NCBI GenBank assembly: GCA_018396995.1
Contig: JAGTQB010000001.1
Coordinates: forward strand, 67,584 to 131,583
Reading direction: 5' to 3'
Length of the DNA stretch: 64,000 nucleotides
Origin: Candidatus Bathyarchaeota archaeon
GTDB lineage: Archaea > Thermoproteota > Bathyarchaeia > Bathyarchaeales > DTEX01
In this document: in pieces, positions 1 through 64,000 of the stretch
Numbering within the stretch: the first letter of the stretch is position 1
How the letters are laid out: each line of letters begins with the position of its first letter
Made by a program: the position numbers and the translations under genes
The notes under the pieces: generated by a model
What the model was told of the DNA's origin: nothing
What the model saw: the letters and a program-made list of their open reading frames with translations, nothing else
Database searches by the model: none

Positions 1-504
1 CATTTGCGGGTCCATGCCTGTTGTCGGCTCATCTAATATGAGCAATCTTGGCTCATTCATTAATGCGGCGGCAAGATTCAACCTCTTCTTCATCCCACCA
101 GAATAGATTTTCACTGGCTTATTCGCATACCCCTCCAACCCAACTCTCTTTATTAGCTCCCTAGCCTTCTCCAGCGCCCTCCTCCCGGTTATCCCATATA
201 GGCTAGAATAAAATATTAAATTCTCTAAACCAGTTAAATCGTCATATAGAGCGGGGTTCTGAGGGCAATAATTAATCTTAGCCCTAATCTCCGAATCCCT
301 CACTTCGCCACCAAGCACCTCAATAGTTCCCTCATCAGGCTCAATCACACCAGCAATCATCGAAATTAGGGTTGATTTTCCAGCACCGTTCGGCCCGAGA
401 AGTCCATAAACCTCGCCAAACCCAACATTAAAACTAACTTTATCTACTGCGGTTTTATCGCCAAATCTCTTTGTGAGCCCATTTACTCTAACAGCTACTC
501 TCAT
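1..504 (-). CDS. ABC transporter ATP-binding protein (N-terminal ~168 aa; the gene continues beyond the window start)
   Basis: Reverse translation from ATG 502-504 gives MRVAVRVNGLTKRFGDKTAVDKVSF..GLLGPNGAGKST (Walker A)..YSGGMKKR (ABC signature)..LLILDEPTTGMD (Walker B). It is absent from the ORF track because no stop lies inside the window. Confidence 0.9.
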   Translation of the reverse strand, partial: MRVAVRVNGLTKRFGDKTAVDKVSFNVGFGEVYGLLGPNGAGKSTLISMIAGVIEPDEGTIEVLGGEVRDSEIRAKINYCPQNPALYDDLTGLENLIFYSSLYGITGRRALEKARELIKRVGLEGYANKPVKIYSGGMKKRLNLAAALMNEPRLLILDEPTTGMDPQM

Positions 505-816
505 TACATTTTTCCTCCAAGCTTAACGTTAATGTCCGATCGCAAAATAAGCCTTCCCTTTAAATTAGCCCTCAATATTCTTTTTATGAGATTCATGAGG
601 TCAAAATTGGTCTTTAAAGCCACCCCAATTACTAATATCAGATAAGTACCCTGACGATTTGATGATGGAGGAACCGCATTAAAGACTGAGCGGCTATTAA
701 ATGGTTAAATATATGGAAGGTAAGGATAAGGGAACTAGTTCTCTAGAGAAATCGGAGTTTCACTTAATAAAGAGTAAAGAGAAACTTTTTTCTTCGTGAT
801 TAATTGCAGTTTCTAG

Positions 817-1422
817 TTATTCTGTGAGACCTATCTCCTTATAGATTTTTATTTTATTTTCTTCAACTTTTTTGGAGACATCCATGAATAAGTTATTTCC
901 ATGCGAATCTATGGCGACGGTAAGTGGACCGAAGTTTTCAGCCTCAAAGATCCATAGCGCCTCTGGCACCCCTAAGTCAAGCCACTCGACACCCTTAACG
1001 CTTTTTATAGCCTTTGCGGCTAGGACTGCTGCTCCTCCGGTGAGGGCTGCGTAGACGGCCCCGTACTTAGCCATGGCTTCAGTGGTCCTCTTACCCATAC
1101 CTCCCTTTCCAATGATAACCCTAACCTTAAAGTTTTTTATGAACTCGTCTTCAAAGAGATCCATACGCGTGCTTGTGGTTGGCCCAGCTGCGACAACCAC
1201 CCATTTATCCCCCTCCTTCTTGACAACTGGACCGCAGTGGAAAATTGCAAGCCCTTCAAGGTTTATTGGTAGGGCTTTCCCCTCCCTAAGGTATTCTAGG
1301 GCTTTCCTATGGGCTTGGTCGCGTGCAGTCACTATTGTCCCAGTTATGTATATCGTATCGTTTACCCTGAGCTTCCTAACCTCCTCCTCTGATATTGGCG
1401 TCTTAAGGTAGTAGACTCCCAC
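817..1422 (-). CDS. Class I (Fe-S) fumarate hydratase / tartrate dehydratase, beta subunit
   Basis: 201 aa. HCGPVV, AAGPTTSTRMD and IGKGGMG blocks are typical of the hydro-lyase beta subunit. It lies directly downstream of the alpha subunit on the same strand. Confidence 0.85.
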   Translation of the reverse strand: MGVYYLKTPISEEEVRKLRVNDTIYITGTIVTARDQAHRKALEYLREGKALPINLEGLAIFHCGPVVKKEGDKWVVVAAGPTTSTRMDLFEDEFIKNFKVRVIIGKGGMGKRTTEAMAKYGAVYAALTGGAAVLAAKAIKSVKGVEWLDLGVPEALWIFEAENFGPLTVAIDSHGNNLFMDVSKKVEENKIKIYKEIGLTE

Positions 1423-1423
1423 T

Positions 1424-2308
1424 CTACTCCACCCCCCTATGCGTTAAATATTCAACACTTCCATCAGCATAAATCTTAGCCGAAGCTCTTCTAGCAGCCC
1501 AGCAGTTGAAGGCTACGGCGACGGGGAATGAAGCTGGATGCCTAAAGGCATAATCGATATGCACGCCTAAGACAGTTGTCCTCCCACCCAACCCCATTGG
1601 CCCAATGCCAAGCTTATTCGCAGCTTCATATAGTTCCCTCTCAAGTTTACTTAGGTTTGGGTCTGGGTTAGGTGTGTTAAGTGGTCTTAATAGAGCCTTT
1701 TTGGCGAGCTTTATGGCTATATCTACTCCACCCCCCATCCCCACACCCACTATTGTTGGGGGGCATGGTTGAGCTCCAGCCTCAACAATGGTTTCAATGA
1801 CAAACTTCTTTACACCTTTTATTCCTTCACCAGGAGGAATTGCCTTGGCGATGCACATGTTCTCTGAACCCCCTCCCTTCGGCATAACGGTTATTTCTAA
1901 TGTGTTTCCTGGAGCTATCTCCCAATTTATGTAGGGTATGAACCTCCCAGTGTTGTCGCCACTGTTCTTTTGGGTGAAAGGATCTACAGAGTTCGGCCTT
2001 AATGGGACTTCCTCAGTGGCCCTTCTCGTGGCGTTTATTAATGCTCTCTCAATTTTGTCCAAATCCTTAAACTCCGCGCCAGCGGTAATGTAGAAGAGGA
2101 TTGTGCCAGTATCTTGACATACTGGGTATCGATATTTCTCCGCGAGCTCTATGTTATCGAGGATAGCCCTCAACTGAGTCTTTGCAGCTTCACTAGTTTC
2201 CTCTTCATAAGCCTTCTTTAAGGAGGCCTTAACATCCTCCGGCAGATATATTACAGCTTGCCTTATAAGATTGAAGGCAACCTCCTCAACTACATCCACT
2301 ATGCCCAA
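1424..2308 (-). CDS. Class I (Fe-S) fumarate hydratase / tartrate dehydratase, alpha subunit
   Basis: 294 aa. The PVCQDTG motif, MPKGGGSEN and GVGMGG blocks are typical of the Fe-S hydro-lyase alpha chain. It abuts the beta subunit gene. Confidence 0.85.
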
Positions 2309-2444
2309 CTTCCATCCAACCTACCAATGAAAATATTGGTATAACATTCGATTGCAACCGTATATATCTTTTCCGAAAATAGCGATATTAGCTCTCATAA
2401 CATATATATGTGAGGGGCTTTAACAATTTTCTTTAAGGCAATGT

Positions 2445-3830
2445 TTGGAGGAGCTCGTATTGGAGAAAGAGAAGTTAAGTGTTGAAGAGCTTTTGGCCAA
2501 GGCTAAAAAACCTTCCTTGCTCGCACCGCCCTTACACAGATTCTATGAGGGGAAGGTTCAGGTTATGCCGAAGTGCGCCATAACGAGCTTCGAGGACTTT
2601 GCAATATGGTATACGCCGGGCGTAGCTGCGCCATGCAGGGAGATCCAGGCGAATCCAGATAAATCATTTGAACTGACAAACCGCTGGAATTATGTTGCAG
2701 TTGTCTCAGATGGGACGAGAGTTCTCGGGCTTGGGGATATAGGGCCTGAGGCAGCCCTCCCAGTTATGGAGGGTAAAGCGCTTTTATTCAAATATCTTGG
2801 CGGAGTAGATGCATTTCCACTATGCCTTAAGACCAAGGATCCAGAGGAGCTTGTTAGGGCGCTAGAGCTTATAGAACCAACCTTCGGCGGAATAAACCTT
2901 GAGGATATTGAGAAGCCAAAGTGCTTTTATGTCCTGGAGAAGGCTAGGGAGCGCCTACAGATCCCAGTCTGGCATGATGATCAGCAAGGGACCGCCACCG
3001 TGATATTGGCTGGCTTAATAAATGCCTTTAAAGTTGTTGGCAAAAACATGAAAGAAAGCCTCATAACTCTCATAGGCGCTGGAGCTGCAAACATCCGAAC
3101 CGCATACGTCTTGATAAGGTGGGGGGTAAAGCCTGGAAACATCATAATGGTGGATTCAAAGGGCATATTATATCCGGGCAGGGAGGATATAAAGAAGGAG
3201 GACGACCCATGGAAGTATGAACTCACTCAGATAACGAATGCTGAGGGTAGGGTTGGCGGTATACCCGAAGCTATGAAGGGGGTGGATGCAATCGTAGGCT
3301 GCTCAAAGCCCGGTCCAGGGGTGATTAAAAAGGAGTGGATAAAGATGATGGCAGATAACCCAATAGTCTTCGCATGCGCGAATCCAATACCGGAGATATG
3401 GCCGTGGGAGGCTAAGGAGGCTGGAGCCAAAATTGTCGCAACTGGCAGGAGCGATTTTCCGAACCAAGTGAATAATAGCCTAGGTTTTCCGGGAATATTC
3501 CGCGGCGTCTTAGATGTTAGGGCGAAGACGATAACTGATGACATGTGCATAGCGGCTGCTGAGGAGCTAGCTAGGTTTGCTGAGGAGAGAGGGATACATG
3601 AAGATAACATTTTGCCAACAATGGAGGAGTGGGAGGTTTATCCGAGAGAGGCTGTTTCATGCGCCCTAAAGTCCATTGAGCAGGGTGTGGCAAGGATAAA
3701 GCTCAGCAGACAGGAGTTATATGAGAGGGCTGTGGCGATTATAAAGAATGCGAGGGAGAGCCTAGAAGCATTGATGAGACATGGGCTAATAAAGAGGCCG
3801 CCACCTGAAGAGGAGCTATTAAAGAAGTAG
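2445..3830 (+). CDS. NAD(P)-dependent malic enzyme
   Basis: 461 aa with a TTG start. It has VVSDGTRVLGLGDIG, LEDI..P.CF, the GAGAA Rossmann motif and FANPIPEI, matching the short prokaryotic malic enzyme layout. Confidence 0.9.
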   Translation: MEELVLEKEKLSVEELLAKAKKPSLLAPPLHRFYEGKVQVMPKCAITSFEDFAIWYTPGVAAPCREIQANPDKSFELTNRWNYVAVVSDGTRVLGLGDIGPEAALPVMEGKALLFKYLGGVDAFPLCLKTKDPEELVRALELIEPTFGGINLEDIEKPKCFYVLEKARERLQIPVWHDDQQGTATVILAGLINAFKVVGKNMKESLITLIGAGAANIRTAYVLIRWGVKPGNIIMVDSKGILYPGREDIKKEDDPWKYELTQITNAEGRVGGIPEAMKGVDAIVGCSKPGPGVIKKEWIKMMADNPIVFACANPIPEIWPWEAKEAGAKIVATGRSDFPNQVNNSLGFPGIFRGVLDVRAKTITDDMCIAAAEELARFAEERGIHEDNILPTMEEWEVYPREAVSCALKSIEQGVARIKLSRQELYERAVAIIKNARESLEALMRHGLIKRPPPEEELLKK

Positions 3831-3869
3831 AGCCCAATTCATTTTTCCCTCTTCTACCATCAATCAGGG

Positions 3870-4982
3870 TCATGTTAAGGTCAATGCGAGCAGCTCAGCA
3901 ATATCCATAACCCTAATTTTCTCTTCATTCCCAGTTGTCTTTACAGCATCCTCCATAGTGAGTAGACAAAAGGGACACGCCACCGCTAAAATCTCCGCTC
4001 CAGCCTCAACAGCCTCCTTAACTCTAATCTCTGCTAAGCGGGGTCCAGGGACATCAACCCACATTCTCCCACCACCCCCCTCACAGCATACACTTCTACT
4101 CCTTGAGCGGCTAAACTCCAGGAGCTTAACACCATTTATGCTTTCGATAACCTTTCGGGGCTCCTCAAAAATATTGTTCCGCTTGCCAAGGTAACATGGA
4201 TCATGGTAAATGACCACTTTATTAAGACTCTTTGCGGGAGAGATTTTCCCATTATCTATTAATTTTGCGAGGAACTGGGAGTGATGCCATACTTCTAAGT
4301 CCCTCTGCTTATACCTATTTTTGAAAGTGTCGAAGCCGTGCGGGCAATTAACTATGATCTGTCTAATCTCATACTTGTCAAACAGTTTTATGTTCTCCTC
4401 CATAAGATACTCAAAGAGACCCTTCTCACCCATACAATAGACTTCAGAGCCACAGCAATTCTCCTCCCCGCCAAGTATCCCAAAATCAATGTTTGCTAAG
4501 TTTAAGCATGCTACAAGGCTTCTTGCCACATTCTGAACCCTTGTATCATAGGATGTCGTGCACCCAACGTGGTAGAGTATATTAGCTCCCTGAGAAAAAT
4601 GCTTAACATTTAAATCTCGGCACCACTCAACGCGCTTTCCGCGTATTCTTCCCCACGGGTTTCCATTCATATACACGCTTTCTAGGGCATCCCTAATCGT
4701 CGGCGATACTTCCCCACTCTCAATAACAATGCTCCTAACGTCTATCAGGAACTCATATGGCTTCAACTGCCTCGGGCAGCGAATGCCGCATGTGGAGCAT
4801 GTTGTGCAGCTCCATAATTCGTTTGGTGGATGAATGGCGAGTCTGCCTAGGACGGAGACTTCACGCATATATTTCCTAACATTGAGACTTGTTTTCTTAG
4901 CGACTGGGCAACTTCCAGTACAGGTGCCACACTGAATACATTCTAGAAGACTATTCTTCTGAATAATTTCATGAAGGTTCAT
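3870..4982 (-). CDS. HdrD/GlcF/TfrB-like Fe-S oxidoreductase (two ferredoxin motifs plus two CCG domains)
   Basis: 370 aa. It has CIQCGTCTGSCP and CTTCSTCGIRCP cluster motifs, then two cysteine-rich CCG-type repeats (ENCCGSE...; SVCCEGGGG...CPFC). No obvious TM segments. Confidence 0.8.
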   Translation of the reverse strand: MNLHEIIQKNSLLECIQCGTCTGSCPVAKKTSLNVRKYMREVSVLGRLAIHPPNELWSCTTCSTCGIRCPRQLKPYEFLIDVRSIVIESGEVSPTIRDALESVYMNGNPWGRIRGKRVEWCRDLNVKHFSQGANILYHVGCTTSYDTRVQNVARSLVACLNLANIDFGILGGEENCCGSEVYCMGEKGLFEYLMEENIKLFDKYEIRQIIVNCPHGFDTFKNRYKQRDLEVWHHSQFLAKLIDNGKISPAKSLNKVVIYHDPCYLGKRNNIFEEPRKVIESINGVKLLEFSRSRSRSVCCEGGGGRMWVDVPGPRLAEIRVKEAVEAGAEILAVACPFCLLTMEDAVKTTGNEEKIRVMDIAELLALTLT

Positions 4983-5062
4983 CTATTACCCCATGATGAG
5001 GATTTAAGAATTAAAAGTTGTAAAAATTTAAAAAGCTTCTGGCTGAGGCGGAATATAGGGAA

Positions 5063-6232
5063 CTACTTTTCCCTTATAAGTAGTGTAATGAACCCACATA
5101 GCACATTGGGCAAGACTATGGAGTAAAATAATGCATGGTCAATTGTTAATGGGGTTATTAAAGCCCCTGAAATGACTGGACCGACAGCTCCCCCAAAGAG
5201 CCCCAGTGTTTGTGTTAGGCCTGTAGCCGCCGAGATATTCTTCCCTGGAACAGCCTCCTGAACAATCGTCACCAATAGACTTCTATGTGGAGATATGAAT
5301 ATTCCAAGTAGAACTACGCAGATCGCGGATATAAGTGAATGGTTTATTAGGAGGGCAGCTGCAGCCACCACCGCGGCGGCCATACTAACATAAAATGTCG
5401 TCTTTCTCCTTCCAATTCTCTCAGAGATTCTCCCAAATACTGGAGGGCTCATTGCACCACCGATGAAGAAGAGTCCCAGGATTAGGCTTAATTCGATCGG
5501 ACCAATGCTCCTTGAGAGGAGCAGAGATGGGAGCCAGGCGGTTGTAGAGAAGTAGCCGAAGCTGCCCAGAAAAATGCTGGTACATGAGATCAAAATATTC
5601 TTCATTTTAAGCAGACTGAAGAATGTTGTAGGCTTTTCCTCAATTGACGGGGGAGAGTGTACCAACGGGATCTGTATGAGAAGGGCTATTATCTCAAGAA
5701 CCCCCATTATAATGAATGGGGTTCTCCAATTCCCAAGAGCTACAAAGGCGCCTACTAGATAAGACCCCATAAGCCCACCTATTTGATAGCTTGCTAGACC
5801 AAGCCCCACCCCAAACCCCCTGACATTCCTGAGCAGCTCACCCATAAGCGAATAATAGCTCGGAATTATCATGCTGGAACCCACGCCAGCCATCGTCAAC
5901 GAGACGACTAGCAGAGGATAATTTGGCGAAGAGCTGAAGGATAAGACCCCTGCGGCGAGAAGCAAGTAGCCCAATATTAGCACCCTCTTCCTGCCGATTC
6001 GGTCCGCCATTAACCCGGATGGCGTTAACAGAATGGCGCTTGATAAAAGGTTAATCGAGTATAGGATCCCCGCCTGAAACTCGCTTATCCTCATCTCCGA
6101 AATAATGCTTGGAAGGGCCATGCCAATACTCAATCTAAACATGGAGAAAGAGAGGTAGCTTAAGAAGAGGACAAGAACTGTCCTCTCATCAACACTATTT
6201 CTCCTCATATACGCGGTTGACGAAGTCTTCAT
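5063..6232 (-). CDS. MFS-type transporter
   Basis: 389 aa, about 12 hydrophobic segments. It carries the MFS loop signature G.MADRIGRKRVL between TM2 and TM3. Confidence 0.8.
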   Translation of the reverse strand: MKTSSTAYMRRNSVDERTVLVLFLSYLSFSMFRLSIGMALPSIISEMRISEFQAGILYSINLLSSAILLTPSGLMADRIGRKRVLILGYLLLAAGVLSFSSSPNYPLLVVSLTMAGVGSSMIIPSYYSLMGELLRNVRGFGVGLGLASYQIGGLMGSYLVGAFVALGNWRTPFIIMGVLEIIALLIQIPLVHSPPSIEEKPTTFFSLLKMKNILISCTSIFLGSFGYFSTTAWLPSLLLSRSIGPIELSLILGLFFIGGAMSPPVFGRISERIGRRKTTFYVSMAAAVVAAAALLINHSLISAICVVLLGIFISPHRSLLVTIVQEAVPGKNISAATGLTQTLGLFGGAVGPVISGALITPLTIDHALFYSIVLPNVLCGFITLLIREK

Positions 6233-6303
6233 ACCCCATCAATTTAAGGGTGAGTAATGAAAATTATTGTCAAGGTTAAGTATATTATTTCAACGCTAAC
6301 CGA

Positions 6304-7188
6304 CTATAAACGGATTTTCTGTAGGCTGGTCACATAATTTTTTATGGAATTAACGTATAGTTCCTCACGCATGTATTCAGGCGAAATTAATTTTTCTAGG
6401 ATGGAAAGCCACGTCTTCGATGCAATTCTATCATAAAGTATGCCCTTTATCTTTACATCTATAGCTTTTTCTGGGCAAACCTCCCTACAAGCTCCGCAGT
6501 AAATGCAAAACTGCTCCTCAAGTTTGATATTGCCTCCCCTATCTAGGTATAAGGCTTTACTGGGGCATATCTCTACACATGCTTGACAACCTTTTGGACA
6601 ACGTTTCACATCTAATTGGAGCAGTCCTTGAAATGGCTTTGCAACAAATATTGCTCCTTGTGGACAGGCATACTCACACCTCCCACAGAAAATACATTTG
6701 CCACGATCCACCTGAACACTCAATATCCTTATTATCCTTCCATCCTTTTCCTCGGCTTTGATGCTTACAGCTTCAACTGGGCAGCTCTCTTTACAAGCAA
6801 GATCGCATGTGGGACTACACTTCCTCACATCAACGGTGACGTCTCTCAGAATATTCGGGAGCACTTCCTTTTCAACCGCCGGATTATACAATTCCCCATT
6901 TCTAGAAAGTCTTATCGCGTTTACTGGGCATAAATTAACGCAAACAGCGCAAAATGTGCATTCATTTATATTAATTGAAATTCCTCCCCTTTTTAAGAGC
7001 CTACCTTCATGCACCACAGCACTAAGGAGCTTTAGCGCCTCTTTATAGCATGCTTTTACACAGATGCCACAGCCGATACAACGCTTCTTATCAATCACCA
7101 GCTCGTCACATAAGCCTAACATCGTCCTTCTAGCAATAGTACATTCTTCCGATTCCAGTCTCCTCACTACTCTCCGCGCCATACCCAT
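6304..7188 (-). CDS. Polyferredoxin (six [4Fe-4S]-type motifs)
   Basis: 294 aa with six Cys-cluster motifs: CIGCGICVKAC, CTFCAVCVNLCP, CSPTCDLACKESCP, CIFCGRCEYACP, CPKGCQACVEICP, CIYCGACREVCP. Confidence 0.8.
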   Translation of the reverse strand: MGMARRVVRRLESEECTIARRTMLGLCDELVIDKKRCIGCGICVKACYKEALKLLSAVVHEGRLLKRGGISININECTFCAVCVNLCPVNAIRLSRNGELYNPAVEKEVLPNILRDVTVDVRKCSPTCDLACKESCPVEAVSIKAEEKDGRIIRILSVQVDRGKCIFCGRCEYACPQGAIFVAKPFQGLLQLDVKRCPKGCQACVEICPSKALYLDRGGNIKLEEQFCIYCGACREVCPEKAIDVKIKGILYDRIASKTWLSILEKLISPEYMREELYVNSIKNYVTSLQKIRL

Positions 7189-7322
7189 AATCGTTATTTC
7201 AAGAAATAATTATATTTTTCTTTCCGCTCCTCTAATATTTTATCTAAATTGTGGTGATGGAAAAGGCTGGGTGATGGTGGAGGGCGAGTTTTCTGGGAGG
7301 AGCCAATGCTGAGGGAGTTAGG

Positions 7323-9272
7323 ATAGGCGTATATGTATGCCACTGCGGTGTAAATATTGCTGGTGTAATTAATGTAAAGAAAGTTACTGAGTACGCACGT
7401 AATCTCCCAAACGTTATTATAGCCAAGGATCACCTATACCTCTGTTCAGATGCAGGTCAAGCGCTAATTAAGCAGGATATAAAAGAGTATGGGTTAAACC
7501 GCGTGGTTGTCGCCGCCTGCTCACCAAATCTTCACGAACAAACTTTTCGCAAGTGTATAGAAGATGCTGGGTTAAATAAATACCTGCTTGCCATGGCAAA
7601 CATTAGAGAACACTGCTCATGGGTGCATGAAAGCTGGCCTAAAGAGGCGACTGAGAAGGCTATTGATGCTGTTAGGATGGCTGTGGCCCGCGCCAACCTG
7701 CTTGAGCCCCTAGAAACAATTAAAGTCCCCGTTAAGAGAAGTTGCCTAGTGATTGGCGGGGGGATAGCTGGTATCCAAGCAGCTTTAGACCTCGCGAATG
7801 AAGGATTTGATGTTTACTTAGTTGAGAAGGAGCCAAGCATCGGGGGCCTCATGGCAAAATTTGATAAAACTTTCCCAACAATGGATTGCTCAATGTGCAT
7901 ATTATCCCCAAAGATGGCTGAGGTAATGCACCACCCAAAGATCCACCTCTTAACAAATGCTGAAGTCAAGACGGTTTCAGGCTTCATCGGTAATTTTAAA
8001 GTTGAGATCGAGATAAAACCACGGTATATTATAAGCGAAATCTGCAATGGTTGTGGGGAGTGCGTTAAAGTATGTCCTATTGAGGTTCCAAGCGAATTTG
8101 ATGAGAGACTTGGGCCTAGAAAAGCTATATTCGTCCCATTTCCCCAAGCCGTTCCCCTAATCTACATTATTGACATCGAAAATTGCATTAAATGTTACAA
8201 ATGTGTTGACGCTTGCGTGCAAGCGCGCGGGGCTAAAGCAATAGATTTTGCTCAGGAGCCAAAGAGGATGGAGATTGAAGTTGGGACAATAATTGTGGCA
8301 ACTGGATGCAGCACATTTGACCCATCGATTTTAGAGGAATATGGTTATGGCACCTATGAAAACGTGGTTACCGCGCTAGAGTTTGAGAGAATCCTAGCCC
8401 CAACTGGGCCGACCAGGGGCGTGATTTTAAGGCCCTCGGATGGAAGGATCCCGAAGCGTATCGCGTTCGTCCAATGTGTTGGATCTAGGGATAAGAGGAC
8501 GAATATTTACTGTTCAAGGGTCTGCTGTATGTATGCCACAAAGCAGGCTCTGTTAATCAAGGAGAGAATCCCAGACGCTAAGGTGACGATCTTTTACATT
8601 GATATGAGAGCCTTTGGGAAGGGGTTTGAAGAGTTTTATGCTAGGGCTCAGAGTGAAGGAGTATACTATATTAGAGGTAAGGTTGCAGAAATCATTGAAG
8701 ATCCAGGCACTAAAAATTTGAAGCTAGTTGCTGAGGACACCTTGTCCGGGGAGGTAATTGAGACTGAAGCAGACTTAGTGATTTTATCTATTGGGCTTAT
8801 TCCGTCAGCGTCGACGAAAGATTTGCGTGAAAGGATAGGTTTGTTGGTTGGACCTGACGGCTTCTTTAAGGAGGCGCATCCAAAACTAAGGCCTGTTGAC
8901 ACGATTGTCGATGGAATATTTATTGCGGGGGCTGCTCAGGGTCCAAAAGATATCTCGGACAGCGTCGCCCAAGCCAGTGCTGCAGCACAGAGAGCGAGCA
9001 TCCTCATGTCTACCGGAGAATTTGAGACGGAAGCAATAACCGCTAGAGTTAATGGCGATTTATGTAGTGGCTGCCTAATATGTGTTTCCATGTGCCCATT
9101 CAATGCGTTGGTTGTCGAGGGTAAGAACGTAAATGTTAACCAAATTCTTTGTAAGGGTTGTGGGGCCTGCGCTGCAGCATGCCCAGCTAAAGCCATAGAA
9201 ATAATGCATTTCAAAGATCAGCAAATCCTCGTTGAAATTAAGGCTCTTTTGGAAAATGTATCAAGGTTATAG
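7323..9272 (+). CDS. hdrA: Heterodisulfide reductase subunit A-like flavoprotein (HdrA, methanogen-type with N-terminal Cys domain); the start codon is unresolved
   Basis: The ORF track starts at GTG 7503, but the same frame is open from 7275. That upstream stretch encodes RIGVYVCHCGVNIAG...VVAACSPNLHE, the conserved HdrA N-terminal domain. It continues with the FAD fold VIGGGIAGIQAALDLA, an inserted ferredoxin domain (CNGCGECVKVCP, CIKCYKCVDAC) and a C-terminal 2x[4Fe-4S] (CSGCLICVSMCP, CKGCGACAAACP). The 5' end is placed at ATA 7323 only provisionally; the alternatives are CTG 7293 or a frameshift from ATG 7274. Confidence 0.85.
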   Translation: MGVYVCHCGVNIAGVINVKKVTEYARNLPNVIIAKDHLYLCSDAGQALIKQDIKEYGLNRVVVAACSPNLHEQTFRKCIEDAGLNKYLLAMANIREHCSWVHESWPKEATEKAIDAVRMAVARANLLEPLETIKVPVKRSCLVIGGGIAGIQAALDLANEGFDVYLVEKEPSIGGLMAKFDKTFPTMDCSMCILSPKMAEVMHHPKIHLLTNAEVKTVSGFIGNFKVEIEIKPRYIISEICNGCGECVKVCPIEVPSEFDERLGPRKAIFVPFPQAVPLIYIIDIENCIKCYKCVDACVQARGAKAIDFAQEPKRMEIEVGTIIVATGCSTFDPSILEEYGYGTYENVVTALEFERILAPTGPTRGVILRPSDGRIPKRIAFVQCVGSRDKRTNIYCSRVCCMYATKQALLIKERIPDAKVTIFYIDMRAFGKGFEEFYARAQSEGVYYIRGKVAEIIEDPGTKNLKLVAEDTLSGEVIETEADLVILSIGLIPSASTKDLRERIGLLVGPDGFFKEAHPKLRPVDTIVDGIFIAGAAQGPKDISDSVAQASAAAQRASILMSTGEFETEAITARVNGDLCSGCLICVSMCPFNALVVEGKNVNVNQILCKGCGACAAACPAKAIEIMHFKDQQILVEIKALLENVSRL

Positions 9273-9278
9273 AGAAAT

Positions 9279-9962
9279 TTATGTATGAGCCGCGCGCTTA
9301 AGAGGATACTTTTTGTCCATTTCCATATATTTCCAATAAAACTTCCTTATATGCTGGTCAACCCCCTCAAATAGGGAGGCTACATCTCTCGCCTTAAGGA
9401 TGGATAATAGTTTCTCTACTTTCATTAAGAGCTGCTCTATCGACGTTTTCCACATGCTCTCAGCTTCATCTTCAGAGACAAGGGATAGCGCCTCCGCAGG
9501 GCACAATTCTATACACCTGGGTTCCCCATTACATAGATCACATATTAGGGCCAGCGGTCTATCCGGATGTAGCGTAATTGCGCCGTAGGGACAGGCCATC
9601 GCGCACCACCCACATCGATCACACTTATCCTGGTCGCAAGAGATTAAGCCTACCTCATTTTGGAAGAGAGCATTCCTCGGACATGCCTTAACGCAGGGAG
9701 CGTTCTCACAGAATCTACAAGCTGTGACAACATTGAAGAAAGGCAAAATCCTCACCACATGGATTCTTGAGCGGAGTGGGCTAAGGGAATCCTCGCCTTT
9801 CTCTAGGACGCAAATAAGCTCACATAAACCACACCCAATACATTTACTTGGATCCACACCCACAAATTTCCTTGCACTTCCCTTAACATTAACGCCGCTG
9901 GACATTAAGTGTGGCACCCCATTTAAATCTGGAATAAGTTTGTTTTTGTTAGATTTCTCCAC
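9279..9962 (-). CDS. Four-cluster ferredoxin-like protein (DmsB/HybA-type 4Fe-4S subunit)
   Basis: 227 aa with four motifs: CIGCGLCELIC, CRFCENAPCVKACP, CDRCGWCAMACP, CDLCNGEPRCIELCP. It lies downstream of etfBA on the same strand. The start may be the internal Met at 9905. Confidence 0.75.
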   Translation of the reverse strand: MEKSNKNKLIPDLNGVPHLMSSGVNVKGSARKFVGVDPSKCIGCGLCELICVLEKGEDSLSPLRSRIHVVRILPFFNVVTACRFCENAPCVKACPRNALFQNEVGLISCDQDKCDRCGWCAMACPYGAITLHPDRPLALICDLCNGEPRCIELCPAEALSLVSEDEAESMWKTSIEQLLMKVEKLLSILKARDVASLFEGVDQHIRKFYWKYMEMDKKYPLKRAAHT

Positions 9963-9997
9963 CGCATAAAAGTAACCACTGTTAGAGCCAATTTATT

Positions 9998-10987
9998 TCA
10001 TTCCTTTCTAGCCCTTACCTCATCAATTTTCATTTTAAGCACTGGTATTATCTTGAATAAGTCTTCGACAACGCCATAATCTGAATAACCAAAGATGGGG
10101 GCTTTCGGATCCTTATTCACTGATATTACTAGCTCTGAGCCCCTCATCCCCAGAATATGTTGGAAAGAGCCGCTGATTCCAAGAGCAAGATATAGCTTTG
10201 GCTTAACAGTTTTCCCAGAGATCCCGACCTGTCGGTCACTTGGAAGCCAACCCTTATCCACAATTGGACGTGTGCAGGCTAGTACCCCACCCAACGATTT
10301 AGCCAGATCCTCGACTAACGGAATGTTACTTTTATCTTTTATTCCCCTTCCGATGGATACTATGATGTCAGCGGCAGTTATATCCACTCCCCCCGGCGGC
10401 GGTGGAACATACTTTATGAAGCGCTTCCTCAACACTACTCTTTCCATGGGAATTGATAACTCCTCTATTCTTCCACCCAATGGTGGAGAGGGCTTCTGGA
10501 CCATGAAGCTCCCCTGTCTCACAGTAACCATGTAGCTCTCGGACCTGCGGACCACAGCCCTAACATTAACCTTTCCACCATACATTTGCCGCGTAACTAT
10601 GAGTGAGTTGTTTTCAAAAGTTATGTCTATGCAGTCTGTGGCCAATGGAATATTTAGAGAAGCTGCTAGTCTAGGGGCGAGTTCAATGCCGTAAGATGTG
10701 TGCCCAATCAACGTTAATAATGGCTTTAGCTCCCTAATTACACGTGAAAGAACCTCCTGGTATAAGTCGGAATTAAAATGCTCAAATAATGGATTCTCAA
10801 CTAACAAAACTCTATTTGAATATTCTGCTAAAGTTGGTGCAAAACTTTTAACATCTTTACCCAGTACAATTGATATAACTTCGGCGCCAAGTTTACTGGA
10901 GAGATTAATGGCTTTAGTGAGCATCTCAAAGGTTATGTCTCTTAGCTGGCCCCCTCGATGCTCCGCCAAGACAAGTATTTCCACCAT
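9998..10987 (-). CDS. etfA: Electron transfer flavoprotein alpha subunit (EtfA/FixB)
   Basis: 329 aa. The C-terminal FAD-binding block is VSIGRG...RPIVD.GW....QVG.SGK.V.PKLYLALGISG..QH..G. It has a 1-nt TAATG overlap with etfB. Confidence 0.9.
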   Translation of the reverse strand: MVEILVLAEHRGGQLRDITFEMLTKAINLSSKLGAEVISIVLGKDVKSFAPTLAEYSNRVLLVENPLFEHFNSDLYQEVLSRVIRELKPLLTLIGHTSYGIELAPRLAASLNIPLATDCIDITFENNSLIVTRQMYGGKVNVRAVVRRSESYMVTVRQGSFMVQKPSPPLGGRIEELSIPMERVVLRKRFIKYVPPPPGGVDITAADIIVSIGRGIKDKSNIPLVEDLAKSLGGVLACTRPIVDKGWLPSDRQVGISGKTVKPKLYLALGISGSFQHILGMRGSELVISVNKDPKAPIFGYSDYGVVEDLFKIIPVLKMKIDEVRARKE

Positions 10988-11784
10988 TAAATTAATCCCC
11001 TCCTCCTTAAAATCTCAACTATCCTTGAGGCTACTTCATTCGGGCTCCCGCTAATAAACTCAACCTTCTTTTCAGCTGGCGGGGTAAACATTTCCTTAAC
11101 TCTTATCCATGAACCCGTCTCACTAACATCTTCTTCGCTTAGGCCTAAGTCCATAAGAGATAAAACCTTTATCTCCTTTTGCATAGCCCTTCGAATAGCC
11201 ATTATAGAGACATATCTCGGCTCATTTATCCCAGTTTGAATCGTGAATAACGCTGGCAGATCAACCTCAAGAACCTCCTCAAACCCTCCCTCAAGCTCGC
11301 GATTCACGATAGCTTTCCCATCCCTAAACTCTATCCTCTTAATCATTGTGGCGTGTGGGATTCCAAGCATCTCAGCGAGAACAGGCCCAACAAGAGCACT
11401 TTCATCATCACTAGCCTGCACCCCAGTTAATATTAGATCAAAGCGCATACCCTTAATAACATTATAGAGTATCTTAGCTATCGCGTAGGCATCCGAACCA
11501 GAAATTTTAGGGTCAGTCACACGGATCGCCCTATCTGCACCACGGGCCAGGCATTTGCGCAGTGTGCTATCAGCATCTTCGGGGCCAACGGTGATAACAG
11601 TAATAGTCCCGCCAAACTTCTCCTTGATACGCACAGCCTCTTCGATAGCATATTCATCCCACTCATTTATGTCGAAAACCAAGCCTTGCTTCTCTATATC
11701 CCTACCACTAGCATCTATTCTTATCTCGGCCTCCGCAGTCTCTGGAACATGCTTAACACAAACAATAATATCCAAGCAAACCAT
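10987..11784 (-). CDS. etfB: Electron transfer flavoprotein beta subunit (EtfB/FixA)
   Basis: 265 aa. It has IIVCVKHVPE at the N-terminus, the NEWDEYAIEEA block and LILTG.QASDD, typical of EtfB. Confidence 0.9.
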   Translation of the reverse strand: MVCLDIIVCVKHVPETAEAEIRIDASGRDIEKQGLVFDINEWDEYAIEEAVRIKEKFGGTITVITVGPEDADSTLRKCLARGADRAIRVTDPKISGSDAYAIAKILYNVIKGMRFDLILTGVQASDDESALVGPVLAEMLGIPHATMIKRIEFRDGKAIVNRELEGGFEEVLEVDLPALFTIQTGINEPRYVSIMAIRRAMQKEIKVLSLMDLGLSEEDVSETGSWIRVKEMFTPPAEKKVEFISGSPNEVASRIVEILRRRGLI

Positions 11785-11937
11785 CTCTTTAAACTAGTTT
11801 AACTTAAGAATAACGTTAACGTCTTATCTAGTTTTCGGAGTGAAGCAGCATATAACAAGCCCTTTCGCAATCATCGCAGACATGAAAATGATTTAGAGAG
11901 GGCGTCAAGTGGTGGCATAAAATACTTAAATTGGTTC

Positions 11938-12030
11938 CGCAATATATAATGATGGTGACCTGCCGTCTGCTGAGATCATGATGAGTGGCACGAGCTGCTT
12001 GAGGGCACAGCCCCGATGAGAGACGGCAGT
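11938..12030 (+). ncRNA. Candidate small structured RNA with box C/D-like (K-turn) motifs; not a canonical C/D sRNA
   Basis: It lies in a 269-nt non-coding spacer. The motif order is ATGATGG (11949-55), 14 nt, CTGA (11970-73), gatc, ATGATGA (11978-84), 13 nt, then CTTGA (an imperfect D box). A 9-bp helix pairs CTGCCGTCT 11960-68 with AGACGGCAG 12021-29, bracketing CTGA and GATGAG. An A/T-rich element (cataaaatac, 11905-14) lies about 25 nt upstream. Confidence 0.25.
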
Positions 12031-12053
12031 CCCTCCTGCATACCGTCTGTTGT

Positions 12054-13268
12054 TTAAGAGAATTTAAGAAGCGCTCTACGATATGTTGCTAAAGTTAAGA
12101 TGGATTCAAGTTTATCGCCTTCCTGCTTCCCTTTAAGAGTAACCCTTATACTATCGTTTGTGACTTCAACGCTTGCATATTGAACCCCTAAGTATTCTAG
12201 CAGGTCCTCGATATCACTGGCTTCAATGGGCTCTGGCTTCACATTAGTATTGCATGGACCCATGTTACACATGGCGCAGTACCTTCCATGCGTGTAAACA
12301 TTTGCTTCACATGCGGTCCTGAAGACAATGAAACCCATGTCCTCAGCAATAAGTTTGATCCTCCTCTTAAAATCTGATAATCTAATCTCGATTTGCTCAG
12401 AGCCCTTAATCGGCCCAGTTAATCTCCTCCTAATCTCACCCACATTAGCCCCATAACGCTCTAGATTCCTTAGAATTCTCTCGGTTACTCTCAATGAGCC
12501 GAGAACAATTGATTTTAAGCCGCTTTCAGCAGCTAAGCTAAGTATTTTCTCAGCCTCAACATCTGTTATTCCTGGAATTATCGGCCTCATAAAGAGGGAG
12601 ACTGATAAGCCGGCCCTTGAGGCCTCCCCAGCGGACTTAATTCTCTCCATCGGATCAGGAGCCCTTGGCTCAACACTTCTGTTAGATATAGTTACCACCG
12701 TAACGAGGACGCTTGTCCTCGGGTCTCCTGATGAAATGCCCTTTGAAATATTCTCTGTTAGAATGGCTTTTGTCGATACTTGTGTTGGAAGTCTTAACCA
12801 CATGTATATCTCCCTCATGTAGCTTAGAGCCTGCGTCGCTGTCTCACGGAGGAATGGTTCTGTAACTGAGCCATATGCTGCCAGCGTTTTCTCCGGGATA
12901 ACATATGGATTTAATGCTAACGCATATGTCATCTCCTCTGGCTTTAGCGGGTATGGTCTTGTCCTCGCTGGAAAGCCCATGTCGTAGATGTAACAGTATG
13001 CGCAGATGTAGCTGCAGCCCACGCCAGTATGTATTGTTATGCCGCACGGCCTCGGCCTCCTCCTTGAGTGGTGGTCGGAACTGGCAGCTAGCTTAGACTT
13101 ATCATCAAGCAGTCTCTCTAGTCTAGATAGAACCGTCTTCTTATAATTGAATAGGTTAACTAAACGCGTCAAATGATATTCTCCATAGAAATATTTGGGG
13201 GAAGAAGGATAAATAGTGCTAGCTAATGTAGCTTCACGAACTTTAACACGGCTACATGGGCGAAACAA
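12054..13268 (-). CDS. Radical SAM protein, SplB/COG1533-like (DNA-photolyase-like family)
   Basis: 404 aa. It has GVGCSYICAYCY (Cx3Cx2C with the CxYCY flavour of the SplB-like family) and a C-terminal Cys patch, CEANVYTHGRYCAMCNMGPC. The TTG start at 13268 is uncertain. Confidence 0.65.
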   Translation of the reverse strand: MFRPCSRVKVREATLASTIYPSSPKYFYGEYHLTRLVNLFNYKKTVLSRLERLLDDKSKLAASSDHHSRRRPRPCGITIHTGVGCSYICAYCYIYDMGFPARTRPYPLKPEEMTYALALNPYVIPEKTLAAYGSVTEPFLRETATQALSYMREIYMWLRLPTQVSTKAILTENISKGISSGDPRTSVLVTVVTISNRSVEPRAPDPMERIKSAGEASRAGLSVSLFMRPIIPGITDVEAEKILSLAAESGLKSIVLGSLRVTERILRNLERYGANVGEIRRRLTGPIKGSEQIEIRLSDFKRRIKLIAEDMGFIVFRTACEANVYTHGRYCAMCNMGPCNTNVKPEPIEASDIEDLLEYLGVQYASVEVTNDSIRVTLKGKQEGDKLESILTLATYRRALLKFS

Positions 13269-13452
13269 GAACCTTGATACGCGTTCATATCCAACATGAA
13301 AATTCTTCCGATAACAGCGGTTGTTATGCTATGGAAAAAATCATTCAACTCTTATCCTCTTTTCCGTTTGTCCGCTTATACGCTTCTATCTAATGTTTAC
13401 AACTGTTTCAGCGGCATTTTCCTGAGAATTGCATATAAGTTAGTGTGTTGAG

Positions 13453-13460
13453 TATAAAAA
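13453..13460 (+). promoter_or_regulatory. Putative TATA box for leaderless htpX
   Basis: tataaaaa is centred about 23-26 nt upstream of ATG 13479, which is the archaeal TATA-to-TSS spacing. Confidence 0.4.
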
Positions 13461-13478
13461 TTTTTGGTGTAGTGGTTT

Positions 13479-14759
13479 ATGCTTCGTGAAGCCATCTTGA
13501 TGACTGCTTTAACAGCGCTTCTTGTGTTAGTTGGCTATGTTGTCGGCCTGTTCCTCGGGAACCCTACAACTGCCATTCAAGTAGCGCTTATCTCGGCAGC
13601 CATAATGAATATAGCGGTTTACATCTTCTCCGATAGGATTGTTCTTGCAATGACTGGCGCTAAACTTATATCGCCATCCGATGAGCCCCAATTACACCAA
13701 ACTATTGAACGATTAGCTAGGGAGGCTAGGATACCTAAGCCTAGGGTTGCAATAGTTCCAGTAGATCTACCAAACGCATTTGCTACTGGGAGGGGGCCGG
13801 GGAGGGCGGTTGTTGCTGTAACTAGGGGTTTACTACGCGAGCTTAATAGTGATGAGGTTGAGGCGGTTCTAGGGCATGAGATATCCCATATAAGGCATAG
13901 GGATACTTTAGTGGCAACAATGGCTGCAACCATTGCTGGCGCCATAAGTTACATAGCCTATATGGGTAGGTGGGGTCTCTGGCTCGGGGACGGTAGGAGG
14001 AGTGAGGTAAATCAACTATTACTCCTCCTCGCAGTAATCTTTGCGCCAATAGCTGCCACAATGATTCAGCTAGCGATATCGAGGGAGCGGGAGTATGAAG
14101 CTGATGAGGGAAGCGCAATGATAACTAAGAAGCCAATAAGCCTTGCTAATGCACTAATAAAGATTGAAAGGGCTGTGCGTAGGAGGCCAATGGTGGATGC
14201 AAATCCAGCGACAAGCCCACTCTGGATAGTTAACCCATTTCGCGGAGAGACACTAATGGAGCTTTTCTCAACCCACCCGCCAACCCGCAAGAGGATTGAG
14301 AGACTTAGGAAAATAGCTCGGGAGATGGGGGTGAATGACGCACCCCTCCTAGAGTATACTGAAGAGCCCATAAAGACTCGGGTAGAGCGGGTGGAGACCG
14401 GGACTTCTATAAGAGTGCACCCTTATGCCCAGTTAAGGGCGGTGGCCACACTTAATTCCGGGCTCGTCCTGAAAGACTTCGATGAGGTTGAGAGGGCTAT
14501 TCTGGTTTCATTATATAGGGGCGGTGATATGAGCCACTCGGCGCTTCCAAAAGTTCTAGCAAAAAGCTTCGGGATACACCTATCTCTGCGCGAGGTTGAA
14601 GAAGCCATAGATAGGCTTTCAGCCAAGGGACTTATCTCTTTGAGGAGCGTTTTCACAGCGTACATCTTTGGGACAGAATACACACGCATGACTATAGGTT
14701 TAACACCATTAGGGAGGAGTATAGCTCGTAAGCTGGCTGGAGAGACTCGGGGAGACTGA
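13479..14759 (+). CDS. htpX: HtpX-family M48 zinc metalloprotease with a C-terminal winged-helix-like extension
   Basis: 426 aa. It has N-terminal TM segments, HEISHIRHRD (HExxH, 13875-13889), the downstream EYEADEGSA and STHPP..KR. About 130 extra C-terminal residues (...ERAILVSLYRGGDMSHSALPKVLAKSFGIHLSLREVEEAIDRLSAKGLISL...) resemble a MarR-like wHTH. Confidence 0.85.
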   Translation: MLREAILMTALTALLVLVGYVVGLFLGNPTTAIQVALISAAIMNIAVYIFSDRIVLAMTGAKLISPSDEPQLHQTIERLAREARIPKPRVAIVPVDLPNAFATGRGPGRAVVAVTRGLLRELNSDEVEAVLGHEISHIRHRDTLVATMAATIAGAISYIAYMGRWGLWLGDGRRSEVNQLLLLLAVIFAPIAATMIQLAISREREYEADEGSAMITKKPISLANALIKIERAVRRRPMVDANPATSPLWIVNPFRGETLMELFSTHPPTRKRIERLRKIAREMGVNDAPLLEYTEEPIKTRVERVETGTSIRVHPYAQLRAVATLNSGLVLKDFDEVERAILVSLYRGGDMSHSALPKVLAKSFGIHLSLREVEEAIDRLSAKGLISLRSVFTAYIFGTEYTRMTIGLTPLGRSIARKLAGETRGD

Positions 14760-14850
14760 TTCTTCTGGGGAGAGGTAGACGTCAAGCTTATATGGATTCT
14801 TAAGAAATCAAAGCATTGGGTTTCATTAAATTGGATGCTGGAAGAAGCTG

Positions 14851-15633
14851 ATGGCTATGGTTAGCTTAAGTGGAGCCTTCAGGAAGAGGGTGCTCATGGT
14901 GTATTTAACGGCGGGCGACCCATATGTAGATAGTTGGGTTATAGAGACCTTATCCGAGCATGGGGTTGACATCTTTGAGTTCGGCATACCGACGGCTAGA
15001 CCTAAATATGATGGATTAACTATTAAGGCGAGCTATAGGAGGGCTATTGAAAGCGGAGTAACACTGGAGAAGAGCTTCCAGTTTATAGAGGGTTTTAGGC
15101 TGAGGCATAAGGTGGTTCTAACATACTTTGAGTATGCTAGGAGCATAGGTTTAGAGAGACTTATGAGCTATGCCCTAAACGCCGGAGCTGAGGGGGTCTT
15201 ACTTCCAGATCTATTAATAGACTACTCCGAGGATGCAGATGTATATGTGAGGCTATGCAAGCAGTATGGCTTCGAACCAATTTTCTTCATAACAAGCTCC
15301 TTCCCTTATAAACTCATCTCCGAAGTCGCCCGCCTAAACCCAGCATTCATCTACATGGGTTTAATGGCTTCGACTGGAACCCTCCTACCAATAACCATAA
15401 GCAGAAACATTAGCATAATAAAGAGTCTCATAAACAATACACCACTACTCACGGGCTTCGCAATAAGCGAGCCGAAGCAAGTTCTGGAGTGCATTAGGGC
15501 TGGGGCCGATGGTGTCGTAATTGGGAGCGCCATAATAAGGCTTATAAGCGGGGGTGGAGAGAAGCAGCATATCAAAGAGGAATTAAGGAACTATATTAGC
15601 AGCATAAAGGAGGCGCTGGAGGCCCCGGTATGA
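14851..15633 (+). CDS. trpA: Tryptophan synthase alpha chain-like protein (divergent)
   Basis: 260 aa with YLTAGDP, FEFGIP and C-terminal GFAIS / VIGSAI phosphate-binding blocks. The SDP Asp of canonical TrpA reads ARP here (Arg codon 14998-15000). Confidence 0.75.
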   Translation: MAMVSLSGAFRKRVLMVYLTAGDPYVDSWVIETLSEHGVDIFEFGIPTARPKYDGLTIKASYRRAIESGVTLEKSFQFIEGFRLRHKVVLTYFEYARSIGLERLMSYALNAGAEGVLLPDLLIDYSEDADVYVRLCKQYGFEPIFFITSSFPYKLISEVARLNPAFIYMGLMASTGTLLPITISRNISIIKSLINNTPLLTGFAISEPKQVLECIRAGADGVVIGSAIIRLISGGGEKQHIKEELRNYISSIKEALEAPV

Positions 15634-16904
15634 ATATTCTCCCAAGTCACTGGTATAATATTGTCCCAGACCTACCGAAGCCACTGCCGCCGCCAAGGGA
15701 TCCGGAGGATGACTATATATTCTCCAGGATTGAATTACTGCCAAAGCTTTTCCCCTCAGAGCTATTAGACCAAGAATTTACAGCCGAAAGGTATATTCAG
15801 ATACCAGGTGAAGTCCTCGACGCCTATAGGAGGATAGGGAGGCCGACACCGCTGGTCAGAGCTGTGAACCTTGAAAGACTCCTTAACACCCCGGCGAGGA
15901 TATACTTTAAGCGTGAAGACCTGAGCCCGACTGGGAGCCATAAAATCAACACAGCATTAGCTCAGGCATACTACGCAAAGAAGGAGGGCGTTCAGATGCT
16001 TACAACTGAGACCAGCGCTGGTCAATGGGGCTCCGCACTCGCCTGTGCCTGCGCAATGTTTGACATAAGGTGCCTTGTATTCATGACAAGAAGTAGTTAT
16101 ATACGAAAACCGTACAGGAGAATCCTAATGAAGCTTTATGGTGCTGATGTCGTCCCAAGTCCAAGCGACCGCACGGAGATCGGTAGGAGACTCTTAATGG
16201 AGAATCAGGAGCACCCGGGATCCCTCGGAATAGCTATCTCCGAGGCTGTTGAAACATGTATGAAAGATGGAAGTGCGAAGTATGCTGTTGGCAGTGTCAT
16301 GAACTTTGTCCTTCTGCATCAGACAGTTATAGGCTTAGAGACAATGCGGCAGCTCGAGGAGATTGGCGAGATCCCAGATGTAATGATTGGTTGCGTCGGT
16401 GGCGGAAGTAACTTCTCCGGCTTCATCTTCCCATTCATCGGTAATAGACTTAAGGATGGAGACTTTAAGAACACGGAGTTCATTGCCGTCGAGTCAAAAG
16501 CCTCTCCAAAGATGACTGAGGGGAGCTACATTTATGAGCATGGAGACACAGCCGGATACCTCCCAATGCTAAAAATGTATACTGTTGGTAGGAGTTATGT
16601 ACCGCCTCCAATACACGCGGCTGGTCTAAGATACCACGCCGCCGCACCAATATTATCGCTGCTGATTAAGGAGGGCTTAGTAAAGGCTGTGGCATATACT
16701 CAGGAGGAGGTTCTTGAGGCCGCGAGGGTATTTGCAAGAGTTGAGGGGATTGTTCCAGCCCCTGAGACAGCCCACGCGGTCAAGCAGGCAATAGTAGAGG
16801 CAGAGCATTGTAGAAGAAGAAACCTTAAGAAGACAATTATATTATGTTTCAGCGGACATGGGCTCTTAGACCTATCTGTGTTCGAGGAATACGGAACCTA
16901 TTAG
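15630..16904 (+). CDS. trpB: TrpB2-type tryptophan synthase beta chain (PLP enzyme)
   Basis: 424 aa. It has the N-terminal extension typical of TrpB2 (WYNIVPDLPKPLPPP), the PLP lysine in PTGSHKINTA, and GGGSN. It has a 4-nt overlap with the trpA-like gene. Confidence 0.9.
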   Translation: MNILPSHWYNIVPDLPKPLPPPRDPEDDYIFSRIELLPKLFPSELLDQEFTAERYIQIPGEVLDAYRRIGRPTPLVRAVNLERLLNTPARIYFKREDLSPTGSHKINTALAQAYYAKKEGVQMLTTETSAGQWGSALACACAMFDIRCLVFMTRSSYIRKPYRRILMKLYGADVVPSPSDRTEIGRRLLMENQEHPGSLGIAISEAVETCMKDGSAKYAVGSVMNFVLLHQTVIGLETMRQLEEIGEIPDVMIGCVGGGSNFSGFIFPFIGNRLKDGDFKNTEFIAVESKASPKMTEGSYIYEHGDTAGYLPMLKMYTVGRSYVPPPIHAAGLRYHAAAPILSLLIKEGLVKAVAYTQEEVLEAARVFARVEGIVPAPETAHAVKQAIVEAEHCRRRNLKKTIILCFSGHGLLDLSVFEEYGTY

Positions 16905-17115
16905 ATTTATTGAATCCCCTTAAACCCGAAATCTATTTTTGAGTAGATAATGGAGAAAAGATTACTTGGTAGACGGGAACATTTTTATTCTCTAAGAGTG
17001 TTTTACTATGACTTGGTTATTTTAGATAAAAGTGAGAATAGAAAAGCAAATATTGTTGCGTGAAGCATTTTCCTTAGAAGTCTTAACACAATCTGTGTTC
17101 TAGTGGGGGAATTTT

Positions 17116-18411
17116 GTGCCAACTCAAATGAAGTCTGCTGTAGAGGGACGTGAGACCGAGGAGATGCGTTTAGTTGCTATGGAGGAGGACGAATCCCCGC
17201 AAAATATACGTATGCGTATTGCTGAGGGCTCACTCATAATAACGCGAAATATTATTAGGGAGAATGTTCACCCAGTGGGTATTGGGAAGGGATTGAGGAT
17301 AAAGGTTAATGCAAATGTCGGCACGAGCCAAGACTTATGTGACATAAACCTTGAGGTTGAGAAAGCATCTATAGCCGTCAAGTATGGAGCAGACACGGTC
17401 ATGGATCTTAGCACCAGCGGTAACCTGGATGAAGTAAGAAGGGCGATACTAAAAGCCGTTAACGTCCCAGTTGGAACAGTTCCCATATATCAGGCTGCCA
17501 TAGAAGCCGCTAGGAAGAAGGGCTCAATAGTCCACATGAGTGAGGACGACATCTTCAATGTTATAGAGAAGCATGCGAAGGATGGAGTAGACTTTATGAC
17601 CCTCCACTGCGGGGTCACGAAAGAGATCGTTAACGACCTCACGAAGCAGCCCCGCCTAATGGGAATAGTTAGCAGGGGTGGGGTATTCATAGCAACGTGG
17701 ATAATCCATAATGGTGAAGAAAACCCATTATACAAGAACTATGATTACCTCTTAGAGCTAGCCGCAAAGTATGATTTCGCCATAAGCCTAGGAGATGGAA
17801 TGAGGCCCGGATGTATATTTGACGCAACAGATCACTTCCAGATAAAGGAGCTGCTTACTATTGGAAGGCTCGTCGAGAGAGCCAGGCGTACCTACGTGCA
17901 GGTCATGGTTGAGGGGCCAGGGCACCTCCCGCTTAATCATATTGAGGCAAATGTTAGGCTGGCTAAGGCGATATGCAAAGACGCGCCATTTTATGTGCTC
18001 GGACCAGTTGTAACTGAGATAGCTCCGGGATACGATCATATCGTGGCAGCTATTGGTGGAGCACTCGCGGGTCTAGCTGGCGCAGACTTCCTCTGTTACG
18101 TCACGCCAGCCGAACACTTAGGTCTTCCATCAGTAGATGATGTCAAGGAGGGCGTTATAGCGGCTAGAATAGCAGCTCACGCTGCAGACATAGTTAGGTT
18201 GGGCAGTAAGGCTGCTGTCAGAGATCTAGAGATGGCTAAGGCCAGAGCTAGCCTCAATTGGAGGAAACAGATGGAGAATGCGATAGACCAGAGGAAGGCC
18301 CTTGAGATACGTGGAAGGGTTAAGTTAACTGCTCCAGAAGCATGCTCAATGTGCTCGGAGTATTGCGCAATAAAGATGATGAGAGAATACTTCAAGACTT
18401 CATGTTTCTGA
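17116..18411 (+). CDS. thiC: Phosphomethylpyrimidine synthase ThiC
   Basis: 431 aa. It has VNANVGTS, DTVMDLSTGG-like, HCGV, MVEGPGH, and the C-terminal CSMCSEYCA cluster motif. Confidence 0.95.
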   Translation: MPTQMKSAVEGRETEEMRLVAMEEDESPQNIRMRIAEGSLIITRNIIRENVHPVGIGKGLRIKVNANVGTSQDLCDINLEVEKASIAVKYGADTVMDLSTSGNLDEVRRAILKAVNVPVGTVPIYQAAIEAARKKGSIVHMSEDDIFNVIEKHAKDGVDFMTLHCGVTKEIVNDLTKQPRLMGIVSRGGVFIATWIIHNGEENPLYKNYDYLLELAAKYDFAISLGDGMRPGCIFDATDHFQIKELLTIGRLVERARRTYVQVMVEGPGHLPLNHIEANVRLAKAICKDAPFYVLGPVVTEIAPGYDHIVAAIGGALAGLAGADFLCYVTPAEHLGLPSVDDVKEGVIAARIAAHAADIVRLGSKAAVRDLEMAKARASLNWRKQMENAIDQRKALEIRGRVKLTAPEACSMCSEYCAIKMMREYFKTSCF

Positions 18412-18441
18412 TTACTCTCTGCTTTATTAGGAGAAATAGTT

Positions 18442-19824
18442 ATGCATGGGGCTTCTTATAGCGGTAGGATTCCAGTAACCATCACTATTGCGGGGAGTGA
18501 TTCCGGGGGAGGGGCTGGGATACAGGCTGACCTCAAAACCTTCGCAGCTCTCGGGGTACATGGCACAACAGCTGTGACATGTGTGACAGCCCAAAACACG
18601 TATTCTATAACCGCTATAGAGTGCCTTAGACCTGAGATTGTTAGAGAGCAGATAAGGCAGGTTGCTGAAGATATGGGGATTAATGCTGGGAAAACTGGGA
18701 TGCTATATACTGCGGAGATCATTAACACCGTTGCAGAGGAAGTCTCTAGGCATGGCTTTCCACTGGTAGTTGACCCAGTTATGGTCGCAAAGTCCGGAGC
18801 TCCGCTCCTAAGGCCTGAGGCGGAGGAGGCGTTAAAGAGGAGCCTCTTACCTATTGCTACCGTTGTTACACCAAATAAATTTGAGGCTGAGAGATTAGCC
18901 AAAATGGAGATAAGGAGTATTGAGGATGCGAAGGAGGCTGCCGAGAGGATAGGCTCCCTGGGCCCTGAGGCGGTCGTCGTTAAAGGTGGGCACTTTGAGA
19001 CTGCTGGAGAGAGTGTTGATGTGCTCTATTATAGGGGTGAAAAACACGTTTTTAGGACGCCAAGAATATATGCCAAGACAACACATGGCACAGGCTGTAG
19101 CTTCTCAGCCGCCATCGCAGCATACCTCGCTAAGGGTGCGGACATAGTTTCAGCTGTCAGGCTTGCTAAGGAGTTCATTACGGAGGCCATAAGGTTCGGC
19201 CTAAATATTGGTAAAGGAACTGGCCCAGTGAACCCAATGGCCCACATTTACAAAGAAGCTGAGAGGTACCATGTTCTGAAAAATATCTCTGAAGCAAAGA
19301 GTATACTTGAGTCCACGCCCGGCGTTGGTAGGCTCATTCCTGAAGTGGGCATGAACATCGCCATGGCATTATTATATGCGAGCGGGGTTGAAGATGTAGC
19401 CGCCATACCGGGCAGGCTCGTAAAGGTATTTGACGGCGTTAGGGCGGCTTCCTGTCCAGAGTTCGGCGCTTCAAGTCACCTAGCCAGATATATACTAGAA
19501 ATAATGAAGCATGATACCAAGAAGAGAGCTGCGGTAAACGTTATGTACTCTGAGGAGGTGCTGAATATCCTTAGAGAGATGGGTTTGAAGATATCCTTCT
19601 ATGATAGGGCTGAGGAGCCTGAGGAGATAAAGCGTGTTGAGGGAATGACTATCCCATGGGGTGTTAGGCAGGCCATAGCTAGAGTTAGTGGGGTGCCGGA
19701 CGTGATATATCATAGGGGTGATATTGGTAAGGAGCCTATGGTAGTTATCTTCGGAGAGGACGCTGTCTCCCTTGCCAAACTCATCTCTAAAATTGTCCGC
19801 AAAAACATCCAAGATGAGAGCTAA
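18442..19824 (+). CDS. thiD: Bifunctional ThiD kinase / ThiN thiamine-phosphate synthase (archaeal ThiDN)
   Basis: 460 aa. The N-terminal half is ThiD ([38 protein letters not shown]). The C-terminal ~190 aa is ThiN-like (IPEVGMNI...). Confidence 0.9.
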
Positions 19825-21206
19825 AGCGCCACCAGCACTACAACATCATTAACATTTGTTCCAGTTGGGCCGATGAAAATAAGATCCCCAAGGTGCCTAA
19901 AGAATGTATAAGAATCATTATTGAGTAGGTATTCTTCAGGACTTAAACCCATGCCCCTAGCCCTTTCAATGGTTGATCCATCAGCAATAGCCCCAGCAGC
20001 ATCCGTTGGGCCATCAACACCGTCAGTGCTGAAGGACGCTATAGTAACACCCCTTAACCCAGATATGCGTAGAGCGGCTGAGAGAGCTAGCTCCTGATTT
20101 CTACCACCCCTGCCCTTACCAGTAACTATTACAGTTGTCTCCCCACCAGCGACTACGCCAGCAGGGCGCCTTACTGGATTTCCTGAGAACACAACCTCCC
20201 TAGCTATGCTACCAAGGAAAGAGCCTATGACACGAGCCTCGCCCTCCATATAAGTGGTCAATAATAGTGTGTTTAAGCCTTCCTCAGTAAGCTCTTTTAT
20301 GGCAGCCATGCACGCCAGCCTATTATTTCCAACAACAAAATTGTGCACCCTCTTGAAGCAGGGTTCCCCAGCCTTAGGAGTTTCCTCAACTAGACCCATC
20401 TCCCCATTAATTAAAAGCTTTCTGACCGATTCCGGAATACTTTCCCAGACGTTATATTTCTTCAGAACGCTTACCGCATCTTTGAATGTTGTTGAGTCAG
20501 GAACAGTTGGCCCGGAGGCTATCACATCTAGCGGGTCTCCGACAACGTCGGAGAGCAGTAGGCTTATTACTGTTGCTGGGTAAGCGGCTTTGGCGAGATG
20601 CCCGCCCTTAAACATTGACAAATGTTTTCTAACGGAATTTATCTCATCTATTTTTGCACCACATTTAAGCAAGATGTCAGTAATCCTCCTCTTATCCTCA
20701 AGGGATATTCCCTCACGGGGATAAGCCATTAGGCTCGACCCTCCTCCGGAGATGAGACATAGAATTAAGTCTGACTCACCAGCGCCCTTAACTAACTCAA
20801 GTATCCTCTCAGCGCCTTTGACGCTGCTTTCATCCGGAATTGGATGGCCCGCCTCATGAAGCCTAACAAACCTAACATTAACCTTTCCTGCTGTGCCCCG
20901 TGGGACAACAACTATTCCATCGCTTATCTTATCGCCTAAAATCTCCTCTATGGCCTCAGCCATGTATCCGCTGGCCTTACCGCCGCCCACGACGAATATT
21001 CTATTAAAGGATTTAAGGTCGAATGTCGCCCCATCAATGATGAGCTTCTCACCAATAACCTTAACCCTGGAGTGAATAATGCCCTTAGGATCAGCCGCCT
21101 CAATAGCCCTCTCAATAGCATTTAGGATTATCTCCCTAGCTCTTCGATCGAGATTTGAGGATGCATTACCTAAGATCTCATCCCTATTCTTAACCCTAAC
21201 GCCCAT
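19821..21206 (-). CDS. Glycerate 2-kinase (MOFRL / TtuD family)
   Basis: It carries MOFRL-family blocks (VVGGGKASGYMA, LISGGGSSL, GGETTV.V.G.GRGGRNQE, STDG.DGPTDAAGA). The start is taken at the internal ATG 21206 (MGVRVKN...), because the 36 codons further upstream overlap the divergent promoter. Confidence 0.85.
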   Translation of the reverse strand: MGVRVKNRDEILGNASSNLDRRAREIILNAIERAIEAADPKGIIHSRVKVIGEKLIIDGATFDLKSFNRIFVVGGGKASGYMAEAIEEILGDKISDGIVVVPRGTAGKVNVRFVRLHEAGHPIPDESSVKGAERILELVKGAGESDLILCLISGGGSSLMAYPREGISLEDKRRITDILLKCGAKIDEINSVRKHLSMFKGGHLAKAAYPATVISLLLSDVVGDPLDVIASGPTVPDSTTFKDAVSVLKKYNVWESIPESVRKLLINGEMGLVEETPKAGEPCFKRVHNFVVGNNRLACMAAIKELTEEGLNTLLLTTYMEGEARVIGSFLGSIAREVVFSGNPVRRPAGVVAGGETTVIVTGKGRGGRNQELALSAALRISGLRGVTIASFSTDGVDGPTDAAGAIADGSTIERARGMGLSPEEYLLNNDSYTFFRHLGDLIFIGPTGTNVNDVVVLVAL

Positions 21207-21238
21207 ACCACCACAAAAAACAAATACTTCGCTTAAGG

Positions 21239-21249
21239 AAATATATAAA
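21239..21249. promoter_or_regulatory. Putative shared TATA element between divergent glycerate kinase and radical SAM genes
   Basis: aaatatataaa sits in the 67-nt spacer. It is about 25 nt upstream of TTG 21274 (near-leaderless) and about 35 nt from ATG 21206 on the other strand. Confidence 0.4.
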
Positions 21250-21273
21250 GTTAAGTGGCTGGTGGATCTTTTA

Positions 21274-22338
21274 TTGAGGGAAACTTTAAGTTCACCTGTA
21301 GTCCGTGAATCCATCTTTTATAGGCGGATCTCTGGGGATAAGGTTGAATGTGCGCTCTGTGAGCGAAGGTGTATAATTTCTTCTGGGGAATATGGCTTCT
21401 GTAAAACTCGCTTAAACATTAACGGTAAGCTCTACACAGTCGTCTATGGCTTCTTAAGCGCTATAGAAAGTAGGCCAATTGAGATAAAGCCATTCTTCCA
21501 TTACTGGCCGGGCTCAACGGCCCTCACATACTCAACATGGTCATGTAACTTTCTATGCCCATGGTGTCAAAACTGGACACTATCAAAGCACCCGCCAAAC
21601 CTGAAAAACATAGAATATTACACTCCAGAGGAACTCGTTGATCTAGCTATAAAATATGGTGACGAGGGCCTATGCTCAAGCTTTCAGGAGCCAACCCTCC
21701 TGACAGATTGGAATATTGATGCATTCAGGGTTGGGCGTGTGAGAGACCTCTACGCGTGCTATGTCTCTAACGGCTATATGACTCTAGAGGTCTTAAGAGC
21801 CCTATTTGAGTCTGGTATGGATGGGCTGAAGATCGACATTAAGGGTGACCCAGAGGTTTATGAGAAGTATTGCGGTGGAATAGATGCGGATAAGGTTTGG
21901 AGGAATGCCAGAGAGGCAAAGAGGATGGGTTTTCATGTCGAGCTGGTTAACCTTGTGATCACAGATGTTAATGATGATGAGGAGTGTCTGAGGAGTGTAA
22001 TAGAGAGGGCTATTAAGGAAGTTGGCCCGGACACGCCCATACACTTTACCAGATACTACCCGGCATATAAGTTTGATAAGCCCGCAACTAACATAAAGAC
22101 ACTCGAGGACGCCTACAAGATGGCTAAGAACCTTGGTGTATTATATCCATATATAGGTAATGTTCCAGGACATAGATATGAGAACACATACTGCCCAAAC
22201 TGCAATGAAGTCTTGATAAAAAGGTATGGTTTCAGCGTCATACGCTATAATATCACTGAGGATAAGAGGTGTCCTAAATGCGGCTACCAAATAAATATAC
22301 GCGGCCAATATGTGAAAAAGAAGCGTGAGCTCATTTAA
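21274..22338 (+). CDS. AmmeMemoRadiSam-system radical SAM enzyme (PflA-like activase family)
   Basis: It has ...FYRRISGDKVECALCERRCIISSGEYGFCKTR (the N-terminal Cys motif of this family), then WSCNFLCPWCQNW (Cx3Cx2C). The track ORF (21079) extends over the antisense glycerate kinase start. The start is set at TTG 21274; GTG 21262 is also possible. Confidence 0.8.
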   Translation: MRETLSSPVVRESIFYRRISGDKVECALCERRCIISSGEYGFCKTRLNINGKLYTVVYGFLSAIESRPIEIKPFFHYWPGSTALTYSTWSCNFLCPWCQNWTLSKHPPNLKNIEYYTPEELVDLAIKYGDEGLCSSFQEPTLLTDWNIDAFRVGRVRDLYACYVSNGYMTLEVLRALFESGMDGLKIDIKGDPEVYEKYCGGIDADKVWRNAREAKRMGFHVELVNLVITDVNDDEECLRSVIERAIKEVGPDTPIHFTRYYPAYKFDKPATNIKTLEDAYKMAKNLGVLYPYIGNVPGHRYENTYCPNCNEVLIKRYGFSVIRYNITEDKRCPKCGYQINIRGQYVKKKRELI

Positions 22339-22346
22339 CAAGCACT

Positions 22347-23186
22347 CTAAATGTAGTGGCCGAGCAGTAATGCAGCTGATACCGCAATGGCTATTACCAC
22401 GAATGTTTGAAAGAAGATCACTTTCCATGACATCCTCGCCTTGCGGGAGCGGTAGTATACCAAGAAGACTCCTATCATAGCCCCAACTATAAGTAGTGAT
22501 AGGAGTATATCGGTGGGGTATGGCAATAATAGGAATGTCACAAGTGGTATTATGCCTGATATGAAGGTTGTTGCACCACACGCTAATGAAGCAAGCATAC
22601 TAAATCTGCTTCTCTTAGAGCGCAATAGGTTAAAAATCCCCCTTGTCAACAACATAGCTCTTTCCCTCTCCTTTGCATCAGAGATATCGCTTAAACTGTA
22701 GGATATCAAGTTCTGTAGTGTTTCTAGATCTGCTAGATCCTCAGTTATCCCACCTAGTAAGAAGCTTGAGAAGTTCGTTAGGGCAACAACCGCTAAGCTC
22801 AGTAAGGAAGCAATGAGCGCAACTTTTGACGTTAAGCCAGCTATAAGCGATGAGATTATTACAACGAGGCTGGTGATGGATCCGTCGGCTATTCCTACAA
22901 CAACCTCTAATATTGGCTCATATTTATAGAGGAAGCTCCTCCACGCGGAGCTTATGCTAGCACCCCTACTTGTCAGCTTAATAGCATCTCCATAATCAAC
23001 TATTAAACCTTCCTCAACCATGCTTCTAAGAGTTTTATTAAAATCCCCCTCATCCACACACAAATATCCATCACAAATGTTCCTTATCCTATGCTTTAGC
23101 TTATCCTTTGAAATCCCTCTTCTACCACATTCCACTAGAATTAAAGTTCTTAGAAGGTCTTCTAAATCCTGAATCTCAAGGGACAA
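22347..23186 (-). CDS. Membrane protein with N-terminal winged-helix-like domain fused to a VIT1/CCC1-like domain
   Basis: 279 aa. The N-terminal ~90 aa are soluble and helix-turn-helix-like (...SMVEEGLIVDYGDAIKLTSRG). This is followed by VVGIADGSITSLVVIISSLIAG and further TM helices resembling the VIT family. The assignment is tentative. Confidence 0.45.
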   Translation of the reverse strand: MSLEIQDLEDLLRTLILVECGRRGISKDKLKHRIRNICDGYLCVDEGDFNKTLRSMVEEGLIVDYGDAIKLTSRGASISSAWRSFLYKYEPILEVVVGIADGSITSLVVIISSLIAGLTSKVALIASLLSLAVVALTNFSSFLLGGITEDLADLETLQNLISYSLSDISDAKERERAMLLTRGIFNLLRSKRSRFSMLASLACGATTFISGIIPLVTFLLLPYPTDILLSLLIVGAMIGVFLVYYRSRKARMSWKVIFFQTFVVIAIAVSAALLLGHYI

Positions 23187-23319
23187 TTTACGTTATCCAC
23201 CGCTCTCTTGCGGGAAATTAGTAGATTAATACGGAAAGTATAAACTTTTCTCAAGGTTAATGGCTCATCACATTTAGAGAGACTTTTACTCCATAAATGC
23301 TCCAAGGATATTACAATAA

Positions 23320-24021
23320 TTAGACGTACTGTATGTAAAAGTGAGCTACTTCGCCTAAGTGGACTATGAGGTTTTGGAGGAAATCATTTATTTGAAGTAT
23401 TGGCACTATGGGTGTTTTTTCATGAAATTTATATTGTGAGGGGTACAACGAGAGAACAACTGGCACAAAGTATGCATGTTCCCATCCACCTATACCAAGC
23501 TTACCCCTAATGCGCCTTGAGACGTCAGCCAAAGCCCTTGTCCTCTCAACCTGATCCCTAGCCGCCTCAGCGCTAGCTGATCCACTCCAGCCCCGGCGCC
23601 AATGCTTACAGTCAGCGGAGATAACCAAAGGCTTCTTGACGCCAATTAAGTCTATCTCCCACCTCTTCCCAAACCATCTAAAGCGGAAATTCATGATAAC
23701 CTTAAATCCATTTAGCTCCAGGGACTCTCTTGAGAACTGCTCGAACTCTGACCAAGTTAGAAATCTTGCGACTCTCTCAACGTCAGAGCCCAAATTGATG
23801 GATCTAATAGCGAGCTTTAGACGCTGCTCCCCACTGGCAATAACCCTATCGCCATCCAGTCTCAATAGTCCAGTTTCATGAAGTCTATTCAGTGTCTCTA
23901 AGACCTCCGCCTGCGGCACTCTAGCATCCATGCAAATGCTTCTGATATCAGAGCTAGTTCCATCCCTAGTATTCTTTAGGACTGCTATTAAAGTCTCCCT
24001 CTCAGCAAGCATGGAACACAC
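23320..24021 (-). CDS. wHTH plus PD-(D/E)xK (Mrr-cat/restriction-endonuclease-like) domain protein
   Basis: 233 aa. The N-terminal wHTH is AEVLETLNRLHETGLLRLDGDRV. The C-terminal nuclease-like core is WEIDLIG...LVISADCKHW, a D..(D/E)xK arrangement. Confidence 0.55.
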   Translation of the reverse strand: MCSMLAERETLIAVLKNTRDGTSSDIRSICMDARVPQAEVLETLNRLHETGLLRLDGDRVIASGEQRLKLAIRSINLGSDVERVARFLTWSEFEQFSRESLELNGFKVIMNFRFRWFGKRWEIDLIGVKKPLVISADCKHWRRGWSGSASAEAARDQVERTRALADVSRRIRGKLGIGGWEHAYFVPVVLSLYPSQYKFHEKTPIVPILQINDFLQNLIVHLGEVAHFYIQYV

Positions 24022-24049
24022 TAGCTAAAAGATTTAGATGCCCACAGAT

Positions 24050-24502
24050 TTAAATTATCTCGACGTGGACATTACGTACCTCGCTATTAACAATCCTATA
24101 TGCTGCAATCTCATAATTAATTAATGATATTATTAACCATATGCTCTCAGGCCAGAGTCTCATAAACTTTACATCAATATCAGAGGGGGTTGCGGAACCG
24201 GGGTGCGAGTGGAAGAAGCCGACGTGCCTTAACCCTTCATTCTCAGACCTCATTAGCTCGGCAAGAAATTCCTCTGGATCAATTTGGAACGCCACGGATG
24301 AATTAAGAATATTACTCAAAATGACAACCTTCTTGATCAATATTCTCCCATCACTATTAATTAATCCAAAAAGGGCTCCACAAATTTCCAATGGGTAACT
24401 CTTTTGAGCTGCCTTAATTAGCCAATCCACCTCTCTCTTACTTAACCTAATGATCAAACCCTCATCCTTGCTCATGAACTTAACTCCACTGTCATCATAC
24501 AC
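24050..24502 (-). CDS. JAB1/MPN/JAMM metalloprotease
   Basis: 150 aa with PLEICGALFG (the Glu region) and GFFHSHPGSATPSDID (the HxHx7Sx2D JAMM motif). The start may be Met10 (24475). Confidence 0.85.
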   Translation of the reverse strand: MYDDSGVKFMSKDEGLIIRLSKREVDWLIKAAQKSYPLEICGALFGLINSDGRILIKKVVILSNILNSSVAFQIDPEEFLAELMRSENEGLRHVGFFHSHPGSATPSDIDVKFMRLWPESIWLIISLINYEIAAYRIVNSEVRNVHVEII

Positions 24503-24597
24503 CCATTACGTTTTTCACGCTTAAAAAACATTTCATCTCTCTTCTTTTAATAACCTTCTTATTAAGATAATTATCATTATGTTTAATATGAGCGGAC

Positions 24598-25875
24598 TTG
24601 ACCGACATTTGTCTCCTATTTGAGGTACACCAACCATTCAGGCTAAAACGTGATTTCAATATCGGAGCTGCTTTCCAGAGAGGGTTTAGTGCTGAGGAGC
24701 TACATGAAGTCTATTTTGACAATAAAGTTAATAGAGAGATATTTATGCGAGTCTCCAGTAGATGTTACTTCCCAGCAACTAAGATAATTTTAGAGCAAAT
24801 AGAGAAACACCGCGCTGGGAAGAAGCCGTTTAAGGTTTCCTTTAGTTTTTCCGGGACATTTCTCGAGCAGTGCGAAAGGTGGGGCCCAGACTTATTGGAC
24901 CTCTTCAAACAAATTGTTAATACTGGATGCGTCGAGCTGCTAGGCCAAACCTATTATCATTCATTGGCAAGCCTAAATACATATGATAAGGCAGAATTTA
25001 TTGAGCAGGTTAAGATGCATAGGCAGGTCATTAAAGACCTATTTAACTATGTTCCTGAAACATTTGAGAATACTGAATGTATATATAATGATGAGGTTGC
25101 CAAGACCGCTGAAGCCCTTGGATTCAAGACTGTTATCACAGAGGGCGTCGAGAGGATACTTGGCTGGAGGTCACCGAACTATATTTATAAAGCTAAGGGC
25201 TCCTCAGTAAACCTCCTCTTACGCAATTATAGGCTCTCAGACGACATAAGCTTCCGTTTTGCATCAACTTGGTGGGATCAGTGGCCCCTAACGGCTGATA
25301 AGTATGCTTCTTGGCTCGCCCATACACCGGGGCAAGTCATAATAATATTCCTAGACTATGAGACTTTCGGGGAGCACCACTGGGCTGAGAGCGGAATACT
25401 AGAGTTTCTCAGATGGCTCCCAACAGAGGTAGTGAAGTGGGATAATCTTTGTTGGTCTACTCCTAAAGAGGTTGTTCAGAAGTATGCTCCATGCGACGAA
25501 ATAGTTGTTCCGCCAGAGAGTACCATCTCATGGGCCGATGTTGAGCGGGATTTGAGCGCATGGCTTGGAAACCCGTATCAGATAACATTATTTGAGATAC
25601 TCAATGAAATTGGGCTCCTCGTCAAAGAATTGAACGATCCCAACTTACTCAGAATTTGGCGGCATCTGCAGACAAGCGACCACTTCCATTATATGTGCAC
25701 TAAGGGCGGAGGTTCAGGGATGGTCCATGACCTATTTAATCCCTATGGGGGCTCCATAGGGGCCTTAAAGGTTTATATGAAGGTTCTATTAGATCTGGGA
25801 GCTAGGTGCCTACTAATAAGTAGTAAACGTAGCTCAGCTAGGAGACGCTCACGAAAGATCGTGTCTATAAAGTAG
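24598..25875 (+). CDS. Glycoside hydrolase family 57 (alpha-amylase / alpha-glucan-active enzyme)
   Basis: 425 aa with a TTG start. It has the N-terminal FEVHQPFRL and later DYETFGEHHW, typical GH57 blocks. Confidence 0.85.
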   Translation: MTDICLLFEVHQPFRLKRDFNIGAAFQRGFSAEELHEVYFDNKVNREIFMRVSSRCYFPATKIILEQIEKHRAGKKPFKVSFSFSGTFLEQCERWGPDLLDLFKQIVNTGCVELLGQTYYHSLASLNTYDKAEFIEQVKMHRQVIKDLFNYVPETFENTECIYNDEVAKTAEALGFKTVITEGVERILGWRSPNYIYKAKGSSVNLLLRNYRLSDDISFRFASTWWDQWPLTADKYASWLAHTPGQVIIIFLDYETFGEHHWAESGILEFLRWLPTEVVKWDNLCWSTPKEVVQKYAPCDEIVVPPESTISWADVERDLSAWLGNPYQITLFEILNEIGLLVKELNDPNLLRIWRHLQTSDHFHYMCTKGGGSGMVHDLFNPYGGSIGALKVYMKVLLDLGARCLLISSKRSSARRRSRKIVSIK

Positions 25876-26230
25876 AGGTTTTAGTCCTTCTTAACTCCTT
25901 CTCTTTAAGCCTTCTAACTTCGAGCTCTATTTCATCTTTTAATGTCCATTCATTAAACCATCTTTTACATTCGACACAGTAATGGGCATCTGGAGCATGT
26001 AGGGCGGGGTCGTCAAGGAATTTATGGCCAACTGGGCACCTTAGAAGATAGAGGCGTAACCGCTCATTTAGTGATGAAAGCTCGTTGGAGGATAAAGCTA
26101 AGGACTCCGTTATCTCATATATTGGATACTTTTCAAGGTAAAGAACTCTAACTATCTCCTCTTTAGACAAGCCAGCTGCCCGCATCTCACTTATACGTTC
26201 GGTAATCGGCTTCTTCCCCAAAAAAGTCAC
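25865..26230 (-). CDS. Hypothetical protein, HTH-like N-terminus plus zinc-ribbon-like C-terminus
   Basis: 121 aa with RAAGLSKEEIVRVL (HTH-like) and CPVGHK...CVECKRW. It has a 4-nt overlap with the upstream RAM-domain gene. Confidence 0.4.
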   Translation of the reverse strand: MTFLGKKPITERISEMRAAGLSKEEIVRVLYLEKYPIYEITESLALSSNELSSLNERLRLYLLRCPVGHKFLDDPALHAPDAHYCVECKRWFNEWTLKDEIELEVRRLKEKELRRTKTSTL

Positions 26231-26463
26231 CTAGCGTGGCTCACTAACACTATCCTCGTATCTGTTCCCTGAACTCCATTAATCTCCCTAATCTTAAACA
26301 CTATCCTGCTCAGCTCATCAACATTCTCCGCTGAGACCTTCGCTATTATATCAATATCCCCAGTAACTTCATATACTTCCTTAACACCATCAATCTCAGC
26401 TATCTTTGATGCAATTCTTGATACGGCGTCTATATTGACTCGGACAAATACAAATGCCAACAT
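26227..26463 (-). CDS. Stand-alone Lrp/AsnC-type ligand-binding (RAM) domain protein
   Basis: 78 aa. It has V.V.......V...I.EIDGVKEVYEVTGDIDIIAKV......L, the typical RAM fold sequence pattern. Confidence 0.75.
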   Translation of the reverse strand: MLAFVFVRVNIDAVSRIASKIAEIDGVKEVYEVTGDIDIIAKVSAENVDELSRIVFKIREINGVQGTDTRIVLVSHAR

Positions 26464-26578
26464 ACATTACTCCCAAAAAGATAGTTTCAGAAAATAACCT
26501 GTTAAATTTTTTTCTTAATTCCAAAATATTAGAAAGATTTAAGATATCTCAAATTTTCTTGTAGTTAGGAGAACTATT

Positions 26579-27826
26579 ATGGAAATAGTGTTTTTTACAT
26601 ATGAGTATCCTCCCTACCTAGTTGGCGGGCTTGGGACATATGCTGAGTACATAACAAGGGAATTTGTTAAGATGGGCCATGATGTCACCGTATTTGCTAT
26701 GCACACTAAGGATGCTCCAACAAGGGATATATATAGTGGAGTGGAGGTTCATAGACCAATAGTTGACAACATGCACATCAGCCTACTACTACCGATGTTC
26801 ATACCCGAGGAAGTGCAGCGGTGGAATGAGAATGGAAAAAGGTTCTTTGGAAGCGTCTTCCTCTACAATATATTGTCGGCAAGTAAACTAATAAATGATC
26901 TTATAAGGACGGAGAAGAGGAAAGTTGACATAATTGCTGCGCATGATTGGCTTGGCTCAATAGGGGGGATATTGGCTAGCAAGGGATTAAATAAGCCCCT
27001 CATATTCCATGTGCATAGCACTGAGCAAGGGAGGACTGGCAACGGTTCAGAAACCATAAAACGACTGGAGCGGCTCGCCGCCAGCTACGCCGACAGGATA
27101 ATAACGGTTAGTTACGCGATGCGTGACCACTTAGTAAGCCTAGGCTATGATGAGAAGAAGATCCGCGTTGTTTATAATGGCATAGATGTTGAGAAATACT
27201 CTCCTGAAAATGTTCCTCAGGAAGAAGCCTTGGCCATAAGGAGGAGCTTGGGGATAGCCGATGATGAATACATGGTTTTGTTCATAGGAAGGCTGACATG
27301 GGTTAAGGGTGCGGATACGCTGATATTAGCCATGCCTGAAATATTAAGCAAGGTGCCAAAAACAAAGCTAGTTATAGTTGGTGTTGGCGAGCAGGAGGAG
27401 CTGCTGAAGGAGGAGGTTACCAGACTCAATCTTCAGGATAGGGTTATACTCAAGTATGAATTTCTGCCGGAGGATCTGAGGATAAAATATTATGCGGCGG
27501 CTGATGTATGCGTCTTCCCATCAAAGTATGAACCATTCGGAATAGTCTGCACCGAGGCAATGAGCATGGGTAAACCAGTAGTTGTCGGAGCACGCGGCGT
27601 TAGCGGAATGAGAGAACAGGTTATCCCTTCAGGTCCATACCAAACTGGCTTTCACATAAATCCATATGACCCCAGCGACATAGCAAAGTTTGTAACGATT
27701 CTCTTAGAGGATGAGAAGCTCAGAAGGAGGTGTGGCGAGAATGCTAGGAGGAGGGTTCTAGAAATGTTTACGTGGAAGAAGGTTGCTGAAAATACCATAA
27801 GAATATATAAAGAGGTTGTTTCATAA
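26579..27826 (+). CDS. Glycosyltransferase (GT4/glycogen-synthase-like), paralogue 1
   Basis: 415 aa. It has the N-terminal FTYEYPPYLVGGLGTY, HDW, and the C-terminal EPFGIV..EAM..G.P.V motif of retaining GT-B enzymes. Confidence 0.8.
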   Translation: MEIVFFTYEYPPYLVGGLGTYAEYITREFVKMGHDVTVFAMHTKDAPTRDIYSGVEVHRPIVDNMHISLLLPMFIPEEVQRWNENGKRFFGSVFLYNILSASKLINDLIRTEKRKVDIIAAHDWLGSIGGILASKGLNKPLIFHVHSTEQGRTGNGSETIKRLERLAASYADRIITVSYAMRDHLVSLGYDEKKIRVVYNGIDVEKYSPENVPQEEALAIRRSLGIADDEYMVLFIGRLTWVKGADTLILAMPEILSKVPKTKLVIVGVGEQEELLKEEVTRLNLQDRVILKYEFLPEDLRIKYYAAADVCVFPSKYEPFGIVCTEAMSMGKPVVVGARGVSGMREQVIPSGPYQTGFHINPYDPSDIAKFVTILLEDEKLRRRCGENARRRVLEMFTWKKVAENTIRIYKEVVS

Positions 27827-27919
27827 ATTATTCCAAAAATTCTCCCTTTATGAAATCTGAGAGAAAGGGTAATAGGTTTGCTACTTATTATTAAAATTAA
27901 TGAAAAGTGTGTTGGCTGA

Positions 27920-29086
27920 ATGAATATATGCATGTTTACTTGGGAGTACCCGCCTAGAATAGTTGGTGGGATATCAAGACATTGTGAAGGATTAGCAAGA
28001 GAACTTGTTAAAAAGGGGCATACCGTCCATATAGTCACATTAGAGTTTCCTGGAGCACCACTTTATGAGGAGAGGAATGGCGTAAAAATACATAGGGTTC
28101 CCATAGAGCTGGGCCATCCAAACTTCATCATCTGGACACTCCTATTTAACCATTTTATGGAGAAGAGGATTGCCGAAATTAGTAAGAATGAGAAATTCGA
28201 TGTTATCCATGCGCATGATTGGCTTGTAGCACCCGTAAGCATATCCTCAAAACATTATCTAGGCGTACCACTGGTGTCAACTATACATAGCACGGAGGTT
28301 GGTAGAGCGCAGGGCCTTCATACTCAGGATTCATTTCTAATAGATGGTTTCGAATGGTGGCTAACGTATGAATCAAAGAGGGTGATCGCCACGAGCTACG
28401 CCATGAAGAGGGAGATTGAAGAACACTTTCACTTACCAAGTGAGAAGATAGACGTTATCCCGAACGGCATCGATGTATCAAAATATGAGGTTAATGTTGA
28501 ACATGAAGAAGTGAAGAAGAGGTTTAGGATAAACCCTGATGAGAAGATAATCCTCTTCGTTGGCAGACTTGTTCCCCAAAAAGGCGTAGAATACTTAATT
28601 ATGGCTGCCCCAAAAATATTTGAGCAGCATCCAGACAGCAGAATAATTATAGTTGGAAATGGCTGGATTAAGGATAACCTCATGAGCCTAGCAAGCTCCA
28701 CTAAATACTCCAATAAAATAACGTTCCTAGGTTTTTTGGATGATCGAGATTTAACTGAGTTAACCCTGTGCTCAGATGTCCTTGTTGTTCCATCAATCTA
28801 TGAGCCCTTTGGGATAGTCGCCTTAGAGGGCATGGCCGCTGGCGTGCCCGTCGTTGCAAGTAATGTTGGCGGTTTAGCTGAGATAATTGAGCATGACAGA
28901 ACTGGCTTCCTAGCTCATAAGGAGGATCCCGACTCAATAGCTTTTGGGATAAATAAAATTCTATCCGACCCGGAGTATGCACATAAACTTGCGCAAAATG
29001 CTAAAAGAAAGGTTTATGAAACATATAGTTGGGAGGCTGTTGCTAGGAGGACGATTGAGGTTTATAGAAAAGCCATCGGAGAGTGA
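27920..29086 (+). CDS. Glycosyltransferase (GT4/glycogen-synthase-like), paralogue 2
   Basis: 388 aa with FTWEYPPRIVGGISRH, HDW and EPFGIVALEGMAAGVPVV. It is clearly paralogous to the preceding gene. Confidence 0.8.
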   Translation: MNICMFTWEYPPRIVGGISRHCEGLARELVKKGHTVHIVTLEFPGAPLYEERNGVKIHRVPIELGHPNFIIWTLLFNHFMEKRIAEISKNEKFDVIHAHDWLVAPVSISSKHYLGVPLVSTIHSTEVGRAQGLHTQDSFLIDGFEWWLTYESKRVIATSYAMKREIEEHFHLPSEKIDVIPNGIDVSKYEVNVEHEEVKKRFRINPDEKIILFVGRLVPQKGVEYLIMAAPKIFEQHPDSRIIIVGNGWIKDNLMSLASSTKYSNKITFLGFLDDRDLTELTLCSDVLVVPSIYEPFGIVALEGMAAGVPVVASNVGGLAEIIEHDRTGFLAHKEDPDSIAFGINKILSDPEYAHKLAQNAKRKVYETYSWEAVARRTIEVYRKAIGE

Positions 29087-29111
29087 CTTTGTGCGGGATA
29101 AATTTTCAAGA

Positions 29112-29348
29112 ATGCCAGACGACATATATCTTCTGCACATTATGCATAATATTGGCGCAATAGATTCTGAAAGAGCTCTTCCAGTAGAGGAGATAGCGCG
29201 CTGGGCCTCTATGGAGAAGCAGAGAGTTGAGGAAAACCTCAATAAACTGGTGGAAAAGGGCTACGCTACCCTCAGAGTAGACTCTGAAGTTAAAAGGTAC
29301 TTCGTAACAATTGACGGCATTAGGAAAGTCCTTAGTATCTACAGTTAA
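29112..29348 (+). CDS. Small winged-helix protein
   Basis: 78 aa from the internal ATG 29112: ...LPVEEIARWASMEKQRVEENLNKLVEKGYATL. The longer track ORF (28977) overlaps the GT4 gene end. Confidence 0.5.
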   Translation: MPDDIYLLHIMHNIGAIDSERALPVEEIARWASMEKQRVEENLNKLVEKGYATLRVDSEVKRYFVTIDGIRKVLSIYS

Positions 29349-29401
29349 CTGATTAGATCTACCCTTCAACAATCCTTATTTTACTGTTAGCATAAGGGAT
29401 A

Positions 29402-30463
29402 TTAGTAAGCGATTCTCCCCCTCTCTGAGGCGAGCTCCTCTCTCAGAAGCTTAGCCGCCTCCTCTGGTGGTACAACATTAATGTACATTCCCGTACTCTT
29501 TTCAAAGCCAGCCCAAATGGATAATGCTGGATAGACTTCAACATGCCAATGATAATATTCTGCCGGGGCCATGTGAAAGCCAAGGTTATATGGCGGGTCA
29601 TTAAATAGGCTCCTCAGCCCACCCAAACTAAGCCTAAGGGTCTCCGCAAAGCTCTTAACCTCGCCCTCTTTAAGACCCAGTATTAAAGATTGGTGTCTCT
29701 TAGGGAATATCCAGAACTCAAATGGGTTTATTGAGGCCCATGGAGCAAAAACTATGAAATTGTCGTTCTCGTGGATGAGACGCTCTCCCCTTCTCTCCTC
29801 GCCTATTATGTTGCAGAAGATGCATCCGTTATTATCTTCATAATATTTTTTGCTTGCAGCCAACTCCTCTGATACAACCTTTGGAGTAACTGGCATAGCT
29901 ATTATCTGCATATGTGCATGGGAGAGCGAAGCGCCCGCGCTTGCGCCATGATTTCTAAATATTGAAACATATTTCACGTAATTTCTCGTCATAAAAAATG
30001 AGACTCTATCTTTCAGAGCGTTTATTACGTGTATTAGCTGACTCACTCTGGCTACGCCTGGATGCTCATCATGGTTCGGGGACTCTACTAGAACCTCATG
30101 ATGCCCCAGTGCCCATGAGCGAACATATCTCAACCCACCCTCAAGCCCAGGTATAACGCCCGATTCTCCAGGGGTGAATGCTGGGTATAGATTTGGGAAG
30201 CACCTTACAATCCAATTTTTATGCCGATCCTCATCTGTATCCCTCTCCCTTTTAACGGTACCATTAGTGTTTAATATATAGACCAAAGAGGCAGGTGGGG
30301 TTAAATGCTCATTTCCTGGGCAGAATGGACATACAAGATGTCCCCTTTCTTCAGGACGCCTCTCAACAACCTCTAAAGGTCTCTTCTTCCTCTGTGGTGC
30401 TATTACAACCCATCTATCTATTATGTAATCTTTCCTCAACTCATTAATGGACATAGAGACCAC
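29402..30463 (-). CDS. galT: Galactose-1-phosphate uridylyltransferase-like HIT enzyme (GalT / NDP-glucose phosphorylase family)
   Basis: 353 aa with the CPFCPGNE zinc motif and the SLSHAHMQI (HxHxQ) active site. Confidence 0.85.
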   Translation of the reverse strand: MVSMSINELRKDYIIDRWVVIAPQRKKRPLEVVERRPEERGHLVCPFCPGNEHLTPPASLVYILNTNGTVKRERDTDEDRHKNWIVRCFPNLYPAFTPGESGVIPGLEGGLRYVRSWALGHHEVLVESPNHDEHPGVARVSQLIHVINALKDRVSFFMTRNYVKYVSIFRNHGASAGASLSHAHMQIIAMPVTPKVVSEELAASKKYYEDNNGCIFCNIIGEERRGERLIHENDNFIVFAPWASINPFEFWIFPKRHQSLILGLKEGEVKSFAETLRLSLGGLRSLFNDPPYNLGFHMAPAEYYHWHVEVYPALSIWAGFEKSTGMYINVVPPEEAAKLLREELASERGRIAY

Positions 30464-30557
30464 TATGATGACTATCTACTCAACTCAGTTAATTATATAC
30501 TGTTAAAAAGCGCAAAACAAATTTTTCTTTTCAGAATTTCATTTCAGTGGAGCGTTA

Positions 30558-31781
30558 ATGGAGTATATTGGAGTTGACTTTCCCATAGAGGTTATTCGTG
30601 AAGGTATTACTAATGTCGCTATCCCAAAACTTGAGTTTTTTAAGAGGGGTCTCTGGGACTATGCTCCAGCACAGGCGCCAGTATTCTATAATCCTCGGAT
30701 GAGAACCTGTAGGGATATAGCTGTCTTAGCTCTACAATCCTATCAGAAACTCGTTGGCAGAGACTTAAATGTTTCAGAGCCTTTAGCTGGCTGCGGCGTC
30801 AGAGGGATAAGGTTTGCTAGGGAGGTTGAGGGGATAAGGAGTGTCTATATTAATGATATAAGCGAGAGGGCTTATCAACTCGCCAAATACAACGTCCTCC
30901 TAAATAATCTTGAAGATAAGGTCTTCGTGTCAAACGATGATGCAAACCTATTTCTTAGTAGGCACGCCGCCACAAAGAATAGATTTGACTTTATAGATAT
31001 AGATCCCTTTGGCTCCCCAGCACCATACTTGGACTCAGCCATTAGGGCGTTAAGGGATGGTGGACTATTGGCTTTAACAGCGACCGATATGGCGCCTTTA
31101 TGCGGCGTCTATCCTAGAGTAGCCTTAAGGAAGTATGGTGGTGTATCCTTGCGAACCGAGTATTGCCATGAGATAGCGGTGAGACTTTTAGCTGGGTGCT
31201 TGGCATCGGTGGCCGCCAGACATAACATTGGAATAAAAGTATTATTCAGTCATAGTACGCGGCACTATATTAGACTATACACGCTTGTAGAGTATGGTGC
31301 TAAAAAAGCTGACGAAGCCCTAAAGAACATGGGCTATATACTACACTGTTTTAAGTGCTTCCATAGAGAGATCCATCAGGATATCATGTTAGCTGGGCAT
31401 AATAGTAAATGCCCGGAGTGTGGGTCTATAATGAGGGCTACTGGGCCGCTGTGGCTTGGTGGAATAGTTGATGAGAACTTTTGTAGGATACTGGAGGAGA
31501 ATTTAGAGAGGGAGAATTTCAGCCACATAGGTCACGAAGCAAGAAAGATAATTTCGATGGTGAGAGATGAGATAAACGCGCCCATCACTTACTACGTTAT
31601 TGATAAGATTTGCGATAAAATTGGTATACCCACACCCCCACTAAGGGAGGTTATACTCCGTCTCTCAAGTGCAAATTATAGGGCGCTGAGGACACACTTC
31701 CACGCTAAGGGGGTTAAGACTGATGCCCCTGCATCAACAGTCATAGAGATTATTAGGGGGATTGCGGAGAGACAATTCTAG
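30558..31781 (+). CDS. trm1: tRNA (guanine26-N2)-dimethyltransferase Trm1
   Basis: 407 aa with FYNP.M...RD, the LAGCGVRGIRFA SAM motif, IDIDPFGSP, and a C-terminal Cys cluster (CFKCF...CPECG). Confidence 0.9.
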   Translation: MEYIGVDFPIEVIREGITNVAIPKLEFFKRGLWDYAPAQAPVFYNPRMRTCRDIAVLALQSYQKLVGRDLNVSEPLAGCGVRGIRFAREVEGIRSVYINDISERAYQLAKYNVLLNNLEDKVFVSNDDANLFLSRHAATKNRFDFIDIDPFGSPAPYLDSAIRALRDGGLLALTATDMAPLCGVYPRVALRKYGGVSLRTEYCHEIAVRLLAGCLASVAARHNIGIKVLFSHSTRHYIRLYTLVEYGAKKADEALKNMGYILHCFKCFHREIHQDIMLAGHNSKCPECGSIMRATGPLWLGGIVDENFCRILEENLERENFSHIGHEARKIISMVRDEINAPITYYVIDKICDKIGIPTPPLREVILRLSSANYRALRTHFHAKGVKTDAPASTVIEIIRGIAERQF

Positions 31782-31789
31782 CTGAGGGT

Positions 31790-32683
31790 TCACCCCTCAA
31801 TCTCAACTATCTCTAAGCTCATATCAATGGATTTAGCTGAGTGGGTAATGGCGCCTACAGAGATTATATCTGGGCCGAGACTAGCATAATCTAAAATATT
31901 GTTTTCAGTTATCTCTCCAGAAACTTCTATGAGAACCTTATCTCTTAAGCCAAGCTCCTTAAGGGCATCAATGACCCTTCGGACATCCTTAACGCTCATA
32001 TTATCTAACATTATTATGTCAGCGCCCAGCCTAGCAGCCTTAATAGCGTCCTCAACAGTCCGAGCTTCAACCTCAATCTTTTTTGAAAAACTCTTTGAGG
32101 AGAGAGCCTTTTTTAAAGCCTCCTCTAAGCTGCCAGCGATGGCGATGTGGTTATCCTTAATAAGTATCTGGTCATCTAGTCTGAATCTATGCGGATCTCC
32201 TCCCCCGATAGCCACAGCCTTCTTGTCAAAGTATCTTAATCCTGGAGCGGTTTTTCTAGTGGCGGCTATACGTATATTGAGTCCAGCCTCCCTAATCTTC
32301 CTGATCAGCCTTCTTGTCTCAGTAGCTATTCCGCTCATCCTCGAAAGAAGGTTCAACGCAGTCCTTTCAGCCGAAAGTATACTCCTTCCCTCGCCCCTAA
32401 TAATGGCTATTGACGTATTAGGTGAAACCTCATCGCCATTTTTAACGTTTGGTGTAAAGCTTGCGCCAACGATCTCAAAGATCATTCTGGCTTCATCAAG
32501 CCCGGCTACGACGGCCATCTCCTTCACGATTATCTCTGCACGAACCTTTACCCCACTAGGGACTATGAGTTCCGTCGTTATATCTCCTAGTCCTATATCC
32601 TCTTCAAGGAAGCCTCTGATCTTCTCTCTTAGCAGAGCATCTGGGACATTCAATTTCCTATCACAAATACTCTCCCAGACCAT
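31790..32683 (-). CDS. nadC: Nicotinate-nucleotide pyrophosphorylase (quinolinate phosphoribosyltransferase)
   Basis: 297 aa with DIGLGDITT, ERTALN, TRKT.PG.R, KDNH and IMLDNM blocks. Confidence 0.9.
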   Translation of the reverse strand: MVWESICDRKLNVPDALLREKIRGFLEEDIGLGDITTELIVPSGVKVRAEIIVKEMAVVAGLDEARMIFEIVGASFTPNVKNGDEVSPNTSIAIIRGEGRSILSAERTALNLLSRMSGIATETRRLIRKIREAGLNIRIAATRKTAPGLRYFDKKAVAIGGGDPHRFRLDDQILIKDNHIAIAGSLEEALKKALSSKSFSKKIEVEARTVEDAIKAARLGADIIMLDNMSVKDVRRVIDALKELGLRDKVLIEVSGEITENNILDYASLGPDIISVGAITHSAKSIDMSLEIVEIEG

Positions 32684-32823
32684 TATACATATAAACTTTG
32701 CTTCACTGTAACCTATGCGGTGAAATGGATCTTTTCCGAGAGCTTGAGAGAAATATTTATAACTTAATTCTCTTAATTGATGAGAGAAAACGTGTAGGAA
32801 TTAAAGGACGAAGGTTATAGGGT

Positions 32824-33837
32824 ATGCCGAAGCACCATGCTCCTAGGAGGGGCTCATTAGCATACTTACCTAGAGCTAGAGCTTCGCGCTCAGTTGCTAG
32901 AGTGAGATATTGGCCTGAGGTTAAAGAGGGACCTGTGCTACTCGGCTTTGCCGGGTACAAGGCTGGAATGACTTATGTAGTTATGGTTGATGATGAGCCC
33001 GGCTCGGTTAACTTTGGTAAGGAGGTCGTCCAACCAGTTACGATTATAGATACCCCACCCATGTATATAGCCGCCGTCCGAGCATATGCGCGGGATGAAT
33101 GCGGCCTTAGAGCCTTAACTGAGGTCTGGGCTTCGCCAATACCCAAAGACTTTGATAGGGTTATAACTCCACCAAAGAACTATGGTATGGAGAATGTTGA
33201 GGAGGGTTTAAAGAGGATAGAGGCTGCCCTCAATGAGGTCACCGAGTTTAGAGTTTTAGCCGCCACCCAGCCAAGGTTAGCTAGCGTCCCAAAGAAGAAG
33301 CCAGATCTAATGGAAATTAAGGTTGGCGGGGGAACCATAAAAGAGCAGTTTGAGTATGTTAGGAAGATTTTAGGTAAAACTATCTCTGTTGAAGAGGTTT
33401 TTAAAGAGGGACAATATGTCGATGTAATAGCCATAACTAAGGGTAAAGGGTTCCAAGGTCCTGTGAAGAGGTGGGGTGTAAAGACTCTGCAACACAAAAC
33501 ACGTAAAACGGAGCGTGGGGTTGGGACTCTGGGCGCAATAGGCATGAAGAGAGTTATATATGCCGTGCCCAGACCTGGGCAGATGGGCTACCACCAGAGA
33601 ACAGAATATAACAAAAGGATACTAAAGATTGGAAAAGATGGTAAAGAGGCGACACCGAAAGGCGGCTTCCTACACTATGGCATAGTTAAAGGGAACTACG
33701 TGTTATTGAGTGGAAGCGTCCCTGGACCAGCTAAGAGACTGATAAGGCTGAGGTATCCTGCTAGGCCGCCAAAGAGAATTAGTGAGACGCCACCACAAAT
33801 AACATTTATCTCTCTTGAGTCGCAGCAGGGTGTTTAG
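32824..33837 (+). CDS. rpl3: Ribosomal protein uL3
   Basis: 337 aa with [19 protein letters not shown] and [14 protein letters not shown]. Confidence 0.95.
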
Positions 33838-33851
33838 GGAGGTTTAAGGGC

Positions 33852-34655
33852 GTGGAAAAAATATATGTTAAGGTCTTTAATCTTGAGGGGAAGGAAGTTG
33901 GCACAATAGAATTACCAGAAGTCTTCTTGACACCATTTAGGCCTGATGTCATAAAGAGGGCTGTTGTGGCAATTCAATCGCACCGTTTACAGCCAAAGGG
34001 TAGGGATCCATATGCTGGTAAGAGGACTACTGCTGAGTCTTGGGGCGTTGGTCATGGACTTGCGAGGTTGCCTCGCTTGGACACTGGTAGGGCGAAATTT
34101 GCTCCGGGCACAGTTGGCGGCCGCTTAGCGCATCCACCCACAGCGGAAAAGAAAATCTATAAAAAGATTCCTAAGAAGGAGAGGCGTTTAGCACTGTTCT
34201 CGGCAATAGCAGCGACCGCGAGGAAGGAGATTGTTGAGGCTAGGGGGCACGTCATAGATAGTGTTCCAGGGATACCCTTAATAGTTACGGATGATCTTGA
34301 GAGTATAAAGAAGGCGGGCGATTTAAGGAAGGTGTTCGTGAATTTAGGGGTTTGGCCAGATATTGAGAGAGTTATGGATAGCATTAATGTTAGGAGTGGT
34401 AAGGGTAAGATGCGGGGTAGAAGACTTAAAAGAGCTATTGGGCCCCTCATCGTGGTGTCGAGGGATGATGGTATATTTAAAGCCGCGAAAAACTTTCCGG
34501 GAGTGGATGTTGTTAAGGTTAAAGACCTGAACCCAGAGCTGCTAGCCCCTGGAACCCATCCTGGGAGATTAACCATATGGACGAGCTCAAGTATAGAGGA
34601 GCTCAAAAAGATCACCACTGTTGTTAAGGAGGTTAGCCAGGTTGGAGCCGAATGA
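33852..34655 (+). CDS. rpl4: Ribosomal protein uL4
   Basis: 267 aa with a GTG start. It has ...[25 protein letters not shown]... and follows uL3. Confidence 0.9.
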
Positions 34656-34902
34656 AATCATCTTGTATCCGCTTATAACTGAGCGGACAAGTCGGATGGT
34701 TGAGAGGGAGAATAAGATAACTTTCATTGTTAATCGTAGGGCGGCAAAGCACGATATAAAGAGGGCTGTTGAGAGGTTATATGGGGTTAAAGTTGAGAAA
34801 GTTAACACTGTTATAACTAGAGATGGAACCAAAAAAGCTTTTGTGAAACTTTCTCCAGAATATAATGCAGCTGATCTGGCAGTTAAATTAGGCATGCTCT
34901 AG
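34621..34902 (+). CDS. rpl23: Ribosomal protein uL23
   Basis: 93 aa or fewer. It has ILYPLITE....[11 protein letters not shown]...A.K.DIK.AVE.LYGVKV..VNT. The exact start is uncertain because the ORF overlaps the end of uL4. Confidence 0.9.
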
Positions 34903-34917
34903 TATAGAGGTGTTGAA

Positions 34918-35649
34918 ATGGGCAAGAGAATATTAGTTCAAAGAAGAGGGAGAGGGTCGCCAGTATTCAGGGCAGCCACCCACAGACGGGTTGCACCAGC
35001 GAAGTATCCAAATCTATCTGAGATAGACATTGTAAACAAGGTTTTAAAGGGGCAAGTACTGGAGCTGGTTCATGATCCGGGGAGGGGAGCCCCGTTAGCT
35101 TATGTAGAGCTCGAGAACGGTGAGAGGTACTATACTCTGGCAGTGGAGGGGCTACATGAGGGACAGATAATAGAGGTTGGGGGAAAGGCATCAGTAAATA
35201 TAGGCAATATCCTCCCAGTTGGAATAATACCTGAGGGAACAATGATATGCAACGTAGAGCTACTGCCTGGGGATGGTGGAAAGCTTGTCCGCGCATCCGG
35301 ATCATATGCAACTGTGCTCTCACATACGCCTGAGGGAACACTTATATCTCTCCCATCTGGTAAAACGCGCTACATAAATGATCGATGTCTAGCAACGATA
35401 GGTGTTGTGGCAGCCTCGGGACGTATCGAGAAGCCTTTTGTTAAGGCCGGAAAGAAGTTCCATTGGATGAAGGCTAAGGGGCATAAGTATCCAAGGGTGC
35501 GTGGAAGGGCGATGATAGCCGCCTTACACCCATTCGGAAGCGGAAGGAGGAGTGCTAAGAAGCACACAACTGTCTCACGTAATGCGCCGCCTGGAGCAAA
35601 GGTTGGGCAGATAGCCGCTAAGAGAACTGGGAGGAAAAAGAAGAAGTAG
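34918..35649 (+). CDS. rpl2: Ribosomal protein uL2
   Basis: 243 aa with RGRGSPVFRA, GNILP.G.IPEGT..CNVE and HPFGGG-like HPFGSGRR. Confidence 0.95.
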   Translation: MGKRILVQRRGRGSPVFRAATHRRVAPAKYPNLSEIDIVNKVLKGQVLELVHDPGRGAPLAYVELENGERYYTLAVEGLHEGQIIEVGGKASVNIGNILPVGIIPEGTMICNVELLPGDGGKLVRASGSYATVLSHTPEGTLISLPSGKTRYINDRCLATIGVVAASGRIEKPFVKAGKKFHWMKAKGHKYPRVRGRAMIAALHPFGSGRRSAKKHTTVSRNAPPGAKVGQIAAKRTGRKKKK

Positions 35650-35667
35650 AGAATAATCCATTTTCTT

Positions 35668-35958
35668 TTATCCTCCATGAATCACTGGTATAAAAACTAT
35701 TTCATCTCCATCCCTAACAATCGCATCCAATCCGCCTAGCAAATTAATCTCCCTCCCATTTAACAATATTATTGTATTAGGGCGCGGGTCCTTCAGCTCC
35801 GGATCTAGTAAAATATCTCTTAGCGAAGCAGCTTCTCTTAGAACCTCATCAACAATATCCTTTAATCTTAAATCTCCCTTAGCATTCATGTCTACGACTA
35901 GTTCATCTTTCCCAAGAGCCCTTCTCAGCACTCCCAACACTTTGACCCTAACTCTCAT
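35668..35958 (-). CDS. MoaD/ThiS/SAMP-type ubiquitin-like small protein (C-terminal GG)
   Basis: 96 aa. It has the beta-grasp pattern VKV.......G.........L.D....L... and ends ...DGDEIVFIPVIHGG. Confidence 0.8.
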   Translation of the reverse strand: MRVRVKVLGVLRRALGKDELVVDMNAKGDLRLKDIVDEVLREAASLRDILLDPELKDPRPNTIILLNGREINLLGGLDAIVRDGDEIVFIPVIHGG

Positions 35959-36388
35959 TCAGCTCTCCTGCTTCCCTCTTAAAGAGATTTAGCCCAAATA
36001 AATTCAAAAGTGTTTTGATATCCTCCTTGCTATTTATTCTGAATAGATGGCTGGGGCATTTACAGTCGGATGAGCCGAAACCTACTACTGGCTCGTAAAG
36101 ACTACTTAAAACTCGCGCCATTCGGCACTCCTCACTTTTTAGGGACTCCTTAAAGAGGACATTTATGATCTCCGCGTACTCATCGCTGAGAAGATAATCT
36201 ATATGCCAAAAGACACGCTTATGCCTCTTAAAGTGTCTTTCAATTCTCTTCTCAAGGTTATTTTGGGCTGAGCCGACATAAACATATAAGCCCCTCTTAA
36301 AGGTTAATGTGCCGAGGGAGCCGACATTTACTCTTCTTGTTTCTCTAACAGATATAACGAGTATATATACGCCCCTCGTCTCCAGCAC
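35948..36388 (-). CDS. GIY-YIG (Uri) superfamily nuclease-like protein, DUF123/COG1833-like
   Basis: 146 aa with GVYILV....., the RGLYVYVGSAQNNLEKRIERH core and WHIDYL. It has an 11-nt overlap with the downstream Ubl gene. Confidence 0.65.
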   Translation of the reverse strand: MLETRGVYILVISVRETRRVNVGSLGTLTFKRGLYVYVGSAQNNLEKRIERHFKRHKRVFWHIDYLLSDEYAEIINVLFKESLKSEECRMARVLSSLYEPVVGFGSSDCKCPSHLFRINSKEDIKTLLNLFGLNLFKREAGELNES

Positions 36389-36439
36389 CCCGATATATGG
36401 ACAGCATTTATATTTTTATGCGCTAAAGAATTTAGGAGT

Positions 36440-36907
36440 ATGTCTAGTCAAGTTACTGTTAGAAGGGCGGAGAAATCCGACCTAAGGGCTCTATATGAGA
36501 TAGAGGTTGAATGCTTTCAAGATGGCGCTTTTCCACTCCACTATATTGCACATTTTCTTGAGGATCCCGAGTTTATAACTTTAGTTACTGTTGTAGAGGG
36601 GAAGGTTGCTGGCTATGTAACCGCCCGCGTTGAGAATTTTGAGGGGAAGTGTATGGGGCATATATATTCTATAGCGGTTAAGCCAGAATATAGGAGAATG
36701 GGGTTTGGATCATGTTTACTAGAGACTGTTGAAGAAATTCTGGAGAAAATGGGGGCTAAAGTATGCTACCTTGAAGCACGCAGGGACAATACTGCTGCAA
36801 TAAGATTCTACCTCAAGCATAAATATAGAGTATTTGAAGTTTTAAAGGACTATTATGGCGCTGGGAGGGATGGAATTAGATTCATGAAGTTTTTACTAAA
36901 GGGTTAA
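36440..36907 (+). CDS. GNAT N-acetyltransferase (RimI/Ard1-like)
   Basis: 155 aa with IAVKPEYRRMGFGSCLL, the acetyl-CoA binding Q/RxxGxG/A motif. Confidence 0.8.
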   Translation: MSSQVTVRRAEKSDLRALYEIEVECFQDGAFPLHYIAHFLEDPEFITLVTVVEGKVAGYVTARVENFEGKCMGHIYSIAVKPEYRRMGFGSCLLETVEEILEKMGAKVCYLEARRDNTAAIRFYLKHKYRVFEVLKDYYGAGRDGIRFMKFLLKG

Positions 36908-36981
36908 CCAGATCCTAATGAAGATAGATTCTACTTTCCGGCTTAAAAAGCATTAAATATTTTATTCAAGAGATAAGAAGA

Positions 36982-37668
36982 TTGGTGCCACTTATGTTAG
37001 AATTAAGAATTGGCCATAGGGGCGCTAAGGCTTACGAGCCCGAGAACACCATACTAAGCTTTAAGAGGGCTCTCGAATTGGGCGTGAATGCCGTCGAGCT
37101 TGATGTTAGGAGGACTAAAGATGGCGAGATAGTGGTTATTCATGATGCCGAGGTTGATAGGACGACTAATGGTAAGGGTCTTGTAAGCGACTTAACCCTA
37201 AGCGAGATTAAGAATCTCTCTACTGATAAAGGCGAGAAGATACCGACCCTAGAGGAGGCTCTTGATTTCCTGAATAGAAAGGTAAAGATACTAATAGAGG
37301 TAAAGGAGGTTGGCATAGAGGAGAAGGTCTTAGATATTGTTAGGAGGAGGGGGCTAGAGGATAACGTTATAATAATCTCATTTCATGAAGAGGTGTTAAA
37401 GAGGGTTAGGGAGCTAAGCGAGACCATTAAGACTGGACTAATTTATGTGAAACATAAGGATCCAATTGGGGCAGCTATATCGTTAAAAGCACAATACATA
37501 CTCCCAATGTACAAGTTTATTTACTCATACCTTGTGAAGAAGGCTCATGAAAAGGGTTTAAAGGTTATTGCTTGGACGATTAATACCCCTGAAGAAGCGC
37601 ATAAATTTGCGGGGATGGGCGTTGATGGGATAGCAAGTGATAAGCCCGACATATTGAGAGATTTATAG
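36982..37668 (+). CDS. Glycerophosphodiester phosphodiesterase
   Basis: 228 aa with IGHRGAKAYEPENT, VELDV..TKDGE.VV.HD and WT.N blocks. The start could also be ATG 36994. Confidence 0.85.
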   Translation: MVPLMLELRIGHRGAKAYEPENTILSFKRALELGVNAVELDVRRTKDGEIVVIHDAEVDRTTNGKGLVSDLTLSEIKNLSTDKGEKIPTLEEALDFLNRKVKILIEVKEVGIEEKVLDIVRRRGLEDNVIIISFHEEVLKRVRELSETIKTGLIYVKHKDPIGAAISLKAQYILPMYKFIYSYLVKKAHEKGLKVIAWTINTPEEAHKFAGMGVDGIASDKPDILRDL

Positions 37669-37679
37669 ACTAAAAAGAA

Positions 37680-37907
37680 CTAGACATTAATGTCTTCAAT
37701 GTCTTCCTCATGCTCCTCATAATCAGTCTCCAAATAATACCTTCTAGTCTTTATGTCGCAGCCAACCCTGCCCTTCTCAAATAGCTTACGAAGAGCTCTA
37801 AACACAGCCTTGGGGCTCTTATTTAATCTTTCGGCTATCTCCATGAGTGTTAAGGGCTCAGATTTACTTAAAAGCTCAACAATTTTTTTCTCAAGAACAC
37901 TCATCAC
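37680..37907 (-). CDS. Small winged-helix DNA-binding protein
   Basis: 75 aa with ...SEPLTLMEIAERLNKSPKAVFRALRKLFEKGRV... and an acidic tail. Confidence 0.5.
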   Translation of the reverse strand: MMSVLEKKIVELLSKSEPLTLMEIAERLNKSPKAVFRALRKLFEKGRVGCDIKTRRYYLETDYEEHEEDIEDINV

Positions 37908-38033
37908 GGCGCCTCCGCCATAACCTCAGTGGAATAATATTTCTTGAAATTGTTATAAAGTTTTAGTTGTTCTGGTCCTCAACGCCTGGATTAAAGGATA
38001 AATGAACCCAATGACATTTTTACTTTTGAGAAA

Positions 38034-39146
38034 ATGGGGACTTGCCTGATCTGTAAAGCAATCTCACCGTTGATCTCTAGTAAATTAGGGGTCTGTGTAA
38101 AGTGTATTAGGGAAAAGCCGGAAAAGGCCTTAGAAATATTTAGATTTGTCCGGAGAGAAACACGCAAGCGCTTTGAACTTCCGCCAGAAATCCCAAAGGA
38201 TCCTAACGGCGTTAAGTGCGGGATGTGCGCGAATGACTGTGTTATTGGACGGGGGTCGCGTGGTTTCTGTGGCCTAGTATTTAACATTGATGGGCAAATT
38301 AAGCGAATGGGCGGGACCCCGGAAAGGGGGATCTTAGAATGGTATTATGACCCATTACCAACAAACTGTGTTGCATGGTGGTTCTGCCCTGGCTGTACTG
38401 GCACTGGATACCCGAAGTATGCGTATAAGCCTGCCGCCGAGACCGGCTACGTGAATCTAGCAGTATTTTATGGGGCTTGCAGCTTAGACTGCCTCTTCTG
38501 CCAGAACTGGCATTACCGCTATTTATCGCAGAGACTCGCCCCGTGTGTTAGTAGCGAGGAGCTGGCTGGCAAGGTTAATGAGAGGGTCTCATGTATATGC
38601 TTCTTCGGCGGCGACCCATCCACACAAATGCTCCACGCCATTAAGGTTAGTGAGATGTCTCTAGAATGGGCCGAGAGGAATAAGCGTATACTAAGGATAT
38701 GTTGGGAGACGAACGGCAACATGCGTAGGGAATTCGCCTTAAAGGCGGCTGAGCTATCATTTAAGAGCGGCGGGATCATTAAATTCGATTTAAAGGCATG
38801 GGATGAAAACATTTATGCAGCATTGTGCGGCGTATCCAAGAAGGAAATTTTTGAAAACTTTAGGATTATAGGTGAGAGGTATTTCCCGGAGAGAGCTGAG
38901 GTTCCAGTCCTAACCGCAAGCACATTGCTCGTCCCGGGATACATAGATTCCGTAGAGGTTGAGAACATAGCTAAGTTCATTGCCGAGATAGACCCGCAGA
39001 TACCATATACGCTCCTAGCCTTCTATCCACAATATGTTATAGACGACCTGCCGACAACAAGCCGGAAGCAGGCTTATGAATGCTACCAAGTATCTAAGAA
39101 ATATCTTAGGAATGTAAAGATAGGGAATATACATTTATTGAGCTAG
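38034..39146 (+). CDS. Radical SAM protein (PflA/activase-like, COG1180-type) with an N-terminal Cys-rich extension
   Basis: 370 aa. It has N-terminal CLICK...CVKC, then CGMCANDCVIGRGSRGFCG, then the radical SAM motif CSLDCLFCQNW. Confidence 0.75.
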   Translation: MGTCLICKAISPLISSKLGVCVKCIREKPEKALEIFRFVRRETRKRFELPPEIPKDPNGVKCGMCANDCVIGRGSRGFCGLVFNIDGQIKRMGGTPERGILEWYYDPLPTNCVAWWFCPGCTGTGYPKYAYKPAAETGYVNLAVFYGACSLDCLFCQNWHYRYLSQRLAPCVSSEELAGKVNERVSCICFFGGDPSTQMLHAIKVSEMSLEWAERNKRILRICWETNGNMRREFALKAAELSFKSGGIIKFDLKAWDENIYAALCGVSKKEIFENFRIIGERYFPERAEVPVLTASTLLVPGYIDSVEVENIAKFIAEIDPQIPYTLLAFYPQYVIDDLPTTSRKQAYECYQVSKKYLRNVKIGNIHLLS

Positions 39147-39186
39147 ATTATAGGCGTTTATGAGAGAAAAGATTGTTTGGAGACTA

Positions 39187-41247
39187 TTACGCTAGTCCAA
39201 TTATTATCGGCGCAAAGACCTCCGCAACTAGAGACATCACCGTTATCATCGTGTTTAGGGATGGGCCAGCGGTGTCTTTGAATGGATCCCCAACCGTGTC
39301 GCCAGTTACAGCTGCCTTATGAGCCTCTGAACCCTTCCCGCCGAAGGCTCCAGCCTCAATATATTTCTTGGCGTTATCCCATAGTCCTCCAGAGTTAGCC
39401 ATGAAGAGGGCGAATATTATTCCCGTAACAATGCATCCTGCCAAGAAGCCTGCCAAAGCCTCCTTCCATAAAATCTTTAGTACCAACACTGGAACTATTA
39501 TTGCCAGCAGGCATGGTAGGAGGAGCTCCTTTATAGCGCCTTTAGTTGCAATATCGACACATTTAGCGTAATCCGGCTTAGCCTTACCCTCCATCAATCC
39601 CGGGATCTCCCTAAACTGGCGCCTAATCTCATTAATCATTCTCTCAGCGTTTCTCCCAACCGCTAATATTAGTAAGGCGGAGAGGAGAGGAGGCATCATA
39701 CCACCAATAAAGAGTCCTGTAATGACCTCAGGCTTCATTAAAGTTATTTCCTCTACCCTTATATCGACAAGATGGACATAGGCTGCGAAGAGGGCAAGGA
39801 CGGTGAGCGCAGCTGCTCCTATGGCGAAGCCCTTTGTTATAGCCTTCGTCGTGTTCCCAGCGGCATCAAGCCTGTCAGCAACCTCAACCACCTCCTCACC
39901 GAGCCAGGACTGCTCAGATATGCCTTTAGCGTTATCTGATATTGGACCATAGGCGTCAGCTGATATAGTCATGCCAACTGTTGCAAGCATACCGACAGCG
40001 GCTATCGCAATCCCATAGAAGGGGTTAATCCCAAATGAGGATGACAAATACCACGCTAATAGCGTTGCGGCACATATACCTATTATCGGCGGGATAATGC
40101 TCACTATGCCATATGAGAAGCCCGTTAAAATGTTGATTGCCGCACCTGTAGTCGACGCCTCTGCAACCTTCTTAGCGGGCATCCTATCTATAGATGTGAA
40201 GTAGTCCGTTGTAAGCCCAATGATGACGCCTGCAACCAGGCCGGCAACAGTTGGCAGAAATATTCCAAGCCATCTGCTTCCAGCTAAGCCCGAGTAAAAT
40301 GTAACCAGAAATAGAAGCAGTGTAAATATGATCCATGTTCCAAATGAGCCTCTATTGAGCGCTGCGCCAGGATTACCCTTAATGCTAGCCTTAGTAATTA
40401 TTACACCGAGTATCGATGCAATTAGGCCCATGGCGGATATTGTCAGTGGAAGTATGACGAGCACCTCTTCATGGAGCTCAGCTCCGAGAAGCATCGCTGC
40501 TATGATGCTCGCAATATAAGAGTCTGTTAGATCTGCGCCCATACCAGCAACATCGCCAACATTATCGCCAACATTATCGGCTATTACAGCGGGGTTACGT
40601 GGATCATCTTCAGGTATACCAAGCTCAACTTTGCCGACTAAGTCTGCGCTTATATCAGCAGTCTTCGTATATATCCCGCCCCCCGCCTTGGCGAAGAGGG
40701 CTAGGGCGCTGGCCCCGAAGCTGAAGCCTAAAACAATGTTTGCTGCAATCTCATCACTGAAGCCCAGCAGAAATCTATAGAGATAGAATAATCCACTAAC
40801 CCCTAATAGGGATAAGCCAATAATAGATAGACCCATCACTGCACCGCCATAGAACGCCACCGGGAAAGCCCTCTTAAGCCCCTCTCTAGCGGCATTAGCC
40901 GTCCTAACATTAGCCTCAACAGCGGCGCTCATGCCAATGTATGCTGCAGCCGTAGTGCATACGGAGCCCAAAACGTAGGCTAATGCCATACTCGACCCAA
41001 AAAATATGTCTCCATGATGATATATTGTGTAAATTACTCCAAGTATGGCGGCCATAATGATAACAAAGGCCATTAAAGTTATATTTTGCCTTCTAAGATA
41101 TGCCTTCGCGCCCTCCTTTATAGCATTAGATATTTCCCTCATCCTATCTGTGCCAGCATCCTGCTCCAAAATATATCTGTATAGGTAACCAGCAAGTCCA
41201 ACCGAAATAAGCCCTACTATAGGCGCTAAAATGAACCAAACTAACAT
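39187..41247 (-). CDS. hppA: Membrane-bound proton/sodium-translocating pyrophosphatase
   Basis: 686 aa, polytopic. It has [43 protein letters not shown]. Confidence 0.95.
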
Positions 41248-41404
41248 TTCATCTCACCTTCAGCATGATTTAATATCGAGTATTATAGTTTATGGTTAAG
41301 AATATTAAAGTTACTTAAAGCTGACTGAAGGAAACTTTATTTAAGTTTCCTAACACTATTTATCTAAAAAACATATGTTAAGGGTGATTTAAACGAGGAC
41401 TGGT

Positions 41405-42220
41405 ATTGGACTAGTTGGTTGCGGCACAATAGGTAGCGTTGTTGCTGAGGCTATAGACGACGGGAAGATTGAGAACGCAAGTCTAATAATTATTTATGAT
41501 ATTGTTCCAGAGCATGCTGAAAAACTCGCCTCTAAATTGAAACGTAGACCCCTTATAGCAAGATCTTTAAGCGAGATTTTAGAGAGAAGTGATGTCCACA
41601 TCGTTGTTGAAGCAGCATCACAGGAATTTGTCAAAGAACATGCTGTCGAGATATTAAGCGGCAACAAAGACTTACTAATTATGAGCGTGGGCGCCCTACT
41701 AGATGAATCACTACTCTCCGAGATAATTGACGTCACCAGAAGAACTGGTAGGAAAGTTTATGTTCCATCCGGGGCCATCGTTGGCATAGATAATATTAAG
41801 TCCGCGGCACTAGGAAAGGTTGAGGAGGTAATTCTTGTAACTAGAAAACCTCCGGAAAGCTTTAGGGGAACTGATTTAATCGAGAAGAGTGGAATCGATA
41901 TTTCCTCAATAAAGGAGCCACTCCTTCTCTATGAGGGGCCAGCTCGTAAGGCTGTCGAAATACTCCCACAGAACATTAATGTTGCGGCCACTCTAAGCTT
42001 GGCTGGTATAGGGCCTGATAAAACAAAGGTTAGAGTTATAGCTGATCCGAAAATAAAGGATATAATCCATGAGGTCTATGTTAGGGGTGAGTTCGGAGAA
42101 ATGTATACTAGAACCGTAAATAAGCCCTTCCCAAGCAATCCTAGAACAAGCTATATTGCAGCCCTTTCTGCCATAGCAACCCTAAAAAGAATAACTAGTA
42201 ATATGCTCATCGGTACATAG
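41405..42220 (+). CDS. nadX: L-aspartate dehydrogenase (NadX); the start codon is unresolved
   Basis: The track ORF starts at TTG 41537. The same frame is open from 41393 and encodes TGIGLVGCGTIGSVVAEAI..., the Rossmann GxGxxG of NadX. Later blocks are VVEAASQEFVKEH, VPSGAI.G.D, NVAATL and HEV.VRGEFGEM....N.P...NP.TS. The 5' end is placed at ATT 41405 provisionally. Confidence 0.8.
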   Translation: MGLVGCGTIGSVVAEAIDDGKIENASLIIIYDIVPEHAEKLASKLKRRPLIARSLSEILERSDVHIVVEAASQEFVKEHAVEILSGNKDLLIMSVGALLDESLLSEIIDVTRRTGRKVYVPSGAIVGIDNIKSAALGKVEEVILVTRKPPESFRGTDLIEKSGIDISSIKEPLLLYEGPARKAVEILPQNINVAATLSLAGIGPDKTKVRVIADPKIKDIIHEVYVRGEFGEMYTRTVNKPFPSNPRTSYIAALSAIATLKRITSNMLIGT

Positions 42221-43090
42221 CGGCTCTGTTAAAACATTAAGTATGGCTAATGTTGCATAAAGGGCCTCTTCCGTCCTAACAGTCTCCGTGGCTTGTCTCG
42301 GAATAACATTTATTATGAAATCTGAGACCTCACTTAATTCAAGCCCCTCCTGCCTAATTATTTCATAGAGACCTTGAGTTGGAGAGCCAAAGGTAATCAA
42401 TATATTTCTTGACTTATGCCATCTTTTTAGGAGGTCATTCATAACCTTAATAAAGGGTTCTCCATACCTGGAGGTAGCGATAACCAGATCAAAGGAACCC
42501 TTCTTAATTATTTGGCCAAGGGGGTTCCTTGAGATTAACACATTGTACCCCCAGTATACTGGAACATCATCTAGGTTTACGAGTACAGCTCCGGGGGTAT
42601 CCCCCTCACTGATAATTTTAACGGTTACGCGCGTGCCCCTCTTTACATGCACACCTGGTATAAATATTGGATCCTCAACACCTACATCCACAAGTATTCC
42701 ACGTTTATTTTCCTTAACCACAACGCCTTCCCTAAACTCCCCAACCCTTAAATCCCTCTTTCTACCTTTGGTCGGGTGATGTGGGGTTCTAAGTGGTGGA
42801 AGTATTCCAGCGTAGCGAAGATCGGACATTATGCCAAACATCTTCTTCCTGAGGTACTGCGGGGTCTCCATATAAGACAAAATAGTGGATACAAATTTTT
42901 GATCACGGCTCTGATCGACTCCGAGAATATCTGGATAGATTATAACTTCGTCAACGCGAAAAACAGCTAGAGCTCGCCCTATAAAGCCAATCCTAAATGT
43001 TTTTTCTCTAAGGTGAGGGGTGTCTGAAACAATTGACGCTGGAATAGCTACAGATAATTTTTGTCTCCTCTTTAATGGTTCTAAAAGCAA
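42182..43090 (-). CDS. Putative SPOUT-class RNA methyltransferase (DUF171 / Methyltrn_RNA_3-like)
   Basis: 302 aa. It has LSVAIPASIVSD...L.EKT...G.I.RA.A.F.VDE..IY..., an OB-like insert, and a C-terminal knot region. Confidence 0.55.
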   Translation of the reverse strand: MLLEPLKRRQKLSVAIPASIVSDTPHLREKTFRIGFIGRALAVFRVDEVIIYPDILGVDQSRDQKFVSTILSYMETPQYLRKKMFGIMSDLRYAGILPPLRTPHHPTKGRKRDLRVGEFREGVVVKENKRGILVDVGVEDPIFIPGVHVKRGTRVTVKIISEGDTPGAVLVNLDDVPVYWGYNVLISRNPLGQIIKKGSFDLVIATSRYGEPFIKVMNDLLKRWHKSRNILITFGSPTQGLYEIIRQEGLELSEVSDFIINVIPRQATETVRTEEALYATLAILNVLTEPLCTDEHITSYSF

Positions 43091-43275
43091 TATTACCCCC
43101 TAACTAATTTTAACAGCGTATATTTAAGCGTATTCTACCGTATTTTAGAGAGCTACATAATTGGGCATAAATGATACTCTTATTTGCAGGTCTTAAAGCT
43201 CAGACAAAAGTAAAATGGTTTGTAACCACTAATACTTATATAAGCATTAATGGAGAGATTTTATGGGGGGATCTT

Positions 43276-43695
43276 ATGCCAATCACGTTAAGAGTAAGAG
43301 ATGTTATGGAAGGCGGTATTGTGACGCTTGATGGAAATCTTCCAGCAATAGAGGCTTTAAAAAAGATGCTTGAAAATGACGTCTGGTCCGTTGTTGTCAC
43401 AATTAATGATATGCCCACTGGAGTTGTTACGGAACGCGATTTATTGAAGAGAGTCATAGCGAAAGGCCTTGACATAAATAAGGTTCCCTTAAAGGACATC
43501 ATGTCCTGCCCATTAATAACAATTGATCCAGACGCGTCTTTCGGAGAGGCATGGAAGCTTATGGTTGAAAAAGACATTAGACGAATATATGTCGTCGAGA
43601 AAGGTAAAATTATAGGTAGGGTTACACGCGCGGGTCTATTTCAAAAACTGCTGGACGCGGTGCTAGCGTTAGCCTCTCTGAAAACTCTAACTTAA
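43276..43695 (+). CDS. CBS-domain pair protein
   Basis: 139 aa from ATG 43276, preceded by a gggggat SD-like motif. It has two CBS repeats (VRDVMEGGIVTL...; LKDIMSCPLITI...). Confidence 0.75.
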   Translation: MPITLRVRDVMEGGIVTLDGNLPAIEALKKMLENDVWSVVVTINDMPTGVVTERDLLKRVIAKGLDINKVPLKDIMSCPLITIDPDASFGEAWKLMVEKDIRRIYVVEKGKIIGRVTRAGLFQKLLDAVLALASLKTLT

Positions 43696-43821
43696 ACCTA
43701 AGCCCTTTTAGCCAACCTATTTTTTAATAATCTTTAAATCGTCATATAGTAAAACGCTTATAAAAGTGGCCTATTTTATTATTTTCTAAGTTTTAAAGGG
43801 GAAGGTTATTTTTAAGGAGAC

Positions 43822-43980
43822 ATGGGTATGGCTAGGAGAGAGCAGAAGAAAAGAAGACGTAATGATCCGTCAAAAATGTTAGATGAGTATGAGTTGAGGA
43901 TAGCTAAGCTAACGTTAAAGATGACTAAGGAAGCTCTGAAACTAAGTAAAAAGAGAAGAAACTTACCATATATTGTTTGA
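43822..43980 (+). CDS. Small, highly basic hypothetical protein (52 aa)
   Basis: It is below the ORF-track size cutoff. ATG 43822 is preceded by aaggaga. Translation: MGMARREQKKRRRNDPSKMLDEYELRIAKLTLKMTKEALKLSKKRRNLPYIV. Confidence 0.35.
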   Translation: MGMARREQKKRRRNDPSKMLDEYELRIAKLTLKMTKEALKLSKKRRNLPYIV

Positions 43981-44028
43981 ATGTTTAAATATGCCCTTTA
44001 AAACTGGAGCTTTATGGAGAGATGAATG

Positions 44029-45303
44029 TTACTTGAAGGGGTATAACCCCCTAATAAGATGTACATTAACTTCCTCCCCCTCCTCGAGGATATCTCTACC
44101 ACACGGCACTATTATGAAACCATCCGAGTTTGTGACTACGCTAGCGATAGAGGAGTTGCCTAGGATTGGCTCGGCGAAATAGTTCCCTAAAACTTTCATC
44201 AGCCTAACAAACCTAACTCTGTCAAATGACAAAAATTCTCTTATAACTATTTTGCGGGTAAGTCTCGCTCTTACCGTTAGGCAGGGCTCCTCGGGCTCTA
44301 GACCGCTGAGAAGGCGGATTAAAGGTAGGAGGATCGCGTAAAAACCAACTAGCGTTGATTGAAAGTGTCCTGGAAGCATCACAATTGGCTTATCATTTAA
44401 TATACATAGGCTTGTGACCCTACCCGGCTGCACCTTAATTCCACGAATCACGACTTTAGATTCGCCGATTCGCTTGGTCGCTTCAAGAACATAATCTTTC
44501 TCGCCTATTGAAGCGCCGCCTATCGTCACTACTACATCCGCTTTCTCAATCCCCTCTCTCAACTTGCTGATGATAGCGTTTGTATCGTCTGGCACAACAC
44601 CCAAACTCATTGGGACGCCGCCAGCCTCACTGATTAAGATCGATATCGCCGCAGAATGACTGTCAAACTTCTTTTTGTCAGCCTCCTCAAACCGATCAGT
44701 AAGCTCACTTCCAACAGAAAAAAGTGCCACAATAGGTCTCCTAAAAACTTTAACCATCCATTTCTTTAAGTCTATTAGGAGTTTTATGTCCTGAGCTCGT
44801 AAGATATGTCCGGTGCAAAAGACCTTCTCCCCTTTCTTGACGTCAGCTCCTGCCGGGATAACATTTTCTCTTGGATGTAATGGCCGTAAAACCTCGATGT
44901 AGCCGCCTCTTTCTCTAACCCTCTCAACTGGCGTGACCGCATCAGCTCCATTTGGCAGAGCGCATCCAGTTGAGATATATGCTGCTTCGCCGCTCTTCAC
45001 TTCACCCCTATAGACTTCATCAAGGTAAATCCTGCCAATAACCTTCAAAGAAACAGGGTTGTTTATGGATGCCTGGAGAGTGTCTTCTGACCTGACCGCG
45101 TATCCATCAACATGGGAGACGGGGAATGGGGGTATATTTATGTCAGATATAATATCCTCGGCTAGAACACGATCGTAAGCCTGAAAAACTGGCACGGTCT
45201 CCTCTGATCGCTTCCCTCTAGCAATCTCCCTTAATAAGATATGCGCCTCACTCAAAGACATATACGCAAATTTCTTGGGAATCCACATGAGCATTAACCT
45301 CAA
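44029..45303 (-). CDS. moeA: Molybdopterin molybdotransferase MoeA
   Basis: At most 424 aa, with ...PPFP.S.VDGYAVRSEDT, VVVTIGGASIGEKDY and ML.PG.P. The likely true start is Met15 (45261, MSLSEAHILL). Confidence 0.9.
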   Translation of the reverse strand: MRLMLMWIPKKFAYMSLSEAHILLREIARGKRSEETVPVFQAYDRVLAEDIISDINIPPFPVSHVDGYAVRSEDTLQASINNPVSLKVIGRIYLDEVYRGEVKSGEAAYISTGCALPNGADAVTPVERVRERGGYIEVLRPLHPRENVIPAGADVKKGEKVFCTGHILRAQDIKLLIDLKKWMVKVFRRPIVALFSVGSELTDRFEEADKKKFDSHSAAISILISEAGGVPMSLGVVPDDTNAIISKLREGIEKADVVVTIGGASIGEKDYVLEATKRIGESKVVIRGIKVQPGRVTSLCILNDKPIVMLPGHFQSTLVGFYAILLPLIRLLSGLEPEEPCLTVRARLTRKIVIREFLSFDRVRFVRLMKVLGNYFAEPILGNSSIASVVTNSDGFIIVPCGRDILEEGEEVNVHLIRGLYPFK

Positions 45304-45371
45304 CTACAGAGACCGCAATAATTTCTAGCTCCAGCAAGTATAAGATAATTTCTAAAGATTGGGAAACTTAA

Positions 45372-45570
45372 TGGTGGGGCTGGCCGGACTTGAACCGGCG
45401 ACCTACGGGTTTCTCCAAGCTCCAGACGATCTTCATCCCCAAGGGGTCAGTAAACCCGTTTCCTGGCATCTGGAGCCCTTAACGGCCTAAGCGGCTAAGC
45501 CGCATTAAGCAGTCGTCATACCTTTCTAGCAGTCACACATGAAGTGTGGCTGCTGCTAGACCACAGCCCC
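45372..45570 (-). tRNA. tRNA-Val(UAC) gene with about 122 nt of intervening sequence in three blocks; the 3' CCA is encoded
   Basis: The reverse strand has acceptor GGGGCTG/CAGCCCC, discriminator A, CCA and the T-arm GCCGG-TTCAAGT-CCGGC. Joining 45570-45556, 45525-45514, 45459-45450 and 45411-45372 gives a 77-nt cloverleaf: GGGGCTGTGGTCTAGAAAGGTATGACGACGGGTTTACAACCCGTAGGTCGCCGGTTCAAGTCCGGCCAGCCCCACCA. This closely resembles archaeal tRNA-Val. Intron borders are ambiguous by a few nt. Confidence 0.8.
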
Positions 45571-45664
45571 ACCATCAAAAATTATGAGAAATCATCCAAA
45601 TTTATATACATTATGCACCCATCTAAACGAAAAAGTTAAGAATATGAGTTTTAATTGAAGTAAA

Positions 45665-45796
45665 TGGTGGATTGCCGGCCAAAGGGCGCGGGAACCACCC
45701 AAACCCATTCCGAACTTGGAAGTTAAACCGCGCTCCGTCCCCGGTTTTAGTGGGGTCTTCGGCCCCGCGAAGCTGGGGAAGCTGGCAATCCACCAT
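45665..45796 (+). rRNA. rrf: 5S ribosomal RNA (not linked to 16S/23S)
   Basis: The terminal helix pairs TGGTGGATTGCC with GGCAATCCACCA. Internal conserved blocks are CCCATTCCGAACTTGGAAGTTAAAC and GTGGGG...CCCC...AAGCTGGG. Confidence 0.9.
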
Positions 45797-45800
45797 TTAT

Positions 45801-46112
45801 CTATTCTTTCTCTCCCTCAAGAAGCCATTTTAGAGGTATATCTTGGTAAGTTCCATCCGGGAGAGTTCTACGGATTGTTATTGGAAGGACACCCCGTTTT
45901 AGCTCTTCAAGAGCAATATCTACTGGACTCTTCATATTCTCTTTAACTTCTACCAGAATGGGAGCGCCCATAGCTATCTGTAGCGCCCTTGCACCAACAA
46001 TCCTAGCTTTTTCAAAGCGAGTGAGCTTTGGTGGACCAATTAAAACTCTCCTTTTACTTTCAGCGTATAAGTTCTTGATCTCCTGAGATTCTTGGAATGA
46101 AGAGCTAATAAT
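45801..46112 (-). CDS. rpoK: DNA-directed RNA polymerase subunit Rpo6 (RpoK); the start codon is unresolved
   Basis: It is not in the ORF track. Reverse translation gives [54 protein letters not shown]...[25 protein letters not shown]..., the Rpo6/omega-like core. The frame is open only from 46121 and has no ATG/GTG/TTG before the conserved LTRFEKAR block. ATT ATT (46112-46107) follows TAAGGAGGAGGG. Confidence 0.8.
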
Positions 46113-46278
46113 CCCTCCTCCTTATTAAGATCTCACCTTAGGAATTAAGTTTTTTAAGCGACTTAATATATTTGATGCACACTAAAACATTTAAAGTAAA
46201 TATAAATTTTACGATGTTTACTAGCTTACTTAGGCATGATAAAGGTTTAAATGTCACGGCTATTATCGCTATTAAGGG

Positions 46279-46986
46279 TTGAAGATGTTTCAGGAGAAAT
46301 CAAAGGGCATAAGGTTTAGTGACGTTGTACTTATCTTTGATAGAGATTTAGGTAAACTTGTGTTTCGAGATTTTAAAGGGTATGGAAGTTTATTGGATGA
46401 TGCAGAGTGGTTGCTTGAGAGAACCCCGCAGAGATCGTGGGGCTTCATGATGCGGCCAATTATAAAAGAGGGAAGTTATGGTCTCTGGATAGGAGAATAT
46501 GAACCAGAAAATAATAGGGTGGTCCGAGAGGAAGTGCATTTTAGTAGGGGTGCCTCAACTATAAGTAAACTTCTCCTAAGGTATGCTGAGAATAAAATTA
46601 GTGAAAGAGTCATTAATAAGATGTTGAACGTGGATACGCTCAGAAATAAACTGCCTGAAAGCAATATAATTCAAGATTTCAAATACTTTATTTGCCCAGA
46701 GGAGCGACTCTATAGTAAGTGTCCACGCATAGAGGAGATATACAGAGCTATTTTAAAGAGATCTAATTCAGTCTCAAGACTCCATTACTCCCAGGTGGCG
46801 GAGATTATCTCGAGAATCAATAAATGTAATGATGTAATAATTTGTCCATTAACAGCGCCGCCAAACGCTTTTGAAAGACTTTTTACCCTCAATAAGGTTT
46901 TAAGGAGTAGAAGGATGGGAGAGATAAACATTTATGAGAATGTAATTAAGGTGTTTCAGCATTGCCCCCAAGGAGAATCTTTTTAG
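46279..46986 (+). CDS. Hypothetical protein (no recognisable domain)
   Basis: A 235-aa ORF with TTG 46279 or ATG 46285 as start. Composition is coding-like and I recognise no motif. Its 3' end overlaps the convergent Mut7-C gene by 41 nt. Confidence 0.4.
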   Translation: MKMFQEKSKGIRFSDVVLIFDRDLGKLVFRDFKGYGSLLDDAEWLLERTPQRSWGFMMRPIIKEGSYGLWIGEYEPENNRVVREEVHFSRGASTISKLLLRYAENKISERVINKMLNVDTLRNKLPESNIIQDFKYFICPEERLYSKCPRIEEIYRAILKRSNSVSRLHYSQVAEIISRINKCNDVIICPLTAPPNAFERLFTLNKVLRSRRMGEINIYENVIKVFQHCPQGESF

Positions 46987-47446
46987 CCTGATCTAGAGAA
47001 CTATTTATTTTCTTCCAGTGGCTACCCTTCCAATATACTTGCCCACATCCAGTACACATCCAAAATTCATCATGCATCTTATATGTTGAAGGAGGCACTC
47101 TATCCTTAACACTCTCCTTACTGACAGATTTAATTGCAGAATTACATTTAGGGCACCGTGACCGCTCAATATCTATTTCTAGCCTAATGTTGAGTTGTCT
47201 TGATAAATCCGCCAGCTTCTCAGTGTGGGTCCTCCCATTCACAAAGACCGCTCTAACTCCGCTGGCATTAGCCTTTCTAAAAAGCTGATAATCCCTAGTT
47301 AATATGATTCGCTTCTCCTCAGCGGCGATTCTAAGTATCTCCTTATCATCTAGATCATCGGCATATTTTATATCGTAGCCGAGCATTCTCAACCACCTAG
47401 CAACTTTGCCAAGCATTCCATCAGCGATGAGCTTCATATCACTCAT
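46946..47446 (-). CDS. Mut7-C/DUF82 PIN-like RNase domain protein with C-terminal zinc ribbon
   Basis: 166 aa with the MKLIADGMLGKVARWLRMLGYD signature, then CPKCN...CTGCGQVYW. Confidence 0.75.
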   Translation of the reverse strand: MSDMKLIADGMLGKVARWLRMLGYDIKYADDLDDKEILRIAAEEKRIILTRDYQLFRKANASGVRAVFVNGRTHTEKLADLSRQLNIRLEIDIERSRCPKCNSAIKSVSKESVKDRVPPSTYKMHDEFWMCTGCGQVYWKGSHWKKINSSLDQAKKILLGGNAETP

Positions 47447-47453
47447 AAATCCT

Positions 47454-48782
47454 TCACCTAATTATTTTTCCACATCCAGGCTTAGCAACTATTTCTCCTT
47501 CATCCATCACTAATACACCATTTACAAATGTTTTTAGGGGCTTTCCTTTTACGCGCCATCCATCAAATGGTGAAAACTTTGCCTTAGAATAAAATTCTGT
47601 CGGATCTATAGTCCACTCCCTTTTTAGATCTACGACAACTAGATCCGCATAAAATCCCTCAGCTATTTGACCTCTACCCTTGAGCCCAAATATCCTTGAG
47701 GGGTTCTCTGAGAGAACCTTGACCAAAGTTGACAGCGATATTTGCCCTTTATTAACCATCGTAAGCATTAAGGGAAGCATGGTTTCAATCCCCGAGATTC
47801 CAGCTGAGACATCCCATACTGAAGAAGCATCCTTCTCCTTAAATGCGTGGGGAGCATGGTCGGATGCAACAATATCAATTAGACCATTCTCTAATGCCCA
47901 CTGCAAGTATAGAACTTCAGATAATGGTCTGAGCGGCGGGTTCACGAGCGCAATATTGCCAATCCTCTTTAAATTTTTCTCCGAAAGGAGTAGATGGTGT
48001 GGTGTGACCTCGCATGAAACTGAGATACCGCGAGACTTCTCACGCAGTATGGTTCTTAACCCCTCAGATGTGCTGACATGGCATACGTGTACATGGGTGC
48101 CGGATCTTTCAGCGATCCTCATTGTGCGCCTAATCCCTTTAACCTCAGCCTCAACAGAGTGGACCTCAAGGTAAGCCTCAATGTCGCTCCGACCCGCTAC
48201 CTCCTTAAATTTTCTTAGGAGGAGAGAACCATCCTCAGCATGTACAGCAACTGGGAGATTAACCTTTGCAGCTTCTTTAAAAGCGTTTATCATCTTATCT
48301 TCATCATTAGGATCTATGCCACCAACCTTATGGGAGAGAAAAGTCTTGAAAGCTTTTGCTCCTGCATGAGCTATTTGCCCTATCTCATTAATGTCTTCGG
48401 GGAAAGCGGAGTAAAAGGCCACATTGACAACTGTCTTTCTGGATGCTATCCTCATCCTCTCCTTAAGGGCTTCTAGGCTCATCGTTACAGGCTTATTATT
48501 GGGCATATCAATGACTAAAGTTACACCTCCATTAGCGGCGGCACATGTTCCAGTATAAAAGTCTTCCTTATATGATAGATCTTGATCTCTTAAGTGGGCA
48601 TGAACATCTATAACTCCTGGAAGAATAAACGTTCTATTTAAGTTGATTTTTTCCGAGGCGCTTGGGAGGTTTACTTCCTTAGCAATCCTAACTATTTTCT
48701 CTCCATCAATAGCTATCCCGGCATCAATAACCCTGCCGCCAATATATACTTTTGCCTCTTTCAGAACAAGGTCTACACTCAA
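47454..48782 (-). CDS. pyrC: Dihydroorotase-type cyclic amidohydrolase
   Basis: 442 aa with GVIDVHAHLRD (HxH), AFK.F, VHAED, H.CH.S and SDHAPH blocks. Confidence 0.8.
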   Translation of the reverse strand: MSVDLVLKEAKVYIGGRVIDAGIAIDGEKIVRIAKEVNLPSASEKINLNRTFILPGVIDVHAHLRDQDLSYKEDFYTGTCAAANGGVTLVIDMPNNKPVTMSLEALKERMRIASRKTVVNVAFYSAFPEDINEIGQIAHAGAKAFKTFLSHKVGGIDPNDEDKMINAFKEAAKVNLPVAVHAEDGSLLLRKFKEVAGRSDIEAYLEVHSVEAEVKGIRRTMRIAERSGTHVHVCHVSTSEGLRTILREKSRGISVSCEVTPHHLLLSEKNLKRIGNIALVNPPLRPLSEVLYLQWALENGLIDIVASDHAPHAFKEKDASSVWDVSAGISGIETMLPLMLTMVNKGQISLSTLVKVLSENPSRIFGLKGRGQIAEGFYADLVVVDLKREWTIDPTEFYSKAKFSPFDGWRVKGKPLKTFVNGVLVMDEGEIVAKPGCGKIIR

Positions 48783-48845
48783 CTTTTATCGCCCAAAAAT
48801 CGGGATCCATAACCAATGAAATTATATTTAGATGATATCTAAAAA

Positions 48846-49433
48846 TTACTTCTCTTTCATTTCTACATAGCAGTCCTCACAGACATATGCTCCGTTAACC
48901 TCTTTAAGACTATCTGACCAAGCTCCACAGTAATCGCAGTATCCTGCCAAAGATAGTTTTTCTTCTGATTCCTCGCTAGCTGAGATTTTTGCTCTCTCCT
49001 GAATTATCTCGATTAGCTCTGGTGTAACTGAGAGTATATCCTCGCTGGTAATTATGCCCACAAGCTGCCCCTTATACATAACTGCAAGTCTTCTTACATC
49101 GTATCGATTCATTTCTCTAGCAGCTTCGCTTATAGTTTTCTCCGCGTCAATTGTTATCAGTGGTGTGCTCATTATCTCTTTCGCCGTGATCTCGCTTGGT
49201 CGAATGTTCTCAGCGACAACTCTCGTAACAATATCCTTCTCAGTTATTATGCCTACAGGTTTCCCATCCTTAGTACTCACAATAATGCATCCAATATCGC
49301 TTTCCTTCATTAATTTAGCGGCTTCTTGAGCGGATGCATCTTCACTAATTGTTATCACTGGACTACTCATGACGTCTCTTACTAGAAGCCTAGAGCCTAG
49401 ATCAAGTCCGTCCATCCCAGCCCCTCTCTTCAT
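48846..49433 (-). CDS. CBS-domain pair protein with C-terminal zinc-ribbon
   Basis: 195 aa with two CBS repeats, then CDYCG...CEDC. Confidence 0.7.
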   Translation of the reverse strand: MKRGAGMDGLDLGSRLLVRDVMSSPVITISEDASAQEAAKLMKESDIGCIIVSTKDGKPVGIITEKDIVTRVVAENIRPSEITAKEIMSTPLITIDAEKTISEAAREMNRYDVRRLAVMYKGQLVGIITSEDILSVTPELIEIIQERAKISASEESEEKLSLAGYCDYCGAWSDSLKEVNGAYVCEDCYVEMKEK

Positions 49434-49581
49434 TTAAGAGAAAAATCAACATACTATTTATCTTTTTGGTGTAAAAGCGTTTATTGCGATTACTTCGTTT
49501 TAATCAGTTATGTTTAGTCAGAAATATTATTCAAGAGATTCGTGAAGCGGACTTGGGAGGATGACGTTTACCATAGGCCCA

Positions 49582-50130
49582 TTATAGGAGATGAAGATCC
49601 TTGAGAGAACATACAGTTGAAACCTCGTGGTAAATACGCTTAATTCTTTCAATTGCCGGGTGATTTGCACCTAATTCTTCCATAAATCGTTTTATTGTCT
49701 CCCCGATTGGAACAATGCTTGTTCCCTCAACCATTTTGTCAGCGCATGAAACTATCTTCTCCTCAATAGTCTCTGGTATATAGTCCTTCTTTGGCCAACC
49801 TAATTTAGCAGCCTCTTCCGAGGATATTCCCCCTCCAACATGTCGTTCTATAATTGCTATAATTTTCTCCGGTAAGCCGAGGGACCGAGCCGTCTCAGCG
49901 CCGATGATTGCGTGATGAACGCTATGAGTCTTTGATCTGCCTATATCATGTAAAAGGGCTCCGATATGAACTAATTGTACATCCAGTTTTACTCCTTTTT
50001 CCAGGCATTTATTGGCTATTTTGACGGCTAATCTTGCAACTGCCTCACAATGTCTTACTACTTCATCGGAGCAGCCTACGCTTCTAAGAATCCTGAGAGC
50101 CTCCTCAGGCGAGGGCAGTCTTTCACCCAT
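49582..50130 (-). CDS. HD-domain phosphohydrolase (archaeal TIGR00295-like)
   Basis: 182 aa with H...ALLHDIGR, the HD motif. It has an 8-nt overlap with the upstream tfe. Confidence 0.7.
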   Translation of the reverse strand: MGERLPSPEEALRILRSVGCSDEVVRHCEAVARLAVKIANKCLEKGVKLDVQLVHIGALLHDIGRSKTHSVHHAIIGAETARSLGLPEKIIAIIERHVGGGISSEEAAKLGWPKKDYIPETIEEKIVSCADKMVEGTSIVPIGETIKRFMEELGANHPAIERIKRIYHEVSTVCSLKDLHLL

Positions 50131-50632
50131 TCAGCTCACTTTTAATCTTCTCAATCTTCTTCTTAATAGCCTCTATAATTTTGCTATTATCGTAAAATAC
50201 TAATGGCTTATTGCACTTTGGGCATCTAAATAAATATTCCGTTGCTTCCTCAAATGATAGACGCTTGCATCCCGGGGTATGGCAGTAGTAAAAGCTGTGG
50301 CTCTCCTCATACTTGAGCCTCTCTTCAAGCTTCTCTAGTATCCGTCTCTTCTGACTTATTATGAAGCCTTCAACCTGGTCTAACTGGGCCCTCCAGTAAA
50401 ACGTAAACCAGCCTGTATTCGTACTTCTAACTCTCCTCAACCCAACCAGGGAGAGCTCATAAAGCCTATAGAGTATCTTCCGGACATCATTAAGTTTTAT
50501 TCCAGTCTTAGATACTATCTCATCCTCTGTTAGCTCCTCATTTTGGCTAAGAACCTCCATTATTTTTGCTGCCTTTTCGCCACCAATCGCATGCGCGACC
50601 TTTATTAGTGTGTCATGGCTTATAATTGGCAT
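50123..50632 (-). CDS. tfe: Transcription factor E (TFE alpha)
   Basis: 169 aa. It has a winged helix (LTEDEIVSKTGIKLNDVRKILYRLYELSLV), W.TFYW and a zinc ribbon (CHTPGC...CPKC). Confidence 0.85.
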   Translation of the reverse strand: MPIISHDTLIKVAHAIGGEKAAKIMEVLSQNEELTEDEIVSKTGIKLNDVRKILYRLYELSLVGLRRVRSTNTGWFTFYWRAQLDQVEGFIISQKRRILEKLEERLKYEESHSFYYCHTPGCKRLSFEEATEYLFRCPKCNKPLVFYDNSKIIEAIKKKIEKIKSELNG

Positions 50633-50720
50633 GCTTAATCACATCGAATATTCAGCAAATATAAATATTGTTGATAGAGAACTTAAATTAATCGGGAACT
50701 TTGGAATAAACTTATAGCTT

Positions 50721-51293
50721 TTAAAATAACCTTATGACTTTTTTCCCTCTTGCCTGCGGGATAACCTTTATCCTAGCATTCTCAAATTCTCTTTTGAGTT
50801 CTTCTCCCATATATAGTTCATGTAGGAAAACGCTTAGAGCTCCGACCTCAGAATGCGGTTGCAGGGTTATTGAGACATTCCAGTCAGCGAGATCGTAGAC
50901 TAATCTCGGAACCTTTTCTCCCCCAACAATGATAAGTTTATCCTTTTTAGACTTCCTTATTTCTTGAATGACTTCATTTAATGGTAAACCATACATTGTT
51001 AAATGTATAGCCTCGCCACCCATCTTTTTCCACTCTCTTATCTTTTTGACCCACTCCTCAACATACTCTATACTGAAAGGGCCTCCCCACGACTCCACGA
51101 CTTTTCTAATACTCGCCTCAACTTTCTCATCCTTTTGCCCACTATAAAATGCTCCGTGAGCACCAAATGCTCTAGCGACAAGAAAAACATGTGTTGTAAT
51201 GCGCTTATCCCTCTCAGGTCTATGCCCAAGTCTAAGGACAAAAACCTTCCAACTATGTTGATGACACAATTTTTCCACCGACTCTTTCAACAA
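50721..51293 (-). CDS. tRNA (cytidine56-2'-O)-methyltransferase aTrm56
   Basis: It has VLRLGHRPERDKRITTHV.LVARAFGA, WGGPF, HLTMYG, IIVGGEKVP, QPHSEV.AL and IPQARGKKV. The true start is probably TTG 51269. Confidence 0.9.
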   Translation of the reverse strand: MLKESVEKLCHQHSWKVFVLRLGHRPERDKRITTHVFLVARAFGAHGAFYSGQKDEKVEASIRKVVESWGGPFSIEYVEEWVKKIREWKKMGGEAIHLTMYGLPLNEVIQEIRKSKKDKLIIVGGEKVPRLVYDLADWNVSITLQPHSEVGALSVFLHELYMGEELKREFENARIKVIPQARGKKVIRLF

Positions 51294-52512
51294 GCGCCAT
51301 AATCTTCTCTATAAGATTCTGCGGCACACCAATGTATACTTTTAGAGAATCATTATCGTATCCTATTCTATGCACCTTCGTATTCTCATATATCCAAGAG
51401 AGGAGAGAAAATGATTCCTGTTGCAGGGGCATTGTTATAGTTAAATCCTCATACCTTTTAAGGGTCTTAGACATCTCCATTTTGAGTAAATCAAGGTTAA
51501 CCCCATATAAGGCTGATATTGGAACGAATTTTAAGTTCTTATAGGCTTCACTTAAATATGCGACCTTATGATACAATTCATCCTTCGATAATAAGTCGAT
51601 CTTATTTAATGCAACTATCATCGGTATCCCCATTGCATCTATCTTTCTCAACGCATCAAGAGAAGATGCAATTTTTCTCATAACCTCATCAATTGTCTCA
51701 CTTATATCGACTACTAATAAAATTAGATCAGAGCAAGTGATCTCTTCCAATGTTGAGTAAAAGGCTTCGATTAAGGTTATGGGCAAACGTTCTATGAAGC
51801 CTACAGTATCCGTAATGAAAGCCTTCTCACCAAAAATATCCATAACTCTTGTCGTTGTAGACAACGTTGTGAAGACCTCTGGTCCAGTTAGAACCTCCTC
51901 TCTTGTGAGGGCGTTAAAAAGCGTGCTCTTGCCAGAGTTAGTGTATCCTGCGAGTGATATGAGGGAAAGACCAAGCTCAGCCCTCCGCGCCCTATGAACC
52001 TGCCTTAACCTTCTAATCTCCTTAAGCTTCTCCTGTATTTTATGAATCCTCCTTTTAATCTCATTATAGTAGACATCTGCCTCATATTTGCCCAATCCAT
52101 GGAAGCCTGGTTGCTCGCCCATCTTAGCAAGCCTAACCTTCTCCCTGGCATGGGCTAGCTCATACTGCAGCCGTGCCAATTCAATTTGGAGTTTAGCCTC
52201 TTTAGTCGAAGCCCTCTTAACAAATATTTCAAGAATTAGCTGGAAGCGATCAATAACTTCTACATTAGTTGCTTTAGCAAGATTATATATTTGAATGACT
52301 TTAAGGTCATTACCAAAAATTATTTTCTCCGCCCCGAGATTCTTAACCATCTGGGTGAGCTCTTTAACCTTTCCCGGACCAATATTATAGCGTGGATGGG
52401 GGAACCTTGTCTGTTCAATAACTCCAACAACTTCGTAGCCAGCTGCCTCGGCTAAACTCTTAAGCTCCTCTATGCATGATTTCTCAAAGGGCCCTCTGCG
52501 ATAAACTAGAAT
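51253..52512 (-). CDS. hflX: GTPase HflX; the start codon is unresolved
   Basis: The track ORF begins at ATG 52350, but the frame is open up to 52527. That stretch encodes ARTRAILVYRRGPFEKSCIEELKSLAEAAGYEVVGVIEQTR...GPGKVKEL, the HflX N-terminal domain. The G domain follows: GYTNSGKSTLFN, DTVGF, NKID. The 5' end is set at ATT 52512 provisionally. Confidence 0.85.
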   Translation of the reverse strand: MLVYRRGPFEKSCIEELKSLAEAAGYEVVGVIEQTRFPHPRYNIGPGKVKELTQMVKNLGAEKIIFGNDLKVIQIYNLAKATNVEVIDRFQLILEIFVKRASTKEAKLQIELARLQYELAHAREKVRLAKMGEQPGFHGLGKYEADVYYNEIKRRIHKIQEKLKEIRRLRQVHRARRAELGLSLISLAGYTNSGKSTLFNALTREEVLTGPEVFTTLSTTTRVMDIFGEKAFITDTVGFIERLPITLIEAFYSTLEEITCSDLILLVVDISETIDEVMRKIASSLDALRKIDAMGIPMIVALNKIDLLSKDELYHKVAYLSEAYKNLKFVPISALYGVNLDLLKMEMSKTLKRYEDLTITMPLQQESFSLLSWIYENTKVHRIGYDNDSLKVYIGVPQNLIEKIMALVERVGGKIVSST

Positions 52513-52527
52513 CGCCCTAGTCCTAGC

Positions 52528-53055
52528 CTACCCCTCCTCATCCCCCTTTATGTGGACAACTTCGCCAAACGTAACTCCTCTTTTACTTCTCATAGCCATG
52601 TTAGTCGACTTGTCTAGATCAATCTCAGGCTGCTTAACCAACAATTTTATCTTCAATGCACGTTCAAGCTTAGTCGCTAGCCTAATGTCAGGTACGATTC
52701 TTTCACCTTCAATCTTCTTAATCACGGACTCCTTCTCTCCAATAATTTTGCCAAGATCCTCTGGCGTTAAGCCCAATTTCTCACGTGCTCTTTTAATTAC
52801 TGAGCCAAAGCCCTCAACTATCTCATAATCATCTTGTATTTGCGTCTGCGTTTGGGAGTATTTACCGCTGACAACTGATTTTATGCTTCTTGATAATTTT
52901 GGGGCAGCCTTTTTTGCAAGGTTCTCTTCTTTTCTAGGGGACCAGTAACCTGACCCAAGCTTAGCACACTCAGCACATGTAATAACATTAGCTCCCTCAA
53001 TGATCACTCTATGCGGCTTCCCTATAATTTTTCGGCCACAGACATCGCACTGCAA
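52528..53055 (-). CDS. Multiprotein bridging factor 1 (aMBF1): zinc ribbon plus cro/C1-type HTH
   Basis: 175 aa with the N-terminal CDVCGR...CAEC and a C-terminal HTH (LGLTPEDLGKIIGEKESVIKKIEGERIVP). Confidence 0.85.
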   Translation of the reverse strand: MQCDVCGRKIIGKPHRVIIEGANVITCAECAKLGSGYWSPRKEENLAKKAAPKLSRSIKSVVSGKYSQTQTQIQDDYEIVEGFGSVIKRAREKLGLTPEDLGKIIGEKESVIKKIEGERIVPDIRLATKLERALKIKLLVKQPEIDLDKSTNMAMRSKRGVTFGEVVHIKGDEEG

Positions 53056-53135
53056 TGTAGAGCACCCAACTACTTATAAATATTTTGGCTTCAACCTTAA
53101 AAACTATTTACTTAAATTTTTACTGAAAAATTTAT

Positions 53136-53654
53136 TTGGCGAGAATCTTGGAGGGAAATGAGAGGCTCGTTCAAAGGAGCATTCTAGAGCGTATAAGAAA
53201 AATAGCCAATTATCAGTTTGGCGGAAACGTTGGAGAGAAATTGTTCCCCGAAGATGTTAAAGTCATCTTTTCTAAGAGGACTGGTAGAATAAGATACGTC
53301 TATTCTGGTGGGAGGCTCCTAGCTGCGCTAAATCCAACGACGGGGCTCTTTACACTCACAATTGAGGGTGCGAGAAGAGTCTTCTCATCCATGGAGCAGA
53401 AGCGTCTCTGGGTTAAAGTTGACGATAGCGTTGTTCCCTTCATTGAGAGGGGAAAGGATTTGTTTGCTAAGCATGTAGTAGATGCCGATGAAGATATTCG
53501 CCCCGGAGAAGAGGTTTTCGTAATAAATAGCAATGGAGAGATCGTGGCAGTCGGCAGGGCGCTACTCTCCGGCAGTGAAATGAAAGTCTTCAAGAGGGGG
53601 GTTGCAGTAAAAGTGCGTAGAGGTAAATGCGAAAAACAAAATACGGAAGAATAA
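53136..53654 (+). CDS. PUA-domain protein related to the C-terminal region of archaeosine tRNA-guanine transglycosylase (COG1370-like)
   Basis: 172 aa with IANYQFG..VG..LF, then the PUA block V.PG.EV.V....GE..AVG.A..S..EM....G.AVKVR. Confidence 0.6.
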   Translation: MARILEGNERLVQRSILERIRKIANYQFGGNVGEKLFPEDVKVIFSKRTGRIRYVYSGGRLLAALNPTTGLFTLTIEGARRVFSSMEQKRLWVKVDDSVVPFIERGKDLFAKHVVDADEDIRPGEEVFVINSNGEIVAVGRALLSGSEMKVFKRGVAVKVRRGKCEKQNTEE

Positions 53655-53680
53655 TCAATCTCTATTGGTGATGTTAAGCC

Positions 53681-54022
53681 ATGCGGAGACTGAGCCCACG
53701 GGAGGCTAAGAGACTTTTACAGCGTATGGGCCTAAATATGACGGCTCTCGAAGCGAATGAAGTAGTAATTAAGGCGAAGGATAAGGAGATAATAATAGAG
53801 GAGCCTGAAGTTGCCGTTCTTGAAGTTCAGGGACAAAAAATATTTCAAATAACTGGTGGGAAAATAACTGAGAAAAGTATTGCGAGGAGGATTCAGATTC
53901 CAGAAGAGGATGTTATCCTGGTTGCCCAGCAGGCGAATGTTAGCCTAGAGGAGGCGAGAGCAGCTCTTGAGCAGACTGGTGGAGACCTCGCCCAAGCAAT
54001 ACTCCTCTTAACCCAAAAATGA
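53681..54022 (+). CDS. nac: Nascent polypeptide-associated complex protein (NAC alpha homologue)
   Basis: 113 aa. It has a NAC beta-barrel region (VVIKAKDKEIIIEEPEVAVLEVQG) plus a C-terminal UBA (EEDVILVAQQANVSLEEARAALEQTGGDLAQAILLL). Confidence 0.85.
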   Translation: MRRLSPREAKRLLQRMGLNMTALEANEVVIKAKDKEIIIEEPEVAVLEVQGQKIFQITGGKITEKSIARRIQIPEEDVILVAQQANVSLEEARAALEQTGGDLAQAILLLTQK

Positions 54023-54174
54023 GACGAGTACATTCAGTAATTGAATCATGGTTGGCGCTCAGATAGTAATGGAGAATCTAAAAACGGTCTATTATATGCT
54101 TTGAACTAGAATAAATATAAATATGCTGTATCCCAAGACTACTTAATTAAAGACGTGTTTAGGAGAGAAAATTC

Positions 54175-55257
54175 TTGCCTCCTAGGAAGACATGTATAAC
54201 ATACCATGAAAAGTTTATTCAACATGATTTTGGTATCAATCATCCTTTCAGGGGAAATAGGTATACCAGGGCTATGGAGTATTTTGAGAGAAAAGGGCTA
54301 TTTAATCTGCCGAACATAGTATTGGTTAAGCCAGAGCCCATTGAAAAAGAAATTCTTTTTAAGGTGCATAGTAAAGATTATGTTGACTATATTTTTCGTT
54401 TAGCGGAGCTGAATGAGCCATACGATATGGATACGCCAACTTCAAAGAGCATTATTGAGGCTTTAATGTACATCATTGGCGGGGTTATTAAGGCTGGAGA
54501 GGCGGTTTTTAAGGGCGAGTTTGAAAGAGCCGCGGCTCTTGGAGGGGGTTCCCATCACGCTGGCAGAGATTACGGCGGCGGCTTCTGTCTCTTCAATGAC
54601 ATCGCAATTCTAATAGAATATCTAAGGGAGAAATTTAATGTGAAGAGATTTCTAGTTCTCGATTATGATGCTCATGCGGGAAACGGAACAAGCGATATAT
54701 ACTATTCAGATCCAACAGTTCTCTTCATCTCAATACACCAAGATCCCCTGACAATATATCCGGGACGCGGTTTTATTAGTGAAATAGGGTCTGGAGAGGG
54801 AATTGGATATAATGTTAATATTCCGCTCCCGATGAGGACTGGAGAGGAAGCCTATCTTTATGCTCTTAAAGAGATTTTTCTACCATTAGCAGGAGAATTT
54901 AAGCCAGAAATCATTATAGCTAACGGTGGAAGCGACTCACATTTTGCTGACCATTTGGGAAGTCTTGGACTAACGGCTAAAGGTTTCTTCAAAATAGCGC
55001 GCTTAATAGGTCAAGTATCAGATGAAGTATGCTGGGGAAGAGCGGTGCTCCTCATTGGGAGCGGATACAATATTCAAGTTTTACCCTATGGCTGGTATGC
55101 ATTAATAGCTGGCATAGCGGAGCTAAATATAAGTGAGGAGGATATAGAAGACTACTATCCAGCGCCACAGAATCCATGGCAAAACATAAATGAGGTTAAA
55201 AGAATTGTTAAGGAACTAAAGAGTATATTGGCTGCATACTGGTCCTGCTTCAGGTAA
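54175..55257 (+). CDS. Histone deacetylase-family (AcuC/HDAC-type) deacetylase
   Basis: 360 aa with a TTG start. It has GGSHHAGRDYGGGFCLFND, the DYDAHAGNGT metal site, and GGSD.H..D.L. Confidence 0.85.
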   Translation: MPPRKTCITYHEKFIQHDFGINHPFRGNRYTRAMEYFERKGLFNLPNIVLVKPEPIEKEILFKVHSKDYVDYIFRLAELNEPYDMDTPTSKSIIEALMYIIGGVIKAGEAVFKGEFERAAALGGGSHHAGRDYGGGFCLFNDIAILIEYLREKFNVKRFLVLDYDAHAGNGTSDIYYSDPTVLFISIHQDPLTIYPGRGFISEIGSGEGIGYNVNIPLPMRTGEEAYLYALKEIFLPLAGEFKPEIIIANGGSDSHFADHLGSLGLTAKGFFKIARLIGQVSDEVCWGRAVLLIGSGYNIQVLPYGWYALIAGIAELNISEEDIEDYYPAPQNPWQNINEVKRIVKELKSILAAYWSCFR

Positions 55258-55560
55258 GGCTGATTTTAAGTCTCCACCCAAATTCTTTAATTCCAGCTTG
55301 AGTCACTTAAAAGCTAGATAGTCAATTGTGATGAAGCATCTCTCAAGATTGCAAGGATAAAACTATTGATATAAAGTTATCTAGAGTAGACTTAAATTAC
55401 TAAATATTGTTGGCATTTTCATGTAAACCAATGCTCTCGGTCGTGTTTCCCCCTTATTCAATAAAGTTTTTTAACGTCTCCAGATGGCTACGAACCTATA
55501 TTTTGAGGGCGTGAGTATTAATATCTGGGTCAAGCAGCGGTATATTCTGGAGGAGCTGGG

Positions 55561-57318
55561 ATGATTTCTGAGCAGGATGAGAAAATATTTGAGAGGAGGG
55601 AGCTTCTGAAGAAGGCTTATTCAATAGATAAGCTATTCGAGATTGGCAGACAGCTGAATATACCGTATTTCGAGAAGCTTTCATCTTGCTGGGAGATGGA
55701 TGAAGATGAAGCCTCCAATGAAATATCCCTAAGAGTGACAGATGATGTTTTAAAGCAAATATTCCAAAAGTATGAGCCTAGAAGATGGATAACATTTAAG
55801 GGGAAATATTATCTGCTGGCTGACGGAAAGCTTTCCCTTGAAGGTTCATGGAACCTCGTTGCTAATGGGCTGCGCAGGTTCAAATTAATGCATGGCTCGG
55901 CTGGAATGAACCTTTTAAAGGCTATTGTTGAAGGAGGTGGCGTCATAGATTCCTATACTGTTAAGGAGATCATTAAATCTCCCCAGGTGTATGAAATGCT
56001 AAGTGATCTAGAAGATCTGGGCATAATATCCGCGTCATATATTGGCGAAAAATATAGGGAGTGGAGCATACCAAGAGAAATGCTCCCAATAGTTGAGTCT
56101 GAAGTATTTGGGAAAAAGGAAACCCGAGTGGAGCTGGAGAAACAAGCCACCAGTGTTAGTAAAGGGAAAAGAAGAATCATCGACCCACTGGCTGAGGAGA
56201 GAGCTATCATTGAGAGGATGGACCGTGAATTAGATTCCTATCTATACGATTTAATTGAGAATAGGCTTGAGGAAACAATAAAATTCGGCAGAAACTTCAG
56301 CATAACGAAACTTTCAAGTTACCTTCAAGACCTCTTTGGGCCAATCCTATACTTTGATAGCCTACTAAGCCTAACGCAGCAATATGGGCTATCAAACGCA
56401 GGGGTAATTAACCCTAGTGGAAAGATGGTTAAAAGGACTGGGTGGTCTCTAGCATTATTCGGCGACCCCGGAACCGGTAAGAGCTTTGCAACGAGAGATA
56501 TAATACTTGGGAAAACAAGCATTAATCTCCCAGCCCATGGAATACCTGGAAGGAACCGCTATTGTGGTGGGATGACGCCCGCCAGATTCATCAGAGTCGG
56601 CCAAGCCTATGCTGGGCGAACATTTAACTTCATCATTCCAGAATTTAATGACTTCTTTAGGTATAAGGGTATGATTGAGCCACTCAAGATTGCGATGGAG
56701 CAGGGCGAGATAAGATATGAAACCCAGCGGGAAGTTATAGGTCCATATAAGTTTACTTCCTTCTTTGTCGTAAACTATAACGTAGCAGTTTATAAGAGGG
56801 GGTATAAAGTAACAATTCAGGATCCGAACTTTAGAGCTATTGAGGATCGTATGCTATGCAGGCTTCACCGATTAACTAAGGAGCGCTTCACGGAGATAGC
56901 TGAGAGCCAAATGAAGATATTTCTCGGAAAAATGGATGTAGGAAAGATGGCGCAGGCAATTAGGGATCACTTAACCCTAATATATGCAATTGAGACGCAA
57001 CACCCTCTCATTAAAGATGAGTTTCCATATAAACCAGTGATGATAACTGAGGACGCATATAAGCTCATAGCCAAGGCTAGGGAGTATTTGCTTAACGAGG
57101 TGAAGGGAGACACTTTGGCGTTCTCGGCAAGGCTTGAGGATAAAGCCTTAAGCTTCGCCTGCTCCGCATCGCTCATGGAGTACTTTAACACTGATGAAGG
57201 CTTCATACCAATAAGCAGGGACTCATTGAAATATGCTATTCAGATATATGTCGAGGAGGCATCAATCAGATCCCAAGAAGAGTTTGAGCCAAGAGAAATT
57301 TTAAGCAAAATAATATAG
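55561..57318 (+). CDS. Orphan AAA+ ATPase with MCM/BrxL-like (helix-2-insert clade) core and an uncharacterised N-terminal half
   Basis: 585 aa. Walker A is ALFGDPGTGKSF (56461-56484). The Walker B-like FNFIIPEFNDF is followed by PLKIAMEQGEI (compare MCM IDEFDKM...AIHEAMEQQTI), sensor-1-like FFVVNYN, and the Arg-finger-like AIEDRM. The N-terminal ~290 aa have only a wHTH-like stretch (TVKEIIKSPQVYEMLSDLEDLGIISA). There is no MCM OB/Zn N-domain. Confidence 0.6.
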   Translation: MISEQDEKIFERRELLKKAYSIDKLFEIGRQLNIPYFEKLSSCWEMDEDEASNEISLRVTDDVLKQIFQKYEPRRWITFKGKYYLLADGKLSLEGSWNLVANGLRRFKLMHGSAGMNLLKAIVEGGGVIDSYTVKEIIKSPQVYEMLSDLEDLGIISASYIGEKYREWSIPREMLPIVESEVFGKKETRVELEKQATSVSKGKRRIIDPLAEERAIIERMDRELDSYLYDLIENRLEETIKFGRNFSITKLSSYLQDLFGPILYFDSLLSLTQQYGLSNAGVINPSGKMVKRTGWSLALFGDPGTGKSFATRDIILGKTSINLPAHGIPGRNRYCGGMTPARFIRVGQAYAGRTFNFIIPEFNDFFRYKGMIEPLKIAMEQGEIRYETQREVIGPYKFTSFFVVNYNVAVYKRGYKVTIQDPNFRAIEDRMLCRLHRLTKERFTEIAESQMKIFLGKMDVGKMAQAIRDHLTLIYAIETQHPLIKDEFPYKPVMITEDAYKLIAKAREYLLNEVKGDTLAFSARLEDKALSFACSASLMEYFNTDEGFIPISRDSLKYAIQIYVEEASIRSQEEFEPREILSKII

Positions 57319-57348
57319 AGTTATTGAATATTCTGTTTTCGGTGCTTC

Positions 57349-58410
57349 ATGATGAAGTATGAGATACGGATTGAGAAATTAAGGGAGAAGGTTATTGAGA
57401 AAGGTTTTGAGGCAATTTTGTTAAGTGATGAAAAGAATATATATTATTTAACTGGTTTTATGTGGGGTGCAAAACTACTTGTTCCAGTTGATGGGAATAG
57501 TGTACTTTTTGTGAACTCAGTAAACTATGAAACAGCAAAAAATTTTGCTAGAAATGTGGAAGTGGAGCTAGTGAAGATCGGCGAAAAGGTCGAAAAGAGG
57601 GTCCTCAATATGATTCTTGAGAGGGGCTTAAAGTCCATAGGATTTGATAAAATGGATGCCGCTGAATACCAAAAGATGAAAAACTCCTTAAATGGAGCTA
57701 AGATTGAGCCGCTTGGAGAAGTCCTCTGGTCCCTGAGAAGAATTAAAGATGAAGAAGAGTTAGCGCTTATAAGGAGAGCAGCTGCCTTAACGAGCAGGGG
57801 AATGAGTAGAGCTCTAGAAGTTATTAGGCCTGGAGTAAGAGAGTGGGAGGTTGCCGCTGAGGCGGAGTATGAGATGCGGAGGTTAGGTTCAGGCGGAGTG
57901 GCGTTTGATACGATAGTCTGCAGCGGACCAGAATCCGCCTACCCACATGGAGCTCTAGGAGAACGCGAGATTAGGGATGGGGATCTCGTTATAATCGACA
58001 TCGGAGCTAAGTATCATGGATACTGCGCGGATATGACTAGAACGATTGTTGTTGGGGAGGGGACGCAGATACAAAAGCATATACTTGAATTAGTTAGGGA
58101 GGCGCAGAAAGTAGCGATGAATCAAATAAGGGGTGGCGTCATGGCAAGGGATGTTGATTATGCTGCCAGAAAACTCATTATAGAGAATGGTTATGGTGAA
58201 TATTTTGTCCACGGCTTGGGCCATGGTATAGGCTTAGATGTACATGAGCCACCAACACTAGGACCATTAAGTGAAGATATATTGCTCGCGGGTAACGTTG
58301 TAACCGTTGAGCCCGGCATCTATATTCCGGGGCTCGGTGGGGCGCGCATAGAGGACACGGTACTAGTGACTAATGAAAGAGTTATAAAATTGACAGAGAA
58401 CAATGAATAG
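57349..58410 (+). CDS. Xaa-Pro dipeptidase / aminopeptidase P (M24B)
   Basis: 353 aa with the pita-bread metal ligands in D.GA.Y.GY.ADMTRT, HG.GH..GL.VHE, VEPG.Y and R.ED. Confidence 0.9.
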   Translation: MMKYEIRIEKLREKVIEKGFEAILLSDEKNIYYLTGFMWGAKLLVPVDGNSVLFVNSVNYETAKNFARNVEVELVKIGEKVEKRVLNMILERGLKSIGFDKMDAAEYQKMKNSLNGAKIEPLGEVLWSLRRIKDEEELALIRRAAALTSRGMSRALEVIRPGVREWEVAAEAEYEMRRLGSGGVAFDTIVCSGPESAYPHGALGEREIRDGDLVIIDIGAKYHGYCADMTRTIVVGEGTQIQKHILELVREAQKVAMNQIRGGVMARDVDYAARKLIIENGYGEYFVHGLGHGIGLDVHEPPTLGPLSEDILLAGNVVTVEPGIYIPGLGGARIEDTVLVTNERVIKLTENNE

Positions 58411-58419
58411 GAATCCTAT

Positions 58420-59055
58420 TCATGCTTCCTCTGTCTTCTTAAGGGTCTTCCTAATCACAGGGCCGTTAGGGCTTGTTTCCTCAAATATTATTGCCTGAAA
58501 CTTATAGATCTTCGTTCCCTTTAGAAGCCAGCAGTCTGGTGGTAGGCCCGCCTTCAGGCAGCATTGAGAGAGGAACTCCTCCTCATTCCATCCCCATTCA
58601 ATGGGGACTTGTGGTAGGAGTAGGCCTCTGTAGAAACCTCTCTCAATGATGAGTCCATCTTCCCCGATTTTTATCTTAGATGGATATTCAAGCGGGGATT
58701 TGACTTCAATCAGTTCCGGCTCAGTAAGGACACTTACTTCTAAAACAACTTGGTTAAGCTCCTCTAACCTTAATGGGGGGAAGCGTGGGTCTCTAGTTGC
58801 GGACTCAATAGCAGCCTCTATAACCGCCCTAACGAGGGGATAAATTGGATATGGAAAACCTATGCAACCCCTAAGAGATTTCTCGCCGCCGATTATACTA
58901 TTTATTGTTACAAAGACACCCCTCTTTTCAAATAAATTTGGTGGGGCATCCTTTGGCGGGCTGATAATTCTCCCATCCTTCAGATTCTCCAGAATTGCTC
59001 TTCTCGCAAGTTTAACGAGGAATGTTCCTTCCTCATCACTTAAATTGAACGACAT
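58420..59055 (-). CDS. AMMECR1 (AmmeMemoRadiSam system protein A)
   Basis: 211 aa with RGVFVT......LRGCIG, the AMMECR1 signature, and DPRFPPL. Confidence 0.9.
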   Translation of the reverse strand: MSFNLSDEEGTFLVKLARRAILENLKDGRIISPPKDAPPNLFEKRGVFVTINSIIGGEKSLRGCIGFPYPIYPLVRAVIEAAIESATRDPRFPPLRLEELNQVVLEVSVLTEPELIEVKSPLEYPSKIKIGEDGLIIERGFYRGLLLPQVPIEWGWNEEEFLSQCCLKAGLPPDCWLLKGTKIYKFQAIIFEETSPNGPVIRKTLKKTEEA

Positions 59056-59122
59056 AATATCCCACCAAATAACGGCACACTTATGGTGGAAACAGAGTCT
59101 AAAAAAGTTTTATGAGATGATG

Positions 59123-59725
59123 CTAGAATATTATTGACTCCTCTTTAATTCCATTTTTGGTTATTATTAGCAAGTCTATACCATCCCCGCTCATAGCATC
59201 GCGACTTATAGCGGACTTTATAGCCTTTATAGCTAAATTCTTCGCATCTTCAACAGTGATTCCTTCTTTATATTCGCCTTCCAAAACACCTATCGCTATC
59301 TCGGCCCCAGAGCCAACAGCGGCATATTTATCTGGAATTGTCGACCCTAAAAGGTCAAGCACATAAAGTGATGGGCCCTCATCATCAACCCCACCTATTA
59401 TTGTCTCTGTTATATATGGAATCAGCCTACTACTGAAGAGCAAGTTAGACATAACTTTCGCAGCAGCTTTAACACTTATTGGGCGCCCAGTTTCAAGCTT
59501 AAAGAGACTTGCGTAAACCCCAACTTCGCGCACAAGGATCTGCATATCAGAGACTAAACCAGCGCAAGCCGCACCTATATGATCAGATATTTTGAATACC
59601 TTTTTTGCGGAGCGACTTAGAACAAGGTTTCCATACGAGACCCTCTTCTCTGAAGCTAAGACCACACCGTCAGAGCATACTATTCCAACCGTTGTTGCTC
59701 CTGGAATCGTTAAATACTGGGCCAA
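59123..59725 (-). CDS. psmB: Proteasome beta subunit
   Basis: 200 aa. A propeptide is followed by the catalytic GATTVGIV.SDGVVLA.EKR, then GSGA. Confidence 0.95.
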   Translation of the reverse strand: MAQYLTIPGATTVGIVCSDGVVLASEKRVSYGNLVLSRSAKKVFKISDHIGAACAGLVSDMQILVREVGVYASLFKLETGRPISVKAAAKVMSNLLFSSRLIPYITETIIGGVDDEGPSLYVLDLLGSTIPDKYAAVGSGAEIAIGVLEGEYKEGITVEDAKNLAIKAIKSAISRDAMSGDGIDLLIITKNGIKEESIIF

Positions 59726-59800
59726 AGCAACACCCTCTCTAACCCAAAATAGAGTTTCAGAGACTAATATATTTTGTTGAGATCACATCCTATCCCTCAC

Positions 59801-60151
59801 TTAATAAAGAATCTCCTCACTCAATCTAACTCGATGATTAACCACTGGTACTCCCTCTTCCATTAATAGTCTCCTCCGCTCCTCAACTTCCGTAGTAGTC
59901 TCTCCAACTATATGTCCGTCAGACCTAACAACTCTATGACATGGGATTATCAGTGGAAGCGGGTTCTTATGTAAAGCATTTCCGACAGCTCTAAATGCTC
60001 TGGGCCGTCCAATCTTTTCAGCTATACGCTTATAAGTAGAGACTTTACCCCTAGGTATCTCGGAGACTGCTAATAAAACAGCTCTCTCAAACTCTGTCAT
60101 ATGAGACAAGTATTTAACTAAGTCCTCCTTTCGAACATCAACTCGGCGCAT
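59801..60151 (-). CDS. ogt: Methylated-DNA--protein-cysteine methyltransferase, DNA-binding/active-site domain only (short form)
   Basis: 116 aa with TEFERAVLLAVSEIPRGKVSTY..IA, the active-site IIPCHRVV, and G.L.GY-like. Confidence 0.8.
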   Translation of the reverse strand: MRRVDVRKEDLVKYLSHMTEFERAVLLAVSEIPRGKVSTYKRIAEKIGRPRAFRAVGNALHKNPLPLIIPCHRVVRSDGHIVGETTTEVEERRRLLMEEGVPVVNHRVRLSEEILY

Positions 60152-60236
60152 TTAAATCACAACACCTTTAAAAATTTAAACTTGCACAATAAGTTACATT
60201 ACAAAGCAGATAGTTAACGATGTAGGAGAGACTCAT

Positions 60237-60797
60237 ATGGAGAGGAGTGAGAACGAAGGTAACGTAAAGTTTTTGAGAGCGCTTTACGTTGGGCGCTTCC
60301 AGCCATTTCATTTAGGCCACCTTGAAGCTATTAAATATATTCTCAGCAAAGCTAACGAAATAATAATTGTTGTTGGAAGCTCGCAGGAGAGCCACACCCT
60401 CGAAAATCCTTTCACAGCAGGCGAGAGGATCTACATGATTAAGCTCGCATTAAATGAGGTGGGCATCGACCCCAGCAAATATTATATAATCCCCGTTGCA
60501 GATCTCGACATCCACAGCTTATGGGTTTCACATGTGTGCTCGCAAGTTCCTAAGTTTGATGTAGTATACTCTAATGAGCCATTAACTAGGCGCCTATTTA
60601 TTGAGAGTGGCTTTAGAGTTGAGTCGATACCATTCTATAAGAGGGATATCTGCTCAGCGACAGAGATTAGGCGCAGAATGCTCTTAGACCAAAACTGGGA
60701 AGAACTTCTTCCAAAGAGCGTAGCATCATTCATTAAAGAAATAAAGGGCGTTGAAAGACTAAAGGATCTGACGAAATCTGACAAAATTTTCTCTTAA
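60237..60797 (+). CDS. nadM: Nicotinamide-nucleotide adenylyltransferase (archaeal NadM type)
   Basis: 186 aa with GRFQPFHLGHLEAIKYIL (the HxGH motif), P.TAGER and SATEIRRRM. Confidence 0.9.
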   Translation: MERSENEGNVKFLRALYVGRFQPFHLGHLEAIKYILSKANEIIIVVGSSQESHTLENPFTAGERIYMIKLALNEVGIDPSKYYIIPVADLDIHSLWVSHVCSQVPKFDVVYSNEPLTRRLFIESGFRVESIPFYKRDICSATEIRRRMLLDQNWEELLPKSVASFIKEIKGVERLKDLTKSDKIFS

Positions 60798-60800
60798 AAA

Positions 60801-61595
60801 TTAATGTTCAGAGAATGAAAGTGAAAGCTTACGCGCTTTTTCCACAGCTGCTTTGATGGCCTTCATAAAAGCATGCCTTATTGGGAAGCTTTCCATCTCA
60901 AATAGTCCCTCTATTGTAACCCCACCTGGAGTTGCAACCATGGCACATATCTCTGAGGGTGTCTTCTTTCCCTGAAGAATTAGTTTCCCAGTACCAATCA
61001 TCGCCTGAGCTACTATCGTTAATGCTAAATCCCTTTCAACGCCAATCTCTAAACCAGCATACATCATTGCTTCAGCTATAAGCGACATATATGCGGGTGC
61101 ACCACCATTAAAAGCTGTCATAACATCCATCTGCGCCTCATCAACCATACAAGTTTTTCCGAGGGTGTTGAGCACCTCCAAGGCAATCTCAAGCTCCTTT
61201 TGGGTTACATTTAAGTCGGGTGTGTAGGCTATAAAGGCTTCACGGACAAGTACAGCTAGGTTTGGCATAGTTCTAATTATCTTTGCTTCAGGCGCCAGCT
61301 TTTTAAGGAAATCTATTGATACGGCAGCCGCCATGGAGATTAAAATTTTACCTTTAATCTCCTCACTAACCTCCTTTATTGCACTTTCAACATCTTTTGG
61401 TTTAACGCAAAGTATCACGATGTCAGCTTCCTTTACGGCTGCCCTATTATTATTTGTAACGTTTAAGCCTAGTTTCCTAAGTTCACCTATGCGCTCTTCC
61501 TTCTTTTCGGCGACTACAACTTCATAGCCACCAGAAACTAGACTTCCCGCAACAGCTTCGCCGAGAACCCCGCCGCCTAAAACAGCAATTATCAT
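60801..61595 (-). CDS. proC: Pyrroline-5-carboxylate reductase
   Basis: 264 aa with the MIIAVLGGGVLGEA Rossmann fold, VILCVKP, R.MPN and V.TPGG.TI.GL. Confidence 0.9.
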   Translation of the reverse strand: MIIAVLGGGVLGEAVAGSLVSGGYEVVVAEKKEERIGELRKLGLNVTNNNRAAVKEADIVILCVKPKDVESAIKEVSEEIKGKILISMAAAVSIDFLKKLAPEAKIIRTMPNLAVLVREAFIAYTPDLNVTQKELEIALEVLNTLGKTCMVDEAQMDVMTAFNGGAPAYMSLIAEAMMYAGLEIGVERDLALTIVAQAMIGTGKLILQGKKTPSEICAMVATPGGVTIEGLFEMESFPIRHAFMKAIKAAVEKARKLSLSFSEH

Positions 61596-61735
61596 CCTTA
61601 TCGCCTCAATACCTAAAAGTATTACTTTATTGTGATTTAGATATAAATATTTTTGGAGAAACGAATAATGGTCATACTTGTTGCAAAAGTTAATTCTTTA
61701 GAGCTTCTATACTTTATGATGGAGAGTGCGGGAAT

Positions 61736-64000
61736 TTGCCCCTTACTCGTTTCTGGATACTAGACATAAACTATGAAGTGAAGAATCACCAGCCTGAGAT
61801 TTGGCTTTGGGGTATAGATAGTGAAGGAAGAAGAGTTCTAATTATAGACAAGAGCTTCACAACATATTTTTACGTCCTTCCCGAGGAGGGGGAGGATGCC
61901 GAAAAGCTTGCCGATAGGATAAGAAAAGTATGCGCTAACCTGCCATACATAACTGGCGTAGAAGTTGTAGACCGAAAATATTTTGGAAAGCCAGTAAAAG
62001 CGATTAAAATTTACTGTCAGGATCCTGACATCATGCCAGAGTATATTAAGGTCATCTCAAAGGTTAAGGGAATCAGCAGCTTTCTCGAAGACGATATTAG
62101 GTATTCTATGCGCTACATGATTGATAATAACATTGTTCCATGTGGATGGCATGAAGTAGAGGTTGAGGAATGCCCTAACGTGTTAAATGTTCAAGTTGAC
62201 AAAGTGTTAATCGCGAAGTCTACGCCAAGATATCTGTCAGAAATGATCGACATCCCAAAATTGAGGATTCTAGGCTTCTCAATGATATGCTATAGCCCGA
62301 AGGGTTCGCCAAAACCTGAGAAGAACCCTATTGTAATCATCTCAGCCATAACTAATACTGGCGAAGAGAAACAATTTATTGCAGAAAAGACTGAAGATGA
62401 TAGAAAAATAATTAACGATTTTATGAATTTTATAAGGAATTTTGACCCAGATATAATAGTTGGCTTTGAAACAAATAGAAGGGATATACCGTATTTAGTG
62501 GCGAGGGCAAAGGCGAACGGGTTATCTCTAGTAATTGATAGAGCTGGCGCCGAGCCGCATACAAGCACTTATGGCCATGTCTCCATAACTGGTAGGGCTA
62601 ACGTAGACCTATTTGATTATGCGGACGAGTTCCCCGAGGTTAAAGTCAAGACTCTAGAAAACATAGCTGATTACTTGGGGGTCATGAAAATCGAGGAAAG
62701 AGTGTTAATAGAGGATTTTGAGTATGCTCAATATTGGGATGATCCTTCAAAGAGACCAGAGCTACTAAAATTTCTCATGGATAATACAAGGTGCATAATG
62801 GGTATAACTGAGGCAATACTAGACTTCGCAATTCAGCTTTCAAGCCTAGTTGGCCTGCCGCTAGACCATGTCGGCACAGCTGCGGTCGGCTTTAGGGTCG
62901 AATGGTTCCTAATACGTCATGCCTATCACATGGGTGAATTAGTGCCAAAGAAGATTGAGAGAGCGTACACGCCATATGCTGGCGCCCTCGTCTTGGAACC
63001 CAATCCCGGGATTCATGAAAATATAGCAGTTTTAGACTTTAAATCCATGTACCCAAATATAATGATATCTTATAACGTCTCACCAGACACATATATCCCA
63101 CCAGGAGAACCGGAGATAGATGCCTTTATAGCGCCGGAAGTAAACCATAGATTTAGAAAAGAGCCGCCGGGATTCTACCGTGAGGTTCTCGCAAAACTTA
63201 TTAAAGCAAGAGATCATGTAAGGGAGGAGCTTAAGAGGGTTGATCGTGGAACCATTAAGTACAGGATCCTTGATGCCCGCCAAAAGGCAATTAAGGTTAT
63301 TACTAATGCAACATATGGTTATGCGGGGTGGATAGGCGCTAGATGGTACATTAAACCCGTTGCAGAAGCTGTTACGGCGTGGGGCAGACATATAATCATG
63401 AGCACCATTAAAGCCGCCAAAAATATTGGTTTAGAAGTCATCTATGGTGACACAGATAGCATTTTTGTGAGGAACGACCCAGAGAAAATTGAGAGACTAT
63501 CTAAGATTATTGAGGAGAAATTCGGTTTAGAAATAAAGCCGGATAAGGTATATACGCGCGTCCTCTTCACTGAGGCAAAGAAGCGTTATTGTGGCTTAAT
63601 GCCGGATGGAAAACTTGACATAGTTGGGCTGGAAGTTGTTAGGGGGGACTGGGCAAACGTGGCAAAACATATTCAGGAGAAGGTTCTGGAGATAATTCTG
63701 AAGGAGCAGACAGTTAGGAGAGCAGTGGATTATGTACGTAAATATATAATAAATTTGAGAGAGAAGAAAATTCCGTACCGCGACCTAATAATATGGAAGA
63801 CATTAACAAAGTCTCCTGAAGAGTATGAAGTGAAGGCACCGCATGTTGAAGCTGCAAAGTCTCTCCAGAAGGAAGGGTGGACATTAACCGTCGGCGATAA
63901 AGTTGGCTATGTTATAACGGTGGGCTCAGGTAAACTCCATGAGCGGGCTAAACCATACCTCTTAGCGTCTTATGACGAGATAGACATAGAATACTATGTA
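61736..64000 (+). CDS. polB: Family B DNA polymerase (partial; the C-terminus lies beyond the window end), with degenerate exonuclease motifs
   Basis: It is not in the ORF track because there is no stop in the window. It starts at TTG 61736: MPLTRFWILDINYEV... It has pol motif A DFKSMYPNIMISYN, motif B KVITNATYGYAG and motif C YGDTDS. The Exo I position reads FSMIC instead of FDIET. Confidence 0.9.
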   Translation, partial: MPLTRFWILDINYEVKNHQPEIWLWGIDSEGRRVLIIDKSFTTYFYVLPEEGEDAEKLADRIRKVCANLPYITGVEVVDRKYFGKPVKAIKIYCQDPDIMPEYIKVISKVKGISSFLEDDIRYSMRYMIDNNIVPCGWHEVEVEECPNVLNVQVDKVLIAKSTPRYLSEMIDIPKLRILGFSMICYSPKGSPKPEKNPIVIISAITNTGEEKQFIAEKTEDDRKIINDFMNFIRNFDPDIIVGFETNRRDIPYLVARAKANGLSLVIDRAGAEPHTSTYGHVSITGRANVDLFDYADEFPEVKVKTLENIADYLGVMKIEERVLIEDFEYAQYWDDPSKRPELLKFLMDNTRCIMGITEAILDFAIQLSSLVGLPLDHVGTAAVGFRVEWFLIRHAYHMGELVPKKIERAYTPYAGALVLEPNPGIHENIAVLDFKSMYPNIMISYNVSPDTYIPPGEPEIDAFIAPEVNHRFRKEPPGFYREVLAKLIKARDHVREELKRVDRGTIKYRILDARQKAIKVITNATYGYAGWIGARWYIKPVAEAVTAWGRHIIMSTIKAAKNIGLEVIYGDTDSIFVRNDPEKIERLSKIIEEKFGLEIKPDKVYTRVLFTEAKKRYCGLMPDGKLDIVGLEVVRGDWANVAKHIQEKVLEIILKEQTVRRAVDYVRKYIINLREKKIPYRDLIIWKTLTKSPEEYEVKAPHVEAAKSLQKEGWTLTVGDKVGYVITVGSGKLHERAKPYLLASYDEIDIEYYV

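Follow-up and report, generated by a model that had tools for sequence, protein, structure and literature searches.

The locus analyzed here raises the question of how the electrons of an Etf may be handled when its genes lie beside those of an HdrA flavoprotein, a soluble CCG protein, and two ferredoxin-type proteins. It forms part of a stretch of 64,000 nucleotides (the window, a term which refers here to the whole of the DNA analyzed), which comes from the MAG of a hot-spring Ca. Bathyarchaeia. All seven genes of the island, together with those of the fumarase and the malic enzyme, were recovered by Pfam and NCBIfam searches exactly where the initial annotation had placed them (Table 1). 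The genes of the island form three distinct transcription units, each in its own orientation, and five independent MAG assemblies share the same gene order, at a DNA identity of about 99.8-99.9%. Six CxxCxxCxxxC motifs were counted by eye in the polyferredoxin, and the ferredoxin encoded at 9279-9962 has four cluster motifs.

Table 1. Genes and intergenic region of the island and its flank, in positions of the window.
Feature	Positions	Strand	Evidence and remarks
Class-I fumarase beta subunit	817-1422	-	Pfam, NCBIfam
Class-I fumarase alpha subunit	1424-2308	-	Pfam, NCBIfam
Malic enzyme	2445-3830	+	Pfam malic and Malic_M; convergent with the CCG gene
CCG gene (soluble HdrD/TfrB/EtfD-family protein, 370 aa)	3870-4982	-	Pfam CCG x2 and Fer4
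MFS transporter (389 aa)	5063-6232	-	Pfam MFS_1, E=1e-49; flanked by the polyferredoxin and CCG genes
Polyferredoxin (294 aa, six [4Fe-4S] motifs)	6304-7188	-	Pfam, NCBIfam; divergent from hdrA
Divergent intergenic region, polyferredoxin/hdrA	7189-7292		Sequence
hdrA (type-I, methanogen-like, without MvhD domain)	7293-9272, start uncertain	+	NCBIfam HdrA2, 862 bits
4-cluster ferredoxin (Fer4_11, HydN/DmsB-type, 227 aa)	9279-9962	-	Pfam, NCBIfam; co-directional with etfBA
etfA (329 aa)	9998-10987	-	Pfam ETF and ETF_alpha; start overlaps the etfB stop
etfB (265 aa)	10987-11784	-	Pfam ETF, E=6.5e-44

The Pfam scans, which covered the larger open reading frames of the rest of the window, found no MvhD, separate HdrB or HdrC, acyl-CoA dehydrogenase (Acd), SdhA, thioredoxin reductase (TrxR), or NfnAB-like protein, and no FixC-like flavoprotein was detected by Pfam in the window. 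A tblastn search of the window with the proteins of related loci recovered no partner gene at E<=1e-3. The initial statement that the window has no hdrB/hdrC, mvhD, or hydrogenase partner is thus upheld, and neither a mid-potential donor module (MvhD, NfnAB-like, or hydrogenase) nor an Etf-dependent dehydrogenase is located there.

Comparison with other genomes identified the island as a lineage-specific, rearranged copy of a neighborhood that is widespread in the Bathyarchaeia and Nezhaarchaeota. Orthologues of EtfB, with 63-83% identity, are present in 80 species genomes, and 21 of the 43 etfB-anchored loci with full flanks have both HdrA and the orthologous CCG protein within 10 kb. In the metagenome scan anchored on the CCG gene, a divergent hdrA was found within 400 bp at 67 of 69 loci, and etfBA at 25 of the 37 with full flanks. 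Conservation of the neighborhood, which had been set beforehand as a check, is therefore observed. The CCG protein itself is 62-86% identical to the product of a CCG gene paired with hdrA-mvhD at more than 100 loci. Co-location by chance within 10 kb on either side, in a genome of roughly 2 Mb, is estimated at about 1%, and the association is retained across at least four gene orders in many genomes of both lineages, with HdrA found on either side of etfBA, and on either strand relative to it. At 11 loci, hdrA and etfB run in the same direction, separated by gaps of 11-31 bp, and hdrA-etfB-etfA looks operonic. Judging from gene content, the invariant core appears to consist of HdrA and a soluble CCG protein of the HdrD/EtfD family (a fused HdrC and HdrB), with EtfAB as a recurrent and often apparently operonic partner. 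The interchangeable additions appear to be the acyl-CoA dehydrogenase, a TrxR/MvhD-polyferredoxin/NfnAB-like set, and an SdhA/TfrB-like fumarate reductase with fumarase.

The Etf/HdrA/CCG association is therefore recurrent, although the HdrA of the window is a paralogue of the usual partner, which is an HdrA-MvhD fusion, as in the HdrA2 of Methanosarcina HdrA2B2C2. In the closest syntenic relatives (loci L094-L096, with 80% identity in EtfB and 84% in the CCG protein), the order is EtfB, EtfA, <HdrA-MvhD, >MFS, CCG, <malic enzyme, >FumA, FumB, SdhA-like, TfrB-like, with a fragmented MFS gene in L094 and L095 in the position of that of the window. The HdrA of these loci has 80% identity with the Etf-linked type and 48% with that of the window, which is 80% identical, in turn, to that of the L007-type cluster (polyferredoxin 62%, 4-cluster ferredoxin 65%), so a different HdrA now occupies the same slot. 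The HdrA-MvhD has been displaced by a type-I paralogue, accompanied by its polyferredoxin and 4-cluster ferredoxin. In L007, the homologous ferredoxin follows HdrA-CCG, while related ferredoxins lie beside AOR in L177 and L178. The divergent polyferredoxin/type-I hdrA pair is also present in L007, L009, and L177, and in L178 with AOR and the ferredoxin gene in between. Type-I HdrA is found with Etf independently in L176 (HdrA-CCG> <EtfA<EtfB >Acd) and L082 (EtfB>EtfA>HdrA).

The CCG protein is composed of an HdrC-like 2x[4Fe-4S] domain (70 bits between its N-terminus and HdrC) and two CCG domains. Its best match in the PDB by sequence is the EtfD of M. smegmatis (9OJN_A, 190 bits, residues 404-743), which is also the best Foldseek match (9OJN, E=5.8e-19, 32% identity). 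Mycobacterial EtfD, the EMO/DUF224 proteins of syntrophs, and the HdrF of Desulfobacterium are membrane Etf:menaquinone oxidoreductases of the HdrD family, and their genes cluster with etfBA, as described for HdrF (PMC2702500). The soluble part of EtfD is homologous to HdrBC, and EtfD has been proposed to accept electrons from ETF (PMC13083937). The protein of the window has the same soluble architecture, and both proteins have a complete second CCG motif. It differs, however, in that it aligns with EtfD over this portion only and has no transmembrane/heme b part, while its first CCG domain reads C..CCG..CPHG, rather than C..CTG..CPHC, and its genomic partner is the HdrA flavoprotein, rather than the quinone pool. 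As paralogues with no link to Etf are comparably similar to 9OJN (197 bits in the one paired with type-I HdrA, 187 bits in the TfrB-like protein), this likeness shows membership of the family, and not the binding of Etf. The initial annotation had placed HdrA where FixC normally sits, but given its best sequence and fold matches, the CCG protein is more plausibly the functional stand-in for FixCX/ETF-QO.

Overall, the neighborhood is probably a quinone-free system for the coupling of Etf electrons to ferredoxin. The best explanation as a whole, which draws on gene neighborhood and homology and is put forward tentatively, is that a conserved neighborhood has been rearranged in the window, and that its HdrA and CCG core performs this coupling. 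In the complex that we infer, the CCG protein would dock on HdrA as HdrBC does, and would form the high-potential branch, exchanging single electrons with EtfAB with no membrane or quinone part, on the model of EtfD, EMO, and HdrF in bacteria. The FAD of HdrA would then couple these electrons, of roughly 0 mV, both to a mid-potential carrier and to ferredoxin, for which the polyferredoxin and 4-cluster ferredoxin are the candidates. The system could run in the bifurcation mode, with the reduction of Etf and either enoyl-CoA or fumarate, or in the confurcation mode, with the re-oxidation of Etf. In the window, neither a dehydrogenase linked to the Etf nor a mid-potential module is encoded near the island. 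The HdrA aligns over its full length (870 bits, residues 3-648) with that of M. marburgensis (8RVU_a), from the methanogen HdrABC (Mvh/Fdh-Hdr), and is of this canonical bifurcating type, while the CCG protein corresponds to a fusion of the HdrC and HdrB of HdrABC and HdrA2B2C2. In contrast with those systems, hdrB and hdrC are not separate genes here, there is no hydrogenase, formate dehydrogenase, F420 module, or methanogenesis context, and the accompanying genes encode Etf, Acd, TrxR, and NfnAB-like proteins. No description of this arrangement, which is akin to both the HdrA modules and Etf:EtfD, was found in the literature searched.

The HdrA and CCG proteins may, alternatively, form a true disulfide reductase for a low-molecular-weight or protein thiol, with the thiol pool tied to a TfrAB-like thiol:fumarate reductase and a thioredoxin reductase, the fumarase, malic enzyme, and MFS transporter that flank the CCG gene supplying C4-dicarboxylates, and the Etf being nearby, but no direct partner of the CCG protein. 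The best NCBIfam match of the CCG protein is TfrB (E=6.7e-49), starting at model position 127 (127-485), that is, without the N-terminal SdhB-like [2Fe-2S] domain found in the TfrAB of Methanothermobacter, and the window has no TfrA/SdhA gene. The CCG protein shares 40% identity with the C-terminal two-thirds of the TfrB-like protein of L096, the gene of which follows an SdhA-like gene and fumarase. Both CCG motifs retain the "CC" pair typical of Hdr, which is CTG in the first motif of EtfD, although the first domain has only four cysteines (C..CC..CPHG), versus the five of HdrB. In most relatives, the gene directly after CCG scores as a thioredoxin-disulfide reductase equivalog (363, versus a cut-off of 343), and this bona fide thioredoxin reductase points toward thiol/disulfide chemistry. 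FumAB are adjacent to the cluster in L071, L080, L083, and L094-L097, with the malic enzyme in the same position in L094-L097. The link with C4-dicarboxylates proposed initially is corroborated by L071, L080, L083, and L096, where FumAB are joined by an SdhA-like gene, which scores above the Sdh/Frd flavoprotein cut-off, and a TfrB-like gene (322 bits at full length). The SdhA-like gene occurs alone, with or without TfrB-like, in L084, L085, L148, and L175. These genes are absent, however, from the window and from most loci (SdhA-like is found at two of the 37 CCG-anchored loci with full flanks), the short hdrA-etfB gaps are left unexplained, and these archaea are not known to have a CoM/CoB-type thiol. 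All of this tells against the disulfide reductase, which is considered unlikely.

It is similarly unlikely that the genes are neighbors only, that is, that EtfAB and the 4-cluster ferredoxin form a self-contained, possibly bifurcating Etf for dehydrogenases encoded elsewhere, while HdrA works with other partners, CCG and MFS belong to C4-acid metabolism, and the clustering reflects the shared regulation of anaerobic redox genes, with no complex. This would account for the three transcription units, and for the roughly half of etfBA loci with neither HdrA nor CCG within 10 kb; type-I HdrA/CCG is also paired elsewhere with AOR, POR, or Nfn-like genes. The etfBA loci of this kind, like the approximately one third of CCG/HdrA loci without Etf, also count against the coupling proposed above. 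An acyl-CoA dehydrogenase lies nearby at 38 of the 43 full-flank etfBA loci, mostly directly downstream of etfA, in the order etfB-etfA-acd, which recalls clostridial Bcd-Etf. The observation that neither FixC nor a dehydrogenase is present thus holds for the window, but is a local peculiarity. The lack of the dehydrogenase is limited to its small Etf clade, in which no sufficiently long flank has an Acd after etfA, and Hdr-type genes adjoin in L091 and L094-L096. This adjacency, the operon-like hdrA-etfB spacing, and an association that outlasts many rearrangements and the replacement of a paralogue all argue against mere proximity.

The type of Etf also bears on the coupling proposed above. 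EtfAB is homologous to the Etf of the bifurcating complexes Bcd-EtfAB, CarCDE, Ldh-EtfAB, and FixABCX/EtfABCX, and the ferredoxin, which is predicted to be co-transcribed with etfBA, is comparable to FixX or the N-terminal ferredoxin domain of CarE/LctC, a domain absent from EtfA here. In contrast with those systems, related ferredoxins elsewhere occur with type-I HdrA and AOR, and not with Etf. The best PDB match of EtfB is the beta subunit of the Methylophilus W3A1 ETF (1O94_C, 206 bits), which contains AMP (PMC11110160), versus at most 158 bits for the solved bifurcating EtfBs. All four of the latter share the NPxD, GADT(W/L)AT, and DGDT blocks, which are missing both here and across 119 related EtfBs, and a second bifurcating flavin is therefore doubtful. 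A W3A1-like EtfB fits the role of a simple shuttle. The proximity to this AMP-containing type tells against the two bifurcating flavoproteins initially proposed. EtfA, by contrast, scores best with bifurcating EtfAs (LctC 7QH2_A, 212 bits, versus 182 bits for W3A1 alpha), and EtfB retains a VPET loop, similar to the VPDT of bifurcating EtfBs, both of which favor a self-contained bifurcating Etf. A two-FAD Etf and HdrA working in series through the ferredoxins and the CCG protein, in a double bifurcation or confurcation, is very improbable given this EtfB, despite the bifurcating type of the HdrA, the many potential wires of the 6- and 4-cluster proteins, and the tandem bifurcation modules that have been reported for class II benzoyl-CoA reductase (bioRxiv 10.64898/2026.04.10.717634) and proposed for two-HdrA clusters (PMC12054007).

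The start of hdrA is unusual. The first canonical start is the GTG at 7503, although the frame is open from 7275, and the conserved N-terminus, VRIGVYVCHCG, begins at approximately 7317. No ATG, GTG, or TTG is found in this frame between the TGA at 7272-74 and 7503, and NCBI placed the start at CTG 7293 in a conspecific MAG. The region at 7189-7292 contains A/T-rich, TATA-like boxes, an ATG at 7257, and the in-frame TGA, and is identical across the five MAGs except for a T/C difference at 7272 (TGA or CGA). The TGA is codon 6 of the ancestral hdrA frame in four of the five MAGs, which, together with the lack of a canonical start, suggests that the hdrA of the window may be impaired.

The genes named in the initial annotation are present at the coordinates claimed for them, as established by the ORF listing and by Pfam and NCBIfam scans, while the remainder of the window is occupied by unrelated housekeeping genes (radical SAM, M48 peptidase, TrpAB, ThiC/ThiDN, glycosyltransferases, ribosomal proteins, and H+-PPase). 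The claimed absence of hdrB/hdrC and mvhD was also borne out. With the proteins of relatives as tblastn queries, no match was found anywhere in the window for MvhD, HdrB/C, acyl-CoA dehydrogenase (Acd), SdhA, thioredoxin reductase (TrxR), or the NfnAB-like proteins, and the HdrB-like and HdrC-like queries from the related locus L091 matched 3870–4982 alone, which leaves no separate hdrB or hdrC. Neither Pfam nor tblastn recovered an Etf partner enzyme (Bcd/Acd, Ldh/GlcD, CarC, or FixCX) in the window, which differs in this respect from the bifurcating Etf complexes, where such an enzyme is adjacent. By exact-protein look-up, the locus belongs to Ca. Bathyarchaeia MAGs from hot springs, and the gene order is identical in five assemblies, at ~99.8–99.9% identity. 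A tRNA scan of the window was negative, and the scan for sigma-70 promoters and terminators, which is inapplicable to archaea, returned counts at the level of shuffled sequence.

Genes of the redox island and its flank, with positions counted within the window
Feature	Position	Strand	Assignment
Class-I fumarase beta	817–1422	−	Pfam/NCBIfam
Class-I fumarase alpha	1424–2308	−	Pfam/NCBIfam
Malic enzyme	2445–3830	+	Pfam/NCBIfam
CCG protein (soluble; HdrC-like 2x[4Fe-4S] domain and two CCG domains)	3870–4982	−	Pfam/NCBIfam
MFS transporter	5063–6232	−	Pfam/NCBIfam
Polyferredoxin, six-cluster	6304–7188	−	Pfam/NCBIfam
HdrA (as listed)	7503–9272	+	Pfam/NCBIfam
Fer4_11 ferredoxin, four-cluster	9279–9962	−	Pfam/NCBIfam
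EtfA	9998–10987	−	Pfam/NCBIfam
EtfB	10987–11784	−	Pfam/NCBIfam

The neighborhood proposed as a unit in the initial annotation is conserved in two independent samples. The first was anchored on EtfB and covered 80 species genomes (EtfB identity 63–83%) of the Bathyarchaeia, the Nezhaarchaeota, and one other Thermoproteota MAG, onto which the window proteins and the reference proteins of relatives were mapped by tblastn. In 21 of the 43 loci with full flanks (at least 9 kb upstream and at least 6 kb downstream), etfB is accompanied by both HdrA and an ortholog of the window CCG protein (62–86% identity). The statement that neither FixC nor a dehydrogenase is present holds for the window and fails for most of its relatives, given that Acd is adjacent in 38 of these 43 loci, mostly directly 3' of etfA. 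In the second sample, anchored on the CCG protein (80 metagenome contigs, 69–84% identity), hdrA is divergent from the CCG gene and lies within 400 bp of it in 67 of 69 loci whose upstream sequence is long enough, and the 37 loci with long flanks include etfBA in 25 cases, Acd in 20, and the TrxR/MvhD-polyferredoxin/NfnAB-like set in 26. The order of the genes is variable, with HdrA either 5' or 3' of etfBA and on either strand. A gap of only 11–31 bp separates co-directional hdrA and etfB in 11 loci. Of the evidence gathered, this persistence through rearrangement, combined with spacing like that of an operon, speaks most strongly for a functional link. By rough estimate, two given genes in a ~2 Mb genome would lie within ±10 kb of each other by chance in about 1% of cases. 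Mere co-location of independent redox units is an unlikely alternative.

The neighborhood is seen in its canonical form in the reference locus L025, where, by Pfam and NCBIfam, a run of NfnB-like, NfnA-like, MvhD-polyferredoxin, thioredoxin-reductase, and CCG genes diverges from HdrA-MvhD (782 aa), EtfB, EtfA, and Acd, in that order. The thioredoxin reductase of L025 is above the TIGR01292 cut-off. Its gene, directly 3' of the Etf-linked CCG gene (L025 5048–5995), scores 363 bits as a thioredoxin-disulfide reductase equivalog, against a cut-off of 343, and has equivalents in ~40 loci (L099–L175). It is followed by the MvhD-domain polyferredoxin and then by the NfnAB/SudAB-like pair, forming a conserved five-gene unit.

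Outside its own species, the window is closest to L094–L096 (EtfB 80%, CCG 84% identity), which are syntenic with it save for three differences, their order being EtfB > EtfA > < HdrA-MvhD > MFS (fragmented) > CCG < malic enzyme > FumA > FumB > SdhA-like > TfrB-like. Their HdrA is of the Etf-linked HdrA-MvhD type, with 80% identity to that of L025 and only 48% to that of the window, where the HdrA is instead of type I, has no MvhD, and lies between the polyferredoxin and the four-cluster ferredoxin. The SdhA/TfrB-like pair of these relatives is missing from the window, and TfrA/SdhA, sought to the left of the fumarase as in L096, is not there, its place after FumB being taken by an ABC-transporter ATPase. 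The HdrA, polyferredoxin, and four-cluster ferredoxin of the window are 80%, 62%, and 65% identical, respectively, to proteins of a different conserved cluster, found in loci L007 and L008, in which a polyferredoxin diverges from HdrA-CCG_1-Fd4-TrxR-MvhD-polyFd-NfnAB-like, CCG_1 being the paralog of the CCG protein that is paired with type-I HdrA. Since these three genes match the L007/L008 cluster, and synteny is otherwise kept with L094–L096, a paralogous HdrA cassette has taken the HdrA-MvhD slot between etfBA and MFS-CCG in the window lineage.

Elsewhere, type-I HdrA and CCG_1 lie beside POR (L010), AOR and a four-cluster ferredoxin (L177, L178), or etfBA and Acd (L176), and the order in a further locus (L082) is EtfB > EtfA > type-I HdrA. 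Because these neighbors vary, HdrA/CCG is seen to act as a modular hub, with Etf among its recurrent partners. In a neighbor-joining tree, the EtfB of the window falls in a small clade with L011, L012, and L091–L096, in which etfA is not followed by Acd in any locus with a sufficiently long flank, and Hdr-type genes adjoin etfBA in L091 and L094–L096. In L091 (11825–20789; EtfB 83% identical to that of the window), etfBA adjoin a third kind of Hdr context, with two molybdopterin oxidoreductases, HdrB-like and HdrC-like proteins, a four-cluster ferredoxin, a methyltransferase, and HdrA-MvhD as neighbors.

Residues 3–648 of the window HdrA align with residues 12–654 of the Methanothermobacter marburgensis HdrA (8RVU_a) at 870 bits, which identifies it, by alignment, as the methanogen (type I) form with full-length architecture, comprising the N-terminal Cys-rich, FAD (TrxR-like), inserted ferredoxin, and C-terminal ferredoxin domains. 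Pfam recovers Pyr_redox_2 and Fer4 at residues 174–240 and 515–568. The protein stops after the C-terminal ferredoxin domain, and thus differs from HdrA2 (the HdrA-MvhD fusion) in the absence of the C-terminal MvhD/FlpD domain, which is present in the HdrA of relatives (PF02662 in L025). The NCBIfam HdrA2 match reaches only model position 643 of 777 and scores below the cut-off.

The start of this gene is unusual. The conserved HdrA N-terminus VRIGVYVCHCGVNIAG..., which includes the CHCG segment, is in frame 5' of GTG 7503, and no ATG, GTG, or TTG is found in the hdrA frame between TGA 7272–74 and GTG 7503. In relatives, hdrA begins with ATG, followed by 16–20 variable residues and then VRIG, and the window counterpart of this start is ATG 7257, which is followed at codon 6 by the in-frame TGA (7272–74). 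Of five conspecific MAGs, one carries CGA at this codon, and the NCBI start call in one MAG is CTG 7293. Given the lack of a canonical start and the TGA at codon 6, the window hdrA either has a non-canonical start, is read through, or recently lost its function across most of the population. A frameshift through sequencing error is ruled out by the identical sequence across five assemblies. Short overlapping ORFs from ATG 7274 and ATG 7306, in other frames, precede the conserved VRIGVYVCHCG. Compared with the more regular conserved cluster, the copy in the window is derived and possibly impaired. Apparent small mobile insertions in conspecific MAGs, within hdrA in L003 and within the CCG gene in L001, were rejected as scaffold-join artifacts, the extra 227 bp being a duplicated contig end of ~127–129 bp around a gap of ~100 bp. 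The joins lie at about 8630–8730 and 17325–17424 in L001 and at 13080–13179 in L003, where gene calls are split, with no pseudogenes or insertions.

The CCG protein (370 aa; Pfam Fer4_8 and two CCG domains) finds its best PDB sequence match in residues 404–743 of Mycobacterium smegmatis EtfD (9OJN_A, 190 bits), with HdrC (70 bits) and HdrB (25 bits) far behind. EtfD is a membrane protein with five transmembrane helices, proposed to pass ETF electrons to menaquinone, and its soluble part is an HdrBC homolog with two clusters, one a linear [3Fe-4S] and the other a non-cubane [4Fe-4S] (PMC13083937). The genes of the membrane HdrF of Desulfobacterium, in turn, cluster with etfBA (PMC2702500). The window protein shares with EtfD, EMO, and HdrF the soluble part, formed by two [4Fe-4S] motifs and two CCG domains, but lacks the N-terminal transmembrane heme b-binding region, beginning directly with the ferredoxin domain and showing no alignment to EtfD residues 1–300. 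Where HdrABC systems have separate hdrB and hdrC, the window has only this fused protein. A Foldseek search with the AlphaFold2 model returned EtfD 9OJN first (E = 5.8e-19, TMq 0.62), followed by LutA and HdrB, a fold match supported by the confident CCG half alone because the N-terminal ferredoxin domain (residues 1–87) has a pLDDT below 50. At the level of sequence, the resemblance to EtfD places the protein in the fused HdrC/HdrB (HdrD) family but does not mark it as a specific Etf binder. As evidence for such binding it is weakened by a control, in which paralogs that are not linked to Etf, CCG_1 (197 bits) and the TfrB-like protein (187 bits), score alike against 9OJN. It is the gene neighborhood that supports the possible acceptance of electrons by the CCG protein from reduced EtfAB.

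The first CCG domain of the window protein reads C..CCG..CPHG, compared with C..CTG..CPHC in EtfD and ..SPHC in the CCG_1 and TfrB-like paralogs, and the second is complete. Among 128 aligned CCG proteins from the loci, this third Cys motif varies by paralog group, being CPHG in the Etf-linked CCG proteins and SPHC in CCG_1 and the TfrB-like proteins, compared with CPHC in mycobacterial EtfD. Each archaeal group retains four Cys in the first domain, with a different four in each group.

A mechanism linking these components can be proposed, for which, taken as a whole, the case falls just short of even. The CCG protein would dock on HdrA like HdrBC, forming the high-potential branch, and would exchange single electrons with Etf, as do EtfD, EMO, and HdrF. 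The FAD of HdrA would couple these Etf-level electrons to ferredoxin-type carriers (the polyferredoxin and the four-cluster ferredoxin) and to a mid-potential carrier, which in the canonical clusters would be reached via MvhD together with NfnAB-like/TrxR proteins. Overall, the chemistry would be like that of Bcd-Etf and could run either way, but the bifurcating flavin would be that of HdrA. Neither the dehydrogenase that depends on Etf nor the mid-potential module is encoded near these genes in the window. A further-reaching and rather less probable reading is that, in the Bathyarchaeia and Nezhaarchaeota, HdrA (usually HdrA-MvhD) and the EtfD-like CCG protein form a soluble complex that acts as a quinone-independent "Etf dehydrogenase/reductase". 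The HdrA flavin would then confurcate Etf-level electrons, supplied by acyl-CoA oxidation, with reduced ferredoxin to NAD(P)+ or another mid-potential carrier or, in reverse, drive enoyl-CoA or fumarate reduction while producing reduced ferredoxin.

The genes might instead form a thiol/disulfide system tied to a TfrAB-like fumarate reductase and thioredoxin reductase. The best family match of the CCG protein is TfrB-like, its "CC" motifs are retained, the TrxR gene adjoins CCG in most relatives, and fumarase/SdhA/TfrB-like neighbors are recurrent. This alternative is unlikely. The CCG protein differs from TfrB in having no SdhB-like [2Fe-2S] domain at its N-terminus and no TfrA flavoprotein encoded next to it, and the NCBIfam TfrB match covers model positions 127–485 only (167 against a cut-off of 385). 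A full-length TfrB-like and SdhA-like pair is encoded separately in relatives.

The proposed coupling of Etf to HdrA through the CCG protein is distinct from the machine initially envisaged, in which two bifurcation-capable flavoproteins, a two-FAD Etf and HdrA, are joined. The nearest solved relative of the window EtfB is the Methylophilus W3A1 ETF beta (206 bits), followed by the bifurcating EtfBs (CarD 158, Thermotoga 142, Acidaminococcus 139, C. difficile 138, and LctB 122 bits) and the human and Paracoccus proteins (108–114 bits). The W3A1 ETF is described as containing AMP instead of the second FAD (PMC11110160), and has been termed non-bifurcating (PMC5691135). Motif blocks were compared through printed alignments to solved structures, in which the four bifurcating EtfBs read NPxD, GADT(W/L)AT, and G(R/K)QA(I/V)DGDT(A/G)QVG, the window EtfB reads NEWD, GSDAYAIA, and GVQASDDESALVG, and W3A1 reads NEWD and GSDAIVVG, the third block not being given. 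The third block of the window has DDES where the bifurcating EtfBs have DGDT, and the window EtfB retains VPET, near the VPDT of bifurcating EtfBs. Across 119 related EtfBs, the first two blocks and VPET are conserved, and the third block is more variable. EtfA scores slightly better against the bifurcating EtfAs (212 bits) than against W3A1 (182 bits). From the comparison with solved structures, the window Etf is more likely non-bifurcating than not. The two-bifurcator machine is highly improbable.

The Bathyarchaeia rank with the most abundant archaea of both anoxic sediments and hot springs. Almost all that is held about their energy metabolism has been deduced from genomes. The disposal or use of Etf electrons at ~0 mV without a respiratory quinone chain is the same thermodynamic problem as that faced by the syntrophic fatty-acid oxidizers. 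The quinone-independent complex, if real, would represent a previously uncharacterized class of HdrA-based bifurcating enzyme and an answer to Etf re-oxidation in fermentative archaea lacking such a chain. The conserved, sometimes operonic linkage of etfBA, HdrA, and the HdrD/EtfD-family protein provides a concrete hypothesis, testable by expression and purification. It is well established that HdrA modules occur with varied partners, and the HdrA/CCG hub, combined as it is with Etf-Acd, AOR, POR, NfnAB-like/TrxR, or fumarate-reductase modules, widens the catalog of HdrA-based systems. Every part of the cluster belongs to a known family. Public annotations of its genes go no further than "(Fe-S)-binding protein" or "HdrA family protein", and full-text literature searches, of incomplete coverage, recovered no description of the cluster in the Bathyarchaeia, only generic mentions of etfAB, hdrABC, and hdrD. 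Papers on the Bathyarchaeia list etfAB, hdrABC, hdrD, and glcD as ancestral genes, with the cluster undescribed (PMC8407382), and Etf is never mentioned in a survey from 2025 that covers HdrA gene clusters of methane-metabolizing archaea (PMC12054007).

Further features were observed elsewhere in the window. The 585-aa ORF at 55561–57318 (+), and those of 279 aa at 22347–23186 (−) and 233 aa at 23320–24021 (−), lack Pfam hits at thresholds of E <= 1e-5 or 1e-6. A glycerate-kinase-like (DUF4147/MOFRL) ORF at 19821–21314 (−) and a radical SAM ORF at 21079–22338 (+) overlap at their 5' ends by ~235 bp, and their true starts lie further in, given that the NCBI products are shorter (461 and 354 aa, respectively). 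The region 24598–30463, which encodes a GH57 glycoside hydrolase, two GT4 glycosyltransferases, and a GalT-like nucleotidyl transferase, is likely a glycan or compatible-solute cluster.

Follow-up and report, generated by a model that had tools for sequence, protein, structure and literature searches.

The Escherichia coli genes infC and pcnB carry conserved near-cognate AUU start codons, and the AUU of infC is sensed by IF3. In lacI and in rIIB of phage T4, early nonsense or frameshift mutations are rescued by downstream re-initiation at AUG, GUG or UUG. In prfB, which encodes RF2, ribosomes make a programmed +1 shift at CUU UGA C, a widely conserved site with a stop codon in the A site. In the archaeon Saccharolobus solfataricus, fucA1 is an interrupted gene for which -1 frameshifting on an A-rich heptamer in mid-gene was shown experimentally (PMC8211752). 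Archaeal aIF1 has been reported to discriminate against non-canonical start codons (reviewed in PMC8211752).

The gene considered here, hdrA, lies in a 64,000-nucleotide stretch (hereafter the window) of contig JAGTQB010000001.1 from Candidatus Bathyarchaeota assembly GCA_018396995.1; the source is a Bathyarchaeia species from hot springs. On the forward strand, the hdrA frame is open from 7275, directly after an in-frame TGA at 7272-7274, to the TAG at 9270-9272, and its first in-frame ATG, GTG or TTG is the GTG at 7503-7505, codon 77 of the open stretch. We confirmed the central observation of the original prediction, that no canonical start precedes the conserved N-terminal domain of hdrA, and the coordinates that it gave for hdrA agree with the sequence. 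By chance alone, a run of 15 codons, the distance from the stop to the conserved motif, would contain no start with a probability of about 0.47. What makes the case anomalous is function rather than statistics.

The product is alike to methanogen HdrA (PDB 5ODC, 8RVU) over its full length, with the N-terminal Cys domain (IGVYVCHCG), the FAD-binding domain and the ferredoxin-like domains all present, and close homologues carry the name HdrA family proteins. A phmmer search against PDB aligned query residues 13-660 with residues 10-654 of 8rvu_a (E = 5.2e-261), and homology to the structures 8RVU and 5ODC sets in at position 7311, residue 13 of the open stretch. There the conserved domain opens as EGVRIGVYVCHCG (7311-7349), with RIGVYVCHCG encoded at 7320-7349. 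The gene context differs from that of the methanogen enzyme, as the neighbours are polyferredoxins, an HdrD-like protein (Fer4_8+CCG) and EtfAB, and no hdrB, hdrC or mvhD adjoins hdrA or was seen in the window. Some gene callers choose GTG 7503 (589 aa; proteins P0130 and P0131), a start that would lose the N-terminal Fe-S cluster-binding domain because HdrA homology begins at 7311. Depending on which gene caller was used, deposits of this gene give it 559, 589, 638, 659 or 671 aa.

Between the conserved domain and the DNA upstream of the stop, several overlapping elements can be read on the forward strand. Two copies of an 8-nt direct repeat, GGTGATGG, lie at 7253-7260 and 7270-7277, separated by 9 nt; each resembles a Shine-Dalgarno (SD) motif (GGTGAT), and the pair had been missed by the original prediction. 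An in-frame ATG at 7257-7259 is embedded in the first copy and so is without a properly spaced SD. The in-frame TGA at 7272-7274 closes this frame. A short +2-frame ORF, MVEGEFSGRSQC, runs from ATG 7274 to the TGA at 7310-7312. Within it lie an SD-like run, GGTGGAGGG (7276-7284), whose GGAGG core at 7279-7283 begins 14 nt upstream of CTG 7293, and a T4 run (7289-7292) shared by the +2 frame, as TTT TCT, and the hdrA frame, as TTT CTG. A third short ORF in frame 1, encoding MLRELG from ATG 7306 to the TAG at 7324-7326 and likewise overlooked before, is preceded at -11 to -4 by GGGAGGAG, and its stop overlaps the in-frame ATA 7323 as A-TAG. Another SD-like run, GAGGGAG, is present at 7311-7317. 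The only in-frame near-cognate codons between TGA 7272 and 7311 are AGG 7281 and CTG 7293. Two TATA-like boxes were noted by eye at 7204-7219 and 7233-7243, which do not fix the transcription start; a sigma-70 promoter scan was set aside as inapplicable to archaea. The window contains no tRNA genes.

We compared 17 conspecific assemblies, drawn from NCBI, JGI, ENA and Logan and produced by different projects and assemblers. Apart from position 7272, the interval 7270-7360 is identical in all of them, and in a 181-nt alignment (A2) position 7272 is the sole variable column. Three haplotypes occur. Four assemblies (L086-L089) have C at 7272, so that codon 6 is CGA (Arg6) and the ATG 7257 frame is open; 11 assemblies, the window and 10 others, have T and therefore TGA; two (L097 and L104) carry a 17-nt deletion that removes ATG 7257 and has the GGTGATGG copies (7253-7277) as its end points. 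In strains with C at 7272, ATG 7257 is the annotated start of a 671-aa HdrA, whose proteins (P0124, P0128 and P0126) open with MEKAGRWWRASFLGGANAEGVRIGV, in agreement with the DNA of L086-L089. The suggestion that ATG 7257 is used and then cut short by TGA thus names the immediate cause of the missing start in the window strain. Two things were unforeseen: the absence of a start is a strain-level state of hdrA, and GenBank already annotates a CTG start, in that MEM2432655.1 (P0001) begins at CTG 7293.

A sequencing or assembly artefact, whether an indel near 7290-7310 or a miscall at 7272, was rejected as scarcely credible, since the 17 assemblies agree and each allele at 7272 turns up in several independent assemblies. 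L005, a separate scaffold of Illumina type from this species, is identical to the window over 7193-7353, with scattered SNPs elsewhere (99.8% identity overall); its differences from the window comprise three synonymous and two conservative non-synonymous changes. The argument that a random error was not at work therefore held. Other searches added little: an exact-pattern scan of JGI metagenome contigs for the hdrA region gave 0 matches and is uninformative for allele counts, the nearest match in a scan of genome contigs was 80% identical and the window's own species was not among the matches, and two window proteins used as queries matched only short JGI contigs that end before the start regions. 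Literature searches turned up no paper on these MAG accessions and none on the use of start codons in Bathyarchaeia.

Like fucA1, hdrA belongs to archaeal metabolism, has an interruption in some strains but is full length in close relatives, and is flanked by DNA that is otherwise identical; unlike in fucA1, the lesion sits at the extreme 5' end. Downstream of the lesion, the 659-codon ORF is intact in all 17 assemblies. Seven sites in 1980 nt are polymorphic among the 17 copies, five of them synonymous and two conservative (I/V, R/K). Were 24% of changes expected to be synonymous by chance, such an excess would have a P of about 0.01, in line with purifying selection. Divergence within the species is about 0.3%, and therefore the intact ORF and the 5:2 ratio are too weak to decide against a young null allele.

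The nearest outgroups indicate where hdrA once began. In L001, L006, L188 and L189 the gene is an uninterrupted ORF from ATG, and in alignments A1 and A3 this start codon falls at ATG 7274 of the window, with GATG and codons 4-5 (xGC GAG) lining up. From ATG 7274 to AGG 7320 there are 46 nt, against an equivalent of 42 nt in L006 and 48 nt in L001. ATG 7274 is present in all three haplotypes and lies one base out of the hdrA frame in all strains. It is probably the ancestral hdrA start, and the extra base of an ancestral 1-nt insertion probably lies inside the T4 run at 7289-7292, a placement that depends on a short, poorly conserved alignment; with T3 in place of T4, the ORF from ATG 7274 would run in frame as MVEGEFLGGANAEGVRIGV. 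The T4 run is identical in 17 of 17 assemblies. Of the second alternative in the original prediction, a start at ATG 7274 followed by a shift of frame, the homology of that ATG to the outgroup start stood, while the version that invoked an assembly indel is excluded by this identity.

The codons at 7311-7325 differ from those of L001 and L006 only synonymously. As E-G-V-R at 7311-7322 shows synonymous change only, translation should begin at or before 7311; with the PDB homology, this tightens an earlier limit of about 7329. ATA 7323 or AGG 7320 as the sole start is disfavoured on the same grounds, and of two near-cognate codons first proposed, ATA 7323 and CTG 7293, the latter is now the best mechanistic guess.

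We infer that the most likely start of hdrA is the near-cognate CTG 7293, guided by the SD-like run, which gives a CDS of 659 aa at 7293-9272. The extra base in the T4 run would have put the ancestral ATG 7274 out of frame, and 7253-7273 would behave as a dispensable 5' leader. A single C-to-T transition, CGA to TGA at 7272, cuts off ATG 7257 in the window strain, and the GGAGG core, 9 nt upstream, would guide the ribosome to CTG. The predicted product starts nine residues before the conserved RIGVYVCHCG strand, and the C/T SNP at 7272 would be close to neutral. The spacing is normal, in that the GGAGG 5-mer begins at -14 from CTG 7293, and in most window genes whose starts are clear the SD 5-mer begins between -10 and -14. 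The lineage apparently tolerates near-cognate initiation, with ATT at rpoK, ACG at nadX and, at the rpoK of many other Bathyarchaeia, an invariant ACG. AGG 7281 is a competing candidate, as it also has a well-placed SD, the GGTGAT created by the T allele; and ATG 7257 may truly be used in C-allele strains, in which case the T allele would be a true nonsense mutation. Start loss followed by initiation at CTG 7293, taken as the whole explanation, has in our judgement an even chance of being right.

This arrangement resembles infC and pcnB in that a gene without AUG, GUG or UUG seems to start at a one-mismatch codon that follows a strong SD at the usual spacing; the likeness to infC goes further in rpoK and nadX, where the odd codon is conserved between species. 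The hdrA state, in contrast, is young and polymorphic within one species, its odd start is not conserved (outgroups use ATG and C-allele strains have the open ATG 7257), and it belongs to an archaeon with aIF1/aIF2-type initiation; infC is autoregulated through IF3, while no autoregulatory logic is known for hdrA. The likeness to lacI and rIIB lies in a stop a few codons after a start, followed by an SD-like sequence, a possible restart and an intact protein body, the difference being that hdrA has only CTG or AGG before the conserved domain.

Among the rivals to initiation at CTG 7293, the least improbable, though still unlikely, is loss or reduction of function: the population would carry the T allele and the 17-nt deletion as null or near-null variants, with ATG 7257 as the working start in C strains, and would tolerate them because this HdrA-like enzyme is dispensable or backed up by paralogues. 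In its favour, the ORF of C-allele strains runs cleanly for 671 codons from a canonical ATG, paralogues of HdrA are common among Bathyarchaeia (many long HdrA-like matches), and seven SNPs in 1980 nt are too few to expect secondary decay yet. The supposed null states, however, are carried by 13 of the 17 assemblies; these 13 stem from several studies and represent at least three haplotype backgrounds, and both events that remove ATG 7257 fall within the same stretch of about 20 nt, with no disabling change in the next 1980 nt of any copy. Loss of function also fits poorly with ATG 7257 itself, which sits inside an SD-like motif and is not homologous to the outgroup start, and with the fixed start-less state of three other genes, one of them rpoK, which encodes an RNA polymerase subunit. 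We consider less probable still, though more so than the remaining proposals, a programmed or tolerated +1 slip in which ribosomes start at ATG 7274 and tRNA-Phe moves from UUU 7289-7291 to UUU 7290-7292 before CUG 7293 is read, giving a product that again begins MVEGEFLGGANAEGVRIGV. The start would be the one that aligns with the outgroups and is kept in all three haplotypes; UUU-U, the only plausible +1 site, permits perfect re-pairing; and 15 residues would precede the conserved Arg, against 14-16 in outgroups. As in prfB, an SD-like element (GGAGG, 5 nt upstream of the slip site) precedes the re-pairing codon in the T4 run, and a short zero-frame ORF is followed by a main ORF in +1. The differences from prfB are that the A-site codon is an ordinary UCU, neither a stop nor demonstrably rare, that 5 nt, not 3, separate the SD from the slip site, and that nothing is conserved past one species, the outgroup ORFs being uninterrupted from ATG. 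The zero-frame stop lies only six codons further on, at 7310, and ATG 7274 is without an SD at normal distance. No +1 slip is known to have been shown experimentally in archaea; the frameshifting example in PMC8211752 (fucA1) is -1. Folding of the hdrA leader predicted no stable or stimulatory structure (z = -0.27), and Rfam at the gathering threshold returned only 5S rRNA in the whole window, with no RNA element in the leader.

If the UGA at codon 6 were recoded, or read at a useful rate by a near-cognate tRNA for Arg, Trp or Cys, translation could proceed from ATG 7257, which is in frame and whose sister allele has a sense codon, CGA, at this position. We give this reading very little credence, because TGA ends many of the window's genes in the ordinary way (among them 3870-4982, 9998-10987 and 14851-15633) and the deletion haplotype has no ATG 7257 at all. 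Rfam shows no SECIS or other element, and selenocysteine is not suggested because the sister residue is Arg, not Cys; reassignment of TGA and selenocysteine insertion were both rejected on these points. Nor does any single stop reassignment fit the other start-less genes, because the stop at nadX is TAA and that at hflX in sister species L096 is TAG. Equally remote is a relay of short ORFs, in which ribosomes would load at ATG 7306, translate MLRELG, stop at TAG 7324-7326 and re-initiate on ATA 7323, the A-TAG overlap having the geometry of ATGA-coupled gene pairs. GGGAGGAG is a good SD for ATG 7306, and elsewhere in Bathyarchaeia the ACG of rpoK lies one codon past the thermosome stop, suggesting near-cognate re-initiation. 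An ATA start, however, would drop the conserved Arg/Lys, and the E-G-V-R codons upstream of it bear the signature of translation.

The start-less state does recur in the window, as had been claimed, at nadX (41393-42220, forward strand), at rpoK (also called rpo6; 45801-46121, reverse strand) and at hflX (51253-52527, reverse strand). As in hdrA, no in-frame AUG, GUG or UUG lies between the upstream stop and conserved coding sequence in any of the three, and canonical starts are equally missing from three sister MAGs and from L096. The nadX start region, GTG ATT TAA ACG (41384-41395, forward strand), is identical in the three sister MAGs and offers no canonical start ahead of the Rossmann motif; ACG 41393 is the probable start, and GGTGA begins at -10 from it. 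L096 reads GTG ATT TTA ACG, with a synonymous difference in the codon after ACG, so the ACG is kept in two species. At rpoK the probable start is ATT, within TAA TAA GGA GGA GGG ATT ATT (46107-46127, reverse strand; identical in the three sister MAGs), and L096 reads GAGGAGGAGAG ATT ATT with synonymous differences directly after. The start region of hflX, GAGGAGGGG TAG GCT AGG ACT AGG GCG (52513-52547, reverse strand), has no canonical start and a candidate AGG; because no near-cognate start there is convincing, one mechanism may not cover all four genes.

A broader and more tentative proposal, which we regard as possible though on balance doubtful, is that Bathyarchaeia routinely and heritably use ACG, ATT, ATA, CTG and perhaps AGG starts at defined genes including rpoK, placed by an SD or by termination of an upstream ORF. 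The hdrA gene would then be a fresh, polymorphic case, with its ATG frameshifted, a back-up ATG being lost and CTG taking over. If HdrA is made from CTG, it would be a natural experiment in start-codon replacement, with intermediate alleles still segregating in hot-spring populations. For annotation, a gene caller that accepts canonical starts only will strip HdrA of its N-terminal Fe-S domain, NadX of its Rossmann motif and RpoK of its conserved helix, and metabolic reconstructions from Bathyarchaeia MAGs could misjudge hdrA, nadX and rpoK as truncated. The wider survey of rpoK found no canonical start of any kind at 27 of 76 loci. In 24 unique sequences from other Bathyarchaeia, the thermosome stop is followed one codon later by an ACG in which none of the three positions varies, while the third positions of neighbouring codons do, a pattern that suggests conserved non-AUG initiation in archaea, where aIF1 is thought to enforce start-codon fidelity.

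The hdrA gene of the window has no canonical start codon upstream of the sequence coding for its N-terminal Fe-S domain, as originally predicted. Sequence reading, a six-frame ORF table and translation place the gene in a frame that is shut by TGA 7272-7274 and open from 7275 to TAG 9270-9272; the first ATG, GTG or TTG in this open stretch is GTG 7503, and the motif RIGVYVCHCG is coded at 7320-7349. Residues 13-660 of the open stretch align to the solved structures of methanogen HdrA 8RVU, 8RVV and 5ODC (phmmer, E down to 5e-261), so that HdrA homology begins at 7311 and initiation at GTG 7503 would yield a protein without the N-terminal domain. The candidate signals named in the original prediction were all found in place: ATG 7257 in the hdrA frame, ATG 7274 in the +2 frame with a stop at 7310, and CTG 7293 and ATA 7323 with both Shine-Dalgarno-like (SD-like) runs. 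Two features had been overlooked, a third short ORF in frame 1 from ATG 7306 to TAG 7324 and a direct repeat of 8 nt, GGTGATGG, with copies at 7253 and 7270. Folding of the hdrA leader gave no significant structure and Rfam no match. Some GenBank records carry a 60-aa ORF of no family antisense over this region (window 7244-7426, minus strand; 1152-1334 in L103 and 1389-1571 in L107), probably a shadow ORF whose calling stems from a truncated annotation of hdrA.

The start-less sequence is genuine. The best protein match, P0001 (NCBI MEM2432655.1, 'Candidatus Bathyarchaeia', 659 aa, N-terminus MGGANAEGVRIGV), is encoded at locus L005 (GCA_038867635.1), which is distinct from the window by scattered SNPs (99.8% identity), and positions 7193-7353 are identical between the two. 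One further carrier is the JGI metagenome JzSedJan11, which places the organism in hot-spring sediment. L005 has N gaps with 128-129-nt duplicated ends on either side, typical of short-read scaffolds. These runs of about 98 N (L005 4402-4499 and 13096-13194), which split the HdrD-like and radical-SAM genes into pieces in public annotation, correspond to 4460-4588 and 12928-13055 of the window, which is continuous there.

The immediate cause of the missing start in the window's strain is the one proposed as the third alternative, ATG 7257 followed by an in-frame TGA. The 90%-identity cluster of P0001 contains one protein deposited at five lengths: 559 aa (ATG at window position 7593), 589 aa (GTG 7503), 638 aa (ATT 7356), 659 aa (CTG 7293) and 671 aa (ATG 7257). 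The longest form, with N-terminus MEKAGRWWRASFLGGANAEGVRIGV, reads from ATG 7257 onward with an Arg codon at the window's TGA. DNA comparison of 17 assemblies revealed three haplotypes in a region (7200-7360) that is otherwise invariant. Position 7272 is C (CGA) in L086-L089 and T (TGA) in the window, L005, L098-L103 and L105-L107, while L097 (GCA_038822555.1) and L104 (GCA_038837515.1) carry a 17-nt deletion between the GGTGATGG copies (window 7253-7277) that shortens the leader and eliminates ATG 7257. By TGA allele or deletion, 13 of the 17 assemblies are thus without a canonical in-frame start.

The C-to-T SNP came on top of an earlier change, shared by the whole species, that disrupted the frame of the ancestral start. 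The ATG of the outgroups L001, L003 and L006 (79-80% protein identity) aligns opposite ATG 7274, an alignment backed by GGC.GATG upstream and xGC GAG at codons 4-5; ATG 7257 is not homologous to it and is embedded in an SD-like GGTGAT with zero spacing. The distance between this ATG and the conserved Arg codon is 42 or 48 nt in the outgroups and 46 nt in the window, which leaves the ancestral start off by one base from the hdrA frame in all strains of the species. The hdrA and +2 frames meet in the T4 run 7289-7292, where three Ts would give an ORF reading MVEGEFLGGANAEGVRIGV, and we infer that a one-base insertion may have occurred in this run.

All differences from the two outgroups in the codons GAG GGA GTT AGG ATA (7311-7325) are synonymous, which indicates that E-G-V-R is translated in the hdrA frame and that translation starts no later than 7311. 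From TGA 7272 to that point, just two codons are one mismatch away from a canonical start, AGG 7281 and CTG 7293. The former has GGTGAT at -11, a motif perfected by the T allele; the latter is preceded by GGTGGAGGG, with a GGAGG 5-mer starting at -14, and -10 to -14 is the usual position of the SD 5-mer in window genes whose starts are unambiguous. We give roughly even chances to HdrA being made from CTG 7293 through SD-guided near-cognate initiation. A review (PMC8211752) reports that archaeal aIF1 discriminates against non-canonical starts. Re-initiation on ATA 7323 after the ATG 7306 mini-ORF would begin beyond the E-G-V-R codons and is highly improbable. Equally so is readthrough of the UGA, which would use ATG 7257, a codon that the deletion haplotype lacks. 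A +1 slip at UUU-U after a start on ATG 7274 would use the ancestral start and the run where the frames meet; we consider it unlikely, and the archaeal frameshifting example in the same review is a -1 shift, in fucA1.

A null or hypomorphic allele is the chief rival to initiation at CTG 7293, with a modest chance of being correct. Divergence among conspecifics is only about 0.3%, which leaves room for a young null allele. The ORF from 7293 to the stop is intact in all 17 copies, and both lesions destroying the ATG 7257 ORF fall within 20 nt, with 1980 nt intact downstream. Seven sites are polymorphic, five synonymous and two conservative (I/V, R/K), a ratio unlikely under neutrality (about 0.01, binomial estimate). 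The allele combinations break the four-gamete rule, a sign of either recombination or mixed consensus. A sequence artefact is barely credible, as 7270-7360 agrees in all 17 assemblies but for position 7272. The hdrA case belongs to an already known kind, either a start at a near-cognate codon or a restart after an early lesion, and the CTG 7293 call is already made by the GenBank pipeline, as the P0001 N-terminus attests; lineage-wide near-cognate initiation would merit more attention than the hdrA case alone.

The start-less state does recur, stably, at nadX, rpoK and hflX. Three sister MAGs carry these start regions unchanged; there GenBank calls ATT, ATC and ATA as starts, and the remaining genes of the loci all start with ATG, GTG or TTG. 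In nadX (41393-42220, plus strand; GGGTGAT TTAA ACG AGG ACT GGT ATT GGA CTA GTT GGT TGC GGC) the Pfam NAD-binding profile begins at residue 9, and no canonical start occurs before codon 48. In rpoK (45801-46121, minus strand; TAA TAA GGA GGA GGG ATT ATT AGC...) the first ATG lies past a conserved 16-residue motif. L096, a syntenic sister-species locus with 85% identical RpoK, likewise begins rpoK with GAGGAGGAGAG ATT ATT. Its nadX region reads GTG ATT TTA ACG (13449, minus strand) versus GTG ATT TAA ACG in the window (41384-41395, plus strand); the GTG belongs to an SD-like GGTGAT, and after the conserved ACG comes an Arg codon that differs synonymously. Synonymous differences begin directly after rpoK ATT ATT and nadX ACG, supporting both as true starts, and comparison of the two species suggests that nadX starts at ACG. 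The hflX gene (51253-52527, minus strand; GCT AGG ACT AGG GCG ATT...) is in frame with an upstream HTH gene, separated from it solely by that gene's TAG. Relatives start M/V-R-G-G-x-x-x-T-R-A-I-I-V-Y-R-R, or immediately before YRR, and in both species an in-frame TAG lies within this extension. L096 (GTG AGG GGA GGG AGG GGA TAG ACT AGG ACT AAG, 3664-3710) retains an in-frame GTG six codons upstream of the TAG; in the window (52513-52547, minus strand) the ATG at 52541 is out of frame. Neither species thus has a canonical hflX start, and a conserved AGG is the sole candidate at SD distance.

Among 80 rpoK loci of other Bathyarchaeia from metagenomes (L108-L187), 76 were usable, and in 27 of these the stretch that runs from the preceding in-frame stop to the GPPKLTRFE motif had no ATG, GTG or TTG. 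Members of the largest group have rpoK downstream of a thermosome gene (...GGGGAG TAT TAG NNN ACG TCN AAA AAA GAG...), with a putative ACG start one codon past the thermosome TAG/TAA stop. This ACG is invariant at each of its three positions in 24 unique sequences, while the preceding codon is free and nearby third positions vary; a sub-clade has ATA in its place, and ATT ATT is found in the clade of the window. On comparative grounds, the invariant ACG looks like a case of non-AUG initiation that has been conserved and is perhaps tied to termination at the gene before it, and literature searches found no paper describing such initiation at Bathyarchaeia rpoK. A 5S rRNA gene (45671-45790, plus strand, Rfam 72 bits) lies 10 nt past the rpoK 3' end on the opposite strand; a tRNA search of the 64-kb window found no tRNA gene.

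Around hdrA (3870-11784) lie genes for an HdrD-like Fer4_8+CCG protein, an MFS transporter, a Fer4_11 protein and EtfAB, with a divergently oriented polyferredoxin gene nearby and no hdrBC or mvhD, a context which suggests an Etf-linked HdrA-type complex, not the methanogen kind. An intact 426-aa M48-family peptidase ORF (13479-14759, plus strand, Pfam E = 6e-40) is uncalled at the corresponding place in the sister MAG loci L005, L086 and L089.

Follow-up and report, generated by a model that had tools for sequence, protein, structure and literature searches.

Where does translation of nadX begin in a genome that offers it no ordinary start codon? The stretch of DNA analysed here, referred to throughout as the window, comprises 64,000 nucleotides of a Candidatus Bathyarchaeota archaeon contig (JAGTQB010000001.1), and in the nadX frame it reads ATG (41375) TTA AGG GTG (41384) ATT TAA (41390) ACG (41393) AGG ACT GGT ATT (41405), followed by GGA CTA GTT GGT TGC GGC ACA ATA (41429) GGT. 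These letters, including the TAA at 41390, were re-read from the window and match those quoted in an initial annotation, which had pointed out that the nucleotide-binding motif is encoded upstream of any canonical start and had proposed ATT 41405 as the codon best placed to initiate. As it had also stated, the first ATG, GTG or TTG past the TAA is TTG 41537, located 48 codons on (227 amino acids in the ORF listing), and a start there would remove the GLVGCGTIG (GxGxxG) fingerprint together with most of the NAD-binding domain. The chance of 48 codons without ATG, GTG or TTG is roughly 0.95^48, or about 0.09, and is thus not rare; the significant point is that a conserved and selected domain lies inside a run free of canonical starts, and not the length of that run.

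The nadX reading frame and the TAA that precedes it

The stop-to-stop translation of 41393-42217 (275 amino acids) is identified by profile searches as aspartate dehydrogenase. It matches NF009830 at 2.3e-89 (299.4 bits; curated cut-off 267) and TIGR03855 at 3.2e-76 (255.9 bits; curated cut-off 206.55), and it thus exceeds the curated cut-offs of both equivalog models of aspartate dehydrogenase (NadX). The Pfam domains NAD_binding_3 (PF03447) and Asp_DH_C (PF01958) occupy residues 9-125 and 173-261, respectively, and this two-domain AspDH architecture holds only if translation begins at or before 41417. The GCGTIG of the window aligns with GYGAIG in the A. fulgidus AspDH structure 2DC1, and the NF009830 profile starts one residue past the ACG, with query residue 5 corresponding to profile position 4. 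In the window nadX is flanked by an H+-PPase gene on one side and by a convergent methyltransferase gene on the other; in about 28 related loci nadC (QRPTase, 5e-58) comes after it. These nadC genes start with an ordinary ATG and, in a few cases, with ATT, ATC or ATA.

Public calls of nadX disagree with each other (227, 263 and 271 amino acids; Table 1), and none of them starts at ACG. To our knowledge, NCBI translation table 11 does not list ACG as a start, which would explain why no public call begins there. The consequences are not confined to this locus, in that among 124 inspected clusters of nadX-related proteins about 29 are devoid of the NAD-binding motif purely through the start call.

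Given that close relatives carry TTA in place of the TAA and that a single T-to-A change at the boundary of a T/A run would suffice to produce it, one could argue that nadX is a decaying pseudogene and that its TAA stems from misassembly or from a recent nonsense mutation. The TAA, however, is found in the 90%-identity nadX protein cluster, which comprises 32 contigs from four data sources (NCBI, JGI, ENA and Logan). Its context is identical in L004, L005, L006, L009 and L010, which are independent assemblies distinct from one another by nearby SNPs, and it is present also in the diverged loci L007/L008, which originate from other samples. Between the window and L007 (dS 0.28), dN/dS is 0.115 across nadX, and in codons 1-48, that is, in the very segment between the TAA and TTG 41537 that a downstream start would discard, omega falls to 0.052 (10 synonymous and 2 non-synonymous differences). 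Since both sequences carry the TAA, purifying selection has continued to act on this segment with the TAA in place, and judged by this pattern of substitutions the region between the TAA and TTG 41537 is translated. With the reading frame unbroken over 275 codons, we regard an erroneous TAA or a dying gene as extremely improbable; neither of these two circumstances, which the initial annotation had singled out as capable of overturning its interpretation, is borne out.

The closest relatives without the TAA (L001, L011 and L002; 75-76% amino acid identity) read GTG ATT TTA ACG at this place, which indicates that the window carries a TTA-to-TAA substitution; their gene callers take the GTG as the start. 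An alignment of orthologous 5' regions had been suggested as a way of finding either a sense codon at the position of the TAA or an ATG at that of the ATT. The former is what the relatives display; at the position of the ATT they mostly encode alanine or valine.

The ACG column across Bathyarchaeia

To place the 5' end of nadX in its family context, 79 metagenome nadX loci were fetched with peptide patterns representing the central and C-terminal portions of the protein, so that their retrieval imposed no selection on the 5' end. Combined with L001-L010, they yielded 65 distinct nadX 5' regions from Bathyarchaeia genomes and metagenomes, which were codon-aligned on the GxGxxG motif. The column containing the ACG of the window is ACG in 57 of these 65 regions and ATG in 7, with L012 having its ATG one codon later; ACA, ACC and ACT do not occur in it in any of the 65. 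In a further lineage (L052/L054) the column is occupied by AGG, and a TTG lies four codons upstream. The same sequences provide a control: five invariant internal threonine columns mix ACA, ACC, ACT and ACG, with ACG accounting for 6-35%, ACG makes up 23.8% of all 870 threonine codons of these nadX genes, and glycine columns nearby employ all four codons. A general reassignment of ACG was considered and rejected, because ACG swaps with other threonine codons at the invariant threonine columns.

The same column also marks where coding ends on the 5' side. An in-frame stop occurs one to three codons upstream of the ACG in 20 of the 57 loci (one codon in 3, two in 10 and three in 7), and none occurs downstream of it among the nadX loci aligned. 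No conservation is seen in the codons that separate the stop from the ACG, and the codon that follows the ACG specifies lysine or arginine and varies synonymously. In 34 of the 57 ACG loci, ATG, GTG and TTG are altogether absent from the interval that extends from the upstream stop to the GxGxxG motif, and in 22 others the canonical codons upstream are scattered in position, although in these 22 an open in-frame ATG, GTG or TTG could be usable in the organisms concerned. A neighbor-joining tree has ACG in each of the major clades and ATG nested in four separate places. To delimit coding, to be constrained at the level of nucleotides and to swap only with ATG are the marks of a start codon. The alignment thus shows that the ACG column is constrained in its nucleotides, that it corresponds by homology to ATG starts and that it forms the 5' limit of coding. 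The best explanation, and in view of the strong comparative evidence quite a probable one, is that ACG 41393 is the start codon of nadX. If so, the initial annotation was right in that the gene begins just past the TAA at a codon other than ATG, GTG or TTG, and wrong in its choice of ATT.

The features of the leader preceding the ACG are listed in Table 1. A BRE/TATA-like element is conserved upstream, and in other loci similar gaaaatcttatttaa elements precede the ACG by 45-55 nt. The usual archaeal distance between TATA element and transcription start would place the 5' end of the transcript near 41366-41368, which predicts a leader of about 25 nt. Within this leader, GGTGAT is followed by the four nucleotides TTAA and then by ACG, so that the RNA reads AAGGGUGAUUUAA-ACG-AGGACU. 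In the P. abyssi aEF1A mRNA, which has served for structures of archaeal initiation complexes, the start region reads GGAGGUGAU-UUAA-AUG (PMC6237735); the leader core GGUGAU-UUAA immediately before the start codon is identical in the two, and they differ in that the P-site codon is AUG there and ACG in nadX. Comparable spacing is seen in other genes of the window, whose ATG is preceded at 5-9 nt by GGTGA or GGAGG, and a G-rich element holds the Shine-Dalgarno (SD) position in all nadX loci, including a large sediment clade, in which AGCTGGGAT stands in place of a textbook SD and the positioning of the ribosome is less clear. No complement of AGCTGGGAT was detected within -300..+400. The geometry of GGTGAT suggests that GTG 41384 is part of the SD core and that TAA 41390 is part of the spacer.

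Table 1. Coordinates of the nadX start region and of the start codons proposed for it (positions in the window)
Feature	Position	Strand	Basis or remarks
BRE/TATA-like element GGAAAC-TTTATTTAAG	41330..41345	+	conserved in L001, L002, L004-L010
Mini-ORF ATG TTA AGG GTG ATT TAA (MLRVI*)	41375..41392	+	in leader; window clade and L007/L008 only
Shine-Dalgarno-like GGGTGAT (core GGTGAT, 41383-41388)	41382..41388	+	spacing; contains GTG 41384
TAA	41390..41392	+	read as SD-to-start spacer, not as coding interruption; from TTA in relatives; spacer codons vary
ACG, proposed nadX initiation codon	41393..41395	+	57/65 ACG, 7 ATG, no other Thr codon
nadX coding sequence, as proposed	41393..42220	+	275 codons plus TAG stop; family match, dN/dS
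ATT start	41405..41407	+	271-aa NCBI records (P0121) and initial annotation; start unsupported
GxGxxG dinucleotide-binding motif (GCGTIG)	41417..41434	+	GGT TGC GGC ACA ATA GGT
ATA start	41429..41431	+	263-aa NCBI records (P0001); inside GxGxxG, implausible
TTG, first canonical start	41537..41539	+	JGI, ENA and Logan calls, 227 aa (P0122-P0124)

We thus propose the following sequence of events. The nadX mRNA would probably be transcribed from the BRE/TATA-like element with its short leader, and GGTGAT would position the small ribosomal subunit such that ACG, four nucleotides past it, comes to lie where AUG normally stands, with the apparent "stop" being no more than a part of the intervening TTAA. 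Initiator Met-tRNA would then most likely decode ACG as near-cognate in spite of the mismatched middle base, giving a product with the predicted N-terminus M-R-T-G-I-G-L-V-G-C-G-T-I-G and the peptide (M)RTGIGLVGCGTIGSVVAEAIDDGK. Initiation at ACG would be expected to be inefficient, and the weak start would presumably hold NadX synthesis low or conditional. A point that speaks against the proposal is that aIF1 has been reported to select against starts that are not canonical. TAA 41390, GTG 41384 and ATG 41375 would all belong to the leader and lie outside nadX. That ACG is kept in every major clade, even though one C-to-T change would convert it to ATG, makes the weak start look selected, and nadX looks like an intact and expressed gene whose weak ACG start is maintained by selection.

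Alternative accounts of nadX initiation

It is conceivable that initiation occurs at a near-cognate codon downstream of the ACG, that is, at ATT 41405 or ATA 41429, both ATT and ATA being accepted table 11 starts. The initial annotation correctly placed ATT 6 nt after a GAGG (41395-41398), a workable spacing, and with 2DC1 beginning just two residues before the position aligned with ATT, a protein started there could still fold; the solved AspDH structures do not discriminate ACG from ATT. The codon itself, however, argues otherwise. It is ATC in L007/L008, and in relatives its column is occupied by GCT (21), GCC (8), GTC (6), GTT (6), GCA (6), GCG (6), GTA (5) and ATT (3); with alanine or valine there in most of them, ATT cannot be the start of the family. 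The residues from ACG to ATT, moreover, evolve as coding sequence, in that L001 and L002 have AGA or AAG in place of AGG and the column encodes lysine or arginine family-wide, and the ATA lies within the GxGxxG motif. Finally, a downstream start leaves both the invariance of the ACG and its alternation with ATG unexplained. We consider such a start quite unlikely as the principal one, while in this genome ATT 41405 could still act as a secondary start of minor use.

The pattern of the ACG column fits near-cognate decoding and RNA editing of the C alike. If C-to-U editing of the mRNA turned the genomic ACG into AUG, initiation would be canonical, the strict retention of ACG over other near-cognate codons would follow naturally, and the C/T exchange that alone distinguishes ACG from the ATG of relatives would have its counterpart in plant chloroplasts and mitochondria, where a genomic ACG likewise occupies exactly the ATG position of orthologues. 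We know, however, of no C-to-U editing of mRNA in archaea, be it a machinery or a precedent. Neither a guiding structure nor a flanking motif was found for it: no conserved RNA fold was detected around the nadX start (-30..+60 in 63 loci; mean z -0.27), and the motif upstream is without a partner. The 90%-identity protein cluster furthermore contains only 263-, 271- and 227-amino-acid calls and no 275-amino-acid form, which an assembled transcript bearing ATG would yield, although this weighs little, as few of its samples are transcriptomes. Taking these points together, we deem editing improbable. An Rfam scan of the window returned 5S rRNA only, and no special tRNA was detected in the window.

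As the mini-ORF is in frame with nadX and its stop abuts the ACG, translation might also start at ATG 41375 or GTG 41384 and then proceed past the TAA, either by readthrough or by termination followed by reinitiation; in archaea, termination-reinitiation at very short distances is known (PMC10666635). The initial annotation had treated this mini-ORF as a meaningful pattern. Its ATG, however, is missing in L001, L011 and L023, which makes the MLRVI mini-ORF look incidental, and no conserved upstream ORF was found across 65 nadX loci. The upstream stops vary in kind (TAA, TGA and TAG) as well as in distance (1-10 codons), the 34 loci mentioned above have no canonical upstream start before the nearest stop, and GTG 41384 is accounted for as part of GGTGAT. 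Programmed readthrough was hence dismissed, with upstream starts absent or scattered, a stop that is not fixed and an upstream sequence that is not conserved as protein, and so was uORF coupling, given the limited occurrence of the mini-ORF (Table 1); we hold either to be very improbable. A -1 frameshift at the TTTAAAC-like string near the TAA was discarded as well, as the shifted frame misses that of nadX and no upstream ATG is available to it. Direct initiation at ACG 41393 remains our preferred reading of the locus.

Comparison with known starts and with other genes of the window

Examples of initiation at ACG are on record for eukaryotes and their viruses, while in plant organelles ACG is edited to AUG. 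With the former (AAV capsid VP2, the plant GGP uORF and polerovirus P3a), the proposed nadX start would have in common that it is conserved and presumably inefficient, that it is decoded by initiator Met-tRNA and that a weak start kept by selection sets dosage; archaeal start selection, in addition, uses the eukaryote-type factors aIF1, aIF1A and aIF2. It would differ in that start codons are found there by scanning and Kozak context, whereas in nadX an SD-like element lies 4-6 nt upstream, and in that nadX is an archaeal housekeeping biosynthetic gene. The non-canonical starts of table 11 (E. coli infC AUU, AUA, AUC, CUG) resemble it in being positioned by an SD, in lowering efficiency and in being conserved in orthologues. 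Their mismatch with AUG, however, falls on the first or the third base, and that of the nadX ACG on the middle one; nor is an autoregulatory loop evident for nadX. Neither for archaea in general nor for Bathyarchaeota did our literature search turn up an account of ACG starts, and such starts are absent from the text of a 2021 review of archaeal recoding. What we rate as new here is thus a candidate SD-guided, class-wide and selected near-cognate start codon in archaea that deviates from AUG at its middle base.

If the ACG is genuine and selected in the whole class, the start set of table 11 would be incomplete for archaea and annotation would fail predictably at genes of this kind. Furthermore, SD-guided initiation in archaea would be linked, via the shared factors, to the near-cognate initiation that has been studied in eukaryotes, and the nadX leader, nearly identical as it is to a P. 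abyssi model mRNA, would offer a natural substrate for studying the fidelity of start codons by structural and biochemical means. Weak starts kept for so long on nadX and hflX would also suggest that NAD synthesis and ribosome-rescue capacity are regulated at the initiation step.

Is nadX alone in this respect? The initial annotation had likened it to hdrA, rpo6 and hflX, and the comparison holds insofar as all of them are without canonical starts, whereas the upstream mini-ORFs that it had noted there are not conserved. The hflX gene of the window (51253-52527, minus strand) offers no canonical start before its conserved N-terminus, and many hflX gene calls in Bathyarchaeia are truncated to 361-366 amino acids. 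Five hflX lineages lack a canonical start (L094-96, L097/98, L099/100, L101 and L102), and in all five one and the same column is always ACG, placed 8-10 nt after GGAGGA and, in L102, preceded by a stop two codons upstream. By this pattern, hflX is a second family that appears to use the combination of SD and ACG. In the window clade the column contains ACT, and an invariant AGG is found one codon upstream, 6 nt after GGAGGGG.

The rpoK frame (ORF from 46121, minus strand) opens with stop-GGAGGAGGG-ATT-ATT and has its first ATG inside the Rpb6 domain, an arrangement conserved in the 86%-identical copy of L103, and an hdrA-like gene (7275-9272) likewise appears to be without a canonical start. 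It is conceivable that Bathyarchaeia as a whole employ an expanded set of start codons (ACG and perhaps AGG, which deviate from AUG at the middle base, as well as AUU) for certain conserved housekeeping genes, namely nadX, hflX, rpoK and possibly hdrA, a proposal that we put forward tentatively and to which we give somewhat less than even chances. If it were true, weak starts would have been held by selection for hundreds of millions of years, archaea would possess a eukaryote-like control of start-codon stringency, possibly governed by aIF1, and a few percent of the public Bathyarchaeia proteins would have wrong N-termini, often ones that truncate a domain.

A pattern scan of the window for SD plus ACG at the 5' ends of ORFs gave a convincing result for nadX only, and among the flanking genes of 89 loci no clear new ACG-start family emerged, the clusters being mostly antisense shadow ORFs. 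Along the 21 kb over which the window and L103 are syntenic, nadX, rpoK and hflX are the only genes without canonical starts. The proteasome beta gene, which had been flagged by synteny, has a normal start consisting of an SD and TTG.

Annotated N-termini of NadX

Among the 124 clusters of nadX-related proteins covered here (P0001-P0124), the NAD-binding motif GxGxxG is missing from about 29 (lengths 217-263 aa), a loss that is due purely to start-codon choice, and in about 17 further clusters, at 269 aa (L/M-IGCG...), the N-terminus falls within the first beta-strand. The NadX family is systematically mis-annotated at its N-termini.

The nadX upstream motif and gene neighbourhood

In about 30 related loci (L030-L086), the 9-nt motif AGCTGGGAT occupies positions -15 to -7 relative to the ACG proposed to start nadX, the aspartate dehydrogenase gene. 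Its spacing from the ACG is 6 nt in nearly all of them, whereas L046 and L082 have 4-5 nt. Read in codons, the motif gives S-W-D, with AGC, TGG and GAT used throughout these loci without any synonymous variation, and it is flanked by stops; its conservation is at the nucleotide level. The motif does not match a textbook Shine-Dalgarno (SD) element, and a complementary partner sought nearby was not found.

Since nadC (quinolinate phosphoribosyltransferase) directly follows nadX on the same strand in about 28 related loci, a nadX-nadC operon is suggested for many Bathyarchaeia. The window differs: there the neighbours of nadX are an H+-pyrophosphatase gene in divergent orientation and, in convergent orientation, a Methyltrn_RNA_3 gene, the 3' end of which overlaps nadX by 39 nt.

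Start regions of hflX, rpoK and an hdrA-like gene

Positions of features in the window, with related loci
Feature	Position	Strand	Remarks
hdrA-like gene	7275-9272	+	
5S rRNA gene	45671-45790	+	Rfam RF00001, 72 bits
rpoK/rpo6	45801-46121	-	counterpart in L103: 16131-16448
hflX	51253-52527	-	related loci L090-L102
nadC downstream of nadX	L064 2369 onward	same as nadX	example among about 28 loci

The conserved N-terminus of the window hflX, ARTRAILVYRRGPFEK, is preceded by no ATG, GTG or TTG, the first canonical start being an ATG at codon 59. In hflX of five other Bathyarchaeia lineages, an SD (GGAGGA) is accompanied by an invariant ACG at one column; ACT occupies this column in the window clade, where an invariant AGG stands one codon upstream of it, 6 nt after GGAGGGG. 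AGG also fills the nadX start column, instead of ACG or ATG, in one lineage (L052/L054, 1477-1479), where a TTG precedes it by four codons. The two occurrences, taken jointly, hint that AGG may serve as a start as well.

The 5' end of rpoK in the window reads taa taa GGA GGA GGG ATT ATT AGC..., and its first ATG is codon 50, within the Rpb6 domain (Pfam residues 31-81). Because the stop-GGAGGAG-ATT-ATT layout is kept in the 86% identical copy of L103/L104, its start codon is probably ATT. Gene calls give rpoK as 54 aa in one assembly and omit it in the other. The 5S rRNA gene directly adjoins rpoK in the window.

In the stop-to-stop ORF of the hdrA-like gene, the first canonical start is a GTG at codon 76, and the conserved RIGVYVCHCGVNIAG begins ahead of it, near codon 16. 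An ACG candidate is absent from this 5' region; candidate starts are a CTG near 7296 and an ATA near 7323 after GAGGGAG. An in-frame ATG GAA AAG GCT GGG TGA is found a short way upstream.

Follow-up and report, generated by a model that had tools for sequence, protein, structure and literature searches.

The window, a 64-kb stretch of DNA with a G+C content of about 44%, carries on its minus strand (45570..45372) a real tRNA gene of 199 nt with three interruptions. As an earlier note on this DNA had stated, the gene has acceptor and T arms and an encoded CCA: the acceptor stem comprises 7 bp (GGGGCUG/CAGCCCC), the T arm has a 5-bp stem (GCCGG-UUCAAGU-CCGGC), and both A73 and the CCA end are present. 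The gene is flanked by the gene of a MoeA protein with 100% identity to the MoeA of a "Candidatus Bathyarchaeia archaeon" MAG. Upstream of the tRNA we found the TATA-box-like element TATATAAA, a putative archaeal promoter as judged from its sequence and position; ATATATAAA stands at a comparable upstream distance in two syntenic orthologues (L001 and L002). We consider it highly probable that the locus is a Bathyarchaeia tRNA-Trp(CCA) gene with four exons and three BHB introns, the third of which is proposed to be a C/D-type guide. The gene is organized as follows, where H, inner and outer give the base pairs of the central and flanking helices of each splice motif:

45601..45608, minus strand: TATA-box-like element TATATAAA; the mature 5' end follows 30 nt downstream; read from the sequence
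45554..45570, minus strand: exon 1, 17 nt (GGGGCUGUGGUCUAGCA), tRNA positions 1-17; identical in L001, L002 and L040
45524..45553, minus strand: intron 1, 30 nt, in the D-loop at 17/17a; relaxed BHB (HBh'), H=4, inner=3
45512..45523, minus strand: exon 2, 12 nt (AGGUAUGACGAC), positions 17a-28; from the spliced product
45479..45511, minus strand: intron 2, 33 nt, at 28/29 on the 5' side of the anticodon stem; relaxed BHB (HBh'), H=4, inner=6
45470..45478, minus strand: exon 3, 9 nt (GGGCUCCAG), positions 29-37, with the anticodon CCA at 45473-45471; from the ARAGORN Trp(cca) call and the orthologues
45411..45469, minus strand: intron 3, 59 nt, at the canonical position 37/38; hBH motif, H=4, outer=3
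45372..45410, minus strand: exon 4, 39 nt, positions 38-73 plus the encoded CCA; from the spliced product

Consistent with the claim of the earlier note that standard tools miss this gene, ARAGORN reported no tRNA anywhere in the raw 64-kb window, and the Rfam tRNA model had no match at the locus. The sole Rfam report at the gathering threshold in the window was a 5S rRNA (45671-45790, plus strand), and a permissive Rfam scan over the gene gave only chance-level matches (tmRNA, 26 bits; sR3, 9.5 bits). ARAGORN without its intron option missed even single-intron orthologues and was rerun with that option. A search of the 64-kb window for further hidden tRNAs by their T-arm signature returned the 45570..45372 gene only.

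Two different triple deletions each turn this gene into a 77-nt cloverleaf. The earlier note had removed 45526-45555, 45460-45513 and 45412-45449, thereby obtaining a tRNA-Val(UAC) that includes ACGGGUUUAC as an exon of 10 nt and is spliced at non-canonical junctions without BHB motifs, and ARAGORN does call this product tRNA-Val(tac). This product is not unique, however, as deletion of 45524-45553, 45479-45511 and 45411-45469 yields an equally good cloverleaf (GGGGCUGUGGUCUAGCAAGGUAUGACGACGGGCUCCAGACCCGUAGGUCGCCGGUUCAAGUCCGGCCAGCCCCACCA), which ARAGORN calls tRNA-Trp(cca) and which has a 7-nt anticodon loop, CUCCAGA, with U33, the anticodon CCA and a purine at position 37. When only introns 1 and 2 were deleted, ARAGORN itself reported a tRNA-Trp with a 59-nt intron in the anticodon loop. 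The corresponding junctions are 45554|45523, 45512|45478 and 45470|45410, and the mature RNA is predicted to read ...GUCUAGCA|AGGUAUGACGAC|GGGCUCCAG|ACCCGU.... Archaeal and eukaryal TrpRS recognize A73 and G1-C72 as identity elements; both are present, but they do not discriminate between the two products, since tRNA-Val also has A73.

Thus, three introns in the D-loop, the anticodon-stem region and the anticodon loop, separated by very short internal exons, are borne out, while the isotype and most of the borders given in the earlier note are not. Its D-loop block has the correct length of 30 nt and is displaced by 2 nt; its second and third blocks, of 54 and 38 nt, have to be replaced by introns of 33 nt (45511-45479) and 59 nt (45469-45411). 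The supposed 10-nt exon 3 is intronic, lying within the 37/38 intron, and the non-canonical 36/37 junction was an artefact of the exons chosen, the third intron being at the canonical position 37/38.

The splice motifs separate the two exon sets. Using the definition of a BHB as a 4-bp central helix with two 3-nt bulges on opposite strands (PMC4090602), we scanned the precursor for a 4-bp helix H plus one 3-nt bulge per strand, with the cut placed after the second bulge base, and validated this register with the canonical 37/38 case and with the anticodon-intron pair 32/-3. An exhaustive scan of this kind returns more than 100 chance motifs and is informative only in combination with the requirement for a cloverleaf product. 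For intron 1, the motif is CUAG[CA|G]...CUAG[AA|A], with the central helix CUAG:CUAG, the bulges CA|G and AA|A, and an inner helix (CAG-C-CACAC/GUGUG-A-CUG) of 3 bp followed by 5 more. For intron 2, it is GACG[AC|U]...CGUU[AA|G], with the central helix GACG:CGUU, the bulges AC|U and AA|G, a 6-bp inner helix (GCUUAA:UUAGGC) and a GCGGC/GCCGC hairpin. For intron 3, it is CUCC[AG|A]...GGAG[AA|A], with the central helix CUCC:GGAG, the bulges AG|A and AA|A, and an outer helix (GGG:CCC) of 3 bp that extends to 5 bp once intron 2 has been removed.

All three Trp junctions therefore show four of four central pairs together with a flanking helix. The strict hBHBh' form, which the earlier note could not draw at any junction, was found at none of the three Trp junctions (the outer helix of introns 1 and 2 is only 1 bp); relaxed hBH/HBh' forms occur at every one of them. 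In shuffled sequence, four central pairs plus at least two flanking pairs arise at about 0.6% of arbitrary position pairs; at such a rate, three motifs that jointly restore a cloverleaf are not a product of chance. At the Val junctions, by contrast, none of the nine equivalent registers gave a BHB, the single case with H=4 having no flanking helix. Both the odd 36/37 junction and the apparent lack of BHB motifs thus resulted from choosing the wrong exons. Likewise, the CTAG repeat, which had been taken to leave the borders of the first block ambiguous, is self-complementary and forms the central helix of this splice motif; it fixes the junction of intron 1 at a distance of 2 nt from the one given previously, so that the mature D-loop is AGCAAGGUA rather than the AGAAAGGUA of the Val set.

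For intron 1, pairing was also counted across seven sequences, the only intron for which this was done on a hand-defined BHB structure: 92% of the cells pair in this structure, as compared with 17–54% when the partner strand is slid. Covariation is modest, with two pairs changed on both sides. RNAalifold preferred a continuous 7-bp helix over the bulged register for intron 1 and returned a partly misaligned fold for intron 2, the variable loops being misaligned by MAFFT. With relaxed HBh' motifs at 17/17a and 28/29, the gene would need a broad-specificity EndA, an enzyme type described for Crenarchaeota and Thaumarchaeota (PMC4090602).

We identified more than 30 orthologues in Bathyarchaeia genomes and metagenomes, which separate the two exon sets more clearly still than the splice motifs do. 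In L001 and L002 (76% MoeA identity), the same gene lies upstream of MoeA and adjoins the 5S rRNA gene, with exons identical to those in the window and diverged introns. L003 and L004 (72% MoeA identity) have no tRNA upstream of MoeA, and the L005 and L006 copies are incomplete, their sequence stopping within the T arm. When 185,579 species genomes were scanned for a pattern taken from the 3' half of the gene, 21 further complete Bathyarchaeia orthologues were obtained. A metagenome scan used a pattern that proved too short (14 of 120 matches were tRNA-Trp genes, 11 of them complete) and included UCUGGAGC, so that these matches are not independent with respect to that element. Spliced at the motif-defined junctions, all 17 fully parsed genome-derived genes gave tRNA-Trp(cca) in ARAGORN. 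Six genome-derived genes were not parsed; two of these (L026 and L071) are tRNA-Trp genes with one intron according to ARAGORN with the intron option, while the remaining four (L067, L077, L090 and L060) and the 11 metagenome genes were assigned by eye.

The orthologues are uniform where the tRNA-Trp structure places exons. GGGCTCCAG is invariant in every orthologue, CUCCAGA never varies, and GGGCUCCAG is found without variation. GACGACGGGCTCCAGA is contiguous in L008, L016, L051, L061, L076, L081, L087, L088, L100 and others, and nine genome-derived genes (e.g., L061, L016 and L087) that lack introns 1 and 2 have an unbroken ...GGUAUGACGACGGGCUCCAGA.... The acceptor stem varies in a compensatory manner (GGGGCUG/CAGCCCC versus GGGGCCG/CGGCCCC).

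A different anticodon or different junctions were the grounds on which the earlier note would have given up its own reading, and the comparison with relatives points to both: where introns 1 and 2 are missing, the orthologues have an uninterrupted ...GACGACGGGCUCCAGA..., and those without intron 2 have CUCCAGA straight after ACGGG. In the syntenic L001 and L002 and in most other orthologues, UGC (Ala) stands in place of the supposed anticodon UAC, an A/G flip among genes with identical exons. The 10-nt exon is itself explained as a complement of the 3' strand of the anticodon stem and hence a copy of its 5' strand. What remains in favor of tRNA-Val(UAC), besides its cloverleaf, is that the true tRNA-Val(UAC) genes of related Nitrososphaerota (L019 and L117) share the GGGGCUG acceptor stem and the GUGGUCUAG D-arm, which is why the body of the molecule looked Val-like. 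Weighing these points together with the missing splice motifs, we attach practically no credence to a tRNA-Val product. We also considered alternative splicing of one precursor to both Trp and Val, and rejected it, as there is no splice motif at the Val junctions and the orthologues do not keep the Val anticodon.

With respect to intron content, the orthologous gene occurs with one, two, three or four introns, at the four recurrent sites 17/17a, 28/29, 37/38 and 43/44. Five single-intron genes (L026 type) contain the 37/38 intron only. Intron 1 is absent from 22 of the 33 complete orthologues, and intron 2 is present in L001, L002, L040, L056, L012, L068, L075, L192 and L202 and absent elsewhere. 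All four introns are found in five relatives (L012, L068, L075, L192 and L202), and for three of these (L012, L068 and L075) ARAGORN confirmed the spliced product. Archaeal tRNA genes have been described as containing "up to three" introns in the tRNAscan-SE 2.0 paper (PMC8450103); the four introns of these relatives exceed this published maximum.

The same comparison bears on whether the locus might be a decaying pseudogene, that is, a tRNA gene inactivated by repeated insertions, with the motifs as leftovers. Standard tRNA finders fail to detect the gene, and a second tRNA-Trp gene could be checked for within 64 kb of the genome only, as would suit such a scenario. Yet lineages with strongly diverged introns and flanks have the same or almost the same exons, a splice motif is kept in every intron with helices that vary while staying paired, conservation extends to the TATA-like element and to the synteny with 5S rRNA and MoeA, and the multi-intron architecture recurs in many independent MAGs. 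We therefore regard decay as very improbable and treat the locus as a tRNA-Trp gene in what follows.

We parsed the architecture of intron 3 from 21 distinct genome-derived sequences. From 5' to 3', it consists of a variable 5' stretch, ACGGGUUU(G/A), C(U/G)GA, a stem-loop, AUGA(A/C)GA, 3 nt, UCUGGAGC, a variable stretch and the 3' half of the BHB (RRAG-AA|A). In the gene described here, these elements are:

45451..45459, minus strand: antisense element 1, ACGGGUUUA (the exon 3 of the earlier note), complementary to A38-U43 of the 3' exon
45447..45450, minus strand: box D'-like CUGA; CUGA, CGGA or UUGA in all orthologues, with the terminal GA invariant
45437..45446, minus strand: short stem-loop CCCC-UU-GGGG, from box D' to box C'; its ends vary and stay complementary
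45430..45436, minus strand: box C'-like AUGAAGA (consensus RUGAUGA); every orthologue has this sequence or AUGACGA
45419..45426, minus strand: antisense element 2, UCUGGAGC, complementary to G31-A38 (GCUCCAGA); 3 nt past box C'

A K-turn is formed by tandem G·A pairs between the UGA..GA of box C' and the GA of box D', and variation is tolerated at the other positions. In the box pair of this gene (CUGA, CCCCUUGGGG, AUGAAGA), the UGA..GA and the terminal GA are precisely the bases that are invariant in all orthologues. The stem-loop at 45437..45446, whose stem ends occur as CCCC/GGGG, CCUUU/AAAGG, CUCC/GGAG or CCUC/GAGG, would provide the canonical stem of this candidate K-turn.

Both antisense elements are conserved. 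ACGGGTTTG/A stands directly 5' of C[T/G]GA in 16 of the 21 distinct genome-derived introns and CCGGGTTTG in three; the element is also found in the metagenome orthologues. Over 7–9 bp, the element is complementary to the anticodon arm on its 3' side, and the fifth base upstream of box D', a G, pairs with C39. Being the complement of A38-U43, the ACGGGUU of this element inevitably repeats the sequence of the stem's 5' strand and thus acts as a decoy. UCUGGAGC is invariant in all genome-derived orthologues. The usual 12-nt spacer after box C', combined with the fifth-base rule, would place C34 at the target position; with no conserved box D to fix the register, and with the sequence at the expected box D site being degenerate, C34 is a candidate target by its spacing. 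In archaea, the introns of tRNA-Trp genes, with a median length of 65 nt, harbor a nested box C/D sRNA whose selected sites are C34 and U39, as reviews state for Haloferax, Pyrococcus and "other Euryarchaeota" (PMC4090602, PMC11408192, PMC7994747). Typically, archaeal tRNA-Trp contains Cm34 and a modified G37 (PMC7668247). The geometry of intron 3 points at C39 and C34, the positions guided by the known euryarchaeal pre-tRNA-Trp intron.

Several features of a complete C/D guide were sought without success. No RUGAUGA-like box C was found 5' of antisense element 1, near the 5' end of the intron, and across the orthologues no conserved box D follows UCUGGAGC, the four nucleotides at the expected site being UGGA here and UGGA, UGAA, UUGA, GUGA, GUCU, GUUU or GUAA among the orthologues. 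We found no terminal C/D pair beside C'/D', so that one box pair only is convincing. Among the Rfam 15 C/D models, the best match was sR3 (9.5 bits, E=10), far under its gathering score. Furthermore, in the L026 lineage the position-39 antisense element has been replaced and the complementarity to position 39 lost. Given the single box pair, the lack of a box D and of an Rfam match, and the loss in L026, we file intron 3 as one that may work like the tRNA-Trp C/D intron and do not assign it to the canonical two-motif C/D class.

These same observations, namely one recognizable box pair without a conserved box D, no Rfam C/D match and an L026 lineage that does without the position-39 complement, would also fit a tRNA-Trp gene with three BHB introns in which intron 3 guides nothing and its hairpin and complementary stretches only stabilize the precursor fold or the splice motif. 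The distribution of invariant and variable box bases argues against this, since it is the one that a K-turn needs. In addition, the UCUGGAGC duplex competes with the splice motif instead of stabilizing it, and both conserved antisense elements have a spacing that would target 39 and 34, the sites of the known tRNA-Trp intron (PMC4090602, PMC11408192). We consider a purely structural role for intron 3 unlikely, and retain the C/D-type guide as the preferred interpretation. How such a guide might manage with a single box pair can be suggested only tentatively: possibly, it is a minimal single-K-turn guide, in which one D'-stem-loop-C' unit serves two antisense elements (for C39 and C34) while the helix of anticodon stem and BHB replaces the terminal C/D pair.

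Folding of the precursor illustrates the competition. The minimum free energy fold (-89.4 kcal/mol) contains a 12-bp cis duplex of GGGCUCCAGAUG with CGUCUGGAGCUU, pairing the anticodon region with UCUGGAGC, whereas a nested fold with all three BHBs, built by hand and then evaluated, has an energy of -61.2 kcal/mol. In the latter, the three BHB motifs are compatible with one another and do not overlap. The presence of the cis duplex in the one fold and of the BHB in the other indicates that guiding and splicing call for competing folds of intron 3. For the euryarchaeal (Pyrococcus) pre-tRNA-Trp, mutually exclusive guide and splicing folds were reportedly described by Bortolin et al. in 2003.

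From this exon–intron structure, its splice motifs, their conservation and the guide geometry, we infer the following course for expression of the gene. The 199-nt precursor would be transcribed from the TATA-like TATATAAA (45608-45601), and its ends would be trimmed by RNase P and 3' processing. EndA would cut the three BHBs, in each case after the second bulge base, and RtcB would ligate the exons of 17, 12, 9 and 39 nt, the introns probably being circularized. Through the K-turn-type pair of CUGA, stem-loop and AUGAAGA, intron 3 may recruit L7Ae, Nop5 and fibrillarin and direct 2'-O-methylation of C39, and probably of C34, before or after splicing. Such methylation could take place in cis on the precursor, or in trans after excision of the intron, as with the euryarchaeal pre-tRNA-Trp intron.

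Three-intron tRNAs and tRNA-Trp guide introns are both already known kinds. The guide introns of Haloferax volcanii and of Pyrococcus (sR50) (Clouet d'Orval 2001, Singh 2004) are summarized in PMC4090602, PMC11408192 and PMC7994747. The Bathyarchaeia intron shares with the euryarchaeal one the host tRNA-Trp with anticodon CCA, the canonical 37/38 position, a similar length (59 nt against the archaeal median of 65 nt), two antisense elements to both sides of the anticodon arm whose predicted targets are 34 and 39, and predicted guide duplexes that overlap the splice motif. It differs in having one convincing box pair (D'-stem-loop-C') with terminal C/D boxes absent or degenerate, in a position-39 target that is C rather than U, and in a host gene that contains two further non-canonical introns. 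The lineage differs as well, since the guide introns of tRNA-Trp have been described for Euryarchaeota or "few archaea" (PMC11408192, PMC3491384). [quoted passage not shown]

Multi-intron tRNA genes are known mainly from Pyrobaculum and Thermofilum (Thermoproteales; Sugahara 2007/2008; PMC3218864, PMC8450103). Those genes likewise have BHB introns, up to three per gene, at canonical and non-canonical positions with relaxed hBH/HBh' motifs, and are likewise missed by simple tRNA finders; in the separate lineage of the Bathyarchaeia, an orthologous gene has one to four introns at four recurrent sites. A limited literature search found no description of a multi-intron tRNA or a tRNA-Trp guide intron in Bathyarchaeia.

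Reading the gene as tRNA-Trp removes its oddities, as the non-BHB junction, the 36/37 intron and the 10-nt exon do not exist. It also illustrates how a putative guide intron can mislead the search for exons: an element antisense to either strand of the anticodon stem has the sequence of the opposite strand, and thereby creates a decoy anticodon arm. Since ARAGORN and Rfam are blind to the gene, tRNA-Trp may be counted as missing in such MAGs, a risk that applies to tools without models for non-canonical introns. For the Bathyarchaeia, the tRNA-Trp reading places in this lineage both multi-intron tRNAs and a proposed tRNA-Trp guide intron, and the orthologues with one to four introns constitute a clean natural series in which to study how introns are gained and lost and how wide the substrate range of EndA is. 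If the single-K-turn guide is real, it would act in cis and differ in architecture from the euryarchaeal intron with its two motifs, and its host genes would belong to a family with intron gain and loss at four fixed sites and with up to four introns per gene.

A scan of window positions 1-64000 for the T-arm/acceptor signature returned a single match, the tRNA-Trp gene, and ARAGORN run over the same interval found no tRNA. The neighbouring 5S rRNA gene is divergent from the tRNA-Trp gene and lies 100 nt from its 5' end; the order 5S / tRNA-Trp / MoeA is kept in both syntenic relatives (L001 and L002).

45671-45790, + strand: 5S rRNA gene (Rfam, 72 bits)

Two Nitrososphaerota / Caldarchaeum loci (L019, L117) carry genuine tRNA-Val(UAC) genes, the isotype first assigned to the window gene, without introns. 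These have the D-arm GUGGUCUAG in common with Bathyarchaeia tRNA-Trp, as well as its acceptor stem, GGGGCUG; the tRNA-Trp and tRNA-Val(UAC) bodies are unusually similar in the Bathyarchaeia and Nitrososphaerota lineages concerned.

Among all tRNA-Trp orthologues in the loci from our synteny, genome and metagenome scans (L001-L239), intron number varies (1, 2, 3 or 4), the intron sites are fixed, and nearly every intron has the 3' bulge AA|N. Two-intron genes are interrupted at 37/38 and 43/44; three-intron genes show two distinct site combinations. Five orthologues, 222-242 nt long, contain four BHB-type introns (17/17a, 28/29, 37/38 and 43/44):

L012, CALKGV010000090.1: four-intron tRNA-Trp gene
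L068, JAGTRG010000048.1: four-intron tRNA-Trp gene
L075, JAGTQL010000043.1: four-intron tRNA-Trp gene
L192 and L202: four-intron tRNA-Trp genes

ARAGORN identified the spliced products of three of the five (L012, L068 and L075) as tRNA-Trp(cca). The archaeal maximum according to the tRNAscan-SE 2.0 paper (PMC8450103) is three introns per tRNA gene.

Single-intron genes are of the L026 type, and their 37/38 intron was compared in L026, L067, L071, L077, L090, L225 and L239. This lineage carries AUUGAUUGC-UUGA, in which UUGA is box D' and AUUGAUUGC the element 5' of it, and complementarity of AUUGAUUGC to the anticodon stem is lost; UCUGGAGC is retained. The tRNA-Trp orthologues, with their one to four introns, constitute a natural series for the study of intron gain and loss.
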